Of a DNA stretch of 64,000 nucleotides, positions 1-64,000 are shown in pieces. Source of the stretch: an uncultured delta proteobacterium (lineage in GTDB: Bacteria; Desulfobacterota; Binatia; UBA9968); the NCBI GenBank assembly GCA_963771465.1, contig CAVYTU010000017.1:160001-224000 (forward strand), in the 5' to 3' direction. Position 1 is the first letter of the stretch; each line of letters begins with the position of its first letter. The position numbers and the translations under genes are program-made. The notes under the pieces are model-generated. The model saw only the letters and a list, made by a program, of their open reading frames with translations, did not search any database and was not told the DNA's origin.

Positions 1-1
1 G

Positions 2-103
2 GGTCTCAAAGATATCGCGCCGGTGGAAAGGGTTTTCGATTTTTCATTCGTCCGCAAATCCCACGCGGCGCTGCACGCGAAAGGTTGGCAGCCCGGATCG
101 TAA
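2..103 (+). CDS. C-terminal end of a probable ABC-type substrate-binding protein (5' truncated by window edge)
   Basis: Frame 2 reads GLKDIAPVERVFDFSFVRKSHAALHAKGWQPGS*, resembling the C-terminal helix of NMT1/SsuA-like SBPs. Confidence 0.55.
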   Translation, partial: GLKDIAPVERVFDFSFVRKSHAALHAKGWQPGS

Positions 104-113
104 CAGCTGTGAA

Positions 114-143
114 TTGACATTCGTAAAGGACTGGCACTAGAGT
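114..143 (+). promoter_or_regulatory. sigma70-type promoter candidate for the grdE/grdB-like pair
   Basis: TTGACA (114-119), 18 nt spacer, TAGAGT (138-143), just upstream of ATG 162. Confidence 0.5.
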
Positions 144-161
144 CGGTGTCGAGAAAAACTC

Positions 162-1436
162 ATGCAACTGTCACTGGCGATTCATCCCGTTACATCGATT
201 CAATTCGGCGCGCGCACGGGTTTGGTCGGAACGACGCTTTCGATCCAACAAGACGAGTTGCGTCGGCTCGTGCTTGAAGAGAGTTCATTCGCAGCCGTCG
301 ACTTCGAGCTCGCTCGACCGGGGGATAGTCTACGGGCGGGGCCGATATTTGACATCGTCGAGCCGCGCGCTAAGGCGCCGGGCGGAAGTCCCGATTGGCC
401 CGGCATTCTCGGCGAGCCGCATACTGCCGGCAGCGGTACGACCCATGTCCTTGAGGGCGCCGCAGTGGCCGTCGTGCGCGAAGACTCACCCGGCGAGTCG
501 CGCGGCGCTACTGGCTACGTCTTGGAAATGAGCGGCGCACCGGCGGCGAGCTCGCACTACGCGACGCTCTGTCACTTGATCATGGTGCCCCATAGCAAAG
601 CGGATGTGCCGGCGCATGCACGCCAAAGAGCTTATCGGCTGGCGCAATTGAAAATTGCCGTGCACCTGGCGCGCGCCGCGCTCAATGAAATTCCCGCGCG
701 CACGCTCAGTCTTGATACGGCGATCGCTGCCGACCGCGTCGGACTGCCGCGGATCGCTTACGTTGGCCAAATATTTTCCCGCCAAAGAAAACCGGTCCAG
801 GATGAGTCGATTCTTTACGGCGCCGATACCGACGGCATGCTGCCGACGGTGCTCCACCCCAACGAGTGGTTAGACGGCGCGCTGCTGCCGTCGTACCATT
901 GTTCGCTGGGCGGCGCGGAAACCTATTTTTATCAAAACCATCCGGTCATCACGACACTGTATCGGCGCCATCAGGCGGGCGAATTGAACTTTGCCGGCTC
1001 CGTGGCGACCATCGCGTCGGCGGATAATTCCGACCGCGATCGCAACACGCACTTGGCGGCCAATCTAGTCAAATGGGCGCTTGGCGCCGACGCAGCGGTG
1101 CTGACTAAATTCGGCGGTGGCGTGCCGCACACGGACCTTGCAGAAACTGCACGCTTGCTGGAAATTATGGGAGTAAAAACCGCGGTGCAGGTCACCGACC
1201 TGGCGCGCGATCATAGGATCGAGTCGGCGCTGCTGTTTAATTTCCCCGAAGTGAACGCGGTGGTCTGTGTCGGCGGTAACGACACGAAGTGGAATCTGCC
1301 GCAAGTCGAGCGCGTCATCGCCGCCGACAGCGGCATGGCGGAATTGCTCGCCGGTCCGTTTGAAATCGACTCGCTCAACGTCATCGGTGTGGCCAATCAG
1401 CAGGGCGCGTCGCGGTTGCGGTCGATGGTTTACTAA
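162..1436 (+). CDS. grdE: glycine/sarcosine/betaine reductase component B proprotein-like (GrdE/PrdA family)
   Basis: 424 aa; ARPGDSLR..IFDIVEPRAK, GSGTTHVLEGAAV, PTVLHPNEWLDGA, TYFYQNHPVI motifs; directly upstream of grdB-like gene. Confidence 0.8.
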   Translation: MQLSLAIHPVTSIQFGARTGLVGTTLSIQQDELRRLVLEESSFAAVDFELARPGDSLRAGPIFDIVEPRAKAPGGSPDWPGILGEPHTAGSGTTHVLEGAAVAVVREDSPGESRGATGYVLEMSGAPAASSHYATLCHLIMVPHSKADVPAHARQRAYRLAQLKIAVHLARAALNEIPARTLSLDTAIAADRVGLPRIAYVGQIFSRQRKPVQDESILYGADTDGMLPTVLHPNEWLDGALLPSYHCSLGGAETYFYQNHPVITTLYRRHQAGELNFAGSVATIASADNSDRDRNTHLAANLVKWALGADAAVLTKFGGGVPHTDLAETARLLEIMGVKTAVQVTDLARDHRIESALLFNFPEVNAVVCVGGNDTKWNLPQVERVIAADSGMAELLAGPFEIDSLNVIGVANQQGASRLRSMVY

Positions 1437-1439
1437 GTA

Positions 1440-1499
1440 AGGCAATAGGCAACAGTAAGATGGAGAAGGTTCTGCACTATTGTCTACTGCCTATTGCCT
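1440..1499. repeat. heptamer-based inverted repeat between grdE- and grdB-like genes
   Basis: AGGCAATAGGCA (1440-1451) and its reverse complement TGCCTATTGCCT (1488-1499). Confidence 0.75.
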
Positions 1500-1511
1500 A
1501 AGGAGTTCAGC

Positions 1512-2792
1512 ATGCGCATCGTTCATTATCTCAATCAGTTTTTTGCCGGACTCGGCGGGGAAGAACATGCTGGCACGCCGCTCGAAGTACATGACGGCGC
1601 CATCGGGCCGGGGAAATTGTTTCAGCAATTGCTTGGCGGCGACGCTCAGGTTGTCACGACGCTCGTCTGCGGTGATAACTATGCGGTGGAGAATCAGAAG
1701 ACGGTGGTTGCCGACGCGTTGAATAAAATTCGTGACGCGCAGGCTGAGCTGTTTGTCGCCGGGCCATGCTTTTTGGCTGGCCGCTATGGCATGGCCGCTG
1801 GCGCGCTGTGCGCCGCGGTGCAGGCAAAGCTTGGGATTCCTGTGGTTACCGGCATGGCGCAGGAAAATCCTGGTGTCGATCTCTACCGCGAGACTCTTTA
1901 TATCATCGACTCGGGCGACAACGCGGCCAAGATGCGCGATGTGCTCGTGCGCATGGCGGCGTTGGCGTTGAAACTGGCGCGCAAGGAAGCGATCGGCCGG
2001 CCCAAAGATGAGGGTTATATCGCGCGCGGCTTGATTCGCGATCAGTTGGTTACAGCGACAGCGGGGGAACGGCTGGTCGATATGGTTTTGGCGAAAGTGA
2101 CAGGCGAGCCATTCGAATCCGAAATGATGGCGACGGCGTTTGCGCCAATCCCGATGCCGCCGGGGGTAAAAGATCTCCGCAAAGCGAGAGTGATGCTGAT
2201 TACGGACGGCGGCTTGGTGCCGAAGGGCAACCCGGACAAAATTCAGGGCTCGGCGGCGACGCGATGGGGGTCGTATAGCATCAAAGACTGCACAGATCTC
2301 GATGGCTCGGATTACGAAATTTCGCACGGCGGCTACGACGCGCAGTTCGTTCGGCAAGATCCCGACCGGCTGGTGCCGTTGGACGTGATGCGCGACCTGG
2401 AGAAAGAAGGCGCCATCGGCGAGTTGCACGATGAATTTCTCTCGACTTCCGGTTTGGCCAATCCGCTCTCCAATACCCGGCGCATGGGGCGCGAGATGGC
2501 CGAGAAAGCCAAACGGCTGGGCATCGACGCGATCATACTTACGTCTACGTGAGGCACGAGTACTCGCAGCGGCGCTGCGATTACAACCGAACTGGAAAAA
2601 GCCGGCATCCCCACCGTGCAAATCACCGCAGCGTTGCCGGTCGCGAAAATGGTCGGCGCCAACCGAATCGTACTCGGTAACGGTATCGTCCACGTCGTCG
2701 GCGACGCCAAAATGCCGGCGGAGAAGGAAAAACAGGTGCGCCGCCGGCTTATCGAGCAGGCGTTGGCTACACTGCGCGGCGATGGCAATTAA
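1512..2792 (+). CDS. grdB: glycine/sarcosine/betaine reductase selenoprotein B-like, Sec at TGA 2550-2552
   Basis: SD AGGAG at 1501; MRIVHYLNQFFAG, CGDNY, HGGYD, DPDRLVPLD; ILTST-TGA-GTSTRSGAAITTELEKAGIPTVQIT...GANRIV continues in frame to TAA 2790-2792 and matches the GrdB C-terminus. Confidence 0.9.
2564..2580 (+). promoter_or_regulatory. bacterial SECIS-like hairpin
   Basis: TCGCAGC-GGC-GCTGCGA, 17 nt stem-loop with a G-containing loop, starting 11 nt after the TGA. Confidence 0.75.
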
Positions 2793-2973
2793 GCAGCCAC
2801 GTGCCGCCTACCGCAGGCATGCAAATCTAGCGCAGAAAGTTGTCGGGTCTCGCTTACGTAAGAGCGGCTTCCTTGTTAGGATATCGTCATGAAAAAACCG
2901 CCATTTGCGCTGCAGCTAAAGTAGCGGCGTGATCATCGTAAAAAGCTGAATTGACTCATTGAGTCTCACGACC

Positions 2974-3135
2974 ATGAAACGGCGCCTGATCGGTCCAACC
3001 GTCATCCCATCGATGCTCACCGGATTGGTGGCGGATTCTTTGTACTTCGATGATTCGCCGCAGAGCGATGTGAATGTTCTGGCGAAAAGCGTATTAGTTT
3101 TTGGCGCGGTTTTTACCCTGCCCTCGACCCAATGA
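2974..3135 (+). CDS. putative 53-aa small ORF
   Basis: MKRRLIGPTVIPSMLTGLVADSLYFDDSPQSDVNVLAKSVLVFGAVFTLPSTQ*; stop overlaps next start as ATGA; no clear SD. Confidence 0.25.
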   Translation: MKRRLIGPTVIPSMLTGLVADSLYFDDSPQSDVNVLAKSVLVFGAVFTLPSTQ

Positions 3136-4118
3136 ACCTAGCCTGGCTTGACGAATATCTCCTGCCGATAACCATGATCGTGTTGGTGTTCGCGCTGTTG
3201 TGGTTAGCGATTACCCGTGCGAAGGAGGCCAAGCGGGAAGCTACCCAGGATGCCGAAACGTCGACGCCATCGGCAGCGCAGTCACAGTTGTCGGATATTC
3301 GTCAGGGCGTCGAGTTGGTCGCCGACGCCGAGCCCGCAACCGTGCCATCTCGACGCTATCCCCTGATCCGCCAGCTGACCTTCGGCTTTGGCGCCGTCGC
3401 GATTGTTTTTGGTTTCGCTACCTGCGTGATCGTGTTTGGTTCTATTTCTCGGGTCTACGAAAAGGAACTCACCAGCCGCACCCAGATCATTACTATCGGC
3501 TTGAGTGATCTCGTGACGCGCCGACTGGCGACCAAGTCGGTACAGGGGCTTGCCAACGACGTGGAAAAATATGCGGCGATGAAAGCGGTGGCCTATGTTT
3601 ACGTGGAAAACGCCAAGGGCGCGATCATAGCTAACGCGCCGGAAGAATTGCCAAGATATCTAATTCGAGACTTTCCAAGGTCAGCGGAGCGGGCGCTCGG
3701 CGGCGTCAATATGCGCTATCGCGGTGCGGACGTATACGAAGTTGCCAATCGAATCGGCGGCGTCAATACGGGCTTCGTTCACTTGGGGATTTGGCGCGAC
3801 GCGATCGCCGCGGAGGCGCGCATGGCGCTCTTGCCGATGGTGGCAGGGATCGTCGTGCTGATCCTCGGCATCACCGCCATGTTTATCGTCATCGCGCGGC
3901 GCTTGAACCGTCCCCTGCTCGACCTGGTCGTTCAAGCCGATCGTATCAGCCGCGGCGATTTCACCGTCACCCTGAGCTCAAAGCGTAGCGACGAGATCGG
4001 CGACATCGCGCGCTCCATCGAGCGGCTGCGGGCTAGCTTGTTCGCGGTCGTGCGCCGGTTGGATCAAGCCAACTCAACCGAACAGACGGATAAACTTCCG
4101 GCTCGTGGCGACCGTTGA
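3132..4118 (+). CDS. membrane protein with extracytoplasmic sensor region and C-terminal HAMP domain, no output domain
   Basis: 3 hydrophobic segments; RPLLDLVVQADRISRGDF...SDEIGDIARSIERLRASL near C-terminus. Confidence 0.8.
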   Translation: MNLAWLDEYLLPITMIVLVFALLWLAITRAKEAKREATQDAETSTPSAAQSQLSDIRQGVELVADAEPATVPSRRYPLIRQLTFGFGAVAIVFGFATCVIVFGSISRVYEKELTSRTQIITIGLSDLVTRRLATKSVQGLANDVEKYAAMKAVAYVYVENAKGAIIANAPEELPRYLIRDFPRSAERALGGVNMRYRGADVYEVANRIGGVNTGFVHLGIWRDAIAAEARMALLPMVAGIVVLILGITAMFIVIARRLNRPLLDLVVQADRISRGDFTVTLSSKRSDEIGDIARSIERLRASLFAVVRRLDQANSTEQTDKLPARGDR

Positions 4119-4162
4119 AATTAACCCTCGGTTTTGGCAAAGAGTAACCCGGAATCAAACTC

Positions 4163-5392
4163 ATGAAAAAGCGCATTGCCGCAGTATTTCTTGCGATAAC
4201 ACTCACGGGCGCCCTGCTCGGGTGTGTGCTTTATTACGCGGCCAACTATGAGCAGGGAGCGATGACGCTGGCGGAGCTGAGCGCCGGCAGCCCTTCGGCG
4301 CCCGACGCGAATCCAAATCTCGCCTTTCTTTCGCAGCCGATTCAAAAAGTCGGCGCCTGGCTCAGCGAACTAGAAGCCGAAGTGATTATCTATAGCGTGG
4401 TCGGTTTTGTCGCGCTGTTAATTATCCTGCGGCTGCTATTGGCGGTGCTGCGGGCAATCAAAGATGAAATATCGTTTCGTGCCCAGGAGCGTAATAGCTA
4501 TCGATTTGCGGCTATGCCAGCCGATACGTTCACGTCGAGGCAAACACCGTTAATGCGCATACTGCCTAAAGACACCGTCCCCAGCGCTGAAGCCGAGACG
4601 CGAGTCTACGAGGCACGGTTCGCTGACACCATGCGTCATGGCGTAGACGCTTTGTGGTGGTATCTGCGCGAGCATGGGAAAGGCTTGAGCGGCAGGTTGA
4701 TTTTGACCTTTACCGGAGTGGTTACCCTGTTTGGCATAATTACCGCGGCGTTGGTCTACCATACCCTGACGCAATCCCTAACCGGCCACGCGATCCAACG
4801 CGCCAGGATCATTGCCCTGAACGTCAGCGACAGCGCGCCGGCCTATCTGATGAAGCAAGACGCGGATACGCTGCGCGAGCTGCTGCGCAAACAAGTCAGC
4901 AACCCGCCAATGGCGTATGTCCTAGTTGAAAGGCGCTCGGGAGAGATTTTCGCGCACAGCTTCGCCGCGTTGCCCGACGAGGTGCAAAACCAGAGCGCCG
5001 CCAGCGGCGCTGCCATTGCGGCGCAGCGCACCTTGCGTGTCGGTCAAGGCATGGTCTACGAAGTCTCGGTGCCTATCCTCGATGGCCAGCGCGGCGCGGT
5101 GCGCGTCGGTATTTGGCAGGATGATGTCGATACCGCGATCAGCGAAACCATCGCGCCCCTGATCAAGTGGCTGGTACTGATCGTTATCGGCGGCGCTTTG
5201 ACAGCGCTATTCCTGGCGTGGAACATCAGCCGGCCCATCGTCCGATTGGTGCAACTCGCGCGACGCATCAGTCGTGGTGACCTCGATGCGCCGTCGCTCG
5301 GCATGGAGGACAAGACCGAGTTCGGCGAGCTGTCGCGCGCTCTGGAGCGCATGCGCTCGAGCGTCAAAGCCGCTGTGATACGCTTGGGTTGA
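4163..5392 (+). CDS. membrane protein with C-terminal HAMP domain, paralog of the upstream gene
   Basis: RPIVRLVQLARRISRGDLD...EFGELSRALERMRSSV then stop; shares AYV.VE...G.I.A and YEV......G.V..GIW.D blocks with 3132-4118. Confidence 0.8.
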   Translation: MKKRIAAVFLAITLTGALLGCVLYYAANYEQGAMTLAELSAGSPSAPDANPNLAFLSQPIQKVGAWLSELEAEVIIYSVVGFVALLIILRLLLAVLRAIKDEISFRAQERNSYRFAAMPADTFTSRQTPLMRILPKDTVPSAEAETRVYEARFADTMRHGVDALWWYLREHGKGLSGRLILTFTGVVTLFGIITAALVYHTLTQSLTGHAIQRARIIALNVSDSAPAYLMKQDADTLRELLRKQVSNPPMAYVLVERRSGEIFAHSFAALPDEVQNQSAASGAAIAAQRTLRVGQGMVYEVSVPILDGQRGAVRVGIWQDDVDTAISETIAPLIKWLVLIVIGGALTALFLAWNISRPIVRLVQLARRISRGDLDAPSLGMEDKTEFGELSRALERMRSSVKAAVIRLG

Positions 5393-5415
5393 GAACTATT
5401 GGCTTTTTTTCAACG

Positions 5416-5690
5416 CTACTTTCCGCTGTAGAGTTCTGTCACGAAGCCGCTGCTTTCTAGTTCCTGCAGAAATCGATTGTCGTAGAAATCTTTCGGGTTC
5501 GCCGCCGGTGCCTTGGCGTGGTCGGTCACTGACAACGCGGCGCGGATCGCTTCGTCGGTGACGTAGGGAACTTTGGGAAACAGCGGCGCAAAGCTCTTGT
5601 AGGCTTCGTCGATGATCTCCTGATCCTTCGAGGCGAGATATTTGCCGATCGCCCGCTTCGAGATCTCCGGCTGTTCGAGGAAAACCGTAG
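5416..5690 (-). pseudogene. C-terminal remnant (~90 aa) of an NMT1/SsuA-like substrate-binding protein
   Basis: Reads TVFLEQPEISKRAIGKYLASKDQEIIDEAYKSFAPLFPKVPYVTDEAIRAAL...NPKDFYDNRFLQELESSGFVTELYSGK*; no start, in-frame stop upstream. Confidence 0.7.
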
Positions 5691-5802
5691 GCCGGTGACC
5701 ATCGAAAATCGCAGCCCGACAAAAGTCTCTCGGTGAAGCGCCGCTCTTGTGTCCTGGGGAGCGTCTTCATCACCGGCTCTCGGGTAGTTTGCTGCGAGGT
5801 TT

Positions 5803-6651
5803 TTACTTAAAAGGTTTGGTAGCGCGAAAGCCTAGGTCGCGATACCAGTCCCGCACCTCGGCGAAGCCGTCGACGCGGGTAAAGTAATCGTCTTGGCCGC
5901 CGCTGTTTTTTAATTCCACGAGCATGGTGCGTGCCGCCGCCAGCGCGGCCATCGAGACGCTCGAAGTTACCAACGCTACTTTGAAGCCGAGGGCGAAAAA
6001 TTCCGCCAGCGTGTTGATACCGGCCCGTGGCCATGGATTCATCAGCGGCACCGCGACGTTGGCGCCGAACCATCGGTGCTCCTCGGCGTCACTCAGATGA
6101 ACGCCGATGGCGTCGATGCCGGCGCTGACATAGGCGTCGATACGCTCGAGCACTTGCTCACGGGATTCGGCGGCGCGGGCGTCGCAGCGCACGGCGAGAA
6201 TCATCGCCGCGTCGGAGCGCGCATCGGCCATCGCTTTGATCTTGTCGACCATCTCGGCAACGGTGACGGTCGGCCGCTCGGCGTCGATGCCGTTCTGGCC
6301 GAACATACTATCTTCAAAGCGGATACCGGCGACGCCGGCGCGTTCGAAGGCGCGCACAGCGCGCGCGGTTTGCAGCGGTCCGCCGTAACCGGTCTCGCCA
6401 TCGACGAGCATTGGGATGGTGAGAACTTCCGCGATGGAGGTCGCTCGTTCGGCCATCTCTGTCATTGTCACCATGCTGCAATCAGGCAGCACGCGGCTGC
6501 GATGCATGCCGTTGCCGGCGAGGTGAAAAAGCCGGTAGCCGCAATCTTCGACTAAGCGCGCGAACATGGGGTCGGGCGCGCTTGGGGCGATGATCCCGTC
6601 CGACGCTTTGAGGAGTTCCCGGAACTGCAGCCGTTTGTTGTGATCGTTCAT
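5803..6651 (-). CDS. isocitrate lyase/PEP mutase superfamily enzyme (oxaloacetate decarboxylase-like?)
   Basis: LVDGETGYGG, AGIRFED, LAVRCDA motifs; lacks the K(K/R)CGH loop of ICL/PrpB. Confidence 0.8.
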   Translation of the reverse strand: MNDHNKRLQFRELLKASDGIIAPSAPDPMFARLVEDCGYRLFHLAGNGMHRSRVLPDCSMVTMTEMAERATSIAEVLTIPMLVDGETGYGGPLQTARAVRAFERAGVAGIRFEDSMFGQNGIDAERPTVTVAEMVDKIKAMADARSDAAMILAVRCDARAAESREQVLERIDAYVSAGIDAIGVHLSDAEEHRWFGANVAVPLMNPWPRAGINTLAEFFALGFKVALVTSSVSMAALAAARTMLVELKNSGGQDDYFTRVDGFAEVRDWYRDLGFRATKPFK

Positions 6652-6655
6652 TGGG

Positions 6656-7603
6656 CTAGTTTCCTACCGGCGCGAACAGTTCGCTCAGCGCCGGCCGATT
6701 GGGGATGTAACCTTGCTCGTTGGCGTACTGGACGAACTTCTCCAGCACGACGCGATTTTCCGGCGTGAGGCCGTGACCCCAAGGATTTGCTCCGAATAGT
6801 TCTTCCTCTTCCTCCAAGATCAACACTGCCGAAGGAAATGCCGAGCGCTTGGCGTAGTCGTAGGATTTGCGGCAAAGCGATTCGGCTTGAGTGAATGCTT
6901 CAAGCAGGCTCGAGACGAGCCAGGGATTCTTCTCGAATAACGATTGCCTGACGACCAGCGTATGAGTGATCGGAAAAATTCGGGTCGTGCGGAAATAGTC
7001 GTTGACTGTGCGCCGCGCATCTTGGAAGAGACGGCGAATGCGCGGATCTTTATTGCGAAACGACGGCACGATGTTGGGTGGGATCAACGCGTCGATTTCA
7101 CCGCGCAGCAACAGCGCTTCGGTCGGCTCGTCGACTACGCTAATCTTTATTCCAGCCGGCGGCTGATAGCCGGCCCGTTCGGGTGCCGAAGTAAACCACT
7201 CGCAGTCCTGCGGCCGCACGCCGTAGTATTCTTGCAAGATTCCTCTCGCCCACAGGCCGACGGTCAGTCGATATTCGTCCATGCCGATTTTTTTGCCCTT
7301 CAAGTCTGCCGCACGTTCGATTGCCGATGATGTCGAGCAGAAGATGTAGGGATGAATTTGCATTCTCAGTGGAAAGATCGGCAGCGCGACCACGGGCTCG
7401 TTGCGTGAGCGCGCCATCATGTACCAGGAGAGCGACATCTCGGCGATGTCGAATTCTTCGTACACCGGCCGCATACAGGCTTCGCCGCTCTCAGCCCGGC
7501 GCGGTTGCAGATTGATTCCTTTTGCCGGCACTTCGCCGGCAAGCAAAGGCCGGGTGCGGTGATAGTCGGCGAGCATGATCGTCAGGTCGAGGGATTGAGA
7601 CAT
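6656..7603 (-). CDS. 4,5-dihydroxyphthalate decarboxylase-like protein (PBP fold), paralog 1
   Basis: DYHRTRPLLAGEV, FDIAEMSLS, ALPIFPLR, WARGILQEYYGV, FPITHTLVVR, PWGHGL; start MSQSL; no signal peptide. Confidence 0.8.
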   Translation of the reverse strand: MSQSLDLTIMLADYHRTRPLLAGEVPAKGINLQPRRAESGEACMRPVYEEFDIAEMSLSWYMMARSRNEPVVALPIFPLRMQIHPYIFCSTSSAIERAADLKGKKIGMDEYRLTVGLWARGILQEYYGVRPQDCEWFTSAPERAGYQPPAGIKISVVDEPTEALLLRGEIDALIPPNIVPSFRNKDPRIRRLFQDARRTVNDYFRTTRIFPITHTLVVRQSLFEKNPWLVSSLLEAFTQAESLCRKSYDYAKRSAFPSAVLILEEEEELFGANPWGHGLTPENRVVLEKFVQYANEQGYIPNRPALSELFAPVGN

Positions 7604-7622
7604 ACGGGCTCCTTCTAATGAT

Positions 7623-8603
7623 TCAACGGCTCTGGCCTGTGGCTTTGGCAAGGAATTGCCGGGTAAAAAATTTGTCCGGGCCGCCGAATTTTTTTGCTTC
7701 CGCCTCGATCCGCGTCGCGGTGATGAGCGAGTCGATATCATCCCGGGTGATTGAGATCGAGTAAAGCGTGGCGAATTGGTTGATCACCTGGCGCACTGTA
7801 GCCGGATCGCCGAATTTGTTTTTCTTGATGACGGCGGCGGCGACTTTCTCCTGATTGCCGCCGAGAAAATCCAGTCCGCGCTTGAGCGCCCGCAGCATGG
7901 CGACGATGCCCTCTGGATCGGTTTCGATCTTTTGTTTGCTGGTAACGATGACGACGAAGGGAAATCCCGGCATGACACTGCCGATATCGAAGAGCGATGA
8001 AAAACCTTTTCGTTCGAGCTCCAGTCGTTCCAAAAAGGAAAATGGCGAGGCCTGAATCTTGCCGGTCTCCAAAGCCTGGGCGCGGGCCGGACTGTTACCG
8101 ACGCCATAGAGAATTTTATAGTCGCGGTCGCGCACCAAGCCCTTCTTGGCCAAGCCTTCCACGGCGGCGAATTCGGCGACCCCGCCGGGACCGGTGACGC
8201 CGACGACTTTGCCTTTCAAATCATTGATGCCGGTGATTCCCTTGGCGCCGATCAACGTGTAGTCCATGTAAGGCTGCATGCCGCTGATGATTTGCATCGG
8301 CGCGTTTTGCACGATGGCCCGCACCGCGGCGACTCCAGCCACAAGTGTGTACTCCACGCCGCCGCCGACCAGCGCGGCCATCGCCGTGGGACCGCCGCGA
8401 ATCAAAACGGTTTTAACGTCCAACCCTTCGGCGGCGAAGAAGCCAAAATCCTGAGCCACAACCAGCGGCAATGTGCCGCTCAACGTAGGAGTGTTGGAGG
8501 CGAAGTTGACGGTTTTAGCGGCGGCGAAGGCGGCGCCGGCAAAACCGACGATGCTCAATGCCAGCAGTATAGCGAGACCCATTCGCCTTTGGGTAAAATT
8601 CAT
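7623..8603 (-). CDS. ABC transporter substrate-binding protein, NMT1/SsuA/THI5 family
   Basis: Signal peptide (LAILLALSIVGFAGAAFA), GFFAAEGLDV, ALVGGGVE, DLKGKVVGV. Confidence 0.85.
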   Translation of the reverse strand: MNFTQRRMGLAILLALSIVGFAGAAFAAAKTVNFASNTPTLSGTLPLVVAQDFGFFAAEGLDVKTVLIRGGPTAMAALVGGGVEYTLVAGVAAVRAIVQNAPMQIISGMQPYMDYTLIGAKGITGINDLKGKVVGVTGPGGVAEFAAVEGLAKKGLVRDRDYKILYGVGNSPARAQALETGKIQASPFSFLERLELERKGFSSLFDIGSVMPGFPFVVIVTSKQKIETDPEGIVAMLRALKRGLDFLGGNQEKVAAAVIKKNKFGDPATVRQVINQFATLYSISITRDDIDSLITATRIEAEAKKFGGPDKFFTRQFLAKATGQSR

Positions 8604-8625
8604 GGTTCCGACGCTCACTGCCTTG

Positions 8626-9639
8626 CTAAAGTTCACGCGTGCTCTCGGCGAACAGATCTTCGATCTTCGGCTTTTTTGTGATGAGTCCTTGCTCGTGGGA
8701 AAAGTCGATGAGAGTTTGCAGCAATTTCCGGTTGGCTTTGACGCCGTATGGGAACGGATCGCTGCCAAAGAGTTCTTGAGTCTTGAGTAAATATTCTTTG
8801 CCAAAAAAGAGTCCCGACGGAATGCTTTCCGCCAACCTGGCGTTGAACTGTTCCTTGGCTTTGACAAAGGCGCTGTACAGGTTGAAAGCGACCCAAGGAT
8901 ACTTTCGATGGATGTCGCCGCGAATCGTGTAGGTGTGGTTTACCGGCAGAAATCCCCACTTATCGAAGAACCGTTTGCCTTCGGCGATGCGGTCGGTAAA
9001 GAGTTCTTTCACTTTGCTCCAGTCGTGCTCGGAGCCGGTAATGCGATGGGAGCGGCCGAGCTGGTTGGGCGCGTTTTTCCATGGACTGTTGATCGCCGCC
9101 ACGTCCAGTTCGTGCTTGACCAGCATCGACGCCAAGCTTTGGTCCGGCGGCACGCGCTGGAATGATATTCCTTTGGGCGGAGTAAAACCGGTGACGCCGC
9201 CGTGGCTCATATCCTCAGTGCGCTCCATGTACCAGTCGACCTTGTATTGCGACACGCCGAAGTCGTGTTCAAGAATGCCGCGCTGCCAGAGCGCCGCAGT
9301 TTGTTGATATTCACTGACGCCGATGCGTTTGCCGACGATGTCCTCAGGTTTACGAATTCCAGAGTCGGTGTGGTAGGAAAGCTCGGTGTGAAATAGCCGG
9401 CGGCTGGGAAAAACCGGCAACGCGATCATGTCGAGGCCGCGCTCACGGGCGATCAGATACGACGACATCGACATCTCGCCCACCGGGAATTCCATATCTC
9501 TAAGCTGGCGCAGGAAGGTCTCCGATGGATGCGAGTAAGTCGGCACAATCTCGATCGCTTCAGCCTGAACGATGCCTTTCATCAGCGGCTCGACTCGTTC
9601 GTTGAATGCGGAAATAAAGTTTAAACGTAACTTCGCCAT
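8626..9639 (-). CDS. 4,5-dihydroxyphthalate decarboxylase-like protein, paralog 2
   Basis: GEMSMSSY, ALPVFPSRR, EYQQTAALWQRGILEHDFGV, LPVNHTY, DPFPYGVKANR. Confidence 0.8.
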   Translation of the reverse strand: MAKLRLNFISAFNERVEPLMKGIVQAEAIEIVPTYSHPSETFLRQLRDMEFPVGEMSMSSYLIARERGLDMIALPVFPSRRLFHTELSYHTDSGIRKPEDIVGKRIGVSEYQQTAALWQRGILEHDFGVSQYKVDWYMERTEDMSHGGVTGFTPPKGISFQRVPPDQSLASMLVKHELDVAAINSPWKNAPNQLGRSHRITGSEHDWSKVKELFTDRIAEGKRFFDKWGFLPVNHTYTIRGDIHRKYPWVAFNLYSAFVKAKEQFNARLAESIPSGLFFGKEYLLKTQELFGSDPFPYGVKANRKLLQTLIDFSHEQGLITKKPKIEDLFAESTREL

Positions 9640-9673
9640 TATATCTCCTGCTGGTTACTTCGTCGGGCTCTAC

Positions 9674-10696
9674 TCAACGAAGCTTGAATATTTCGTTATA
9701 GAGTCTAACTAGTCCCTCGAAGTCTTTGTAATCTTCGGGATTCTCCACGACCCGTTTGTAGCCGCGAAAAAGCCGCGGCGGATGAGGCTCGACGTCTTTG
9801 CGCACGGGAATGCGCTGCATGCCGCGCATCATCTCCTGTCCCTCTTTGGACAGGCTGAAGTCATAGTAGAGCCGGGCGGCATTGGGATTGGGCGCTTTGG
9901 CCGCGATCATAATCGGGAAGGCGCTCACCACCGCCGGTTCCAGCGGCACCCAGTCGATGGGCGCGCCCCTGGCCACCATGCGTTCCAAGGTTTGATTGTA
10001 CGCTACGATTAGCGGATATTCTCCTGCCCCCGCCAGTGCGACTCGTTCCGAGTTGCCGCGCATCATGGCGGGATCGATGGCCGCGATGCGGCGAAAGTAG
10101 CTGATCGCTCTCTCTCGCCCCCATGCGCGCATCAGCCCTTGCAGCATACCGTACGCCTCGTTGTCGAAGGACAGTTGGCCGCCTTTCCATTTTGGCTCGA
10201 CGAGCGCCTCGTAGGTCCTCGGCACATCTTCGCGTTTGACCAGCTTGGTATGCCATCCCAAGACGTATGTGACGACATAATAAGCTGTCCAGTAGCCTTC
10301 CTTGTCGACCAGATCTTCGTCGATTGCCTTGGCTTCCGGAGAGCGATAGGAAGCCAATAGTTTTCGCTCCATCAGCGGCGCATACATCTCGGCTCGTCCG
10401 GCAACGACATCCCAGGCGTGACGGCCAGCGCGCGCCTCGTTGAGAATCTTATTGAGCAGCGGACCGCCGCCGGTGCGAAACAGGGTGGGCTTGATGAACG
10501 GATATTTTTTCTGAAAGCGATCCACGACCTCCTTGCTCTGATCGAGAGTCATGGTGGTGTAGAAAATCACTTCGCCTTCTTTTTTTGCTCCTTCGATCAA
10601 GCGCGGATCGGGGTTCGCTTGCGAGCTGGCGAACTCGACGGCAAAAATCAATGGCAGAATGAAAGCGACGATGGCGGTGTGGCTTCCTACTTTCAT
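9674..10696 (-). CDS. extracellular solute-binding protein (Fe3+/thiamine/AfuA-like family)
   Basis: Signal peptide; LIEGAKKEGEVIFYT, P.TYEALVEPKWKG, AKAPNPNAARLYYDF.LSKEGQ. Confidence 0.85.
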   Translation of the reverse strand: MKVGSHTAIVAFILPLIFAVEFASSQANPDPRLIEGAKKEGEVIFYTTMTLDQSKEVVDRFQKKYPFIKPTLFRTGGGPLLNKILNEARAGRHAWDVVAGRAEMYAPLMERKLLASYRSPEAKAIDEDLVDKEGYWTAYYVVTYVLGWHTKLVKREDVPRTYEALVEPKWKGGQLSFDNEAYGMLQGLMRAWGRERAISYFRRIAAIDPAMMRGNSERVALAGAGEYPLIVAYNQTLERMVARGAPIDWVPLEPAVVSAFPIMIAAKAPNPNAARLYYDFSLSKEGQEMMRGMQRIPVRKDVEPHPPRLFRGYKRVVENPEDYKDFEGLVRLYNEIFKLR

Positions 10697-10732
10697 GACT
10701 TCCCTCCCAGCTGAGGCGACGTTGTCGATCGA

Positions 10733-11743
10733 TTATGTGTCAAGCGTGCTCTCGGCGAAAAGTTCTTCGACTTTCATTTCGCGCGGCGTCAAACCTTGCT
10801 CGTGGGAATAGCTGGTGATGGTGTCGAGCATGGCGCGATTGGCTTTAATGCCGAACGGAAACGGGTCGTCGCCGATCAGCGCGCGCGTAGTCGCAAGATA
10901 TTCCTGTCCAAATATCAGTGCTGTCGGAATCTGCTCCGTCAATTTTTCCTGGGCAAAGGCCTTGGCGCGGACGAAGCCTTCATAGAGTTTCGCGGCGAGC
11001 CAAGGATGTTTGCGGTGAATATCGCCGCGGATGATGTAGGCGTGATTGACCGGTAGAAAGCCATGCTGCTGGTAGAAGCGCGCGCCTTCGGCCATGCGGT
11101 CGGGAAACAGCGGCTCGATCTTGCTCCAATCGCCTTTGCCGGTGATACGGCTGGAGCGGTCGAGCGTGTTGGCTTGCAGCACCCACGGGCTTGAGACGTG
11201 GGCGACATCGAGTTCGTTATCGAGGATCGTCGAGGCAAGGCTTTTATTACCGGCGATACGGTTAAAAGATATTCCCGGCGGCGGCCTGAAACCCGTCGCA
11301 CCGCCGTGGCTCATCTCTTCGCTCCGTTCCATGTACCAGTGAATCTTATATTGCGACACGCCGAAGTCATGTTCGAGAATGCCGCGCAGCCACAACGCCG
11401 CGGTCTGCTGATATTCCGCCACACCGAGACGTTTTCCCGCGAGGTCTTGCGGCTTCGTGATGCCTGAGTCGACGTGGTAGGACAGTTCGGTTTGAAACAA
11501 GCGGCGGCTCGGAAACGCCGGCAGGGCGATCATGTCGGCTCCCTGCGAGCGGGCGATCAGGAACGACGACATCGACATTTCCGCCACTTCGAATTCGCCG
11601 AACTTCAACTGGCGCCAAAATGTTTCCGCCGGGTGCGAATAGGTCGGAACGAGACTAACGCCGTCGAGCTTGATCGTGCCGTTCATCAGCGGCTCGACCC
11701 GCTCGTTAAAGGCGGAAATGAATCCTAGGGTCAACTGTTCCAT
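10733..11743 (-). CDS. 4,5-dihydroxyphthalate decarboxylase-like protein, paralog 3
   Basis: Highly similar to 8626-9639 (FISAFNERVEPLM, TYSHP.ETF.RQL, EYQQTAALW.RGILEHDFGVSQYK). Confidence 0.8.
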   Translation of the reverse strand: MEQLTLGFISAFNERVEPLMNGTIKLDGVSLVPTYSHPAETFWRQLKFGEFEVAEMSMSSFLIARSQGADMIALPAFPSRRLFQTELSYHVDSGITKPQDLAGKRLGVAEYQQTAALWLRGILEHDFGVSQYKIHWYMERSEEMSHGGATGFRPPPGISFNRIAGNKSLASTILDNELDVAHVSSPWVLQANTLDRSSRITGKGDWSKIEPLFPDRMAEGARFYQQHGFLPVNHAYIIRGDIHRKHPWLAAKLYEGFVRAKAFAQEKLTEQIPTALIFGQEYLATTRALIGDDPFPFGIKANRAMLDTITSYSHEQGLTPREMKVEELFAESTLDT

Positions 11744-11754
11744 TGCGGTCTCGA

Positions 11755-12441
11755 TTATTTATCGAAGCCGTCGATGGACCAGATGTCGTAGAGCAGTTCC
11801 ATGCGGCGAAACGTCGCTTTGTAGGTTTGCTCCTGGAGCGCGGGTGAGTGGAGGTAGCGAACAGCGATCTCCTCGGCGAGACTGCTATGCTCTTCATCCG
11901 CTTCGGTATGGACAGTGAAGAAGCGCACGTCGTCCGGCTTCATATTGTAGTTTTTGAGCAAACCGTTGCCGATCGCTGCCGCCGCCGGACCGAAAGTTCC
12001 CTCCGCGCCGATCTGGATCGACATGACCACGAACCAGGGCAAAGTGTGGATGATGAGCTCGACGTAATAAAGATGAGCTGCGGTTGACGGACGCAGTTCG
12101 GCGGACTCCAATTGTTGCTGGGTTAGACCGATGGCGTTAGCGAAGCGAATCGCCAGTTCGTTATGACCGGCGCTACCGGTATCCATGCCGCGAGTCTCTT
12201 CTTCGACCACGCCCCAGAGCTTTTGAGCGATCTCCGGATCGTTGCAGGCGAGATAGCGCAGCATGGCGATGCGCGGCACCGCGGCGCGAAACTGATAGTC
12301 TTGAAGCGCCCAGGCGCGAATCTGCTCCATGGTCGCCGTACCGTTGCAGACGGCTTTCAAGAAAGGATGTTTAATGCGGATTTTGGGAAACGCTTGGATA
12401 TCTTTCTTGAGCTGTGCGACGAATTCTGCGGATGTGGCCAT
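11755..12441 (-). CDS. heme-oxygenase-like diiron protein (TenA/PqqC/CADD fold)
   Basis: HPFL N-terminal motif, EEE...H, GAEG, FFTVHTEADEEH matching the CADD-type metal ligand pattern. Confidence 0.8.
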   Translation of the reverse strand: MATSAEFVAQLKKDIQAFPKIRIKHPFLKAVCNGTATMEQIRAWALQDYQFRAAVPRIAMLRYLACNDPEIAQKLWGVVEEETRGMDTGSAGHNELAIRFANAIGLTQQQLESAELRPSTAAHLYYVELIIHTLPWFVVMSIQIGAEGTFGPAAAAIGNGLLKNYNMKPDDVRFFTVHTEADEEHSSLAEEIAVRYLHSPALQEQTYKATFRRMELLYDIWSIDGFDK

Positions 12442-12510
12442 GGTGAAACTCCTCTTAGTTTTTGCACCAATTTCTGGAGTGCATAGCTTATCAATCCAGG
12501 ACTCCGGTGA

Positions 12511-13239
12511 TTACTCCAGTTGGTTTTTGCTTCCTTGCAGCCGGCTGACGAAATACTCCCAACCGCGCATGGGGAAACGTTGGTCGGCATTGTACACTTC
12601 CAACTCTTCCGCGGTCAGATAGCGCGGCTCGCCGTGTAGCAGCGCGAGATGATTCCACTCGCCGAGCATGGCGAGCCGGGTCGTGCGTTCGATGACTTGC
12701 TCGATGCTTTCGCCGACGACGGCGTCGCCGTGGGAGCGCAGTAAGACCACCGGGCCGGCGCCGAGCGCGGCGGCGAGCTCGTTGCCGCGCTCCACCGTGC
12801 GCACCAAGCCGATGCCTTGATAGATGGGCGGGCCGTCGGCGGAAAGAAATTTACCGTAGTGATGCATCGGCTTGAGCTTGATCGGCAAGACGCTGAAGAT
12901 CGTGCTCCACTTGGAATGGGTGTGCGCGACACTGACGATTTCTGGACGAGCTTTGAAGATGCACGCATGAATCGGCCACTCGTTGGGCGGCGTCTTGGCG
13001 CCGTCGAGATAGTTGCCGTCGAAGTCCTGCATGATCAGGCGATCGCGAGTCACACAGCCGGGACTAACGTTGGCGATGGTAATAAACGCATCCGCGCCGG
13101 GCACGCGCACGCCGATATGACCGTAGCCGTCGGTGACGCCCTCGTGATCGAGAATGTGACAGGCGGTCATCAACTTATCGGTGAGCTCTCTAAGATCGGA
13201 TGAGTCAATGGTAGGAATATCTTTGCGATCGGCGGGCAT
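12511..13239 (-). CDS. class II aldolase/adducin family protein
   Basis: GHIGVR, EWPIH, AHTHS, LRSHG. Confidence 0.85.
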   Translation of the reverse strand: MPADRKDIPTIDSSDLRELTDKLMTACHILDHEGVTDGYGHIGVRVPGADAFITIANVSPGCVTRDRLIMQDFDGNYLDGAKTPPNEWPIHACIFKARPEIVSVAHTHSKWSTIFSVLPIKLKPMHHYGKFLSADGPPIYQGIGLVRTVERGNELAAALGAGPVVLLRSHGDAVVGESIEQVIERTTRLAMLGEWNHLALLHGEPRYLTAEELEVYNADQRFPMRGWEYFVSRLQGSKNQLE

Positions 13240-13286
13240 GGCTGCTCCTTCAAACTGAACGCGTGATGAATTAATTTATTGTCGCG

Positions 13287-13315
13287 ACTCTAGTGGCCGG
13301 TTATCGCTCTGTCAA
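13287..13315 (-). promoter_or_regulatory. internal sigma70-type promoter candidate
   Basis: Minus strand TTGACA-17 nt-TAGAGT; -35 overlaps the stop of the upstream aldolase gene. Confidence 0.55.
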
Positions 13316-14034
13316 GCAACGCGCCGCTCGCCCAGCCGGCTCAAAAAATATTCCCATGGGCGTGCCGGAAAAGAGCGGTCGCCGGCGAAAGTCGCCAGTT
13401 CCTCTTCGGTCAAGTAGTCCGGCCCACCGTGGACCGCCGCTAAGTGCGACAGCTCGCCGAGAAACGCGAGCTGCACCGTGCGCAGGATAGCTTGCTCGAC
13501 ATTGGCGCCAACCACTGCGTCGCCGTGAGCGCGCAGCAAAGCGGCTGCGCCGTCTTTCAATGTGTCGGTTAGCGCCTGGCCTCGCTCAACGGAAGTGATC
13601 AGCCCGGCTTTGGGATAGATAGGCGCGCCGCCGACAGGAAGAAATCTGCCGTACATATGCACCGGACGCAGGCCTTTTTTCAGCACGCTAAATAGCGCGC
13701 TCCATTTGGAATGGGTGTGGCATACGCTCATGACGTCCGGGCGCGCGCGCATGATGCACGCGTGAATCGGCCACTCGTAGGGCGGCGGCTTGGCTCCGCC
13801 GAGAAAGTTGCCGTCGAAGTCCAGCAAAACGAGCTTGTCGAGTGCAGCGCAGCCGGGGCTCACCTGGGCGATGGTGAGAAGCGCGGCCTGTTCCGGTACG
13901 CGCGCACTCACATGGCCGAAGCCGTCGGTGATACCCTCGCGGTCGAGGATCAAACAGGCGTTGACGACTTTCGCTTTAAGCTCATTGAGTTCGCTAGAAT
14001 CGAACGCAGGTCCTGTGTATCGCGCGCTGGCCAT
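13312..14034 (-). CDS. class II aldolase/adducin family protein (paralog)
   Basis: GHVSAR, EWPIH, CHTHS, LRAHG; start MASAR after GAGGAG. Confidence 0.85.
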   Translation of the reverse strand: MASARYTGPAFDSSELNELKAKVVNACLILDREGITDGFGHVSARVPEQAALLTIAQVSPGCAALDKLVLLDFDGNFLGGAKPPPYEWPIHACIMRARPDVMSVCHTHSKWSALFSVLKKGLRPVHMYGRFLPVGGAPIYPKAGLITSVERGQALTDTLKDGAAALLRAHGDAVVGANVEQAILRTVQLAFLGELSHLAAVHGGPDYLTEEELATFAGDRSFPARPWEYFLSRLGERRVA

Positions 14035-14068
14035 TAATGCTCCTCTGATATCGTAAGATCGCAGATCG

Positions 14069-14097
14069 GTTCTAATTGTGCGTGAACGGGGTGTCAA
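14069..14097 (-). promoter_or_regulatory. sigma70-type promoter candidate for the catabolic cluster
   Basis: Minus strand TTGACA-17 nt-TAGAAC. Confidence 0.5.
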
Positions 14098-14153
14098 GTC
14101 GCGCGGATTTTACTAGAGTTAAGGCGACTGTCGTAATAGAATTCGCAGCGAAC

Positions 14154-14723
14154 ATGATATCTTTGAGCGCTGCCTCGCTGACGCCGCATCCGTGGAATGT
14201 CGGTCAATTGGTCTATAGGGTCGAAGCCGAGCTGTTCTTCGATGAAAGCCAAAGGCTTAAATTAGTTTACCGAATAAATGGAGCACTGAATCGGCTCAAA
14301 GTTCCAGTTTCAAGCCAACCGCGGCACGCGGATGGCCTTTGGCAGCACACTTGTTTCGAGGCATTTATCAAAGAGAGCGGGAGTTCAGATTACTATGAGT
14401 TCAATTTCTCTCCTTCGGGCGAATGGGCGGCATATGCGTTTCGTAGTTACCGCGATGGCGGACGATTTGACGACGATTCGATGGATCCGGCGATCTCTGT
14501 AAATATAGAAGACGACCGTTTGGTTCTCAATGCGGCGATTGGTTTGGCTCGGTTGCCGGCAATTCGATCGGCGACGAGACTCCTGATCGGGTTGTCGGCG
14601 GTCATCGAGGCCATCGACGGTTCGCTTTCCTACTGGGCGTTGAAACATCCGTTGGACAAGCCTGACTTTCATCATTCCGATTCCTTCGCTTTGGAACTCG
14701 CACTTCCCGGAGAGAGAGCTTAA
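14154..14723 (+). CDS. DOMON-like domain protein
   Basis: DGLWQHTCFEAF, YYEFNFSPSGEWAAYAF..YR, SYWALKHP..KPDFH. Confidence 0.8.
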   Translation: MISLSAASLTPHPWNVGQLVYRVEAELFFDESQRLKLVYRINGALNRLKVPVSSQPRHADGLWQHTCFEAFIKESGSSDYYEFNFSPSGEWAAYAFRSYRDGGRFDDDSMDPAISVNIEDDRLVLNAAIGLARLPAIRSATRLLIGLSAVIEAIDGSLSYWALKHPLDKPDFHHSDSFALELALPGERA

Positions 14724-14735
14724 AATAGCCTCACA

Positions 14736-15947
14736 ATGAAATTCGGAATCGACCGACTGATCGAAGAGCCGACGCTGCGAAAGCCGCTCGCTGGAAAGCG
14801 TGTCGCTTTGCTCGCACATCCGGCGTCGGTGACACGCGACTTGATGCATTCACTTGATGTCTTGGCGGCGCTGCAAGAAATTAAGTTAACTGCGGCGTTC
14901 GGCCCGCAGCACGGACTTCGCGGCGACAAACAGGACAACATGATAGAGTCGGCCGATTTTAATGATCCGGTGCATGGCATTCCGATTTTCAGTCTCTACG
15001 GGGAAGTGCGCCGGCCGACGGCCGCGATGATGGAGAGCTGCGATGTGCTGCTCGTCGATCTGCAAGATGTCGGCTGCCGTATTTACACGTTTGTCACGAC
15101 GCTTCGCTACGTTCTTGAAGCTGCCGCGCAGCACAAGAAAGCTGTCTGGATACTCGATCGGCCCAATCCGGTTGGGCGACGGGTGGAAGGATTGCGCTTG
15201 CGACCGGGTTGGGAAAGTTTCGTCGGCGCCGGGCCGCTGCCGATGCGCCACGGTCTGACACTCGGCGAACTGGCGAAATGGTTTGTGCGCACACTGAAAC
15301 TAGATGTGGAGTGCGAAGTCATCACAATGGAAGGTTGGAATCCCGCGGCCGCACCCGGCTACGGTTGGCCGCTCGGCGAACGAAGCTGGGTAAATCCCAG
15401 TCCCAACGCTCCGAATCTCTCGATGGCACGCTGTTACGCCGGAACTGTCATGCTCGAAGGCACGACGCTGTCGGAAGGGCGCGGCACGACCCGCCCGCTG
15501 GAACTCTTCGGCGCACCGGACATCGACCCACGCGCGTTGTTGAAAAAGATGGCATCCCTGGCGCCCGAGTGGCTGCGCGGCTGCCGCCTGCGCGAGTGCT
15601 GGTTTGAACCGACCTTCCACAAACACGCCGGTAAGCTATGCGCGGGCATTCAAGTCCACGTCGACGGTCCGGGTTACGATCATGAATGGTTCCGACCTTG
15701 GCGACTGATGGCGTTGGCATTCAAAGCACTGCGTATTCTTCGACCCGATTATGATCTCTGGCGTGACTTTCCGTATGAATACGAGCACGACCGGCTCGCG
15801 ATTGACTTGATCAATGGTAGCGAGCTGTTGAGAGAGTGGGTCGATGATCAAGTCGCGATGCCGGACGATCTCAATGCGGCGGCGATACTTGATGAGAAGT
15901 CATGGCAAGATGAACAGGCACCCGTGCTGATCTACGATAAGGCCTAA
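14736..15947 (+). CDS. DUF1343 / exo-beta-N-acetylmuramidase NamZ-like protein
   Basis: FGPQHG, DLQDVGCRIYTF, LDRPNP, MRHGLTLGELA, SEGRGTTRPLE. Confidence 0.85.
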   Translation: MKFGIDRLIEEPTLRKPLAGKRVALLAHPASVTRDLMHSLDVLAALQEIKLTAAFGPQHGLRGDKQDNMIESADFNDPVHGIPIFSLYGEVRRPTAAMMESCDVLLVDLQDVGCRIYTFVTTLRYVLEAAAQHKKAVWILDRPNPVGRRVEGLRLRPGWESFVGAGPLPMRHGLTLGELAKWFVRTLKLDVECEVITMEGWNPAAAPGYGWPLGERSWVNPSPNAPNLSMARCYAGTVMLEGTTLSEGRGTTRPLELFGAPDIDPRALLKKMASLAPEWLRGCRLRECWFEPTFHKHAGKLCAGIQVHVDGPGYDHEWFRPWRLMALAFKALRILRPDYDLWRDFPYEYEHDRLAIDLINGSELLREWVDDQVAMPDDLNAAAILDEKSWQDEQAPVLIYDKA

Positions 15948-16115
15948 GCCACCTAATCCGCTTTCGTCCAAATCGAGTATAGACTTACACGAGTATTCTT
16001 TTCGCCTTCGCAAATCTTCTTATCGGTAAGAATCGAGGTGGGAGATTCTCGCAGAAGTGAGAAGGTAAGTCGCGGCCAGATACATTTTCCCTCGCAAAAA
16101 AGCGGCAAGCTCTTA

Positions 16116-16132
16116 CTGGCATCCCTCTTGCT
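16116..16132 (+). promoter_or_regulatory. sigma54 (-24/-12) promoter
   Basis: CTGGCATCCCTCTTGCT with correct GG-N10-GC spacing, ~40 nt upstream of ATG 16171. Confidence 0.7.
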
Positions 16133-16170
16133 CATAGTTGAATTAAATACTTGCGAGCGTGGAGGGATAA

Positions 16171-16887
16171 ATGTTTACGGACAAAATCGAAGCAAAAGAT
16201 TTCGACAAGATGGACCCAGAGTATAAAGAACTTTTGGGCCATGTGTTGGCCATACAAGCGGACTGCGAGATCGGTGGACCGCATCTTTACGTCGAGACCA
16301 TGTTACCGGCGGCGCCGACGAAGCTGGACCAACTCATCATCGCGCGCACTGCGGCGGAAGAGATCGATCACTTTCGCAAAGTCGCCCGCGTCGCCGGTGA
16401 TATCGGCGTCGATGTGTCGTTCGTGTTGAGCCAACCCAATGAGAAGCGCTTCGTCGACACGTTTCGCGGCTTGATCACGACTTGGGAAGACAACGCGGTT
16501 TTTGGTTTTTTGATCGACCGGGTTGGCCGCTATCAATTGGAGGAATTTTACGATTGTAGTTACCTGCCGCTACAGCGGATTCTTCCCGACATTGTCACTG
16601 AGGAACTCGGCCACATCGAGTATGGCTACAACAAAACCCTCGAACTGATTCAATCGGGGGATGAAGGAAAGGCAAGGACGCAAAAGGCGGTCGACTACTG
16701 GTACGTGCGCGCCCTCGATATGTTCGGCCGTAGCGCCTCGATCAAATCCGAGCGCTATCGGTACTGGGGTCTTAAGCGCCGGTCCAATGACCAGGCGCGC
16801 CAGGACTATATCAACGAAGTCGGGCCGATCCTCACACAGATGGGGTTGACGGTTCCCGATCCAAACAAAGGCCGTCGTTACATGTAA
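16171..16887 (+). CDS. ferritin-like diiron protein, PaaA/PaaC/BoxB-related
   Basis: QADCE, APT, EEIDH, FLID, CSYLPL, EELGH, QKAVDYW...LDMFG. Confidence 0.8.
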   Translation: MFTDKIEAKDFDKMDPEYKELLGHVLAIQADCEIGGPHLYVETMLPAAPTKLDQLIIARTAAEEIDHFRKVARVAGDIGVDVSFVLSQPNEKRFVDTFRGLITTWEDNAVFGFLIDRVGRYQLEEFYDCSYLPLQRILPDIVTEELGHIEYGYNKTLELIQSGDEGKARTQKAVDYWYVRALDMFGRSASIKSERYRYWGLKRRSNDQARQDYINEVGPILTQMGLTVPDPNKGRRYM

Positions 16888-16904
16888 TCCACACAGGAGG
16901 AAAT

Positions 16905-17096
16905 ATGCCGCAAGCAGTAGCTAACATTGAACAGTTGGATGAACACCTGATGGAGGTCGTGCGCGCGCTTCACAGCGCGGTCAGACAAGGCGTGTCTCAC
17001 AAGGACAATTCCAAGGTGATGGATACGGCGATCAAAGATTGTAAAGAAATGCTCGATGAGGTGATGAAAGGCAACGTCAAAGAATGGCTGAATTGA
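16905..17096 (+). CDS. 63-aa hypothetical protein
   Basis: Strong SD AGGAGG, 17 nt after the diiron gene, helical amphipathic pattern. Confidence 0.7.
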   Translation: MPQAVANIEQLDEHLMEVVRALHSAVRQGVSHKDNSKVMDTAIKDCKEMLDEVMKGNVKEWLN

Positions 17097-17134
17097 CACA
17101 GCGCATGGAGCAAGCACGTCATTGAGGCGAATCC

Positions 17135-18160
17135 TCAATGACTCGCCGTCAACGCCAATTTGACAATTCGCTGCACCAAGCGCGGAAAGCTGACGCCGGC
17201 TTTGCTGGCCGACTGGGCAAACTCGTCGTCGCGGTCGAGATTGGGATTGGGATTGGCTTCGAGGACAACGATTTCTCCCGCCGGGGTAACGCGCAGGTCG
17301 ATGCGGCCGTAGCCGCGAATGCGCAGCGCGCGGTAAACCGCCTTGCAGATTTTTCCGATGCGTTGGTCGGCGCCGTTGGGAAACGGTTCGGCGAAGACGT
17401 TTTGAATGCCCCAGCGTTTGCGGTAGGCGTCATCCCATTTGGCTTTGAACGTGGAAAATTTTGGCTGATCGTCCGGCATTTGAGTGAAGATCACTTCACG
17501 AAAGGGAAACACGCGCAAACTTTCGTTGCCGAGCAAGCTGACGTAAATTTCACGCCCTTCGATAAATTCCTCCGCTAGCGCGGGCTGGTTCATGCGCTCA
17601 TGAATGAAACGAATCCGATCCTCGAACGCTTCGTCAGTTTCGACAAACGAGTCCAATGAGATGCCGTAGGACGCTTCGTCCTCGGCCGGTTTGATGAACA
17701 GCGGAAACTTGAGCCGGCTTGGCCGTTTGATCGTCGCGCCGGGCGAATAGACCGCGAAATTCGGCACGCGAATTTTGTGATAGGCGAGGAGTTCTTTTGC
17801 CATACCCTTGTTCTTGCACAGAGTCAGCCCCGTCGGGGTCGAACCCGTGTAAGGCACGCCCATCATTTCCAGAAGTCCGGCGACGTTGCGGTCGTAGGCG
17901 GAGACTTCGTTGAAATGTTCGGTGAGATTGAACACCACGTCGGGAGGGTTGGCTTTGATCTCGTCGATGATCAGCGACGCTTCGTTCCAGATGCCGAGGG
18001 TGCGCACTTCGTGGCCGAGTTGTTTGAGCGCGGCGATCACATGGGCTTCGGCGGCGAAATCATCGGTCTTTAGTTCTTTGCTGAAATCTTGATCCGCCGG
18101 CGGCGTGCCGGCGCTGCCGAATAGCACGAGGACTTTGTAACGTTTCTTAGTGCGAACCAT
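17135..18160 (-). CDS. D-Ala-D-Ala ligase-like ATP-grasp enzyme
   Basis: PDVVFNL.E, GVPYTGS, FPLFIKP..E.ASYGI, EEFIEGRE, GYGRIDLR, LEANPNP. Confidence 0.85.
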   Translation of the reverse strand: MVRTKKRYKVLVLFGSAGTPPADQDFSKELKTDDFAAEAHVIAALKQLGHEVRTLGIWNEASLIIDEIKANPPDVVFNLTEHFNEVSAYDRNVAGLLEMMGVPYTGSTPTGLTLCKNKGMAKELLAYHKIRVPNFAVYSPGATIKRPSRLKFPLFIKPAEDEASYGISLDSFVETDEAFEDRIRFIHERMNQPALAEEFIEGREIYVSLLGNESLRVFPFREVIFTQMPDDQPKFSTFKAKWDDAYRKRWGIQNVFAEPFPNGADQRIGKICKAVYRALRIRGYGRIDLRVTPAGEIVVLEANPNPNLDRDDEFAQSASKAGVSFPRLVQRIVKLALTASH

Positions 18161-18163
18161 CGG

Positions 18164-19219
18164 CTAGCGATCCTTGAACTTGCCGGTCAGACGATAATGC
18201 GACGCCAGCGTCGCCAGATAAGCGGCGATCTCCACGGCGGCGGATTCTTCCCGGAGCCGCAGATCGAGCTCGGCGCAGCGCTCGGTGAGCGCGCGCAGCA
18301 ACCGGCTAATCGTGAACTTGGGCTCGCCTGTGGAGGCGGATACGGCATTGAGAATCAATTTGTTGGCGCGACGCAAAAATGCCGCCGCGCGCTCGCCGTG
18401 GGGTGAGCCGTTGGCTTCGGCGAAAAGCCGTTTAAGATCGGCGTCGAAAAAATCCGGGAACTCCTCGGCATAAGTGCGCCGCCGCCTTTTATAATGGGCT
18501 TCCAGGCGGGAGCGTAGGCGCGACGCATCGCTGATCTTGGCTTTGGAAAAGACCAGCGGCGGCTTGCCGGCAAGCCGCTGCATCAAGTCGTCGACATATT
18601 CGAGTTTTTCCAGCGCCTTCCAGCCTTTGTATTGATGGCGCCAGTCGATGTCCGGAGTGAGCCAGATGGCGATGGTTTCGGCGAAGTCTTCCTCCGGGTG
18701 GCTTTGGGCATAGTAGCCGTCGAGATGGCGCACGAAGCGCTTGCTGTAGGGACGGGCGCGAAAGCTTTCGGAATATTCCAACGACGGCGGGCCAAAAAGT
18801 TGTTGCCAACGTTTGTCCTTGCCGAACAGATAGGCGTGGTTGAGCACGTGGCCCATCTCATGGCGCAACAGACGCAGACACCACGGTTCGGTGTCGCCTT
18901 CAACTTCCATCATCATTTTCGCTTCGAGTTTTTTTAAACGCGGATGTGCCAGGTAGAAGGGGATGGCGATGGTCGTCGAACCTTCGGGGCAAAACCATTC
19001 GTCGCCGAGATAACAGATCGGTTTGAACGAAATACCTTTGGCCGAGAGCTCGGCGTAGAATTTGTCGATGCGGGATTCGAGTTCCGTGCCGGCGATCTTG
19101 AGCTTGAGATCGCAAATACGCGTTCCGAGTAACTCTTCGTCGGTCAGCGTCGCTAAGTCGAAGTTGGCGTTAGCCGCCTGTACGGAAGCGGTCTTGCCCT
19201 TGTCCGATGAGCTTTCCAC
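18164..19219 (-). CDS. putative zinc-binding metallopeptidase
   Basis: RHEMGH (HExxH), YAQSHPEEDFAET; GTG start; 3 nt from the ATP-grasp gene. Confidence 0.8.
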   Translation of the reverse strand: MESSSDKGKTASVQAANANFDLATLTDEELLGTRICDLKLKIAGTELESRIDKFYAELSAKGISFKPICYLGDEWFCPEGSTTIAIPFYLAHPRLKKLEAKMMMEVEGDTEPWCLRLLRHEMGHVLNHAYLFGKDKRWQQLFGPPSLEYSESFRARPYSKRFVRHLDGYYAQSHPEEDFAETIAIWLTPDIDWRHQYKGWKALEKLEYVDDLMQRLAGKPPLVFSKAKISDASRLRSRLEAHYKRRRRTYAEEFPDFFDADLKRLFAEANGSPHGERAAAFLRRANKLILNAVSASTGEPKFTISRLLRALTERCAELDLRLREESAAVEIAAYLATLASHYRLTGKFKDR

Positions 19220-19398
19220 GCAGCCATTTTAGCAGACGAAGCGAAAAGCGGCCAGGGGGATTTGAGCGCGGAGATTGAAGTGAGTAGGCCGGACTCAGGA
19301 GGCGCCGAAAGTCACCCCTACGCTAACTTTTCCCCATCGGGGGAAGAGGACTCGGTCACAAATCCCGTCGATAGAATTGGTGGTCCGTGACTTGTTTA

Positions 19399-20370
19399 TC
19401 ACATCGACAACATGACTTTGCCGAAGTGCTCGCGCCCTTCGAGATAGCGCTGGGCGGCGCGGGTTTCAGCTAACGGAAATATCTTGCCGATGCCGGCGTC
19501 GAGTTTCTTTTCTTGAACCAGCTGCAGGATATTGTCGAGCTGCTTGAATTCTTCCGGCTTCGCCTTGAGATAATTGGTGATCGAAAAGCGCGTGGCTTTA
19601 CGCCCATCCGTCAGAGTCGGCGGCGGATCGGGAATCGGACCGAAGGCGCCGCCGATGGAGAACAAGCGGCCGCCGGGTGCCAGCACCTGCAAACTCTTCT
19701 GATAAACCTCGCCGCCGATCATTTCCAGCACGACATCGACGCCGCGATCTTTTGTCACGCGCATGACTTCCACTGCGAAATCGTTTGCCGAAACATCGAT
19801 GGTCACGTCGGCGCCGAGGGCGCGGAGTCTGCGGCACTTTACTTCGCTGCCGGAAGTGGCGATGACTTTGGCGCCGAGATGTTTGGCGATTTGAATCGCC
19901 GCGACGCCGACACCGCTGCTGCCGCCATGAACCAGCAACCATTCACCTGATTTCAAATCGCCGTCGGTGCGCAGACCGAACCATGCGGTGAGCGAAGCCG
20001 TTGGCAGCGCTGCGGCCTGCGTTGTCGTGACGCCCTCAGGCACGGGTCTGACTTCGGATGTTTTTGCCACGGCGTATTCCGCGTAACCGCCGAGACTCGG
20101 ATAGCCAACCGCGCGCTGGCCGACCGTGAATTCATTTACGCCGGCGCCAAGTTTTGCGATGGTTCCCGCGAATTCACGCCCAGGTATCACCGGCAGCGCG
20201 TCGGCGGCGATTCGGTACGTCCCTTTGCGCAGACCAAGGTCCGCACGATTGAGCGAAGCCGCTTCAACTTTGACGAGAATTTCGCCAGGCTTCGGCTCCG
20301 GCACCGGGACATCTTCGTATTTGAGAACGTCGTCCGACTGGCCGAATTCGTGGATGCGGATGGCTTTCAT
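19399..20370 (-). CDS. NADPH:quinone oxidoreductase / MDR family
   Basis: MKAIRIHEFG, GGYAEY, LLVHGGSSGVG, HFGKVML. Confidence 0.9.
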   Translation of the reverse strand: MKAIRIHEFGQSDDVLKYEDVPVPEPKPGEILVKVEAASLNRADLGLRKGTYRIAADALPVIPGREFAGTIAKLGAGVNEFTVGQRAVGYPSLGGYAEYAVAKTSEVRPVPEGVTTTQAAALPTASLTAWFGLRTDGDLKSGEWLLVHGGSSGVGVAAIQIAKHLGAKVIATSGSEVKCRRLRALGADVTIDVSANDFAVEVMRVTKDRGVDVVLEMIGGEVYQKSLQVLAPGGRLFSIGGAFGPIPDPPPTLTDGRKATRFSITNYLKAKPEEFKQLDNILQLVQEKKLDAGIGKIFPLAETRAAQRYLEGREHFGKVMLSM

Positions 20371-20414
20371 GGGGTGACCTCCGACTTCGCGATCGATGCG
20401 GCAAACTTAGCGCC

Positions 20415-21004
20415 TCAAAAATCTTCGCCCATGCTGTCTAGTTCTTCAAGGCCCATCACGTTGTCGTATAGAACGCTCCGAGGGTTAGAGTTCTGTTCTT
20501 TATCGAAGTACAGGATGCCGATATTCTTGGTAATCATTTTTCGTAATCTGCTGGCCAGCAGTTTCAGATCGGCTGGCTCACGGAAATTCACCGGGTTCAT
20601 GCGCGCAGTTGCAATGACAGCGAATCGATTTTCCGCCCGGTAACCAAAGGCAAACTGCCAATTCATTTTATCGATGTACATGTCGCCATCGGTCAGCCCG
20701 ATGATGACGGCATTCTTATTGGTCGACTCCTTGGGATAGCTTCGCTTGATTTGGGACACCAATTCCTGGCGATCAACTGTCTTCGCGCTGAGCTAAAAGT
20801 TGTCTGGTCAAAAGGCAGCAGGGGTAGAACTTCAACGTTGATAGCAAACTTCTGTTGGTAATGACGCTTCAGTTCTTCCATCGAAATGCCGTCGAATGTG
20901 CCGATAGGAACAAGGTAAAGCGCTTTCGAACGATTGCAAGATGGCAAAATTAAACATGTTGCCGCGATAAAGACTGCCAAAAGCTTAATGGAGTGTTTGC
21001 TCAC
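20415..21004 (-). pseudogene. archaemetzincin-like lipoprotein, frameshifted near 20767
   Basis: Lipobox LPSC, YLVPIG, RRQLIA / ELVSQIK.. IIGLTDGDMY, FAFG, RLRKMITKNIG, NPRSVLY split across two frames by a single missing base. Confidence 0.65.
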
Positions 21005-21043
21005 GGATTCCTCGGTGAAAGCTATCGAAGCTTGGAGCACCTG

Positions 21044-21691
21044 TTAGAAATTGTCCTCGTAGTCCGCCATCGATGCGCGCACTACGTTCAACGCATGATT
21101 CCTGCCGTACGCCTTGGCGATGCGGATTTTGGCGCGTTCTCCTGGGACGAGCTTATAGGTCAGGAAATAGTGCTGGAGACGCTCGATGAAGACGGAGGGA
21201 ACGTTGTCGATGTTACGGGCTTGGCCCCACACATAGTCGTTTTCCAGTACCGCGATGATTTTATCATCGGCTTCGCCGTGATCGATCATTTGTAAGCCGC
21301 CGATGACCCGGCAGCGCACAATGATTTCGTTGCGCGCGATAGTCCGTTCGCTGAGCACGCAGACGTCGAGCGGATCGCCGTCGCCGCGTTTCGCTCCAGG
21401 CGCCAGTCTGCGCACGCGCTCGCTGCAGTAGGTCCGAGGAATGAAACCGTAGAGTGTCGGAGGCTGTGCCGATGAGCGCTGCGGTCGGTCGACGCGCAGG
21501 TAGCCGGAGACCTTATCCACTTCGTACTTCATCAAGTCAAACGGCGTGATCTCGATGTAGGCGTTGAGAAGTTCGGGCGGTTTAGAACCGACGGGAAGGC
21601 CGTGCCACGGATGCGGCCGGAATTGATTGACTGGCGCAGACTCACTGATTGTAGATTTCGCGATCAAAGTCCGAGCTTTGCGTGTTGTCAT
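21044..21691 (-). CDS. ppa: inorganic pyrophosphatase (family I)
   Basis: [35 protein letters not shown]. Confidence 0.9.
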
Positions 21692-21835
21692 TTTCTAACA
21701 AGCGCCCTATAGCTTTTACCCGCGAGCGATATGAATTGTAGGGTATTAATCACTCATTTCCTTTCAGATTAGGTCGAAAGAAAATTAGACGGAACGAAGT
21801 CGGGCTGTCAATGTACGAGTCGCTTTGCGAGCCGA

Positions 21836-22765
21836 TTATTTATTGCTCCGTGGGCGATACAGTTCCACCAGTTTCCGCCTGACTGATTCCTCGCCGCCCG
21901 GCAGGGGATCGAATTTGGTCGTGTTACCGGTTTGTCGGAGGATTTTCTGCCCTTCGTCGTCTTGATGCATGCTGAGAAGGATTTCTTTGAGACGCTTTAT
22001 GACTGGCTCTGGTAGATCCTTGCGCACCGAAACGAGATGGCGGGGCATCGATTCGCTTTCGCCGAGGATCGCGATCGCCGCTTTGCTTTTATCGTCCAAT
22101 TTCTCATGATCGTCGCTACTGAAGGCTCCCGCCGCCACCTTCTTTTGTAGCACGAGACTGGCGACATTCTTTTCAGTCCCGGTGAAAGTATAGCCGATCT
22201 CGCCGGCGGCGACTTTGGCTGCAAGACTCGGTTTTTCCACCAGCGAAAAGCCTTTCTTGAGCAGAAAGAGCTTGGGCAGAAAATAACCGGAGGTCGACCC
22301 TGGGTCTTCGAAGGCGATGATTTTTCCGCGCAGGTCCTCGAGCCGAGCGATACCGCTCTCTTTGCCGGTGAAGATGAGACTGCGATAGTCTGCCATCCCA
22401 CCTTTCCAACGTCTGAGCAGTAGCGTGGCGGTGCCCAAACGGTTTATCACATAGGTGGGATAAGGACTTTCCATGTAGAAATCGACACGCTTCTCTTCAA
22501 GCAACTTCATCATTTGCGCCGCAGTAGGAGCGACGATCACCGCTCCCTTAGTTTCCCCCGACGGGGACAGCCGGCGCGCCACATAGGCCGCCAAAGGGCG
22601 AAAGTGCTCCTCCACCGGCTCGCGAGGTTCTTGGAAAACGCCCCCTAGTGTGAGCGTCTTAATGCTCGTAACTTGATTCGTTTGCGCTTCGGCTTTTGGA
22701 CCAGCCGTGAGCAGGAGCGTCGCAACCAAGCATGCTATGGCGAGGTGATAAGGTTTTTTTTCCAT
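21836..22765 (-). CDS. PhnD-like phosphate/phosphonate-type substrate-binding protein
   Basis: Signal peptide from MEKKP; YRSLIF, DLRGKIIAFEDPGSTSGYFLP. Confidence 0.8.
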   Translation of the reverse strand: MEKKPYHLAIACLVATLLLTAGPKAEAQTNQVTSIKTLTLGGVFQEPREPVEEHFRPLAAYVARRLSPSGETKGAVIVAPTAAQMMKLLEEKRVDFYMESPYPTYVINRLGTATLLLRRWKGGMADYRSLIFTGKESGIARLEDLRGKIIAFEDPGSTSGYFLPKLFLLKKGFSLVEKPSLAAKVAAGEIGYTFTGTEKNVASLVLQKKVAAGAFSSDDHEKLDDKSKAAIAILGESESMPRHLVSVRKDLPEPVIKRLKEILLSMHQDDEGQKILRQTGNTTKFDPLPGGEESVRRKLVELYRPRSNK

Positions 22766-22872
22766 GGCGGCACTCTCACCTTTGTCCAAGCGAAGAAAAG
22801 CGCAAGCAGAGAAGAATCCAAAATCTCCCCTGGCACGGTTATTCACGGCGGGACTAGTTCGTGTCTGCGCCA

Positions 22873-23448
22873 CTATCCACGGCCGAGCACCGCCTTTGCC
22901 GTATGCGTCGCGATGGCATCCATCAGCGGCGGCGACAGGCAGTCATAGGGTTCCAGTTTCAATTCTTTCAGTCTCGCTCTGACCGCGCTCATGTTGGCGG
23001 GATCGGCGCCAGACTCGATGATTGACGAGACGAACGCCGCAAATTCCGGGGGCGCCCAACCTTGTTCGGCGGACAGTTCGGTGTGGATGAAGTCAAAGCC
23101 GTACAATGGATGCTTGGTATTATCTATGCGACCGTACATGTGCACACCGCAACCGCTGCAAGCGTAGCGTTTGATGACCGCATTGGCATCGACGACTTTT
23201 AACTTGTCCGCGTTAACGGTCACGGTCAGATTCTCACGGCTACAGACTGCCACCTGGGAGAACAACGCGCCGGCAGGCTTCCAGCACTTGGTGCAGCCGC
23301 AAACATGATTGTGCGCGCATTGGCCTTTGATCGAAACAGCGACTTTCTTATCGGCGCAGTGACAGAGCAACGTGCCGCCGGCAAAGTTCGCTGCCGCGGT
23401 CTTTATGCCCTGATCTACTGCGGGATGGATGGAAATCGAGTTGGCCAT
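22873..23448 (-). CDS. gfa: glutathione-dependent formaldehyde-activating enzyme
   Basis: [59 protein letters not shown]. Confidence 0.93.
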
Positions 23449-23466
23449 TGTGAGTTCCTCCCTTAT

Positions 23467-23697
23467 TCAATGGTTAATGATAAGGAGCACGTTGGTGTCT
23501 CTACGAGATCCAGCCTCTGGGTCAATCCAGTAAGCAAATCCATCTGGAACCAGCGGCCCAATGATGGGGACGACTAATGCAGCGGGCGCAATGAAAATCC
23601 CAACCGCTTGGACGGATCGCGCAAGCGCGAATGCTACGATGACTGCGACAATAGTTGCAGCGAAGCCAACAACAGATGAAGTGGCAAATCGCTTCAT
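23467..23697 (-). pseudogene. probable truncated second integron cassette ORF (membrane protein)
   Basis: ATG 14 nt after the attC core site; two hydrophobic segments, then runs into the gfa upstream region with no attC. Confidence 0.5.
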
Positions 23698-23711
23698 TGA
23701 ATTCTCTGCCG

Positions 23712-23808
23712 GCCTAACCGGTCCAGATGAGCGGGCAACGAAGAGCGAAGCGACGCGAGAACCCAGCAGCGCAGACGGTGGGTGTTCCGCTCGTCCTGGG
23801 CGTTAGCC
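23712..23808 (-). mobile_element. integron attC site
   Basis: Minus strand GGCTAAC...GTTAGGC, 97 bp, inner arms CCAGGACGAGCGG / CCGCTCATCTGG, starting 3 nt after the stop of 23812-24393. Confidence 0.75.
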
Positions 23809-23811
23809 CGC

Positions 23812-24393
23812 CTAACCGCAGGCATCCATTTTGTCGAACTTTTCAGTCTCACGGCTCCACCCGGTTTTTCCGTTCCGGTTCTGGATTTTGACCCACCAGT
23901 TATTCTGTGGAACAGAGATTACCTGCACATTGAGATCAGGTGGAGGCGGGTCGGTATCGGGATCGCGTGCGGAAATTTGGTCCGAATACAAATTACCTTT
24001 GTACCAGAACAGATCAACGCCTTCGCCAAGATAGTGCAATGTGTAGAGCAGTTCCCCAGGTTGCAGTGATAGCACAGGCTTGTCACCTTTCAGCGGATAG
24101 CCGAGTGTAATTGGCTTTAGCACCTTTGACACTCCGTAGTGGTGGGTAATGACCACACCTGTGACACCACGTACTGATTCACCTTGCTTTACCTCGAAAA
24201 CAACTTTTCCCTTCACGCTTCGCGTCTCGTACACCTTCAGAGGCGCGTTCGCTATCCAATCACGGTACGTGCAGCACTCAAACGGGCAGGCATCCCAGTC
24301 AAGATACGGCAAAGGTGGCCGCTCCCGCGCGTTCTCTGCGGCCGATACATCGCCGAGAGCGACTACGATTGCGAGAAGAACAAGAAGTTTCAC
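23812..24393 (-). CDS. secreted hypothetical protein, integron gene cassette
   Basis: Signal peptide, CPFECC motif, SH3-like WWVKIQ...GW, ends DACG; flanked by GTTAGCT and attC. Confidence 0.75.
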   Translation of the reverse strand: MKLLVLLAIVVALGDVSAAENARERPPLPYLDWDACPFECCTYRDWIANAPLKVYETRSVKGKVVFEVKQGESVRGVTGVVITHHYGVSKVLKPITLGYPLKGDKPVLSLQPGELLYTLHYLGEGVDLFWYKGNLYSDQISARDPDTDPPPPDLNVQVISVPQNNWWVKIQNRNGKTGWSRETEKFDKMDACG

Positions 24394-24397
24394 GGTC

Positions 24398-24490
24398 AGC
24401 TAACTACCGACTAACTTGGTCTACCTACTTACCAATGTTGGATTTCGATGACATTGCCCGGGTTGTATTGTTAATCGGACGCCTTGTCAA
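24398..24490 (-). promoter_or_regulatory. attI-like site and Pc-like promoter
   Basis: GTTAGTC (24409-24415) and GTTAGCT (24398-24404) in direct repeat; TTGACA-17 nt-TACAAC at 24490-24462. Confidence 0.45.
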
Positions 24491-24609
24491 CTTTTTCGTT
24501 TTGTAGCGGCACTAATCGTGTACTCATGTTGACGTGAACGAGAAGCCGGTAGTAGAAGAGCGGTGGAGCATTTGCATTTCGCCGATCGAACAGATTTGGA
24601 GAAAAAGGT

Positions 24610-25656
24610 ATGAGGCGATCTTATCCAGTCATCGATTCCGACGGACACATTCTTGAAAAGGATCATGAGCTGCGGGAATTTCTGCCGCCGGAGTTTCGCG
24701 CGGTGCCGGGGAAGCGGGAGTATCCACTGTTTGCCTGGGATGGCTGGGCGCGCGGCGCATTGTCGCCGCATCAGCGTGAGCATCCAAGCGTTGAGCTGTG
24801 GACGCGCTTTCTCGATGCAACGGAGATCGCACTTACGGTGCTCTATCCCAACGAAGGTTTGAATATTGGTTTGCAGCGCGACCATGATTGGGCGGTCGGC
24901 TTGGCGCGGGCTTACAACCACTGGCTGCATCATGAGTTTTTGAGTGTGAGTCCGCGCTTTCAAGGCGTCGCGTTACTGGCGACGCAGGAGCCGCTGGAAG
25001 CGGCCAAAGAGTTGGAACGCGCTGTGCGCGAGCTTGGCATGGTTGCCGGCATGCTGCCTGGTGTGATGAGTCCGATGCGTGGTTTGGGCCTGTCTGAGTT
25101 CGATCCCATTTACCATATGGCTGAGAAACTCGACGTGCCGTTGGCGGTGCACAGCGGCCCGGCGGTGGAGTTGGGACTGGATCATGTGCAATCGTTCGCC
25201 GGTGTTTATCCTCTGAGCCATCCATTCGCGCAGATGCAGCAGTTGACCAGCATGATGATCTACGGCGTGTTCGAGCGCTTTCCCAAGCTGCGGGTTGCCT
25301 ACCTCGAATCGGGCTGCGGTTGGGTGCCGTATTTAGCGGACCGCTTGGACGAAAGTTGGGAGCACCGGCGCAGCCGTTGGCCGCATCAGACCGAACAATC
25401 GCCGAGCGAGATCATGTCCGGCGGCAATCTCTTCTACGCTTGCGAGCGTGAAGAGAAAACGTTGGCGACGGTGGCGGAGCTGATCGGCGCCGGACAGTTG
25501 CTTTGGGCTTCCGACTTCCCCCACGAGCGGCCCTGGGATGAGTTTAGCGGCGATATCGATACGCTAATCAATCGCAAAGATTTGCCCGAGTCGCTACCAC
25601 GGCAGATTTTGTTCGACAATCCTCGGCGGTTTTATAAGTTGAAAGTTGACGAATGA
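24610..25656 (+). CDS. amidohydrolase family protein (Amidohydro_2)
   Basis: IDSDGHILE, ARAYNHWL, PLAVH, GVFERFPKLRVAYLESGCGW, WASDFPH. Confidence 0.88.
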   Translation: MRRSYPVIDSDGHILEKDHELREFLPPEFRAVPGKREYPLFAWDGWARGALSPHQREHPSVELWTRFLDATEIALTVLYPNEGLNIGLQRDHDWAVGLARAYNHWLHHEFLSVSPRFQGVALLATQEPLEAAKELERAVRELGMVAGMLPGVMSPMRGLGLSEFDPIYHMAEKLDVPLAVHSGPAVELGLDHVQSFAGVYPLSHPFAQMQQLTSMMIYGVFERFPKLRVAYLESGCGWVPYLADRLDESWEHRRSRWPHQTEQSPSEIMSGGNLFYACEREEKTLATVAELIGAGQLLWASDFPHERPWDEFSGDIDTLINRKDLPESLPRQILFDNPRRFYKLKVDE

Positions 25657-25678
25657 CGGGTCATTCGAGGGCTCAGGT

Positions 25679-25731
25679 TTCAACGTTCAACGAAAGAATC
25701 CGAATCCGACCTTGAACTTTTGAACGTTGAA
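25679..25731. repeat. heptamer-based inverted repeat
   Basis: TTCAACGTTCAA (25679-25690) / TTGAACGTTGAA (25720-25731). Confidence 0.75.
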
Positions 25732-25757
25732 CGGGCTTCGAGACTTTGGAGGCGGCG

Positions 25758-26702
25758 ATGCGAGTTCTGATTACTGGTGCCGGATTGATTGGCACTCACA
25801 CGGCGAAGGAGTTGCTCGACCGTGGCGATGACGTGACGTTTTTCGATTTCGCGCCGCGGCCGGATTACATTCGCCATGTAACGGGGAAAGATTTGCCGGT
25901 GATTCGCGGCGACATTCGCGATCTGGCAGCGCTGATCGATGCGTTTCAGACGGTGCGGCCAGATTGCGTAATTCATTTGGCCGCCTCGGTGGGCGAGGCG
26001 AACATCAACAATGTTTACGCCGGCTTTCAAGTCAATCTGGTTGCGGCGATCAACGTTGCCGAAGCTGTGCGCCTCGCCGGTGTGGGCAAGCTGATTCATG
26101 CCAGCACTCAGGCGGTCTACAGCGGCGAAGATCCCAAAGAGCTGCTGCGTGAAGATTCACCGATGGATTGCCGCGACCGCGTCTATAACGCGTCGAAGAT
26201 CGGCTGCGAGCATGTGCTGAGAACATACGCGGCGAAACACAAGATCGAGTTGGCGTTGCTGCGCTTTGCCGGCGTGTACGGCTATCATTCCGTCGCCGGC
26301 GGACCGGGCGTCGCAGTCCAGCAGGCAGTGTGGGACGCAATGGCAAACAGAGCGGTGGAGCTCAAAGTTTACGAGACCGTCGATTTCATCTATGTAAAGG
26401 ATTTAGCCAATGGCATCGCGCTCGCCGTACACACCTCGCCGTTGCCGCATAACGTCTACAATTTGGGCAGCGGCACGCTGACGACGGTCGAGCACGTCGA
26501 AGCTGCGCTGCAGGCGATTTTTTCCGGCATCAGCATGAAACGCGGCAAGCTCACGCCGGCGCGCCCGCGCATGGACATCACACGGGCGCGAACAGAGTTA
26601 GGTTTCAATCCCGAGTACAAGTTGGAAGCGGGACTGCGCGACTATCTTGCCGAGTTGAAAAGAGGGGATTGGCCACCAAGGGCGCAAGGGTCACCGAGCT
26701 AG
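25758..26702 (+). CDS. NAD-dependent epimerase/dehydratase (extended SDR)
   Basis: [26 protein letters not shown]. Confidence 0.88.
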
Positions 26703-26813
26703 CACAGATTCGGACTCGAAGAATTAGCCGCATTAAGCGCAGTGGTTGCCCTCCGGATTGCAGTTGGGGTAATAGGAAGGTCCAAAGGGAATCAAAAGAA
26801 GGAGACGGAACAG

Positions 26814-27785
26814 ATGAAAATCGCGGTTATCGATGACTATCAAAATGCTTTCAAAACTTTGAAGTGTTTTCCGAAGTTGGCCGGCCACGATGTGGTTGTT
26901 TACTCGGATACGGCGAACGATGTTGCGAGCCTGGTTGCTAAACTGAAAGACGCCGATGTCGCGGTGTTCACCCAGCAGCGGTCATTTATTCCCCGCGCGG
27001 TGATTGAGCAGTTGCCGAAATTGACACTCATCGGCCAGACCGGGCGCGCCGCGGCCCACATCGATTTGGAGGCGTGCACGGAGAAGGGAATTGTCGTGTC
27101 TGCGGGCGGTTCGGGAAACTCGAGCGCGACCGCGGAGCTGACTTGGGGACTGATTCTTTCCGCGCTGCGCAGTTTGCCTTTGGAAGTTAACCGGCTGAAA
27201 AGCGGCCAATGGCAGTCGACCGTCGGCATCGGTGTAAAAGGCAAAACCATCGGCATTTATGCCTATGGAAAAATCGGTAGTATCGTCGCCGCGGTCGGTA
27301 AGGCGTTCGGCGCGCGAGTGATTTGCTGGGGGCGCGAGGGATCGACGGGACGGGCGAAAGCCGCGGGCTTCGAAGTCCCCAAGAGCCGCGAGGATTTCTT
27401 TGCGGAAGTGGATATTGTCAGTCTCCACTTGCCGCTCAATAAGGACACCCGCGGCATCGTCAAGCGCGACGATTTGGCGCGCATGAAGCCAACCGCATTG
27501 ATCGTCAACGCCAGCCGCTCCGGTCTGATTGAAAAGGGCGCGTTGGTGGATGCGCTCAAGGCGGGCCGGCCTGGTTTTGCCGCCGTCGATGTTTACGACA
27601 AAGAGCCGGTGGGAGCCGATGAGCCGTTGATCAAGATGGCCAACGTCACCTGTACGCCACATCTCGGCTATGTCACGCGTGAAAGCTACGAGGAGTACTA
27701 TGCGACCGTGGTCGACGACATCGTCAGCTTCGCCGCCGGCAAGCCGAATAACGTGTTGAATCCAGACGCGCTCGGAAAAAAGTGA
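26814..27785 (+). CDS. D-2-hydroxyacid dehydrogenase family protein
   Basis: MKIAVIDDYQ, ATAELTWGLI, YGKIG, SLHLPL, DVYDKEP, TPHLGYV. Confidence 0.9.
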   Translation: MKIAVIDDYQNAFKTLKCFPKLAGHDVVVYSDTANDVASLVAKLKDADVAVFTQQRSFIPRAVIEQLPKLTLIGQTGRAAAHIDLEACTEKGIVVSAGGSGNSSATAELTWGLILSALRSLPLEVNRLKSGQWQSTVGIGVKGKTIGIYAYGKIGSIVAAVGKAFGARVICWGREGSTGRAKAAGFEVPKSREDFFAEVDIVSLHLPLNKDTRGIVKRDDLARMKPTALIVNASRSGLIEKGALVDALKAGRPGFAAVDVYDKEPVGADEPLIKMANVTCTPHLGYVTRESYEEYYATVVDDIVSFAAGKPNNVLNPDALGKK

Positions 27786-27917
27786 AAAGATTGTCACCGC
27801 AAAAGCGGCGAGCTCGAAAAATGGCTTTCTCGACGCCTCTGCGGTGAACGGTCAAATATTTTTTTCGGCTCCCATCCTAGCAGTGTCTCTTTAAGAAGCC
27901 GCGCTAAAGCGTTGCCG

Positions 27918-29639
27918 TCAGCGATTCGTCACAATGCTGTATTCGTCTGTTTTGGTAAGCGTCTTCGTCGGTGCTGCGCCGGATTCGGCTAGTCGGGAGA
28001 TGTTCTTGTCTTTGATGAAAACCAACAAAGGCTGCTTGGATTCTTTCCACTCTTTGGTAAATTCGTCAAAAGTAAAAAGCACCGGTCCGTAGCCGGTGGC
28101 GGGCGGCGGTTGCTTCTCCGCCACGTAGATATTGTGCATGATGATGGTTTTCTCGCCGGACCAGACGACCCAAATCGGCTGTTTGGCGCGAAGATAAAAC
28201 GGGAGCCCGGTCAGATAGCCGTCATAGAAGGCGAGCTGATGCTCGAGGTTGATGAAGGGTGCCACGTTTTTGGCGAGTTGTTTAGCCGAACGTTCGTAGG
28301 ACACTGGCACAGCAATGTGCCCCATTAAAAGCGCAAAGATAATTGTGCTACAGCAGTAACACAAATAAACGAGTCGCTGTTCCCGCCACTTGCCCAGACT
28401 GCCGGCGAAGGCGAAGATTCCCAACACAACAGCGAGCATTCCTCCGAAAGCCCAGATCGATGGCCCGGTCTGGCTCACGATTGGGCGAATCTGATGAGGC
28501 AGTCGACTGGCCCAGACTGAGCCAGCGATCAAGAAACCCACCCATAGGCCTATAGTGAGAAGGGGTAGAGTCAGCGGCCACCGCGACCTGGCTGAGGTGT
28601 CGCCGACAATTGCCGTGAGTGTTTTTGCCGTCAGTATCGCTAACGCTGGAAAGATCGGCAGAATGTAATGGGGTAGTTTTGAGTTGGACAAGGTGAAGAA
28701 AACGAACGGCACTGCGACCCAGAGAATCAAGTAGAGACTCCCGTCGTCCATCGCCTTTTTGCGCAAGTCTTTGACAATGAATGGAATGAGGACGCTCCAC
28801 GGTGCGAAGCCGGCGGCGACGACTAAAAAATAGTAATACCAAGTTTTGCTACGATGGAAATGTGGCGTAAGAAAACGGAGATAGTTTTCCTCTAACAAAA
28901 AATAGCGTAGGTAGCCCGGACTCCTCGCTTCGGCCCACACGTACAATGGGGCAACCATTGAGATAAAAACCAACGCGCCGATCGCCACGTCCATTTGCGA
29001 CAGCAGACGCCATCTGCGGGTGAGTAGCAGATAGAAAAAGAACACCATGCCGGGAATCATGACGCCGATGGGACCTTTGAGTAGGGTGGCCAGTGCCATT
29101 GCGCCATACATGAGCAGGCAATGGCGCCGTCTGGTATTTTTATTCTCGGCCTGTGCCGCCGAGTAGAATTCGCACAGGGCGATGGTGGTAAAAAATGTCA
29201 GCGTCATATCGAAGATGACGAGCCGGGAAAAAATAAAAAATTCTACGCCGGTGGTTAAAACCAGAACGGCCCACAAGGCTTCCCAAAGGCCCCAATGAAT
29301 GCGCGCAAACCGATAGAGGACAAAGAGACAACCAAGCGCCGCCAGCGCCGAAGGTAGCCGCGCCGACCACTCAGAGATGCCCAAAACTTTGTAAGCAATC
29401 GCGATCAACCAATATAAGAAGACAGGCTTGTCCAACGCCGGCAGAAAATTTTCATGGGGGATGACCCAATTATCGAGCACCAAGATTTCTCGCGCGCGCT
29501 CGGCATTTCTGCCTTCATCGGGCTCGAACAGGGCGGCAGCGCCGAGATGATAAAAGATCACTAGCAGACAGCTGGCGCAGAGTAACCAAGGCAAGCGTTT
29601 GTCGGCGAGAATAAAATCAAACCGTTCTTTTATGTTCAC
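27918..29639 (-). CDS. ArnT-like GT39/GT83 membrane glycosyltransferase
   Basis: EPDEGRNAERARE, DKP..LYW, EWSARLPSA, LKGPIG, SKLPHYILP. Confidence 0.88.
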   Translation of the reverse strand: MNIKERFDFILADKRLPWLLCASCLLVIFYHLGAAALFEPDEGRNAERAREILVLDNWVIPHENFLPALDKPVFLYWLIAIAYKVLGISEWSARLPSALAALGCLFVLYRFARIHWGLWEALWAVLVLTTGVEFFIFSRLVIFDMTLTFFTTIALCEFYSAAQAENKNTRRRHCLLMYGAMALATLLKGPIGVMIPGMVFFFYLLLTRRWRLLSQMDVAIGALVFISMVAPLYVWAEARSPGYLRYFLLEENYLRFLTPHFHRSKTWYYYFLVVAAGFAPWSVLIPFIVKDLRKKAMDDGSLYLILWVAVPFVFFTLSNSKLPHYILPIFPALAILTAKTLTAIVGDTSARSRWPLTLPLLTIGLWVGFLIAGSVWASRLPHQIRPIVSQTGPSIWAFGGMLAVVLGIFAFAGSLGKWREQRLVYLCYCCSTIIFALLMGHIAVPVSYERSAKQLAKNVAPFINLEHQLAFYDGYLTGLPFYLRAKQPIWVVWSGEKTIIMHNIYVAEKQPPPATGYGPVLFTFDEFTKEWKESKQPLLVFIKDKNISRLAESGAAPTKTLTKTDEYSIVTNR

Positions 29640-29824
29640 AATCTCGTTGCTTTCGGAAAGTTGTTGAGTTCATGGGGGCTGCGGAAAAATGCCAATACCA
29701 AAACTTGTTGATCGCTGCCGTCGTCATCGGCTAGCCACTCCCACGGCTTAGTCAAAGCTTTTGAAGCGCTGGACAGCACTCAACCGTTAACCCTTTCCCG
29801 CGCGAAAATCTGCGCCTTTGGCGC

Positions 29825-29852
29825 ACCTTTCAGGAATGTAATCTTGCTGAAA
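29825..29852. promoter_or_regulatory. cop/cus-box-like operator candidate, copy 1
   Basis: ACCTTTCAGGAATGTAATCTTGCTGAAA in the divergent arnT / response regulator intergenic region. Confidence 0.55.
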
Positions 29853-29999
29853 TGTTTCGGTAAGGTTCGGTGGGTTACTCGCTAACAACTTCTCTGACCC
29901 ATGCGATCGCTGCCGGATTAATGCGCCGGCGCGCCCTGGGTTGAGTTCCATGCGTCTTTAAAGGTAACTATGAATGTAATTGATGTCGGTGACTTATCC

Positions 30000-30674
30000 A
30001 TGCGCGTCCTAGTCGTCGAAGACGACAAGAAAATTGCCGCGTTCGTGACGAGGGGCTTGAAAGAGGCGGGTTTTGCCATTGACCATGCCGACGATGGCGA
30101 AGACGGGCTCCATCTCGCTCTGTCCGAGTCCTATGACGCCGCGGTCATGGATATCATGCTCCCCAAGCTCGATGGGTTAAGCGTGATCGGGCGACTGCGG
30201 CAAACCAAGATTCATACTCCCGTGCTGATCTTGAGCGCTAAGCGCAGCGTCGACGATCGTGTCAGAGGACTTCAGGCGGGCGGTGATGACTACCTAACTA
30301 AACCGTTTTCCTTCGCTGAGCTTTTAGCCCGCGTGCGAGCGTTAATCCGCCGGGCCAACCACGAAACCGAACCGACCCGGTTAGCCGTGGGCGAGCTATC
30401 CCTAGATTTGCTCACTCGTGAGGTCAAACGCGCGGTTAGCAAAATTGATTTGCAACCGCGCGAGTTCGCTTTGCTCGAATATCTCATGCGCAATGCCGGC
30501 ACAGTGGTATCGAAGACGATGATTATCGAGCATGTATGGGGTTATGATTTCGACCCGATGACCAACGTTGTCGATGTGTTAGTATCGCGCTTGCGCAACA
30601 AACTGGACCGCGATTTCGACAACAAGCTGATTCACACGCACCGGGGTGTGGGCTATGCCCTTAAAATTCAATAG
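30000..30674 (+). CDS. OmpR-family response regulator, heavy-metal (CusR/CopR) type
   Basis: VLVVEDD, DIMLP, DDYLTKPF, TNVVDVLVSRLRNKLD, HTHRGVGY. Confidence 0.9.
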   Translation: MRVLVVEDDKKIAAFVTRGLKEAGFAIDHADDGEDGLHLALSESYDAAVMDIMLPKLDGLSVIGRLRQTKIHTPVLILSAKRSVDDRVRGLQAGGDDYLTKPFSFAELLARVRALIRRANHETEPTRLAVGELSLDLLTREVKRAVSKIDLQPREFALLEYLMRNAGTVVSKTMIIEHVWGYDFDPMTNVVDVLVSRLRNKLDRDFDNKLIHTHRGVGYALKIQ

Positions 30675-32055
30675 ATTCTTTTTCAGAACACTCGGCTTTC
30701 GCCTCACGTCATGGTACTCGGGAATCTTCATCGTCAGTTCCTTAGTCCTGTTGTCGGTATCCTATCTGTTCGTATTTTCGACCATTCGCGACCAGCGCAG
30801 CGCGATTCAGTCACGGTTGCGTGAATATGCGTCTATAGTCGAGACCGGCGGCGTCCCGGCGCTCGAAAGCAAATTCCGCGAGCAGCGCCGCCCGAGCCGG
30901 CGCAATTCGTTTTTCGCACGCGTAACCAATGCGGCGAACGCGACGAATTTCCTCGGCAACCCACGGCTCTGGGAGACGTTCGATTTTACCAATCCGCAAA
31001 AGGTGCCGCTGATCGATCAATGGCAATATTATTCATCGAAGCGCGACGGCGATTTGTTGGAAGTCTTAGCCGTGCGGCTTCCCGACAATAACGTTTTGCA
31101 GGTCGGCAAGAGCATCCAGGATCGAGAGGAGGTGCTGGAGCGCTTTCGCGACACGCTGCTCGCGACCATCATTCCGATGATATTTATCGGTGTGGCCGGC
31201 GGCGCGTACTTTGCTGTGCGGGCGCTGCGGCCGCTGCGCAGTCTAAGTAACGTTACTCGGTCGATCATCGATACCGCCCGCTTCGACGCTCGGGTTCCCG
31301 ACAATCAGGGCGGCGATGAGATCAATCAACTGATCGTTCTGTTCAATCAAATGTTGGCCAGGATCGAGACTTTGATTGGCGGCATGAAAGAGGCGTTGGA
31401 CAACGTCGCGCACGATCTGCGCACACCGATCACCCGACTGCGCGGTACAGCGGAGCTGGCGCTACGGCCTGACGCCGACCCGGAAGTCTGTCGCGAAGCG
31501 CTGGCGGACTGTTTGGAAGAGTCGGATCGCATCATGACGATGCTCAACACGTTGATGGATATTTCCGAGGCTGAGACCGGCACGATGAACCTCTCCCTCG
31601 AAGACGTGAACCTAGCCGCGCTGATTCATGAAGTCACGGATCTCTACGAGCATGTCGCCGACGAGGCGAAGGTCGGCGTCATAACCCACGTGCCACAGGA
31701 TATCACCTTGCGAGCCGACCGCGCTCGGCTGCGCCAGGTGGTGGCCAATCTCGTCGATAACGCGATCAAATATACGCCGAGCGGCGGGCGCGTTGAGATC
31801 GACGTCGCGCGCGTTGAACAGCAGGCGATGCTGCTCGTTCGCGACACCGGCGTCGGCATACCGGTCGACGAACTGCCGCGAATTTGGGATCGGTTATACC
31901 GCGGCGATAAGAGCCGTTCGCAGCGTGGTCTCGGCCTTGGCTTGAGTCTGGTCAGAGCAGTCGTCCAGGCTCATCAAGGGTGGGTTGAGGCTTCGGCCAA
32001 TCCGGGCGGAGGCTCGATCTTCACGCTCTATCTGCCTCTCGCTTCGGCGCCTTAG
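30655..32055 (+). CDS. sensor histidine kinase (HAMP-HisKA-HATPase)
   Basis: 2 TM segments, AHDLRTP, NLVDNAIKY, DTGVGI, GLGLGL. Confidence 0.9.
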   Translation: MPLKFNRFFFRTLGFRLTSWYSGIFIVSSLVLLSVSYLFVFSTIRDQRSAIQSRLREYASIVETGGVPALESKFREQRRPSRRNSFFARVTNAANATNFLGNPRLWETFDFTNPQKVPLIDQWQYYSSKRDGDLLEVLAVRLPDNNVLQVGKSIQDREEVLERFRDTLLATIIPMIFIGVAGGAYFAVRALRPLRSLSNVTRSIIDTARFDARVPDNQGGDEINQLIVLFNQMLARIETLIGGMKEALDNVAHDLRTPITRLRGTAELALRPDADPEVCREALADCLEESDRIMTMLNTLMDISEAETGTMNLSLEDVNLAALIHEVTDLYEHVADEAKVGVITHVPQDITLRADRARLRQVVANLVDNAIKYTPSGGRVEIDVARVEQQAMLLVRDTGVGIPVDELPRIWDRLYRGDKSRSQRGLGLGLSLVRAVVQAHQGWVEASANPGGGSIFTLYLPLASAP

Positions 32056-32067
32056 CTCTGGTTGCCA

Positions 32068-32095
32068 ACCTTTCAAATTTGTAATTTTCCGGAAA
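32068..32095. promoter_or_regulatory. cop/cus-box-like operator candidate, copy 2
   Basis: ACCTTTCAAATTTGTAATTTTCCGGAAA upstream of the second ArnT pair. Confidence 0.55.
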
Positions 32096-32347
32096 GCTCG
32101 CGGCCATGCATTTGCGTTACTTTACCCGGCGAAGCGGCAAATTTTGTCTGGACGGATCGGACTATCGCCTCTCGCCGATAAACAGCCATAAAATTTGGCG
32201 CGCGAAATTGCGCGTGATATCAAGGACGGTCGCAGGAAGGTGGACGAATAAGTCGTAGCGCGCGGATGCCTTGCGAAATCGGCAATCGGGCCGCAAGCGA
32301 CTTGAAGATCATTACCGGCGATACAATTATAATAGTAGGATAATGCA

Positions 32348-33859
32348 TTGAAGGAAACCGGCGGCCTGGAAATCCGCGATAAACTGCTGTTCGCTTTGAT
32401 TTTCGCGGGCCTGCTGCTGCGTCTGCTGTTGTCGCCGCCGATCTTGCATCGCGGGGAGGCTCGCGAGGGGCTGGTCGTCCAAGAGATCGTGCACAACCAG
32501 CAATGGATTTTGCCCTTTCGCAACGGCGAATTGCCTTCTAAGCCGCCGCTTTTTCATTGGATCGCTGCGTCCGCGGCGATGGTTTTTGGCGAGAGTGATT
32601 TTATTGTAAGACTGCCGTCGGCAATCGGCGCCGGGCTTATGGTCGTCGTCACTTTCTTGCTGGGCCGAGCCATGGGTGGCCGGCTGACCGGCTGGCTCGC
32701 CGTCGGCGCGCTCTTGGGCATCTATCATTTTTGGCATGCGGCGGTGGAAGCCAGGGTGGACATGATCTTTAGCGCTTGTGTCACGGCGGCCATCGCGGGG
32801 TTTTATTTTTGGTACCGTGATGGCACTGGCGCCGCGCGCGTTATTTGCTACTTGGCTAGCGTTTGCGCCGTGCTCGCCAAAGGCCCAGTCGGTATTGCGT
32901 TGATCGGCTTAGTGATCGTCGGCTTTGTCGCGGTGGAGAAGCAGCCTCGATCGCTTTTGACTTTTTGGTCCTGGCCTTGGATTGGTGTCGCGCTTGTCAT
33001 TATCGCCGGCTGGTACGGCCTCGCTTATTCCATCGGCGGTGAAAAATTTATCGCTTTGCAACTCGGCTATGAAAACGTCGATAGGTTCATCGGCGGTGAC
33101 GCTTTTCCCAGGCACAAAATGTATCTCAGAATGGCGATATGGTTGGTGGATCAGACTCTGCCATGGAATTTGGCCCTACTCTGGTCCGTGCTTCGCTGGC
33201 TGCGCGGCACGCGTGAAAATAGCGATGGGCATCTGCTGCATGTTTGGTGGTTCGCGATCTTTTGCTTTTTCGCCCTCGCCGCCCGGACGCGCCCGGTTTA
33301 TTTATTGCCGATCTTTCCGGCGATCGCGTTGCTCGCCGCGCGCGCGTTGAACGCTTTGATCGCTCACGGTGCCGCTTCCGTTCGCACGGGCCAGGCGCCG
33401 GTAGGTTCGTTTTCATCTGACGCCGCGCCACGCTTCTCGAGCTTAGCCAGGTGGTTCGTCGTCGGCGTTCTGATCAGCGATATAACCGTGGCGCTGGCGA
33501 CCTATTTCAATTTGCAATACGACAAACGTGCCCAGGCGAGATTCGCGTTTGTGAGACAGATTGGCGTGGCGATCGCTGCGAACACATCACTATTTGCCGC
33601 CCCAGATCTCGATGGCGAAGATTTCATCGTCTTGGCCTATCGTTTACGGCGCCAGATCGATCAAAAGCCAATCTATTGCGCGAAGCGGAACGATTATTTT
33701 CTGACGCCAGTCGATCCGAAGGCTGTTTGGGAAGCGCGAGTACTCGCTTCGCTGGACAGCGGCAATACCGCGCTCGTGACTGCGCTTGCCGACGGTCTTC
33801 ACACCTCGACGCAAAACTGCCAAGTTCCTTTATCAACTGCGGGTAACGGAGATAATTAA
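32348..33859 (+). CDS. ArnT-like glycosyltransferase
   Basis: GEARE, SKPPLFHW, RLPSA, ARVDM, LAKGPVG, RPVYLLP. Confidence 0.85.
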   Translation: MKETGGLEIRDKLLFALIFAGLLLRLLLSPPILHRGEAREGLVVQEIVHNQQWILPFRNGELPSKPPLFHWIAASAAMVFGESDFIVRLPSAIGAGLMVVVTFLLGRAMGGRLTGWLAVGALLGIYHFWHAAVEARVDMIFSACVTAAIAGFYFWYRDGTGAARVICYLASVCAVLAKGPVGIALIGLVIVGFVAVEKQPRSLLTFWSWPWIGVALVIIAGWYGLAYSIGGEKFIALQLGYENVDRFIGGDAFPRHKMYLRMAIWLVDQTLPWNLALLWSVLRWLRGTRENSDGHLLHVWWFAIFCFFALAARTRPVYLLPIFPAIALLAARALNALIAHGAASVRTGQAPVGSFSSDAAPRFSSLARWFVVGVLISDITVALATYFNLQYDKRAQARFAFVRQIGVAIAANTSLFAAPDLDGEDFIVLAYRLRRQIDQKPIYCAKRNDYFLTPVDPKAVWEARVLASLDSGNTALVTALADGLHTSTQNCQVPLSTAGNGDN

Positions 33860-35595
33860 TGCAGGCCTCTAACGTACACCTGAACACCACGGTACAGCAA
33901 ACGGGAGGGAGTTTTTGGCTTCATGTTATCTTGCTTCTCGCGCTCTGCGGCGTGCTTTATTTCCCCTATCTCGGCAACGCGCCTTTGTTCGACAGAGGCG
34001 AACCGCGCGAAGCTCTGGCGGTGCAGGACATCGTTCAGCGCGGCGAATGGCTGTTTCCACTCAAGCGGGCAACGGCGATGCCGTCGAAACCGCCACTGTT
34101 TCATTGGTCGGCGGCGCTCACCTATCAAATCACCGGAACCCTGAACGAAGCGACGATTCGTTTTCCGTCGGCGCTTTATGCGACGCTGGGCGTTCTGTTG
34201 ATTTATCTGCTTGGGCGAAAACTGTTCGGCGCTGGGGTCGGTTTGCTCGCGGCGGCGATTCTGGCGACCACGATGATCTATCAAGACCAGGCGCTGAGCG
34301 CGCGCGTCGATATGACGCTGTGCTTTTTCGTCACCGCCAGCCTGGTGTTGTTTTACGCGCTCTATCGCGGCTTCTTAGACAACCGGCTTTGGTATTTTGT
34401 TTTGTACAGCTTGGTCGGACTCGGTACTTTGGCCAAAGGCCCGCTCGGTATTTTGTTGCCGGGATTGGTGATCGCGATTTTTCTCGTGCTTAAAAAGCGT
34501 TGGGATCTGATTGTCAAGTTCGCGTTTCATCCCGGTGTGGTGCTTGCGTTGATCGTCATCATCGGTTGGTATGGTTTGGCGATCACTCGCGGCGGCGAGG
34601 GATTCGTCGATCGCCAGTTGCTCTCTGAAAACGTCAATCGCTTTTTCGGCGGCTCAGGCCATAGCCATCCGGTTTATTACTACATGGGTTATCTTTTCAC
34701 GCTGGCATTGCCGTGGGGGTTGTTCTTGCCATTTTTATTTTGGGATTGTTTTAAAAAAGATTGGCGCGACGATGATGATCGGCTTTTTCCAGCTGGTTTG
34801 GTTCGCGGTCATGTTTGTATTTTTTTCCTTTGCGGATGGCAAGCGTCCGGTCTATCTATTGCCCGTCTATCCCGCGCTGGCTTTGCTGTTGGCGGACTGG
34901 TTTCATCGCCAAGTCGGTAGCATCGGCATCCGGTCAATTTTCTTTCGCTTGCTCGCCGTATTCGCTGCGCTTACTGGTCTGATGCTCCTCTTGATCGTAT
35001 TTGGCGATTTGTGGGGCCGCAATCCTGGCTGGTTTTTTTCTCCCATCGAATCCGCGCTCAAACCCAAGGATCGCGCCAACTTTCTGGTGATCACCCGGCA
35101 ATTGGCCGATTTCGGTTGGAAGTTTGATTCTGCCGTTATGCTCTCGGCGCTGCTTTGGTTTGGCTTGGGCTATTGCTTATGGACGGGCCGCCTGCGCGCA
35201 GCGGCGCACCAGCTAGTGATCCAAGCCATCGTCATGCGGATTCGTCAGCAACGGTTTGGTTATTCCGCAGATCGCCGCGACCAAGAGTTATCGCGAGTTC
35301 ATGATCGAGGTAAATCGACATGTCGGACCGCAAGAGAGGCTTATCCTTTACGGCCCTTTCAATAGCGATGCGGTGATTTTCTATCGCGGACAGCCTATCG
35401 AGATGGATGGCCGATCGATTGCGGCCGTTGCTGCGAGTCTCACGCCTGGACCCGGCGCTATCATTATGATGGAGCAGACGTGGCAGGAAATTCACAAGCT
35501 CAATGCTCAAGTGCCGGCGCCGCTCGTGCGCAGCGTGGGCAAGGGCCCGGAGGGCGTATGCGCCGCTGGTGCTGGTGGCGGCAAAAATTTCTTAG
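33859..35595 (+). pseudogene. ArnT-like glycosyltransferase interrupted by three frameshifts (or sequence errors)
   Basis: GEPREA, SKPPLFHW, LAKGPLG; reading continues across shifts at ~34786, ~35237 and ~35557 to GPEGDAPLVLVAAKIS*. Confidence 0.75.
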
Positions 35596-35599
35596 CGGG

Positions 35600-35745
35600 T
35601 TATTTGAAAGCCCCTTTCTTTTCCAGCTCCCGCAGCGCGCGCAGGTCGACGAAGTCCTCGAACTTCAGGCCTTCGCTTTCGCTTCCTTGGCGAGCTTACG
35701 AGCACGGTTTGAATACCGCCCGGCGGTTGACCGCAACGGCAGCGG
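35600..35745 (-). pseudogene. degenerate C-terminal remnant of a substrate-binding protein
   Basis: GIQTVL / LAKEAKAK / LKFEDFVDLRALRELEKKGAFK* in shifting frames. Confidence 0.5.
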
Positions 35746-35826
35746 CGCGCGCTTGGGTCGGATCATAACTCTTGCGACAGTGCAGGTCGGGTGTTACATC
35801 ATGCTGTCGATGCAAAGGAGAGAGCT

Positions 35827-36756
35827 ATGGACCTGAATCGCCGTACTTTGATCAAGGCCGGAGTAGTCGCTGGAGCTTCGTTGTTACTACCGCCGTCCGA
35901 TCTATTCGCTCAGACACAACCGCTGATCCGGAAAAAAATTCCTTCCTCCGGCGAGACCATTCCGATCATTGGCATCGGCACGGCGCGCCGTTATGAGGAA
36001 GTCAAAAACGACGCTGAGAAAGTGCCGCTGCGGGAAACCATTAAAGAATTCCAGGCGCTCGGCGGCACGGTGATCGATAGCTCGCCGTCGTATGGCACCG
36101 CGGAAGCTGTGGTCGGTGAATTGGTCGATGGGCTCAAAATCCGCGACTCGCTGTTTCTCGCGACAAAAGTGAGCTTGCGCAAAGTCGTCGGACGGGACGA
36201 AGGCCTCAAGCAGATCGAAGCATCGTTCAAAAAATACCGCACCAACAAGCTCGATCTGATCGCGGTGCACAACCTGCTCGACACCGATACCCAGCTCAAG
36301 ACCCTGCGCGAGATGAAAGCGGCAGGCCGCATTCGCTATGTCGGCATGACGACTTCATTCGATAATCAGTATGGCGAGTTCGAACAGGTGATGAAGAAAG
36401 AGAGCCTCGACTTCATTCAGGTCGATTACGCGCTCGATAATCGCGACGCCGGCGACCGCATTATTCCATTGGCGCCGGATCGCGGCATGGCGGTGATGAT
36501 CAACTTGCCGTTCGGACGCGGCCGCCTTTTTAACGCCGTGCAGGGTAAGAAGTTGCCGGAGTGGGCGAGCGAGTTCGATTGTGCGACCTGGGCGCAATTC
36601 TTTTTGAAATACATCGTCTCTCATCCAGCCATCACCTGTGCCGTACCGGGCATGGCGCGTCCTGAGTACGTCGTCGACAATCTCGGCGCAGCGCGTGGAC
36701 GCTTGCCCGATACGGCAATGCGTAAACGCATGGAGCAGTTCATCGACAACGTTTGA
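35827..36756 (+). CDS. aldo/keto reductase with twin-arginine signal peptide
   Basis: MDLNRRTLIKAG...LFAQ; IGIGT, DSSPSYG, ATKV, VHNL (D-Y-K-H tetrad). Confidence 0.88.
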   Translation: MDLNRRTLIKAGVVAGASLLLPPSDLFAQTQPLIRKKIPSSGETIPIIGIGTARRYEEVKNDAEKVPLRETIKEFQALGGTVIDSSPSYGTAEAVVGELVDGLKIRDSLFLATKVSLRKVVGRDEGLKQIEASFKKYRTNKLDLIAVHNLLDTDTQLKTLREMKAAGRIRYVGMTTSFDNQYGEFEQVMKKESLDFIQVDYALDNRDAGDRIIPLAPDRGMAVMINLPFGRGRLFNAVQGKKLPEWASEFDCATWAQFFLKYIVSHPAITCAVPGMARPEYVVDNLGAARGRLPDTAMRKRMEQFIDNV

Positions 36757-36783
36757 GGAGTTAGGTTCAGTGGTGAGGAGTCA

Positions 36784-38097
36784 GTGACGGAAACTGGCGC
36801 GGCGGCAAGCGGCGGAGCTTTTCATCGAGTTCTATCGCGTGTGATCGATGTGCAGCCGGCTGAGATGCGGGTGCTCGGGTGGTCGTGGCTTTATATTTTC
36901 TCGGTGCTTTTCTCCTATTACATTCTTCGGCCGATTCGTGATGAAATGGGTGTGGCCGGCGGCGTGGAGAATCTCCAGTGGCTTTTCACCGGGACGCTGC
37001 TCGGCATGATCGCGGTCAATCCGCCCTTTGCGGCGCTGGTGGCACGGCTGCCGCGGGTAAAGTTTATCGCCTGGACGTATCGATTCTTTGCGCTCAATCT
37101 GTTGATCTTTGTTGTGCTGCTGCAAGCCTCATCGGCCGAACAACATATCTGGATCGGCCGCGTGTTCTTTATCTGGGCGTCGGTTTTTAATCTGTTCGTC
37201 GTCTCAGTGTTCTGGGCGTTGATGGTCGATGTTTTCAACACCGAGCAAAGCAAGCGGTTGTTTGGTTTTATCGCCGCCGGCGCGACCCTCGGCGGCATCG
37301 TCGGCTCCAGCGTAACGGCGGCTTTCGCCAAGCAAGTGCCGGCGGCTTATTTGCTGCTGGGCTCGGTGCTGCTGCTGGAAGCCGCGGTGTTCTGTGTAAG
37401 GCGATTGTCAGAATTATCCGCAGCACTCCATCGAACGCCCGGCGCGGCGCGGGACGGAGAACCCATCGGCGGGTCGATTCTAAACGGCCTGGCGCATGCG
37501 TTTAAGTCGCCCTATCTGATCAACGTAAGTTTCTTTCTGCTCTTGTTCGCCATCACGTCGACGTTTCTTTATTTTCAGCAGGCCGAAATCGCCAGAAAAT
37601 CTTTCGCCGACCGCGGCGCGCGCACGGCATTTTTCGCTCAAGTGGATCTATGGGTGAATGTGCTGACCTTGGGCGCCCAACTGTTTTTCACCGGGCGTAC
37701 TATCAAATGGATCGGAGTTGGGCTGACGTTGGCAATCCTGCCGCTGATGAGTATTGCCGGTTTTGCGGCGCTGGCTTGGACGCCGACGATCGTCGCGCTG
37801 GTCGCTTTCCAAGTAGCGCGGCGCGCCGGCAATTTTGCTTTCGCCAGACCGACCCGCGAGGTGCTGTTCACCGTCGTGCCGCGGGAGGACAAGTACAAAG
37901 CCAAGAGTTTTATCGATACGGTGGTTTACCGGCTCGGCGATCAAGTCGGTGCGTGGTCATACGCGGGCCTCGGCGCGATCGGATTGGCGATGACGGGAAT
38001 CTCGCTGGTGGCTGTACCGATTTCGATAGCGTGGCTGGTCAATAGTTTGTGGCTCGGCAAAAGGCAAAAAGGACTTGAGGCGGGGTTGGCGTCTTAG
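36784..38097 (+). CDS. MFS-fold transporter, ATP/ADP translocase-like (NTT/TLC, COG3202)
   Basis: YILRPIRDEMG, FNLFVVSVFW, KRLFGFI..G, EDKYKAKSFIDTVVYRLGD; ~12 TM segments. Confidence 0.8.
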   Translation: MTETGAAASGGAFHRVLSRVIDVQPAEMRVLGWSWLYIFSVLFSYYILRPIRDEMGVAGGVENLQWLFTGTLLGMIAVNPPFAALVARLPRVKFIAWTYRFFALNLLIFVVLLQASSAEQHIWIGRVFFIWASVFNLFVVSVFWALMVDVFNTEQSKRLFGFIAAGATLGGIVGSSVTAAFAKQVPAAYLLLGSVLLLEAAVFCVRRLSELSAALHRTPGAARDGEPIGGSILNGLAHAFKSPYLINVSFFLLLFAITSTFLYFQQAEIARKSFADRGARTAFFAQVDLWVNVLTLGAQLFFTGRTIKWIGVGLTLAILPLMSIAGFAALAWTPTIVALVAFQVARRAGNFAFARPTREVLFTVVPREDKYKAKSFIDTVVYRLGDQVGAWSYAGLGAIGLAMTGISLVAVPISIAWLVNSLWLGKRQKGLEAGLAS

Positions 38098-38170
38098 AGA
38101 TTGACGAGAGTATGAGTTTTCTCGTCGACCCTTTCTTGGGTAGACACGAATTTTACCGCTCTTTTTACCG

Positions 38171-38707
38171 CTAACTTTTCGCCGCGGTCAGATCGATATC
38201 GATGTTCTCTTCTCGCTGAATCTCCGCAAAGCGTTCGCGCAGTTGATTGACATTCGTTCTCGTCGGCACGGCCAAGTTGGCTTCGAGTTGAAAAATCGGC
38301 GTGCCGCTGATCGGCGCGGCGTAGGTTTTGGTCTCCATCGATTCGATATTGACGCCCATGCTGCTCAGCACGTTGCTGATACGGTAGACGATCCCGGGAT
38401 GATCCATGCATGAGGCTGTCAGCTTGTAGGGTAGGAATGATTGCGCGGCTTCGCGAACAGCCGGTATCTTGGTGGAGATCGTCAGGCCGGTCTCGACTTC
38501 GATTTGCCGATAGTCGCTGGCGATCTTTTTTAGCTTGCCACTGTCGCCGCTGATCAGAACGATGACGGCGAATTCGCCGCAAAACACCGCCATCTTACTG
38601 TCCTCGATGTTGCAGCCGTGGCGCGCGATGAATTCAGCGATTTTTTCCACCAATCCAACGCGGTCTGGTCCGACCGCGGTCATGATTAAGTGATTCGTAT
38701 CGGCCAT
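38171..38707 (-). CDS. GcvR-like double ACT domain protein
   Basis: TAVGPDRVGLV, GCNIEDSKM, MDHPGIV, VNIESMET. Confidence 0.85.
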   Translation of the reverse strand: MADTNHLIMTAVGPDRVGLVEKIAEFIARHGCNIEDSKMAVFCGEFAVIVLISGDSGKLKKIASDYRQIEVETGLTISTKIPAVREAAQSFLPYKLTASCMDHPGIVYRISNVLSSMGVNIESMETKTYAAPISGTPIFQLEANLAVPTRTNVNQLRERFAEIQREENIDIDLTAAKS

Positions 38708-38727
38708 GGCTTCAAACTAATGAATTT

Positions 38728-38763
38728 GTTCAAACAGTTCAAATCGTTCAAGCCGTTCAAATC
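38728..38763. repeat. 4 x 9-bp tandem repeat GTTCAAnnn
   Basis: GTTCAAACA GTTCAAATC GTTCAAGCC GTTCAAATC. Confidence 0.75.
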
Positions 38764-38807
38764 GTCGGATCGGCTGGACTCAGAGAACCCAACACTTCAC
38801 TACTCCA

Positions 38808-40107
38808 TCACTCCAGGTTCTGAAAAAAACCATCCATGATCGCGTCGTGCCAGAGTTTGGCTACCGACGGGACGATACCCAGCGGCAGTTTTTCGTCTGT
38901 CCAACCCCAAGAATGAATCCCGGCGCCGAGTGAAACCGCGCGCACTTTCGGCGCGGGATTCATTTTAGCGAATAGCGGCTGGGAGCGTTCGCACCGTCCA
39001 AGCGTGACGGTGTCGTCGTTGACGCCGTGGATGGAGAGAAAGTTGGGCACCGGCTTTACCCCGGGGCCGGAGAGTTCTCTGGTATAGCCGAGATAGCGTT
39101 GTACCAGTTCGTCACTTTCCCGGTGCGACAATTTCAACCGGGTTGCCGCAGCGCGCGCGGCGGCTTGAAGCGCGCTGGTCGAATTTTTGTGGATAAAATC
39201 CTCGGCTTTGAAATTGGGCCGTTTCTTGGCGCTCTCCCAACGTTCGAAAGTGAGCTCGATCAGCATCGGCAACCCGATGCCTTTATCTTTCATGCCTTCG
39301 TACATGTAGCGCGCCGTGTCGCGCCAGGTGCGTAGCCGCAATTGATTGAATGGAAACTCCCAGTCGTCGCCGCTGATCAATGGATACATCCAGCCAAACG
39401 GCGAACTGCCCCAGCCGACCAGGCCGGCGATATTGGCCACCCGCTGTGACGCCATCATGGCGAACGGACCGCCGGTGGAGTGGCCGTGCATGTAAACGGA
39501 AAATTCGCCGTCGGGAAATTGTCGACGTGCACTTTCTCTCACCGCTTGCTCGAAGGCTACCGGCCAAGCAGCCATGCGATGATAAAATTCCGTGCCTTCT
39601 TTGGCGGCGAGTGACACCAACGTGCCGTAGTTCTCGCGCTTCGACGTGTCCTTGACGACGGTGTATTGATCCTTGGTGATTTTCGTTTCCTTAGCCCAAA
39701 GTGGTGTGCGCGCTGAGCCGTCAGGATTTTCGACATCGTCGGGCCAGTCGCGGTTGGCATCGTGGAAATAATAGCGCCCCGGAAAAGTCAGGGTGGCGAC
39801 TTTGATGGCGTATTTTGCCTGCCAGCGTGCGGGCAACACGCTGGACGGATTTGAAGTCCGACACGCCGCCGTGGAGCAAGAAGATGCCGACTTTCTTGCC
39901 ATCGGGGCCGGTTGGGATACTGCTTCGATCGCTCGGTTGGTAGCTCACCACACCGATATCCCAGTCCATCTCGAGCTCGTGAAGGCGAAATACATCTTCG
40001 TCTTCATCGATGGACATATCCTGCAAGGCGATAACCTCGGCATTGAGCCTGAGCACATCTTCAAATGAAACAACTGCCGGCGGTTCCCAGGATGATTTAA
40101 CGGCCAT
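38808..40107 (-). pseudogene. alpha/beta-hydrolase-like protein with one frameshift at 39813-39816
   Basis: FLLHGG (oxyanion), GHSTGG (nucleophile), HGVNDD, GIH; removing one A from AAAA joins the two frames. Confidence 0.7.
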
Positions 40108-40164
40108 GAGTGCAATTTCTTCCAATCGAGCAGTTGAGCTTGTGATGAGCGGCCATTTTCACAA

Positions 40165-42063
40165 TCACCGCGATTCAACCAAGGCTTCATGCAGTACCCG
40201 GCCGGCGGCGTCTTTGGGCTTCGGTAAATTCAACAGCCACGCTAGCGTCGGCGCGAAGTCGATGATCCGGACATTCGCTAGTTTGATTCCGGCGCGGATG
40301 CCGGGGCCGTTGAGCAGCATAATGGTGCGCATCGACGGTTGCTCCGGGTTGGCGCCGTGGTTGCCGTAGGGTTCCGCGTCGCTGATCAATGGGCTGCCGG
40401 TTAAGCGTGGATCGAAGTCATAGCCGTTTACCAATTCGACATAAATATCGCCGCCGACTTCACCGCCGATGCCTTTAGCCTCGCCGGCGATCTCGGCATC
40501 GAAGATCGCCGTAACGATCGGCCGGTCGCCGTCGCGCAACGCGAGCAGCGCGGCGCGAACTTTACCGACGAGCTCCGAACGCTCGGCGCGCGGCACGATG
40601 CCACTTTTGCGATCGGTGGAATTGATCAGCAGGTAGCCGTTATTGACCGCCGGATAGAGAACCTTAGTCTTGCTCAGATCGACGCGCCCTTGCCCGTCAA
40701 GGACGAGCATCTCGGCTTGTTGCAGCGCATCATTGAGGGCGACACGTTTATGCATTCCCTGGAGCCCGTGGTCGGAAATCAGCGCGACGAGCGATTGGTC
40801 GGGACGTTTGGCCAGTAGCAGACCGAGATGTTCGTCGCAAGAACGATAGACGCGTTCGAGCAGCGGTCTGAGTTTGTCGGCGATCTCCTGACGATAGGTT
40901 GGCAGGGTGGGATCGAGATGACCGCGCCAAGCGTGCTCGGCTTCATCGGGAAATGGCGTGTAGGCGAGATAAATATCCCAGGGCAAATTCTCAATCGCCC
41001 AGCGATTGGTTTCCATCAACTGATGCTGAGCAAAGAGTAGGGTTTCCAGATAACGCGCCTCGGCGCCGCCGCCACCGCCGTTGGCGAGGGGTCGTCCAAA
41101 GGCGCCGTTCTGGTAGAGAATGCTGGCGCCGTTGCCGATGAATGTGCGCACCGTAGAGCTGGCTAATAAGTCTGCGGGCAAATCCAATTGGCGCGTTGGC
41201 CGCGTGTAGTAGAGGAAGAAGTCGCTGCCGTCGGTTTTGAGATCGAAGAGGCGAAAATAACTTCGAGCTTCCTGGCCGCCGCTCTTGACGTCCAGCGGCG
41301 CACTCCAAAACAGTTCGCTGCCGGGACCTGGATTGGCGGGTTTCAATCGCGCTGTTACATGCTTGCCGTCGCGGCTGGTGCTGATTAGCAGGGTGTCGTA
41401 GCCAAATTGCAGGTCTTCCGGGTCGTCGATCAGCAAGCCGGAAAAATTCGTATCGCCGACGGTAAACGCGACTTCGATGGGAGTGGTATCGCTGGCCGGC
41501 GGATTTTCCCAAGGCGCCGCCGTCTCTGGCTGAATCGCGCGTTTGGTGACAATGCCGTCGCGGCCGGCGATCATATTGTAACCGGAAAAGCGCGCGACAT
41601 GTTCGGCGCGCTCCTCGGCAAAGGATGGGATATGCGAAACCACCGACTTCCTGCCCGCCCGCTCCGCCGTAGCCCAAATCGCTTCGGCGCGGAGAGGCGC
41701 GCCGGAAAAGCCGGGGAGGCTTTCCAAAATCGTATACTCGGCGCGCGGCGCGCGCGGCACGCGGTTGCCGCTGATGCCGGTAATCCGTGGCGGCGCGCCG
41801 GTCATTAGAGAGGCGAAGCCGGTCGCGGTCTTCGATGGAAAGCCGGCCATGACGTCGTCGGCAAACGCGCCGCCTTCGATAAGCTTGGCTAGGTTCGGCA
41901 ATTTCCCTTGCTTCAAAAGCTCGTCGACGAACGACGGCACGGTACCATCCCAGGCGAGCACGATGGCTTTTTGTGCACTTTGGCCGTGCGCCAGAGCTGG
42001 CAATAACGGCACGAGAAGTAAAATGCACAATAGCCGGCGAGTTGCGTGAAGTAGGCGGTTCAT
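40165..42063 (-). CDS. alkaline phosphatase / nucleotide pyrophosphatase superfamily protein
   Basis: LAWDG, PNLAKLI, FPSKT (Thr nucleophile), DEAEH, ISDHG, GNHG, DFAPTLA; signal peptide. Confidence 0.85.
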   Translation of the reverse strand: MNRLLHATRRLLCILLLVPLLPALAHGQSAQKAIVLAWDGTVPSFVDELLKQGKLPNLAKLIEGGAFADDVMAGFPSKTATGFASLMTGAPPRITGISGNRVPRAPRAEYTILESLPGFSGAPLRAEAIWATAERAGRKSVVSHIPSFAEERAEHVARFSGYNMIAGRDGIVTKRAIQPETAAPWENPPASDTTPIEVAFTVGDTNFSGLLIDDPEDLQFGYDTLLISTSRDGKHVTARLKPANPGPGSELFWSAPLDVKSGGQEARSYFRLFDLKTDGSDFFLYYTRPTRQLDLPADLLASSTVRTFIGNGASILYQNGAFGRPLANGGGGGAEARYLETLLFAQHQLMETNRWAIENLPWDIYLAYTPFPDEAEHAWRGHLDPTLPTYRQEIADKLRPLLERVYRSCDEHLGLLLAKRPDQSLVALISDHGLQGMHKRVALNDALQQAEMLVLDGQGRVDLSKTKVLYPAVNNGYLLINSTDRKSGIVPRAERSELVGKVRAALLALRDGDRPIVTAIFDAEIAGEAKGIGGEVGGDIYVELVNGYDFDPRLTGSPLISDAEPYGNHGANPEQPSMRTIMLLNGPGIRAGIKLANVRIIDFAPTLAWLLNLPKPKDAAGRVLHEALVESR

Positions 42064-42193
42064 TTTGTCAGAGGGTATCCCTGAGATTAACGATGGCACA
42101 TCGAGCTGTCAACGCATAGCGGACCTGAGCAGGAATTGTTATACAGACTCACTGGAATTCGATAGGCAGTTTCCAACTGCCGGAGGACGCTGG

Positions 42194-43021
42194 ATGAATC
42201 TTCGAAAAGCGCGATGGCTATTGCCGCACGTTGTCACCGTACTCCTTACTTTGGCTGCTGAGTTACCGGCACAGAGCAAAGCCACCGCCTCGGCCGACGA
42301 TCTGCTCAAATCCATCGGCATGACCAAGCCGGCTTTAGCGAAGGCGCCGGATTTCACTCTGCGCGACGCCGGCGGCGGCACGGTGAGTCTGAGCGGCTAC
42401 CGCGGCAATTTAGTGCTACTTAACTTCTGGGCCACCTGGTGTGGGCCGTGTCGAGAGGAGATGCCGTCGATGGAGCAACTGAGCCGCAACTTCGGCGGCC
42501 AGGGCTTTACGATTCTAGCGGTCAACCAGAAAGAAAGCGCGGCGCAGGTGACAAAATATATGAAAACCCACGGGCTCAACTTTAGCGCGCCGCTTGATTT
42601 GGACGGGCGGGTCAATACCGCTTATCGCGTCTACGGAATTCCGGTGACGTATTTGATCGACGGCGGCGGCAACGCCATCGGCATGAAGTCCGGCCCGCGC
42701 GACTGGGCGCGGCGTGACGTTGTCGATGTCTTTCGCAAGCTGGTCGGCGAAAGCGCTAGCGGCATAGTCGGCGGTTCGTTGGAACTCGAACCGATTACAC
42801 CGATGCCGAGCGCGCTACGCGCCAAAGGCGGCGCCTTGCTGGTGCGCTCACAACAGGACCCATTCTCGGAAGCGGTCGCCAAGTTGCCGCCAAACGAAGA
42901 AGTCACGCCCATAGGGAAAGCTTCCGGCGCCGGCGAGTTCTGGTACATGGTGCGGACCAAGATCGGCGCCATCGGCTGGGTGAGAGGGGTGGACGTGGAA
43001 GGCGTCAGCCAACAGCGCTGA
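42194..43021 (+). CDS. TlpA/ResA-family thiol-disulfide oxidoreductase with C-terminal SH3b-like domain
   Basis: APDFTL, LNFWATWCGPCREEMP, YGIPVTYLID; C-terminal LLVRS.....VAKLP...WYMVRT..GAIGWV. Confidence 0.85.
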   Translation: MNLRKARWLLPHVVTVLLTLAAELPAQSKATASADDLLKSIGMTKPALAKAPDFTLRDAGGGTVSLSGYRGNLVLLNFWATWCGPCREEMPSMEQLSRNFGGQGFTILAVNQKESAAQVTKYMKTHGLNFSAPLDLDGRVNTAYRVYGIPVTYLIDGGGNAIGMKSGPRDWARRDVVDVFRKLVGESASGIVGGSLELEPITPMPSALRAKGGALLVRSQQDPFSEAVAKLPPNEEVTPIGKASGAGEFWYMVRTKIGAIGWVRGVDVEGVSQQR

Positions 43022-43052
43022 TCGGTCGCCTGAATCCAGCTGGAGCAATTGA

Positions 43053-45083
43053 ATGGTCAAAAGGATTCCAACCACGCTCGAGACCCACGGCCACGGGCGG
43101 ATCGATGACTATTATTGGCTGCGCGAGCGGGACAATCCTGAGGTCATCAAGTATCTCAACGATGAGAACGCGTTTGCGGCCAAAGAAATGGCGCATGCGC
43201 AGGACTTCGAAAGGAAATTGTTCGAGGAGATCAAAGCACGAATCAAGCAAACCGATATGTCGGTGCCGTACAAACGTGACGACTATTTCTACTATACGCG
43301 CTACGAGGAGGGCAAAGAATATCCGATCTACGCGCGTAAGCGCGGCGTGCTCGATGCGGCGGAAGAAATCATGCTCGATGTCAATCTCCTAGCCGTCGGC
43401 CATGACTTTTTTTCCGTCGGCGGCACGGCGGTGAGCGCGGGACAGAATCTGCTGGCGTACGCGGTGGACACTCAGGGGCGGCGAATTCATACGACGTACT
43501 TAAAAAACCTGACGACCGGTGAACTGCTAGCCGACGTGATCCCTAACGTCAGTGAGAACCTGGCTTGGGCCAACGATAACCGGACTCTGTTTTACGGCAA
43601 GCAGGACGAAACGACGCTGCGCCAGTACCAAATTTGGCGCCACGTTGTCGGCACCGACCCGGCCCAAGATCAACGGATCTACCAGGAAGACGACCAGACC
43701 TTCGGCGCCTATATTTTCAGAACCAAGTCGAAGAAGTTTTTGATGATCGTGGCGTCCCAGACGGTTTGCCAGGAATATCGCTATCTGGATGCCAATGCGC
43801 CCGGTGGCGAATTCAAAATCTTTCTGCCGCGCCAACGGGGACATGAATATAGTGTCGACCACATCGGCGATCGCTTTATCATCCGCACCAATGCTCAGGC
43901 GAAAAACTTTCGCCTGATGTGGACGCCAGTGGAGAACACCGCGCGGCAGCAATGGCAGGAAATTATTGCGCACCGCGATGATGTGTTTCTCGGCGACTTC
44001 GACTTGTTCAAGGACTATTTGGTCTTGGAAGAGCGAGTGCGCGGGTTGACGCAGATTCGCGTTGTGCCCTGGTCCGGCGAGCCAAGCCACTATTTGTCGT
44101 TTGACGAGCCGGCTTATCGCGCTCATCTGGGCGCGAACTTGGAATTCGATACCAAGACTTTGCGCTATGAATACACCTCGATGAAGACGCCGCTGTCGAT
44201 TTTCGACTATGACATGGCGACGCGCCAACGGGTTCAATTGAAACAAGAGGAAGTGCTCGGCGGTTTTAACGCCGATGACTACGCCACCGAGCGGCTTTTC
44301 GCCCGAGCCGCCGACGGCACGGAAATTCCGCTGTCGATTCTCTATCGCAAGGGCATGAAACGCGACGGACGCAATCCGCTCCTGCTCTACGGCTACGGTT
44401 CCTACGGAATTAGCATCGACGCCGCGTTCGCGTCGCCGCGCTTGAGCTTGGTCGACCGCGGCTTTGTCTTCGCCATCGCCCATATCCGCGGCGGCCAGGA
44501 GTTGGGCCGGCGCTGGTACGAGGATGGCAAACTGTTACGGAAAAAAAACACCTTTAACGATTTCATCGCTTGCGCGGAATTCCTCATCCGCGAAAACTTC
44601 ACGAACCCTGGAAAACTTTTTGCCATGGGCCGGAGCGCCGGCGGTTTGCTGATGGGAGCGGTGAGCAATCTACGGCCGGATTTGTTTAAGGGGATCGTCG
44701 CCGAAGTGCCGTTTGTCGACGTGGTGACGACGATGTTGGACTCATCGATTCCGCTCACCACCGGCGAGTTCGACGAATGGGGCGATCCGAACCAGAAAGA
44801 GTTTTATGATTGCATGCTGTCCTATTCGCCCTATGACAACGTTGAGAGAAAAAACTATCCGGCGATGCTGATCACCGGCGGCTTACACGATTCCCAAGTG
44901 CAGTATTGGGAGCCGGCCAAGTGGGCCGCGAAGCTGCGCGCGCTCAAGACCGACAATAATCGGCTGTTGTTGAAAACCAACATGGATGCCGGCCACGGTG
45001 GCGCGTCGGGAAGATTCCGCCGTCACCAAGAGACGGCGTTTTCATATGTGTTTATTCTCGACTTGGCAGGCATTCGCGCTTAG
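43053..45083 (+). CDS. ptrB: oligopeptidase B (S9A)
   Basis: DDYYWLR, YGYGSYG, HIRGG, GRSAGG, HDSQVQYWEPAKW, AGHGG. Confidence 0.92.
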   Translation: MVKRIPTTLETHGHGRIDDYYWLRERDNPEVIKYLNDENAFAAKEMAHAQDFERKLFEEIKARIKQTDMSVPYKRDDYFYYTRYEEGKEYPIYARKRGVLDAAEEIMLDVNLLAVGHDFFSVGGTAVSAGQNLLAYAVDTQGRRIHTTYLKNLTTGELLADVIPNVSENLAWANDNRTLFYGKQDETTLRQYQIWRHVVGTDPAQDQRIYQEDDQTFGAYIFRTKSKKFLMIVASQTVCQEYRYLDANAPGGEFKIFLPRQRGHEYSVDHIGDRFIIRTNAQAKNFRLMWTPVENTARQQWQEIIAHRDDVFLGDFDLFKDYLVLEERVRGLTQIRVVPWSGEPSHYLSFDEPAYRAHLGANLEFDTKTLRYEYTSMKTPLSIFDYDMATRQRVQLKQEEVLGGFNADDYATERLFARAADGTEIPLSILYRKGMKRDGRNPLLLYGYGSYGISIDAAFASPRLSLVDRGFVFAIAHIRGGQELGRRWYEDGKLLRKKNTFNDFIACAEFLIRENFTNPGKLFAMGRSAGGLLMGAVSNLRPDLFKGIVAEVPFVDVVTTMLDSSIPLTTGEFDEWGDPNQKEFYDCMLSYSPYDNVERKNYPAMLITGGLHDSQVQYWEPAKWAAKLRALKTDNNRLLLKTNMDAGHGGASGRFRRHQETAFSYVFILDLAGIRA

Positions 45084-45090
45084 CAAGTGC

Positions 45091-45165
45091 AATTACAGAT
45101 TCCCAATTCAAAATTACTCAATCGGCTCCGAGCCAATTTGGAATCTGAAATTTCGAATCTGGAAT
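45091..45165. repeat. AT-rich heptamer inverted repeat between convergent genes
   Basis: AATTACAGATTCCCAATT... / ...AATTTGGAATCTGAAATT-TCGAATCTGGAAT. Confidence 0.6.
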
Positions 45166-46493
45166 CATCCTTTGCTGTTCTTTTTCTGTTCTTCCCAGAA
45201 TTGCAGCCGTTCTTTGATCTGCTTTTCGTAGCCGGCTTCGCCGGGCGTGTAGTATTTTCTGCCGGCGAGTTCGAGTGGCAGGTGTTGTTGATCGACGATG
45301 TGGCCTTCGTAGTTGTGGGCGTATTTGTAGTCTTTGCCGTAGCCGAGATTTTTCATCAAACCGGTCGGCGCATTGCGTAAGTGCAGCGGGACTGGGAGCG
45401 CACCATGTTCTTCGACGTCTTTTACCGCCGAGAGCATCGCGTGGTAGGACGCGTTGGACTTGGGCGCAGTGGCGAGATAAGTGACCGCCTGTGCTAGCGG
45501 GATTCTTCCTTCCGGTAAACCGACGAAATGTACGGCATCCTTTGCCGCGATGGCGACTTGGAGCGCGCGCGGGTCGGCGTTGCCGATATCTTCGGCGGCA
45601 AAAATCACCATCCGCCGAGCGATAAATAGCGGTTCTTCGCCGGCCTCGAGCATGCGCATCATCCAATAAAGCGCCGCATCGGCATCGCTGCCGCGCATAC
45701 TTTTGATAAACGCCGAAATAACGTTGTAATGCTCTTCGCCGGCTTTGTCGTATTGCAACGGCTTTTTCTGCAGCGCTTCTCGCAAATGAGCAAGGCCGAT
45801 TTCTTTGTGATGGCTGGCTTGGGCCAGTACCGCGGCGCTTTCCAATGCATTCAGCGCGACACGGCAGTCGCCTTGGGACTGTTGCACGAGAAACTCTAAA
45901 CCTTCTGACGTAAGGGTCAGCGCTAACGCACCCAGGCCGCGCTCCCTATCGTTGAGCGCGCGTTCGATGATCGTCGCCATGTTTTCCGCTGACAGGGTTT
46001 TGAGAACCAAGACTTGGCAGCGCGAGAGCAGGGGCGAGATGACTTCGAAGGATGGATTCTCCGTTGTCGCGCCGATGAGCGTCAGAGTGCCGCGCTCGAC
46101 GTGAGGCAGGAAATTATCCTGCTGACCTTTGTTGAAGTGATGAATCTCATCGACAAAAAGCACGGTAGGCTTGCCGAGACGCTGCAAGCGCTCGGCTTCT
46201 TGAATAATCGCTTTGAGTTCCTTGACGCCGGAAGTGACCGCGGAAAAATGCACGCAGGCGGCGCCAGCGGAACTCGCCAAGATTTGTGCCAGCGTGGTTT
46301 TGCCGCTCCCCGGCGGACCCCACAGAATCAGCGAGCGGAGTTTGCCAGGGCCGGCGACGCCACTTAGCAGCTTGCCCGGACCGAGCAGATGTTCTTGGCC
46401 GACGAACTCGGTCAGCGTGCGCGGCCGCATCCGTTCGGCGAGGGGCCGATTGGATTGTTGTACCGGTGAATTCAGTGATTCAAAAAGATCCAT
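45165..46493 (-). CDS. rarA: replication-associated recombination protein A
   Basis: PLAERMRP, WGPPGSGKTT, DEIHHFNK, ISAFIKSMRGSD, EDIGNADP. Confidence 0.95.
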   Translation of the reverse strand: MDLFESLNSPVQQSNRPLAERMRPRTLTEFVGQEHLLGPGKLLSGVAGPGKLRSLILWGPPGSGKTTLAQILASSAGAACVHFSAVTSGVKELKAIIQEAERLQRLGKPTVLFVDEIHHFNKGQQDNFLPHVERGTLTLIGATTENPSFEVISPLLSRCQVLVLKTLSAENMATIIERALNDRERGLGALALTLTSEGLEFLVQQSQGDCRVALNALESAAVLAQASHHKEIGLAHLREALQKKPLQYDKAGEEHYNVISAFIKSMRGSDADAALYWMMRMLEAGEEPLFIARRMVIFAAEDIGNADPRALQVAIAAKDAVHFVGLPEGRIPLAQAVTYLATAPKSNASYHAMLSAVKDVEEHGALPVPLHLRNAPTGLMKNLGYGKDYKYAHNYEGHIVDQQHLPLELAGRKYYTPGEAGYEKQIKERLQFWEEQKKNSKG

Positions 46494-46601
46494 GGGCGAA
46501 TGCTAGCATAACTCGATGCCAGGGTTGTAGCTGGGCATCTTCGCCTTTCGTTCTGGACGCGACGATGCTAAGATCACGCGAGAATTACTTTCATAGCTGA
46601 G

Positions 46602-46961
46602 ATGACTGACAAAGAAAATCCATCGTTTATGCAGGGGGCGGCGCCGCGCACGGTTTTGTTCGCCAATTCTTCGATCTCCGGCAAGTTGAGTTATAACCTG
46701 CCGGTTAAGATTGACGGTCATTTCACCGGCGAGATCAAGTCGACGGAGCTGTTGGTGATCGGCGCTAACGCCCAAGTCGACGCGCATATCTCGGCGCGCC
46801 AAGTGCATTTAGAGGGGAGACTGGTTGGCTCGGTGCAGGCGATGGGCTGTTTTGAAGTGATGCCCGGCGGTTACTTCAAAGGCGAAGCCCGCGTGGCCGA
46901 GCTGCGGGTTCACCCTGGCGCGGTTTTCGATGGCGCTGGAAATATCCTCGGTAGCGGCTAA
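46602..46961 (+). CDS. bactofilin / polymer-forming cytoskeletal protein
   Basis: ISGKL...VKIDGHFTGEI...LVIG..AQVDA.I.A..V...G...G beta-helix repeats, GAVFDG. Confidence 0.85.
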   Translation: MTDKENPSFMQGAAPRTVLFANSSISGKLSYNLPVKIDGHFTGEIKSTELLVIGANAQVDAHISARQVHLEGRLVGSVQAMGCFEVMPGGYFKGEARVAELRVHPGAVFDGAGNILGSG

Positions 46962-46972
46962 TTCGCTTCAAA

Positions 46973-47323
46973 CTATCGGCTTGAGTCTTCACCGGTCAGA
47001 CGCGCCGCCTTGCCCGAGCGCTCGCGCAGAAAATAAAGCTTGGCGCGCCGCACTTTGCCGCGGGATACGACTTCGACTTTCTCGATGCGCGGCGAGTGGA
47101 GCGGGAAAACTCTTTCGACGCCGACGCCGTAGGAAATCTTACGCACCCTAAAGTTGGCGCGAGTGCCGCTGCCCGACATGCCAATAACAATGCCTTCGAA
47201 TATTTGCGTGCGCTCTTTTTCGCCTTCGACGACTTTCACGTGGACGCGCACGGTTTCCCCCGGCCGAAGCGCCGGCGGTTGCTGTTTAGCCTGCTGAGCT
47301 TCGAGTTGATCGATGAGATTCAT
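46973..47323 (-). CDS. rplS: 50S ribosomal protein L19
   Basis: [41 protein letters not shown]. Confidence 0.97.
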
Positions 47324-47336
47324 GCTTGACTCCTGT

Positions 47337-48611
47337 CTATCCCTGCCGTCCCATCAAGCGATCCAGAATAATCGCTGCCGCAGAGCGCACCGAAAGATGG
47401 TTATAATCGGTGTAGCCCTCGACCGCCTCTAGGACGTAGTCTGATTGTGAAATTATGGTTTCAGTTAGGCCCCATCCCGTGCCAAAAATAATCAGAAACG
47501 GGCGGGTCTTATTATTTAACATGTCTCTCAGCGCGGCGAAAGAGGTACGCACTCCCATGGGCCGGGCTGAGGTGACGACGATGGCGGGCTTTTCACCGCT
47601 TTCCCGCTCGATATCGATGATGACGTCGTCCAGGCAGTTGGCGATCCGGGTGATTTCGAGCGCCTGTTTGCGTGTCACATTGTATTCGCTGCCGTAGCCG
47701 GTTTCCCAATGTTCGATGATTTTGAGCGCGAGCTTTTGCAGCGCCTTGACCGGCGTGACGACGTAAAAGCCCTTGACGCCGTAAGTGCGGCCCGAACGGG
47801 AGATGTCGTGGATGTCCATGTTGGTCACCGCGGTGGTGACGACGTGATGGTTTTTATCATAAACCGGGTAATGCACGAGCGCGACATAGACCGCGGCCTG
47901 TGCCGCTTGCGTCTTCTCGGAGATTTTAAAATCGCTATTCGTTAGCAGATCAGGGCGGCGTTGGCGGGTTAGCGTGACGCTCTGCTCACGGCGCCATTGG
48001 GCGATTTTCTCATGATCGCCTGAGAGCAACACTTCGGGAACTTTCATGCCGCGGAAATCTTCCGGGCGGGTATATTGCGGGTATTCGAGCAGGCCGTCGC
48101 TGAAGGAATCTTCCGCCGGCGAGTTTTCGTTGCCGAGAACGCCGGGGATCAATCTTGCCACTGCATCGATCACGACATTGGCCGCGGGTTCACCGCCGGT
48201 TAGCGTATAGTCGCCGATCGATAGTTCTTCGTCGACGAAAGTCTTTACTCTCTCGTCGATGCCTTCGTAGCGGCCGCAGATCAGGACGATCTCTTTTTCG
48301 TTGGCCAGCCGAGCCGCCGCGCTCTGATTGAAGACCCGACCCTGGGGTGCCAACAGGATAACCCGCGCCTGAGCATTTTTTCGCCGAGCATCTTCGATCG
48401 CAGCTGCCAGGGGCTCGGGCTTCATCACCATGCCTTGGCCGCCGCCGTAAGGGGAGTCGTCGGTAACGTGATGGCGGTCGTGGGTGTAAGCGCGCAGATC
48501 GACTTGCTCGACTTCGATCAAGCCCTTTTCCTGGGCTTTCTTTAAAATGCTGTGACCCAAGGCGGAATCCAGCATATGCGGAAAGATCGTGATTAGCGTG
48601 AACTTGAGCAT
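47337..48611 (-). CDS. trmD: tRNA (guanine-N1)-methyltransferase fused to a second SPOUT methyltransferase domain (TM1570-like)
   Basis: [33 protein letters not shown]; C-terminal ALVHYPV...[10 protein letters not shown]...FGTGWGL...YNHLSVRSA. Confidence 0.93.
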
Positions 48612-48632
48612 GCCGGCCGCAATTCAAAACAA

Positions 48633-49145
48633 CTAAAGGTCCAACAGGCCTCGGGGTAGGTTGACGATAACTTTTCGATCATCGAAATCGACCTTCTCGA
48701 TGATTTCTTTGACCGCCGGAATCAAATGTTCTTTGTCCGCTCCTCGGACCACGTAAAGTTCGCCGCCCGCAGTGGAAAGCGTTCCAGTAATAGTTCCGAC
48801 TACCGCGCCATTTAAATCAACCACCGCAAAGCCGATGATCTGGTAGTGATAGTATTGCCCGGGTTCGAGCGGATCGAGCGCATCGTCACTGATCAGCAGT
48901 GTCGAGCCGATCAAGGGTTGCGCGGCGTTGATGCTGTCGACGCCGCGCAGTTTGATCAGGAACTGTCTTTTATGCGGCTTGCTCGATTCGAGCTGATGGA
49001 TCGATTGCCGCCCCGACTTTTCGAGGTAAACTTCCATTCCCGCAGAGAGCACCGAACTCTCCGGGTTGAAGGAGTTTAATTTTAGCCAGCCGTCGAGCCC
49101 ATGGGTGGCGACGATTTCACCGAGGGGAACCGAATGGGCAACCAT
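48633..49145 (-). CDS. rimM: 16S rRNA processing protein RimM
   Basis: GEIVATHGLDGWLK, YYHYQIIG, LIPAV; synteny; start uncertain. Confidence 0.9.
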   Translation of the reverse strand: MVAHSVPLGEIVATHGLDGWLKLNSFNPESSVLSAGMEVYLEKSGRQSIHQLESSKPHKRQFLIKLRGVDSINAAQPLIGSTLLISDDALDPLEPGQYYHYQIIGFAVVDLNGAVVGTITGTLSTAGGELYVVRGADKEHLIPAVKEIIEKVDFDDRKVIVNLPRGLLDL

Positions 49146-49164
49146 CGGCGTACCCGGCGCGAGA

Positions 49165-49401
49165 TTAGCTCTCCTCGACGATTTCGAGGACGACTCTGCG
49201 GTTGTCACGGGCAGCCGCGGCGTTGAGCAACGTGCGGATGGATTTCGCCGTGCGGCCTTGTCGGCCGATGATCCGGCCGAGATCTTCCTTGGCTACTTTG
49301 AGCTCTAAAACCTGAGCCTCGTCGTTGGCCGATTCCTTGATCTCAACCGCATCGGGATTGCTCACCAAAGCTTTGGCCAAGTATTGCACCAAATCTTTCA
49401 T
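49165..49401 (-). CDS. khpA: KH-domain RNA-binding protein
   Basis: MKDLVQYLAKALV, DLGRIIGRQGRTAKSIRTLL; between rpsP and rimM. Confidence 0.9.
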   Translation of the reverse strand: MKDLVQYLAKALVSNPDAVEIKESANDEAQVLELKVAKEDLGRIIGRQGRTAKSIRTLLNAAAARDNRRVVLEIVEES

Positions 49402-49418
49402 CGATTCCGGCATACTGC

Positions 49419-49664
49419 CTAGCTGGCTTTCTTTTCTTTTTTGATCAGCTGGGAGACCGTCGCGGACGGCTTGGCGCCCTTTTTGATCCACGACTCGATC
49501 TTATCTTGGTTGAGTTTGACGCCGCCGGTTTTGGCGCTCGGATCGTAGGTGCCGACCTGCTCGATATAACGGCCGTCGCGGGGGAAGCGCTGATCGCTGA
49601 CGACGATACGGTAAAAGGGTTTTTTCTTCGCCCCATGGCGGCTCATGCGAATGCTGACACTCAT
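49419..49664 (-). CDS. rpsP: 30S ribosomal protein S16
   Basis: [28 protein letters not shown]. Confidence 0.97.
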
Positions 49665-49676
49665 TTTTCTTCTCCT

Positions 49677-51017
49677 CTAATTAAATGGGTTGGGCATTCT
49701 GCTGAGGAGCGATTTGGCTCCCAGCTTGCTCACCCGTGACATCATTTTTTTCATTTCAAGAAATTGTTTCATCAAGCGATTGACGTCGTTGACCGTGGTG
49801 CCGCTGCCTTGGGCGATGCGCCGGCGCCGGCCGCCATTCAAAAGCGCCGGATTGCGCCGTTCTTGAATCGTCATCGAGTTGATGATCGCTTCGACCCGTT
49901 TCAATTCCTTCTCAGCTTTGTCGGCATCGACCTGGGACGCCAGCTTCTTGCCGCCAGGGATCATCTCAAGCAGGCCGCCCACAGGTCCCATGCGTTTGAT
50001 TTGTTGGAGCTGCAGTTGAAACTCTTCCAGGGTAAATTGTTGCTTTTGAAACGCCTGCTGTAATCGCTCGGCTTCTTTCTGCTCGACGTTTTGCTGCACC
50101 TTGTCGATCAGCGAAAGCACATCGCCCATGCCCAAAATGCGCGAAGCCAACCGGTCGGGGTAGAACGGTTCGAGCGCGTCGAGCTTTTCGCCGACACCCG
50201 AGAACAAAATCGGCTTGCCGACCATCTCGCGGATCGACAAAGCCGCGCCGCCGCGGGCGTCGCCGTCGAGTTTGGTCAGTATAATTCCGCTCAGACCGAG
50301 TTTGCCGTCGAAACCGAGCGCTTGATTGACGGCATCCTGACCGGTCATGGAGTCGGCGACAAACAAAATTTGATGCGGCCCGACCGCGTCTTTGATGCTT
50401 GCCAACTCCTGCATCAACTCTTCATCGATATGCAAACGCCCGGCGGTGTCGATCAGCAGCACGTCGCAGAATTTCTTCTTGGCTTCTTCTAAAGCGCGCT
50501 GGCAAATCGCCACGGCCGACATCTTGGGATCGGAATCATAAACCGGCACCGCCAACTCGTTGCCGAGAATTTTCAGCTGCTCGATGGCTGCCGGACGATA
50601 GATATCCGCCGGCACAAGAAAGGGCGTGCGTTTCTTTTCTTTTTTAAGATAGCGCGCCAGTTTCGCCAGCGTCGTGGTCTTGCCTGATCCCTGTAAGCCG
50701 ACCAGCATGATGACCACTGGCGGCGCGCTCTTAAGATCGATCTCACGGTACTCGCCGCCCAATAATTGAATCAGTTCGTCGCGCACGATGCCGACGAACT
50801 GCTGCTCGGGCGTGAGACTTTGCAGCACCTCTTGGCCCATCGCTTTGGCCTTAACCGCATCGAGAAAGGTCTTGACGACCTTCAGATGAACATCGGCCTC
50901 GAGCAAAGCGAGGCGCACGTCGCGCAGCGCGTCGTCAATATTGGTCTCGGTGATCCTGCCCTGACCTCGTAACCGTTTAAAGGTCAGTTCAAGTTTGTCG
51001 GTTAGCGATTCGAACAT
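49677..51017 (-). CDS. ffh: signal recognition particle protein
   Basis: GLQGSGKTT, DTAGRLH, TKLDGDARGGAAL, M domain. Confidence 0.97.
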   Translation of the reverse strand: MFESLTDKLELTFKRLRGQGRITETNIDDALRDVRLALLEADVHLKVVKTFLDAVKAKAMGQEVLQSLTPEQQFVGIVRDELIQLLGGEYREIDLKSAPPVVIMLVGLQGSGKTTTLAKLARYLKKEKKRTPFLVPADIYRPAAIEQLKILGNELAVPVYDSDPKMSAVAICQRALEEAKKKFCDVLLIDTAGRLHIDEELMQELASIKDAVGPHQILFVADSMTGQDAVNQALGFDGKLGLSGIILTKLDGDARGGAALSIREMVGKPILFSGVGEKLDALEPFYPDRLASRILGMGDVLSLIDKVQQNVEQKEAERLQQAFQKQQFTLEEFQLQLQQIKRMGPVGGLLEMIPGGKKLASQVDADKAEKELKRVEAIINSMTIQERRNPALLNGGRRRRIAQGSGTTVNDVNRLMKQFLEMKKMMSRVSKLGAKSLLSRMPNPFN

Positions 51018-51164
51018 GAATGGGATTGCTAAATTACTATATTTCCAGCGGAAAGTTTCACAGCAAAGTAATATGAAAGATTCGGAGAGTCAAGGTAGAG
51101 GGGGCTAGCTGTAGGCGAAGACAATCTCTATGTTGGGTAAATTAAATGCCGTCGGGCGTCTGAT

Positions 51165-54100
51165 TTAGCTAGATAGAGTTGTGGAACTTTCAATTACCGA
51201 GCCGAGTTTTTCGATAACTTCACTGACTAAGTAGGGTTTGTGGATGCAGCCCATGACGCCGGCTCGGAGGATCTCCGCTTTCAATTCTGGCTGCAGATAG
51301 CCGGTTGCGATAATAATGCGCACATCCGGGTTTTGCTCTTTTAGGCGAGGAATCACGTCTAAGCCGGTGACTTTAGGCAAGCCGAGATCGAGCAGCACCA
51401 CATCGATCTCTGCCTGGTGCTGTTGGTAGAGTTCGATCGCTTCTTTGCCGTCCTTGGCCGCCAAGACGCGGTAGCCCGCCCGCGGCAAGAGCTTTTTCAG
51501 AAGGCGCACCATTTGCTCTTCGTCCTCGACGACGAGAACAGTTCCTCGATGAGCGGCGTGATTTTGACCGGAAGCTTCCACTTTTATGGTTTCGTCGACC
51601 GGCGAAATTTCTATCGAGCGAAGCATGGGCAAATAAAGCCGAAACGTGGTGCCGTGCCCGACCTGGCTGTCCACTTCGATGAAACCATTGTGTTCTTTCA
51701 CGATCCCGTAAACGATTGCGAGTCCTAAGCCGGTGCCTTCGCCTACCCCTTTGGTCGTGAAGAAAGGCTCGAAAATGCGCGCGCGGATTTCTTCGCGCAT
51801 GCCGATACCCGTATCGCTGATCACCACGCAGACACAGCCATCCGCGCCAGCGCCAACTTGCCGGCCGGTCAATTCGTTGGCGTCGACTACATTCGTCGTG
51901 ATCGTAAGCGTACCGCCCGTCGGCATGGCGTCACGAGCATTGACGCTGATATTGAGGAGCGCTTGGCTGAGTTTGTTTGCATCGGCCGACACGAGCATTG
52001 GCCGGGGATCAAGAGCCAAGGCGACGGCGATCGTTTTGGGGAAAGTTTTGATCAAGTCACGGAGTGTCAAAACGATATCGTTGACGTTTGCCGGCGCTAA
52101 ACGCGTCTCCACCTTGCGCGCCACCGTGAGCAGTTGGCGCACCACCGCGGCGCCGCGATCGATTTCTTGGTTGATGATTTTCAAGCTCGCTTTGATCTGC
52201 GGGGTGGCCGAACGTTCATGGCCAATCAGCGTAGCGTAGCCGTTGATAACGTTGAGAATATTGTTGAAATCGTGCGCGATACCGCCCGCCAGCGTGCCGA
52301 CGCTCTCCATCTTTTGCGCGTGACGAAGCTGCTGTTCAAGATGCTTTTGCTCGGTGATGGTTTCCAGCAAAGCGCTGTGCGCTCGCTCTAGATCGGCCGT
52401 GCGCTCTTGCACTCGCCTCTCGAGATCTTCGTTAGTTTTGACTAATTCGTCCTTCGCTTGACGCAGCAGTTCGTCGGCGCGCTTGCGCTCCGAGATGTCG
52501 CGCACGATGCCGGTGAAAATACGCTGATCGCCGACGCGCGTTTCGCTTACCGCGAGTTCGCATGGAAAAGTTTCACCGCCCTTGCGCCGGCCGGATACTT
52601 CGCGGCCGACGCCGATTACTTTTTTGTCTCCCGTGCGCAGATAATTGCTGATATAGGAATCGTGCTCGGCCCGGTATGGATCGGCCGTAAGCATGCGAAT
52701 GTTCTGACCGATCATTTCCGCGGCCGGGTAAGCAAAGATGCGCTGGGCCGCCGGATTGACGGTATTTATCGTCCCGCGCTCGTCTATGGTAATGATACCA
52801 TCCACCGCCGTGTCAACCACGGCGCGCAAACGTTCCTCGCTATGCAGCAGGAGATCTTCGGTCTGAGTCCGTTCGATAAAGTCCGCAGCCTGACGGGCCA
52901 GCAAGTCCAGCAGCGTCAGCTGACGATCGGTGGGGCGATGTGGCTTTCGATAATGTGTCGATAGCATACCGACCAGATGGCCGGCACGACTGACCAGTGG
53001 GGTGGACTGAACCGCCCGCGCACCGGCTGCGAGCATCGCCTCGCGAGCGGGAGTATCGGCGAAAATTCGACTGGTGCTGACATCGTCCACGATGACCCGC
53101 GCGCCCAGTTGCATCGCGCTGCCGCAGGCGGCTGAGCCATCATGAACCGTATCGAAGAATTCAAGGAAAGGACTCTCGAAACCCCGTTGCGCGACGATCT
53201 TCAAGACGCTTGATCCGCGCTCGAAGAGTTGCACGTCACCCATGTCGGCGCCGGTGATTTCAATGCCAACGTCGAGAATATCGTGCAGCAGCGCGCCCGC
53301 GTCGTGGGTCTGCACGAGTCTTATGCTGAGCCGCTGCAATCGCGTCATCGCCGCCAAATCGGCGGCCAATTGTTTGTTGAGCGTGGCTATTTCGTTTTCG
53401 CTCCGCTTGCGCTCGGTGATGTCGTTAATCGATGCGACCCAGCCGTGGACTTGGCCGTGCTCGTCCTTGTCAGGCATGTAAAACACGCGAATGAAGCGAC
53501 TGCCAACTCGCTTGAACGGAATCTCCGCTTCGAATTCGACGGGCCGCCCCTGCAGGACGGTGTCCACGTAGGGTCGAATGGCTGCAAAACCTTCGGCGCC
53601 GATAATATCCAGGATCGGTCTGCCGATGATCTGCGTGGGCGTCAGGTCGAGCATCGCCGCATAGGCACGGTTGACGTAAGTATAGCGGAGATCGCGACTG
53701 CATTGGGTTAGCAATACCGGAGTGATATCGGTGATTGCGCGCAGCTGGAATCGCTGAGTCCGGAGGTCATCTTCGGCCCGCTTGCGCTCCATGAATTGGC
53801 CGATCTGCCCGCCAATATCGCTGACCATCTGCAGGAAATGATCGTCAGGTTCGCGAACCTCGCGACTGAAGCATTCGACGACGCCGAGAATCTCGCCACC
53901 CAGTTTGATTGGAAAGCCGAAGGCGCCGTGCAGCCCGTCTTTGCTAGCCAGTGGCGCGCGTGGGAAATTGCTGTCCGTGGTAACGTCGGCGATCCAGGCT
54001 GCCGCGCCGGTGCTCCAAACTCGGCCGGGTAATTCCACTCCGGCAGGAAAGCGGCGTTGTTTGGTGTCGGCCGCAAATAATGGCGCCTGTAGGGTGGGCA

Positions 54101-55283
54101 GATGCCACACCTCGACGCAGCGCAATTCATTGGCAGAACGATCGATGTTCCAGAGCGCGCCCCAGTCCCATCGGGCCCGCTCGCAGAGAACTTGGAGGAT
54201 CTGTGGAACAGCCTCCTTAAGCGTCGGAGACTCTGCCAGCACGCGGTTAACCGCCTCCTGGACCTCCAGACGTTGCTGGACTCGCCTGCTCTCAGAGATG
54301 ACAGAAGCAAGCACCAAGGTCGCAGCGGCGATGGTGCCCATGAAACCCTGAAGGCGGAGCAGGGATTCATGGGGATTGGCATCCGCATACGGACCGACGC
54401 CCAATTGAGTGCCTACTAACGCAACGCTCGACATGATCATCGCTGAAGTTACGGCGCCGCGTTGACCGAAACGGAAAGCCGCCCACAATAGTGGAAGGAC
54501 GACTGCATAATCCGGGCTCGAAGAAATGCCTCTGAGAAATATCAAGTAACCGATCAAAAGCAGCGATAGTAGCAGTCCGCCAGCCTCCATCACCCGCTTC
54601 GGATTCCATTGAGGAAATGGCTGCGTCACCCAGATCACTAGGAGCGGCGCAACGATCAAATCGCCCACCGCATCGCCCAGCCACCAGGTAAGCCAAATCG
54701 CTTCATAGCGATCCCATGGAGCGAAGCCCGTCAGGGTCAAGCTGGTAACTCCCAAGGTCGCACTCACGGCCGTGCTCAGAATCGGGCCGAGCACGACAAA
54801 CTTGAAAATGTTTCTGGCTCGTTCGAAGGCTTTGGCCCCATTGGCAAAACGGACGATCGCCCAAGCTCCCAGCAGCGCCTCTAGCGTATTGCCGGCCGCG
54901 ATGCCGAGCGTGGTCACCAGCGATCCTTGCGTGGTGATGTTCACCAGGAAGGCGCCGATAAAAATTCCCGGCCAAAGGCGGTATCCCCAAAGTAGGAGCG
55001 CCGCTAGCGCGATCCCAGTAGGAGGCCAAACCGCAGAGGTGCTCGCGTGAATATAGGCCCAAGAAAGGCCAATCTTACCGGCGCAAAAATATACTGCCGC
55101 GAGAGCCACGATCGCTGTCGATGTGCGCAACCATGGTCGCTTATTAAAGTCACCGCTTAGTACCGGCCAGGAGCTTAGGGTCAAAAAATTTCCCTTTCGA
55201 TGGTGAACTGAAGTTAAAATGGGATCTGGGTGGAACACCGGGTGTTCACCCCCGGTCTCATTTCCCGAAGTCAGTTTAGCCAT
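51165..55283 (-). CDS. hybrid sensor kinase MASE1-GAF-PAS-GAF-PAS(heme-like)-HisKA-HATPase-REC
   Basis: VWPPTGIALA, WWLGD (MASE1); GIAHDFNN, FEPFFTTK, GTGLGL; VLVVEDE, LDLGLP; start may be further downstream. Confidence 0.9.
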   Translation of the reverse strand: MAKLTSGNETGGEHPVFHPDPILTSVHHRKGNFLTLSSWPVLSGDFNKRPWLRTSTAIVALAAVYFCAGKIGLSWAYIHASTSAVWPPTGIALAALLLWGYRLWPGIFIGAFLVNITTQGSLVTTLGIAAGNTLEALLGAWAIVRFANGAKAFERARNIFKFVVLGPILSTAVSATLGVTSLTLTGFAPWDRYEAIWLTWWLGDAVGDLIVAPLLVIWVTQPFPQWNPKRVMEAGGLLLSLLLIGYLIFLRGISSSPDYAVVLPLLWAAFRFGQRGAVTSAMIMSSVALVGTQLGVGPYADANPHESLLRLQGFMGTIAAATLVLASVISESRRVQQRLEVQEAVNRVLAESPTLKEAVPQILQVLCERARWDWGALWNIDRSANELRCVEVWHLPTLQAPLFAADTKQRRFPAGVELPGRVWSTGAAAWIADVTTDSNFPRAPLASKDGLHGAFGFPIKLGGEILGVVECFSREVREPDDHFLQMVSDIGGQIGQFMERKRAEDDLRTQRFQLRAITDITPVLLTQCSRDLRYTYVNRAYAAMLDLTPTQIIGRPILDIIGAEGFAAIRPYVDTVLQGRPVEFEAEIPFKRVGSRFIRVFYMPDKDEHGQVHGWVASINDITERKRSENEIATLNKQLAADLAAMTRLQRLSIRLVQTHDAGALLHDILDVGIEITGADMGDVQLFERGSSVLKIVAQRGFESPFLEFFDTVHDGSAACGSAMQLGARVIVDDVSTSRIFADTPAREAMLAAGARAVQSTPLVSRAGHLVGMLSTHYRKPHRPTDRQLTLLDLLARQAADFIERTQTEDLLLHSEERLRAVVDTAVDGIITIDERGTINTVNPAAQRIFAYPAAEMIGQNIRMLTADPYRAEHDSYISNYLRTGDKKVIGVGREVSGRRKGGETFPCELAVSETRVGDQRIFTGIVRDISERKRADELLRQAKDELVKTNEDLERRVQERTADLERAHSALLETITEQKHLEQQLRHAQKMESVGTLAGGIAHDFNNILNVINGYATLIGHERSATPQIKASLKIINQEIDRGAAVVRQLLTVARKVETRLAPANVNDIVLTLRDLIKTFPKTIAVALALDPRPMLVSADANKLSQALLNISVNARDAMPTGGTLTITTNVVDANELTGRQVGAGADGCVCVVISDTGIGMREEIRARIFEPFFTTKGVGEGTGLGLAIVYGIVKEHNGFIEVDSQVGHGTTFRLYLPMLRSIEISPVDETIKVEASGQNHAAHRGTVLVVEDEEQMVRLLKKLLPRAGYRVLAAKDGKEAIELYQQHQAEIDVVLLDLGLPKVTGLDVIPRLKEQNPDVRIIIATGYLQPELKAEILRAGVMGCIHKPYLVSEVIEKLGSVIESSTTLSS

Positions 55284-55548
55284 GAATCAGTCTTCCAAAG
55301 GTGCGAGTAGCGGGCCATATCCTTATCCTTCTCATTTGTAGTTTGTCAATCTATTTTTACTTTTACCGCGGTGTTGTCGTCGATTGAATTGAACTGTTGC
55401 CCGCACCAACTTTGAGCCGGGATTATCGCTAGAATGTGAATCGGAAAAAAAAGCGGTGCTGGTCCGACTATGCTCTAGTCTTTGCTCTAGCTGCAAAAAG
55501 TGCTATGGGAGGGCACTTCCGACAATTTAATGCTTCTGTCAGGCGGCT

Positions 55549-55902
55549 ATGTCAAAAAGAATCCTCGTTGTCGATAACGAACAACGCAGCCGGGAAATCA
55601 TCGCGCACTTTTTGCGCGAAGCAGAATACGACGTCGGGGAGGCAGATGACGGCGTAAGCGCCATCCAAATGCTTGCCAAAAATAAATATGACTTGATGAT
55701 TTGTGATGTCGTCATGCCTCAGTTGGGGGCCTTTGACGTGATCAGTTACATGAAGTCCCGCTCGCTCTCGACGTCAGTCATACTGATCACGGGACATCCC
55801 GACTTGCTCGCGAGACGAGGCCTCGGACATTTACCCCATTTTGCCAAGCCCTTTAATATGTATGATCTGCTCCGCATGGTTGAAAAATTGCTCAGTGCAT
55901 AA
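55549..55902 (+). CDS. single-domain response regulator
   Basis: ILVVDNE, ICDVVMP, LITG, KPF. Confidence 0.85.
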   Translation: MSKRILVVDNEQRSREIIAHFLREAEYDVGEADDGVSAIQMLAKNKYDLMICDVVMPQLGAFDVISYMKSRSLSTSVILITGHPDLLARRGLGHLPHFAKPFNMYDLLRMVEKLLSA

Positions 55903-56182
55903 ACGGCTGGGTTAGCCATCCGTCTCAGATTCGCTCGCCTTTGATAGTCTTTAGATTTACTCTCGGAAAGAAGGAAACCGCCAGGTGGGAGTGGGGTCGA
56001 CGACGAGTTCCACACGGCTTTCTACTGAAAAACCCACATGGTTTTTTTCTCGAGTCTGCGGCTTTGGCGGCTGAGGTAGAGTTTTGGAGTTGAGGGGAGG
56101 CTTGGAAATTGAAGGGTGAAGTCTTTAGGACGAGTCTCATCGCCTGATACCGCGCAGCTTACCGCGGGTGTTCATTGAAGCC

Positions 56183-56232
56183 AAAAAGAAAGGCCCGTTG
56201 CCAACGTCTTTCAACGCTGGTAACGGGCCTTT
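56183..56232 (-). terminator. intrinsic terminator of groESL
   Basis: AAAGGCCCGTTACCA...TGGCAACGGGCCTTT followed by CTTTTT on the minus strand. Confidence 0.8.
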
Positions 56233-56250
56233 GGCAAGAGTGCGGTTGTT

Positions 56251-57927
<1,677 letters not shown>

Positions 57928-57951
57928 TCAGTTTCTCGAAAAATTATCTTA

Positions 57952-58242
57952 TTATTTGTCGATGATACCGAGGATATCATCCTCGCGCATGATCATGTGT
58001 TCTTCGCCGTCGATATTGATTTCGCTGCCGGAATATTTCCCGAATAGCACTCGGTCATTCACTTTAACATCGAGCGGGGTGATCTTGCCGTCATCGTTGA
58101 CTTTTCCCTTACCGACCGCCACGACTTTGCCTTCCTGCGGCTTCTCCTTGGCGGTGTCGGGGATGAAGATCCCTCCCTTGCTCTTTTCCTCTTCCTCGAT
58201 GCGTTTGACGATGACCCGGTCTTGCAAAGGCCTTATTTTCAC
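57952..58242 (-). CDS. groS: co-chaperonin GroES
   Basis: [24 protein letters not shown]; GTG start after GGAGG. Confidence 0.97.
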
Positions 58243-58346
58243 GTCCTGCCTCCTTTCAGATTTTCAACTTAAACTACTATTTTTTATGGAGTTTGCCGGG
58301 ACTATCGCGTTCGCAAAAAGATCCCCGGATAGTCCTCGGCGCGGTC

Positions 58347-58374
58347 AATCTAAGCATTGATTAGTCGATGTCAA
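58347..58374 (-). promoter_or_regulatory. promoter candidate for groESL
   Basis: TTGACA-16 nt-TAGATT on the minus strand. Confidence 0.5.
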
Positions 58375-58430
58375 GGTTTTTCATGTGAAATTTCGTTTTG
58401 GTTTACCGTTGCCGCACGGCTAACGCCAGG

Positions 58431-58706
58431 TCAGCGGCGCTGCTTGCGGGACTCCTCTTCGAAATATTTGCGGTATAGGATATCCCACTCCCGGCTGCCA
58501 GGCGGCACGCGACGCGAAAGCGATTGGATTTTCTGCCGGACGATATCGTCGATCTGGTCTTCGCGCTGAAAAAAATCATGTAGCACCAGTTTGGTATCAG
58601 CGAGCGCCCGGCCCTCGCTGGGAAAATCGCCCAGGTTTCCCTTGCGCACGGCGTCGATCACCAGGTGGGCGAGATGGGAGATGCGGCTGTCGGACAAACG
58701 GGTCAC
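58431..58706 (-). CDS. DUF507 family protein
   Basis: RLSDSRISHLAH, VRQKIQSLSRRVPPGSREWDILYRKYFEEE. Confidence 0.8.
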   Translation of the reverse strand: MTRLSDSRISHLAHLVIDAVRKGNLGDFPSEGRALADTKLVLHDFFQREDQIDDIVRQKIQSLSRRVPPGSREWDILYRKYFEEESRKQRR

Positions 58707-58978
58707 AGGATAAAACCTTTCTTGGCCGCGAGTTTCTGTTTGGCGAGCAGAAACATCTTAAACGGGTCCATATCCCGCGACGCTTGAGCGACGGAGGCTA
58801 GCATCTTGCGCGCTTCTTCTTCGATCGCTTCTTCCTCGGCAAAATTCTTGGCGATCACGTCGGCGATGGTCTTTTTTATCGCCGCGTCAGTGGCTTTGCC
58901 GACCATCAGTTCATTCTTCTTATAGCTGGCGAGCAGCAAGCTTGCGATCTGGTCAAGCTGTTCCGGCTTAATTTTCAT
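58703..58978 (-). CDS. DUF507 family protein
   Basis: EEEAIEEEARKML, MFLLAKQKLAAKKGFIL; overlaps paralog. Confidence 0.8.
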   Translation of the reverse strand: MKIKPEQLDQIASLLLASYKKNELMVGKATDAAIKKTIADVIAKNFAEEEAIEEEARKMLASVAQASRDMDPFKMFLLAKQKLAAKKGFIL

Positions 58979-58982
58979 CAGC

Positions 58983-59263
58983 TGTGGAAAACTCTGTGGA
59001 TAACCTGCTCGTTAACGGTTAATAGCCCGGTAGACGTTGTGGGTTTAAAGTTCGTATCTATCGGTCACGCGCGCTGAAGTCAATTGCCGATTGGCTCCCG
59101 TGCACGTTTGGAAATGACCTTTTAGGCGGGAAAATGTTGTGATTCCTGGGCTTTTTTGCCAATATGATTTTGCCTGACCGAGTTCCATGGAAATTCCATT
59201 AAGAATTTATACACAGCCCGGTATCGCCTGGGTTGTTTATCTGCCAATACCCTGTGTGGAGAA
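58983..59263. promoter_or_regulatory. DnaA-box cluster (candidate oriC or DnaA-regulated divergent promoter)
   Basis: TGTGGAAAA 58983, TGTGGATAA 58995, TTATACACA 59207, TGTGGAGAA 59255. Confidence 0.55.
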
Positions 59264-59268
59264 CTCAT

Positions 59269-60177
59269 TTGGCTGTGCATAAGCCGCGCCGCTTGAAGCC
59301 GGGGGCGCTGATCGGCGTCATCGCGCCAGCCAGTTCGGTGGAGTCTCGTGCGCTCCAAGCCGGCGTCGCCGCGCTCAGAGCTGAGGGCTTCGAAGTTGAG
59401 ATCGGCGCCAGCGTTTACGAGCAAAAAGGTTACCTTGCCGGCAGCGCTGACAAGCGCGCCGCCGATCTCGATGGCTTCTTTCGCCGTGACGATATTGACG
59501 CGATTTTTTGCGCCCGCGGCGGTTTTGGCTCGATCCAAACGCTACCCTACTTAGCTGCGACGCTAAAAAATCATCCGAAAATCTTCGTCGGCTACAGCGA
59601 TATCACCGTGCTGCTCAACTGGCTCTACCAATTTTGTGCTATGATCACGTTCCACGCGCCGATGGTGGCCGAAGATTTTGCCCGCGGCTTGTCGGAGCAG
59701 GGCAGAAAACTGTTGTGGTGTGTCCTGCGCGGCGAAGATTGTGGTTGGACGTTGTCCTTGGACGAGTCGATCCGTCCCGGCATCGCTGACGCCGAAATGA
59801 TGGGCGGCTGTTTGTCGCTGTTGGTGACCACGTTAGGCACGTCCTACGAGATCGATAGCCGCGGTAAATTGCTTTTCTTGGAGGATGTCGGCGAGCGTCC
59901 TTACCGTGTTGAGCGCATGCTGACTCATCTCAAGATGGCTGGCAAGCTGGATCATGTGGCGGGTGTCGTGTTTGGCGATTTTATCCGCTGTGAAGATGAA
60001 GGCTCGAGAGATGTCAAAGAAGTTATCTGCGAACTATTTCATGACGCGCGCTATCCGGTCGTCATGGGATTGAGAGCGGGGCACGGGCCGGAAAATATTA
60101 CTCTACCCTTCGGCGCCAGGATGCGTCTCGATGGCGAGCGGGCGACTTTGGCTTTACTCGAATCGCCGGTAAGCTGA
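59269..60177 (+). CDS. ldcA: LD-carboxypeptidase (S66)
   Basis: ARGGFG, VGYSDIT, LEDVGE.PY...RML, GHG; start uncertain (TTG after GGAGA). Confidence 0.88.
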   Translation: MAVHKPRRLKPGALIGVIAPASSVESRALQAGVAALRAEGFEVEIGASVYEQKGYLAGSADKRAADLDGFFRRDDIDAIFCARGGFGSIQTLPYLAATLKNHPKIFVGYSDITVLLNWLYQFCAMITFHAPMVAEDFARGLSEQGRKLLWCVLRGEDCGWTLSLDESIRPGIADAEMMGGCLSLLVTTLGTSYEIDSRGKLLFLEDVGERPYRVERMLTHLKMAGKLDHVAGVVFGDFIRCEDEGSRDVKEVICELFHDARYPVVMGLRAGHGPENITLPFGARMRLDGERATLALLESPVS

Positions 60178-60234
60178 TTGCGACAAATTCTCTAATCTGT
60201 ATTCTATCCAGTATCATCCAATGAAATTTTAACC

Positions 60235-61362
60235 ATGGATTTTCATGCCGTTGAAACCGCTTGCCAGGATGCCGTGGCGCAGGGTGTTTTTCCCGGCGCT
60301 GTTTTACTCATCGCAAAAGATCAAGATGTCGTTTTTGAGCAGGCCTTCGGACAGCGCTCGCTGGTACCGGATAAGTCGCCGCTGCGGGTCGAGACGATTT
60401 TCGATATCGCTTCACTGACCAAGCCGCTGGCGACGACCACGGCGATCATGCTGCTGGTGCGGGAAAAAAAAATTCGCCTGGACGATCAGATCACGCGGGT
60501 GATTCCGATGTATGGCGTCCTCGGCAAAAGTCTGACGACGTTTCGCCATTTGCTCGCGCACGGCGGCGGTTTGCCGGCATGGAAGCCGTACTTCGAAGAG
60601 ATCATCAAAAGTGAGAAGGCCGGGCGAATCAATTTTACCGCCAGCCGCGCCGCCAAGAGCTACGTTTACGAACAGATTCATCGCGACAAATCGATAAGCC
60701 CGCCGGGCACGCAAAGCCTTTACAGCGACCTCGGCTTCATCATTCTCGCCGAAGCCGTCGAAATTCTCACCGGCAATTCGCTGGATCGCTTTTGCCAAGA
60801 TCGAATATTCAAGCCCATGGGGATGCGCGCAACCGGCTTCGTCGATCTAAGCCAACTTCGAACGCGCCGTTTAGAGCCAGTAACCGAGATGATCGCGCCC
60901 ACGGAAAACTGTCCCTGGCGCAAAAAAGTTCTCTGCGGCGAAGTCCACGATGACAACGCCTACGCCATGGGCGGCGTGTCCGGTCACGCCGGACTGTTCT
61001 CCTCGGTCCGTGACATTCATGCTTTTGTCTCCCGGCTGGATCAGTGCCGCAGGAGTAAAGATAGTTTCTTGCCGCAGCCATTGGTTGAAGAGTTTCTGAC
61101 TAAAGATCAAACCGTCAGCCAGTCGACCTTCGCACTCGGTTGGGATACGCCGACGCCGGGGCAATCGTCGAGCGGCAGTCTGTTTTCACCCCGATCCGTC
61201 GGCCATCTCGGTTTCACCGGTTGCTCGATTTGGTGGGATCTGGAAAAAAATTGCCACGTCGTGCTCATGACCAATCGGGTGCACCCGACGCGCAAGAACG
61301 ACAAGATCAAAGAGTTTCGCCCGCTGATTCACGACCTGATCATGAAAGCGCTTTTTGCATGA
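60235..61362 (+). CDS. serine hydrolase, beta-lactamase family
   Basis: FDIASLTK, YSDLGF, GEVHDDNA, GHAGLFS, GHLGFTG, TNRVHP. Confidence 0.88.
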   Translation: MDFHAVETACQDAVAQGVFPGAVLLIAKDQDVVFEQAFGQRSLVPDKSPLRVETIFDIASLTKPLATTTAIMLLVREKKIRLDDQITRVIPMYGVLGKSLTTFRHLLAHGGGLPAWKPYFEEIIKSEKAGRINFTASRAAKSYVYEQIHRDKSISPPGTQSLYSDLGFIILAEAVEILTGNSLDRFCQDRIFKPMGMRATGFVDLSQLRTRRLEPVTEMIAPTENCPWRKKVLCGEVHDDNAYAMGGVSGHAGLFSSVRDIHAFVSRLDQCRRSKDSFLPQPLVEEFLTKDQTVSQSTFALGWDTPTPGQSSSGSLFSPRSVGHLGFTGCSIWWDLEKNCHVVLMTNRVHPTRKNDKIKEFRPLIHDLIMKALFA

Positions 61363-62777
61363 ACGATTTACCGCCGCCGGGCAGCCATATCCATCTGGTC
61401 GCGGTTTGCGGTGTTGGCATGGCGTCCCTCGCCGGGCTGCTTAAATCGCGCGGCTACCGCATCACCGGGTCGGATCAGAACGTTTATCCGCCGATGAGCA
61501 CTTATCTTGCGGACATCGGCATCACCGTGCTCGCGGGCTATCACGCCGAGCATGTCACGCCGCCGCCCGATCTCGTGGTCATCGGCAACGCCGTGTCGCG
61601 CGGCAACGCCGAAGCCGAAGCCGTCCTCAGCCAGCGTATTCCATACATTTCGTTTCCCCAGGCACTGGGTCAGTTTCTGATCGGTGCGCGAACGTCGTTG
61701 GTGATCACCGGCACCCACGGCAAGACGACGACGACAGCTTTGGCGGCTTGGGTGCTGACCCGCGCCGGGCTCGATCCGGGTTTTTTTGTCGGCGGCGTGC
61801 CGCTCAACTTCGGCAGCGGCTGGCGACCCGGCAGCGGCGATCACGTTGTCCTTGAGGGCGATGAATATGACACTGCGTTTTTCGACAAGGGACCCAAGTT
61901 TCTCCACTACCGGCCAAAAAACGTTATTCTTACCAGTGTGGAGTTCGATCACGCCGATATTTATCGCGATCTTGACCATGTCAAAAGCGCGTTCGCCCGG
62001 TTAATCGAAATTATTCCTAGCGATGGAATACTTGTCGTGTGCAGTGACTACGCCGAAGCGATGTCGGTTTCACAGGGATTGCATTCGCGGCGGATTACCT
62101 ACGGCGATAACGGCGATTGGACGGCACAAGATATTCAGTTCCGCGAGGGTCGGACTTTTTTTGCGCCGTGCTACAAAGGCCGGTGCGAAGGCACGCTGGA
62201 GGCCGCGGTTATCGGTCGGCACAACGTCAAAAACGCGTTGGCGGTCTACGCCATGGGGCGGGCCATGGGCCTCGAGCGCGGCAAGCTGCTCGAAGGCTTG
62301 GGCGACTTCAAGGGCGTTAAGCGGCGCCAGGAGATTCGCGGCGAGGCACGCCGCGTTCTGGTGATCGATGATTTCGCGCATCATCCGACCGCCGTGCGCG
62401 AGACGATCGACGCGGTGCGCACCGCCTACCAAGGGCGCAGACTCTGGGCGATCTTTGAGCCCCGCAGCAATACCAGCAAACGCAATATCTTTGAAAAGGA
62501 GTTCGTCGCGGCGTTGTCATTGGCGGACAAAGTGATCGTCGCCGGTGTCCATCAACCGGAGAAAGTGCCGCAAGGAGAGCGGCTTTCGGTTGCCAGCGTC
62601 GTGGAAAAGATCAATCGAGTTGATGGCGATTCTCGCGCGCTGGCGATCGCAGGTGCGCTGGAGATTGCCGATTATGTCGCGCACAACGCGCGCAGCGGCG
62701 ATGTTGTGCTGGTCATGTCGAACGGCGGTTTTGACGGGGTGCACGATAAAATTCTTCAGGCCCTGTCGGCCAAATAG
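61359..62777 (+). CDS. mpl: UDP-MurNAc:L-Ala-gamma-D-Glu-mDAP ligase
   Basis: CGVGM, GSDQNVYPPMS, GTHGKTTT, EGDEYDTAFFDK, DDFAHHPT, EPRSNT, MSNGGF. Confidence 0.92.
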   Translation: MNDLPPPGSHIHLVAVCGVGMASLAGLLKSRGYRITGSDQNVYPPMSTYLADIGITVLAGYHAEHVTPPPDLVVIGNAVSRGNAEAEAVLSQRIPYISFPQALGQFLIGARTSLVITGTHGKTTTTALAAWVLTRAGLDPGFFVGGVPLNFGSGWRPGSGDHVVLEGDEYDTAFFDKGPKFLHYRPKNVILTSVEFDHADIYRDLDHVKSAFARLIEIIPSDGILVVCSDYAEAMSVSQGLHSRRITYGDNGDWTAQDIQFREGRTFFAPCYKGRCEGTLEAAVIGRHNVKNALAVYAMGRAMGLERGKLLEGLGDFKGVKRRQEIRGEARRVLVIDDFAHHPTAVRETIDAVRTAYQGRRLWAIFEPRSNTSKRNIFEKEFVAALSLADKVIVAGVHQPEKVPQGERLSVASVVEKINRVDGDSRALAIAGALEIADYVAHNARSGDVVLVMSNGGFDGVHDKILQALSAK

Positions 62778-62992
62778 CGCTGAGCGCATTCTTCGCTACA
62801 AAAATATTTGCCGTCGCGGGCAACGGCTTCCGACTTCGGCACATAGGTTTGACACTGCGGATCGAGCACCATCGCTTCGCCGAGTTGGGGTGCGTCCGGA
62901 GATTTTCCCTTACGGCCGAGGAGAAGCGATTTCAGCACCAGAAATAGAATATAGACGATGGCTGAGAGGAACAGCAGGCGGAGAAGCAGCAT
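62756..62992 (-). CDS. small membrane-anchored YHS/TRASH-like protein
   Basis: N-terminal TM; MVLDPQCQTYVP...YFCSEEC. Confidence 0.75.
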   Translation of the reverse strand: MLLLRLLFLSAIVYILFLVLKSLLLGRKGKSPDAPQLGEAMVLDPQCQTYVPKSEAVARDGKYFCSEECAQRYLADRA

Positions 62993-63023
62993 AGCACTCC
63001 CGATTCGAAGCCGGCCCGCCGGC

Positions 63024-63527
63024 TTAGGAGTGAAACAGATGAATTTTCTTGTCGTCTTTAACCTTGAATAGCAATTCGGAGATGGTTACGCCCAGCTCGG
63101 GATGGACGACTTGAGGCGCGATTTCGCTCAGGGGAATGAGCACGAATTTGCGTGTCGACATCTCCGGATGGGGGATGCGCAGATCCTTTTTTTTCACCAC
63201 CGCGGAGTCATAGAGCAAGATGTCGAGGTCGATGATCCGCGCGCCCCAGCGTTTTTTCACTTTCTTTCGTCCCATCGCGCGCTCGATGTTTTTGAACTTC
63301 TTGAGCAGCATGTCGGGCTTGAATTTGGTTTCGATCTCCACCGCGCCGTTGACGTACCAGTCTTTGGCGTCGCCCAGCGGCTCGCTTTCGTAGAGCGATG
63401 ACTCCTTGATCACGCGGGTGTCCGGCAGTTTGGCGAGACGGTTCACCGCCTCGAAGAAGTTTTCCCTCTTGTTGCCGACGTTGGATCCGATGCCGATGTA
63501 AACTTGGTGGGCAATCGCGCTGGCCAT
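63024..63527 (-). CDS. folK: 2-amino-4-hydroxy-6-hydroxymethyldihydropteridine pyrophosphokinase
   Basis: YIGIGSNVG, SSLYESEP, WGARIIDLDILLY, IPHPEM..RKFVL.PL. Confidence 0.95.
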   Translation of the reverse strand: MASAIAHQVYIGIGSNVGNKRENFFEAVNRLAKLPDTRVIKESSLYESEPLGDAKDWYVNGAVEIETKFKPDMLLKKFKNIERAMGRKKVKKRWGARIIDLDILLYDSAVVKKKDLRIPHPEMSTRKFVLIPLSEIAPQVVHPELGVTISELLFKVKDDKKIHLFHS

Positions 63528-63550
63528 GTTGTTGCTTTTGGAAAAGAATT

Positions 63551-64000
63551 CTACAGCTTGACCCGGCGAATCCTTTCCGCTACCTCCCGCAACCGTTCTT
63601 TGTCAACGCAAACGGTAAATCGAACATAACCTTCGCCGGCATCACCGAAGCCGTTGCCCGGTGTCGTGACCACGCCGGCATCGTCAAGCAGTTTGGCGGT
63701 AAAATCGGCGGACGAAAGCCCCTTGGGGCAAGCAACCCAAACGTAGAACGTCGCCTTGGGCTTGTCGCATTCCAAGCCGACGGCGCGCAGGCCGTCGACG
63801 AGTATATCGCGCCGCTCCTGATAGATTTTTCGGCTTGGCTCCACGATCTTATCGCCGAGCTTGAGCGCCTCGATGCCGGCTTCTTGCACGGCCTGGAAAA
63901 TGCCCGAGTCCAAATTCGACTTCGCCTGCGCCAAACCGCCGACCAAATCGGCGTTGCCGACCGCCATGCCGATACGCCAGCCGGTCATGTTGAAGGTTTT
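63551..64000 (-). CDS. dapL: LL-diaminopimelate aminotransferase-like, C-terminal part
   Basis: KTFNMTGWRIG, KSNLDSGIFQAVQ, PKATFYVW, TPGNGFG..GEGYVR. Confidence 0.8.
   Translation of the reverse strand, partial: KTFNMTGWRIGMAVGNADLVGGLAQAKSNLDSGIFQAVQEAGIEALKLGDKIVEPSRKIYQERRDILVDGLRAVGLECDKPKATFYVWVACPKGLSSADFTAKLLDDAGVVTTPGNGFGDAGEGYVRFTVCVDKERLREVAERIRRVKL

Follow-up and report, generated by a model that had tools for sequence, protein, structure and literature searches.

Inside an array of nine co-oriented genes in an uncultured soil member of the Candidatus Binatia, we identified a conserved core that consists of a class II aldolase-fold gene, the gene of a heme-oxygenase-like dimetal protein and one gene related to 4,5-dihydroxyphthalate decarboxylase. 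We propose that the array, a local expansion of an order-specific Binatia catabolic module, may funnel hydroxy- or hetero-aromatic carboxylates from uptake into oxygen-dependent decarboxylation, and we give this reading about an even chance of being correct.

Organization of the gene array

According to the open reading frame (ORF) listing of the window, that is, the whole stretch of 64,000 nucleotides that was analyzed, nine genes (g1 to g9) occupy positions 5803-14034 of the minus strand, three over-long ORFs having been cut back to sensible starts. They comprise two genes for class II aldolase-fold proteins (g1 and g2; ALD1 and ALD2), one for a CADD/PqqC-like, heme-oxygenase-like dimetal protein (g3; HDO), three for signal-less homologues of 4,5-dihydroxyphthalate decarboxylase (g4, g6 and g8; PDC), two for secreted binding proteins (g5 and g7; SBP) and one for an isocitrate lyase/PEP-mutase protein (g9). 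A preliminary description had already reported nine closely spaced, co-oriented genes here, and the ORF listing and domain matches gave the same span and the same families. The intergenic gaps from g1 to g9 are 72, 69, 11, 36, 34, 22, 19 and 4 bp. Given the single strand and these gaps of 4-72 bp, it is suggested that the nine genes form a single transcript. Contigs of RNA libraries from four studies map onto the cluster, which is a weak hint of expression with contaminating DNA as a possible source. A doubtful ORF downstream of g9 (orf125, 5396..5773, minus strand) had no Pfam or NCBIfam match, and tblastn found nothing similar in the rest of the genome or among the 80 loci described below.

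The Pfam scan of the nine genes revealed no Rieske, dihydrodiol dehydrogenase, permease or ATPase domain, as the preliminary description had claimed. These domains were also absent from the 34 other scanned window ORFs of at least 150 aa, except for a distant MFS gene at 36784-38097. The cluster includes no gene for a transporter, a regulator, a reductase or a ring-cleavage enzyme, and neither permease/ATPase nor DctQM genes lie inside it, so that it does not form a complete ABC or TRAP uptake operon. The genome does encode permease domains at other sites (118 BPD_transp_1 and four DctM matches). Every enzyme of the cluster scored below the curated NCBIfam equivalog cut-offs.

The 6.9-Mb assembly contains many paralogues of all six families. 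Using tblastn with the window proteins, we counted 381 places in total, including 191 of the SBP6 type, 126 of the NMT1 type, 27 PDC, 20 aldolase-fold, nine isocitrate lyase (ICL)-type and eight HDO places. When these 381 places were distributed randomly 2000 times, no placement matched the observed cluster; the random 9-kb windows contained at most four enzyme genes and five families, compared with the seven and six that were observed.

The heme-oxygenase-like protein g3

The product of g3 (11755-12441, minus strand) matched PF14518 Haem_oxygenas_2 (E = 4e-17) and also the TENA/THI-4/PQQC Pfam family. Its PDB relatives include the pABA synthases 9pj4 and 1rcw, in addition to PqqC. Residues E82, H93, E147, H178, D182 and H185 of g3 align with E81, H88, E142, H174, D178 and H181 of CADD, which we take to be the CADD metal ligands. 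The six g3 positions are invariant in 11 orthologues and make up a three-His/three-carboxylate pattern. Such a pattern on the heme-oxygenase-like fold is described for HDOs in a recent review (PMC13108848).

The alignment placed Leu28 and Ile157 of g3 at the positions of CADD Tyr27 and Lys152. An earlier study describes Tyr27 as the self-cleaved substrate residue of CADD (PMC9522330). Because this sacrificial Tyr27 is missing, with the neighbouring Lys152 replaced as well, we rejected g3 as a CADD-type pABA synthase. Given that the six metal ligands are kept and the sacrificial residues of CADD are gone, g3 should act on a free substrate. Thus, the label ‘CADD-like’ in the preliminary description applies to the fold and the metal ligands, but not to the residue that defines the reaction. 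In the model searches, g3 scored 72 bits with TIGR04305 (CADD; cut-off 200) and 43 bits with TIGR02111 (PqqC; cut-off 240), and none of the 15 and six genome matches to these models, respectively, passed; the TenA model matched g3 weakly (E = 0.006).

Of 41 related genomes, 34 yielded an HDO orthologue, whereas none of 150 genomes sampled from the rest of the phylum did. The orthologue is single-copy across the order at 63-96% identity, a pattern that, against a catabolic reading, also fits a housekeeping or biosynthetic role.

Aldolase-fold and decarboxylase-family genes

The class II aldolase-fold proteins g1 (13312-14034, minus strand, 240 aa) and g2 (12511-13239, minus strand, 242 aa) both passed the cut-off of PF00596 Aldolase_II (22.2 bits), the pair scoring 103.5 and 106.4 bits, with E values of 2.1e-30 for g1 and 1.7e-29 for g2, and are tandem paralogues with 57% identity. 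The top NCBIfam model for both was PhtC, 3,4-dihydroxyphthalate decarboxylase (NF053537), at 89 bits for g1 and 79 bits for g2, below the equivalog cut-off of 200. The closest solved relative of g2 was 2z7b (E = 6.4e-20), i.e., Mlr6791, which is presumably the 3-hydroxy-2-methylpyridine-4,5-dicarboxylate 4-decarboxylase of vitamin B6 breakdown; NovR (9ryg) and TqaM (9m09) were also among its PDB relatives. At the metal site, g2 retains the Glu and three His of FucA and 2z7b.

The genes g4 (PDCa; 10733-11743, 336 aa), g6 (PDCb; 8626-9639, 337 aa) and g8 (PDCc; 6656-7603, 315 aa), all on the minus strand, encode members of the PhtD-type decarboxylase family, which has a periplasmic-binding-protein fold. 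Residues 4-336 of g4 matched the solved 4,5-dihydroxyphthalate decarboxylase structure 9jp7 (E = 1.7e-46), which g8 matched at E = 7.9e-47. The g6 product is 64% identical to g4, and g8 is a divergent member with approximately 30% identity to g4. Weak NMT1 and Phosphonate-bd Pfam matches were found in g6, but the PDC proteins reached only E = 1e-5 to 1e-3 with NMT1, against approximately 1e-46 with the decarboxylase. As read by eye from the translations, g4, g6 and g8 start without a hydrophobic leader of the kind carried by g5 and g7. PDC genes elsewhere in the genome usually adjoin one binding-protein gene.

Binding proteins and the lyase-family protein

The secreted solute-binding protein g5 (9674-10696, minus strand, 340 aa) is of the SBP_bac_6/PhnS/AfuA type, with Pfam matches to SBP_bac_6/8/1 (PF13343, E = 5e-16; PF13416, E = 6.5e-15), and represents one of the 191 SBP6-type places. 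The secreted g7 (7623-8603, minus strand, approximately 326 aa from the ATG at 8603), one of the 126 NMT1-type places, is an NMT1/SsuA-type protein (PF09084, E = 4.6e-18) that matched TIGR01728 at E = 3.4e-19, below the model cut-off. Judged from the translations, both carry a hydrophobic N-terminal leader, with an Arg-Arg pair in that of g7.

The last gene, g9 (5803-6651, minus strand, 282 aa), encodes a protein of the isocitrate lyase/PEP mutase superfamily (PF13714 PEP_mutase, E = 3e-33). At the position of the ‘KRCGH’ or ‘KKCGH’ loop of 3eoo and 4iqd, the alignment shows a shorter loop in g9 that lacks both Cys and His, and therefore g9 is not a typical (methyl)isocitrate lyase. It scored 165 bits with TIGR02317 (cut-off 354), and 83, 110 and 68 bits with TIGR02320, TIGR02319 and TIGR02321 (cut-offs 320, 420 and 374, respectively). 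That g9 might be a decarboxylase is a guess.

Conservation across relatives

We then counted neighbours in the 80 loci that hold an HDO orthologue. In all eight loci of the genus, the ALD-ALD-HDO-PDC array is kept through the second PDC with the same order and orientation, and a g8 orthologue is present in six; g1, g5 and g9 are variable even inside the genus. Among close loci with enough upstream sequence, g1 occurred in 18 of 40, and among those with enough downstream sequence (25 loci), orthologues of g5, g6 and g8 occurred in five, 17 and 14, respectively. Outside the genus but within the family, six of the 11 loci that were fetched around a PDC orthologue retain the trio ALD2-HDO-PDC, and ALD2 still adjoins HDO at HDO identities down to 65% (L094-L097, L103 and L121). 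In 25-30 of the 80 loci, neither ALD2 nor PDC is adjacent, so that the trio is not obligatory.

The preliminary description had treated the nine genes as one candidate operon and named co-conservation elsewhere as the check. This holds for a core of two to three genes, with ALD2 next to HDO in 50 of 80 loci and a PDC a/b orthologue in 45, but not for the full nine, as a g9 orthologue adjoins the array in just two (L060 and L107). Such variable gene presence indicates a conserved core with genus-level accretion and no nine-gene pathway. The core is g2 and HDO plus one PDC; the second aldolase-fold gene, the extra PDC genes and the binding proteins are additions in the genus of the window, and g9 is a peripheral, late addition in a few genomes.

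Other lineages place different genes beside the HDO orthologue. Its neighbours include a CoxL-like Mo hydroxylase (24 loci) and an HmfF-like UbiD (20 loci); in the sister family, the CoxL-like Mo subunit and the HmfF-like UbiD come after it. This UbiD matched 6h6v (E = 1e-90), which has been described as PtHmfF (PMC8988006). A TAXI-TRAP carboxylate importer adjoins the HDO orthologue in 11 loci, an Amidohydro_2 gene in L075, L093, L103 and L121, and a UbiE/MenG-like methyltransferase in nine loci, and TctC importers also adjoin the core. Carboxylate-handling genes are a constant companion of the HDO orthologue, and the Mo hydroxylase/UbiD and TAXI-TRAP contexts of sister lineages indicate that it is always accompanied by decarboxylase folds for (hetero)aromatic acids. 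The decarboxylation of (hetero)aromatic carboxylates suggested in the preliminary description thereby gains indirect support from the UbiD/Mo hydroxylase, Amidohydro_2 and TAXI-TRAP contexts.

Comparison with known systems

The array resembles the pht/oph operons in that g4, g6 and g8 fall in the PhtD-type family and g1 and g2 match the PhtC model best; PhtD (9jp7) and PhtC each take one carboxyl off a dihydroxylated aromatic dicarboxylate. However, the nine genes and the scanned window ORFs include no Rieske phthalate dioxygenase or cis-dihydrodiol dehydrogenase, the array combines both decarboxylase folds in multiple copies each, and HDO is its sole candidate oxygenase. The alignment of g2 with Mlr6791 (2z7b) takes in the C-terminal tail as well as the His residues that bind the metal, but the identity is low and the other B6-pathway genes are absent nearby. 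As for CADD, NePabS and PqqC, g3 shares their heme-oxygenase-like helical family and is identical at the six ligand-aligned positions, although it scored far below the family cut-offs and has no folate or pqq genes nearby. In the HMF/furfural pathway, the decarboxylase HmfF is combined with Mo-dependent hydroxylation. The HDO loci of the sister family would again pair with heteroaromatic dicarboxylate decarboxylation of the HmfF (6h6v) kind, but this arrangement is absent from the window, and neither furoyl-CoA synthetase nor any other hmf gene was seen in the sister loci. Finally, g3 has the three-His/three-carboxylate pattern that the review gives for HDOs such as UndA, BesC, SznF, HrmI, AetD and RohS (PMC13108848). 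These enzymes act on fatty or amino acids in biosynthetic clusters, whereas g3 lies among decarboxylase-fold and uptake genes, and none of them was among the PDB sequence matches of g3. As in the preliminary description, which knew of no described pathway with this gene set, our limited literature search found no matching characterized pathway.

Possible function of the array

Starting from the observed gene order, families, retained metal ligands, conservation pattern and contexts in relatives, we infer a substrate class, a breakdown direction and a series of catalytic steps. The proposed module core is the oxygen-activating HDO (g3), the class II aldolase-fold metal enzyme g2 and the binding-protein-fold decarboxylase g4. 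The binding proteins g5 and g7 would catch an anionic aromatic or heteroaromatic carboxylate and pass it to a transporter encoded elsewhere, after which HDO may attack the ring or a side chain with O2, hydroxylating it or modifying it oxidatively. Subsequently, g1, g2 and the PhtD-like g4, g6 and g8 might take off carboxyls adjacent or opposite to the ring hydroxyl with no further oxidation, each paralogue possibly handling a different isomer or step. The nearest characterized relatives, 9jp7 for the PDC proteins and 2z7b plus the PhtC model for the aldolase-fold proteins, decarboxylate (hetero)aromatic dicarboxylates that carry hydroxyl groups. The product could be fed into ring-cleavage pathways encoded elsewhere in the genome, which holds LigB-type and intradiol ring-cleavage dioxygenases.

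We also considered that duplication and insertion simply piled up related genes with little shared function, so that at most g2-g3(-g4) is a unit and its neighbours act on unrelated substrates. The huge paralogue families of the genome (191 SBP6-type, 126 NMT1-type, 27 PDC, 20 aldolase-fold, nine ICL-type and 8-15 heme-oxygenase-like places) do imply that part of the adjacency reflects tandem duplication rather than pathway logic; g1/g2 and g4/g6, at 57% and 64% identity, look like tandem duplicates, and the variability of g1, g5 and g9 within the genus and the habit of PDC genes elsewhere to lie beside one binding-protein gene fit as well. Nevertheless, the observed density was reached in 0 of 2000 random placements, order and orientation are constant in eight of eight genus loci, the short gaps on a single strand suggest one transcript, and ALD2 and HDO stay adjacent where HDO identity has fallen to 65%, so we consider pure accretion unlikely. 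Somewhat less probable still is a role in biosynthesis or cofactor maturation, in which HDO and the aldolase-fold enzyme (maybe an oxidative decarboxylase like NovR and TqaM, both PDB relatives of g2) would build or tailor an aromatic metabolite, quinone or cofactor, with the decarboxylases as tailoring steps. The characterized HDOs listed in sections 4 and 11 of the 2026 review act in biosynthesis rather than breakdown (PMC13108848), the HDO orthologue is conserved in single copy across the order, and UbiE/MenG-like methyltransferases (nine loci) and UbiD (20 loci) adjoin it in relatives. Yet neither the cluster nor its annotated relatives contain NRPS, PKS, prenyltransferase or amino-acid activating enzymes, the secreted binding proteins and the TAXI-TRAP and TctC importers beside the core indicate uptake, and the neighbours vary by lineage while the decarboxylase theme stays constant.

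It is very improbable that the array is a distant version of a known function, namely pht/oph phthalate degradation, CADD-type pABA or PQQ (PqqC) synthesis, thiamine pyrimidine salvage (TenA with THI5/NMT1) or phosphonate metabolism (PEP mutase with PhnS/PhnD-like proteins). In favor of it are shared family names, the top matches to 9jp7 and the PhtC model, and weak matches of g3 to TIGR04305, TIGR02111 and TenA and of g4-g9 to Phosphonate-bd, PhnS and PEP-mutase models. Against this, the Rieske dioxygenase and dihydrodiol dehydrogenase are absent from the nine genes and the scanned window ORFs; g3, without equivalents of Tyr27 and Lys152, falls far short of the CADD (72 against 200) and PqqC (43 against 240) cut-offs, which no genome match passes; its TenA match has E = 0.006; the PDC proteins lie much closer to the decarboxylase (approximately 1e-46) than to NMT1 (1e-5 to 1e-3); and g9 scores 83 against the PEP mutase cut-off of 320 and is missing at nearly all related loci.

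A bolder and rather doubtful reading is that Binatia use HDO to oxygenate the ring or a side chain in a pathway independent of Rieske enzymes. Together with decarboxylases of four unrelated folds (class II aldolase, binding-protein, UbiD and Amidohydro_2), HDO would strip carboxyls from benzene-, pyridine- or furan-polycarboxylates of soil organic matter. Elsewhere in the genome, the gene families of the array recombine with a CoA ligase, an aldehyde dehydrogenase, a two-domain glyoxalase/VOC-fold protein and ABC importers.

Gene content of the island

The island consists of nine genes (g1 to g9, window 5803-14034), all on the minus strand of G000, a genome of 6.9 Mb in 19 contigs in which the window covers C17:160001-224000. 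Three over-long ORFs were cut back to starts that give sensible N-termini, after which the intergenic gaps from g1 to g9 measure 72, 69, 11, 36, 34, 22, 19 and 4 bp. The row opens with two class II aldolase-fold genes, ALD1 (g1, 13312-14034) and ALD2 (g2, 12511-13239). Both match PF00596, and for both the top curated model is 3,4-dihydroxyphthalate decarboxylase, with a score far under the cut-off. The closest solved relative of ALD2 is 2z7b, and ALD2 has retained a Glu and three His at the positions aligned with the metal site of FucA and 2z7b. They are followed by a heme-oxygenase-like protein (HDO; g3, 11755-12441), which matches Haem_oxygenas_2 and TENA/THI-4/PQQC. Three further genes encode homologues of the solved 4,5-dihydroxyphthalate decarboxylase 9jp7 that carry no signal (PDCs), namely PDCa (g4, 10733-11743; E = 1.7e-46), PDCb (g6, 8626-9639; 64% identical to g4) and PDCc (g8, 6656-7603; E = 7.9e-47). 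A look-up of g4 in the Protein Atlas returned the same family names and nothing further. Two genes for binding proteins with a hydrophobic leader, predicted to be secreted, are interspersed with them, one of the SBP_bac_6 type (g5, 9674-10696) and one of the NMT1 type (g7, 7623-8603).

The last gene, g9 (5803-6651), belongs to the PEP-mutase/isocitrate-lyase (ICL) superfamily (PF13714). All of its equivalog scores are far under the cut-offs and, in contrast to methylisocitrate lyase 3eoo and to 4iqd ('KRCGH'/'KKCGH'), its loop is shorter and has neither Cys nor His. Judged by these residues, g9 is no typical lyase.

The domain scan found no Rieske, dehydrogenase, permease or ATPase domain in g1 to g9, nor in the 34 other scanned ORFs of the window, except in a distant MFS gene. 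Given that the gene families match and the missing domain types were not found, the gene set of the preliminary description was confirmed in full. In a scan for regulatory signals, promoter-like sites numbered 6 (4.0 expected) and terminator-like sites 13 (11.7 expected), an uninformative outcome.

Clustering against a background of paralogues

All of these families have many relatives in G000. Using the window proteins as tblastn queries, we found 191 SBP6-type, 126 NMT1-type, 27 PDC, 20 aldolase-fold, 9 ICL-type and 8 HDO places. We scattered these 381 places 2000 times and scored each placement per 9 kb. None of the 2000 random placements brought seven enzyme genes or all six families within 9 kb; the random maxima were four enzyme genes and five families, and the richest 9-kb window of G000, once the cluster was excluded, also held four enzyme genes.

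The two binding-protein families (SBP_bac_6/AfuA-PhnS-type and NMT1/SsuA-type) are extremely expanded in G000, with many genes in arrays of 3-7 or single beside an enzyme gene. Because there are only 118 BPD_transp_1 matches, many of them paired within one open frame of about 570-615 aa, most of these binding proteins are orphans.

Elsewhere in G000, small islands contain members of these families alongside catabolic genes of an ordinary kind. One (C14:594000-610000) holds ICL-type, PDC, NMT1 and aldolase-fold genes with a CoA ligase and an aldehyde dehydrogenase, and another (C15:877000-891000) has two aldolase-fold genes, an ICL-type gene and an NMT1 gene, adjoining an NMT1-type ABC importer. 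A third (C8:60000-74000) combines a two-domain glyoxalase/VOC-fold protein, an ICL-type protein, a flavin reductase and an SBP6 protein, with a PDC nearby. In the fourth (C17:713000-727000), a PDC and another heme-oxygenase-like paralogue lie side by side; a KHG aldolase and an Amidohydro_2 protein are also present. G000 further has 6 LigB-type, 4 intradiol dioxygenase and 2 Rieske alpha-subunit matches. Given the LigB and intradiol genes and the BPD_transp_1 matches, ring cleavage and transport could be supplied from elsewhere in the genome.

Characteristics of the HDO

To characterize g3, we aligned it with its orthologues (11 sequences, 228 residues, 63-89% identical to g3). Residues E82, H93, E147, H178, D182 and H185 are invariant and align with E81, H88, E142, H174, D178 and H181 of CADD, which we take to be its metal ligands. 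According to PMC13108848, such metal sites follow a three-His/three-carboxylate pattern, and a reaction is known for only about a dozen members of the superfamily. CADD itself makes pABA by cleavage of its own Tyr27, with Lys152 nearby, as described in PMC9522330. Whereas CADD has Tyr27 and Lys152, g3 has Leu28 and Ile157, and it scores only 72 against the CADD model (cut-off 200) and 43 against the PqqC model (cut-off 240). Because the ligands are kept, the equivalents of Tyr27 and Lys152 are absent and the model scores are low, g3 is a predicted metal-binding HDO that should act on a free substrate. Model scores and residues also speak against a role in thiamine, phosphonate, pABA or PQQ metabolism, and these readings were rejected. 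Nine arginines are also invariant in the alignment (R22, R42, R52, R57, R62, R84, R173, R212 and R213), and these would fit a polyanionic substrate.

A profile search found 15 heme-oxygenase-like (CADD/PqqC/TenA-type) places in G000, none of which passed the curated CADD or PqqC cut-off, and TIGR02111 turned up no genuine PqqC. An AlphaFold2 model of g3 built from the 11-sequence alignment (mean pLDDT 55.3, pTM 0.54) was too poor for a fold search. There are 492 near-length homologues at E <= 1e-10; the matches listed are 83-93% identical, and their names are automatic only ('PQQ biosynthesis protein C', 'iron-containing redox enzyme family protein') and give no functional lead. No fused form was seen among proteins of 400-2000 aa, which is weak evidence. 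Copies that are 85-96% identical to g3 occur in MAGs recorded as Candidatus Binatia, 'delta proteobacterium' or Syntrophobacter-like.

Conservation of the gene row

In same-genus loci, the order ALD-ALD-HDO-PDC up to the second PDC is kept in all eight, and six of them continue with an NMT1 binding-protein gene and a g8 orthologue; a g5 orthologue is present in four and a g9 orthologue in none. Among 11 loci fetched around the PDC orthologue in other genera of the family, six contain the ALD2-HDO-PDC trio. We also collected 80 loci from species-representative genomes with a g3 orthologue at 63-96% identity, calling neighbors orthologous at >=55% identity across >=60 residues. ALD2 neighbors the HDO in 50 of them and PDCa or PDCb in 45. 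In 46 close loci the HDO identity is >=80%. Of these, 40 have upstream room, and 18 of the 40 contain ALD1; the 25 with >=6.5 kb downstream contain PDCa (22), PDCb (17), the NMT1 protein (15), PDCc (14), the SBP6 protein (5) and the ICL-type gene (1). One further locus (L060) also ends in an ICL-type gene. Thus, co-conservation of the gene set holds for ALD2 and HDO with PDC, and fails for the full nine genes. For genome mining, we suggest the two- to three-gene core only, not the nine-gene row. Since g1 and g2 are 57% identical and g4 and g6 64%, the array appears to have grown by tandem duplication.

Among L055, L063, L107 and L030, several loci from long-read MAGs have cluster genes broken into 2-4 collinear pieces, and the HDO copy of L030 has an internal stop; frameshifts in the assembly are the probable cause, not pseudogene formation. 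What look like extra gene copies in three long-read assemblies are pieces produced by frameshifts. In L055 and L063, a seeming five- to seven-fold amplification of PDCs resolved into such pieces of two or three genes.

Genomic contexts of the HDO in other lineages

Of 41 genomes from the window's genus and order, 34 have an HDO orthologue, a tally that takes in one unpublished genome (G005); none was detected in 150 genomes from the rest of the phylum (E <= 1e-30). Its loci show three architectures. In the sister family, mostly represented by complete genomes of roughly 3-6 Mb, the HDO is followed by a CoxL-like Mo hydroxylase large subunit, an HmfF-like UbiD decarboxylase, a TatD-like hydrolase and an ornithine cyclodeaminase/mu-crystallin protein (24, 20, 14 and 18 of the 80 loci, respectively). 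These genes form a conserved co-oriented operon (L013, L098-L127); in L013, the CoxL-like subunit showed no small Fe-S or FAD subunit next to it. The UbiD matches the PtHmfF structure 6h6v (E = 1e-90), presumably a furan-2,5-dicarboxylate decarboxylase. The identity of 6h6v as PtHmfF is given in PMC8988006.

The second architecture, found in the other genera of the family to which the window belongs, begins upstream with a TAXI-TRAP importer on the opposite strand (TAXI in 11 loci) and continues with ALD2, HDO, an opposite-strand PDC (11) and a UbiE/MenG-like methyltransferase (9). The importer of these loci (L075, L077, L078, L081, L084-L090 and L092) comprises a TAXI binding protein and a membrane protein of about 650 aa that contains DctM, and luciferase-like monooxygenases are often found there. 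The third architecture is the expanded array of the window's genus. In scattered loci, the HDO has Amidohydro_2 proteins nearby (L075, L093, L103 and L121; PF04909, which we take to be the family of ACMSD, LigW and related decarboxylases), TctC binding proteins or Asp/Glu-racemase-family proteins, and in two loci it adjoins isochorismatase-family and arylamine N-acetyltransferase genes. From these neighbors across the three architectures and the scattered loci, we infer that the constant companion of the HDO is a (hetero)aromatic-acid decarboxylase fold, often with a carboxylate importer.

Possible function of the island

We propose that the island may encode a decarboxylation funnel, coupled to uptake and dependent on oxygen, that handles hydroxy- or hetero-aromatic carboxylates. 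This is the best-supported reading; we give it an even chance and infer every catalytic step in it as well as the substrate. Its core would be the conserved ALD2-HDO-PDC, enlarged in the window's genus through duplications and through binding-protein genes inserted among the others. Mere accretion of paralogues would suit the wealth of these families in G000 and the sporadic g5 and g9; the random placements and the gene order kept in all eight same-genus loci argue against it, and we consider it unlikely. That the HDO core serves in biosynthesis or in making a cofactor seems less probable still, given the decarboxylase folds that accompany the HDO.

The island might also be a known pathway in disguise, which we regard as very improbable.

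The families are all known, and what is new is their combination, in which an HDO is the sole candidate oxygenase and is joined by two to four kinds of decarboxylase fold and by binding proteins that are orphans. As the preliminary description had supposed, no characterized pathway with this combination was found in the main texts of the literature searched, including sections of PMC13108848, or in curated models, and we found no paper that joins a heme-oxygenase-like protein and a class II aldolase in a gene cluster. The available text on the dip (dipicolinate) cluster gives gene-family detail too thin for comparison, and the accessible dihydroxyphthalate decarboxylase literature, including PMC13040137, does not describe the 9jp7 active site.

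Binatia are widespread and uncultured and, to our knowledge, little is known about how they feed on complex organic acids. The island offers a compact, defined set of proteins that are soluble and open to expression and screening. Among them are two secreted binding proteins, which should reveal the substrate, five candidate decarboxylases with two different folds and one putative oxygen-activating dimetal enzyme. If the oxygenase acts in aromatic carboxylate breakdown, the known chemistry of its superfamily would be widened, and soil would have an extra route for aromatic polycarboxylate turnover.

Habitat, expression and flanking genes

This stretch occurs in sequencing runs whose labels read soil, rhizosphere or sediment. 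Contigs on the cluster were found in four metatranscriptomic libraries from four studies. One library covered 28 of 30 bins, with 21 of its 32 contigs >=99% identical and a longest contig of 1010 bases over g4. No contig in these libraries bridges a junction with >=31 bases on each side, uncovered parts being uninformative. Because such libraries can contain DNA and no junction is bridged, these contigs are a weak hint of expression.

Two adjacent membrane proteins (3132-4118 and 4163-5392, plus strand) each have a terminal HAMP domain, the second with an additional sCache_3_2 domain; the domain scan detected no kinase, cyclase or MCP output domain in them. Other genes near the cluster, all on the plus strand, encode a glycine/sarcosine/betaine reductase component B-like protein (162-1436), a NamZ exo-muramidase (14736-15947) and a PaaA/PaaC-like ferritin-fold protein (16171-16887). 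Upstream of the cluster are ATP-grasp (D-Ala-D-Ala ligase C-terminal domain) and Peptidase_Mx genes (17135-19219, minus strand). In a locus of another genus (L070, 5922-8018), ATP-grasp and Peptidase_Mx genes directly abut ALD2, which shows that the synteny of the insertion site is conserved.
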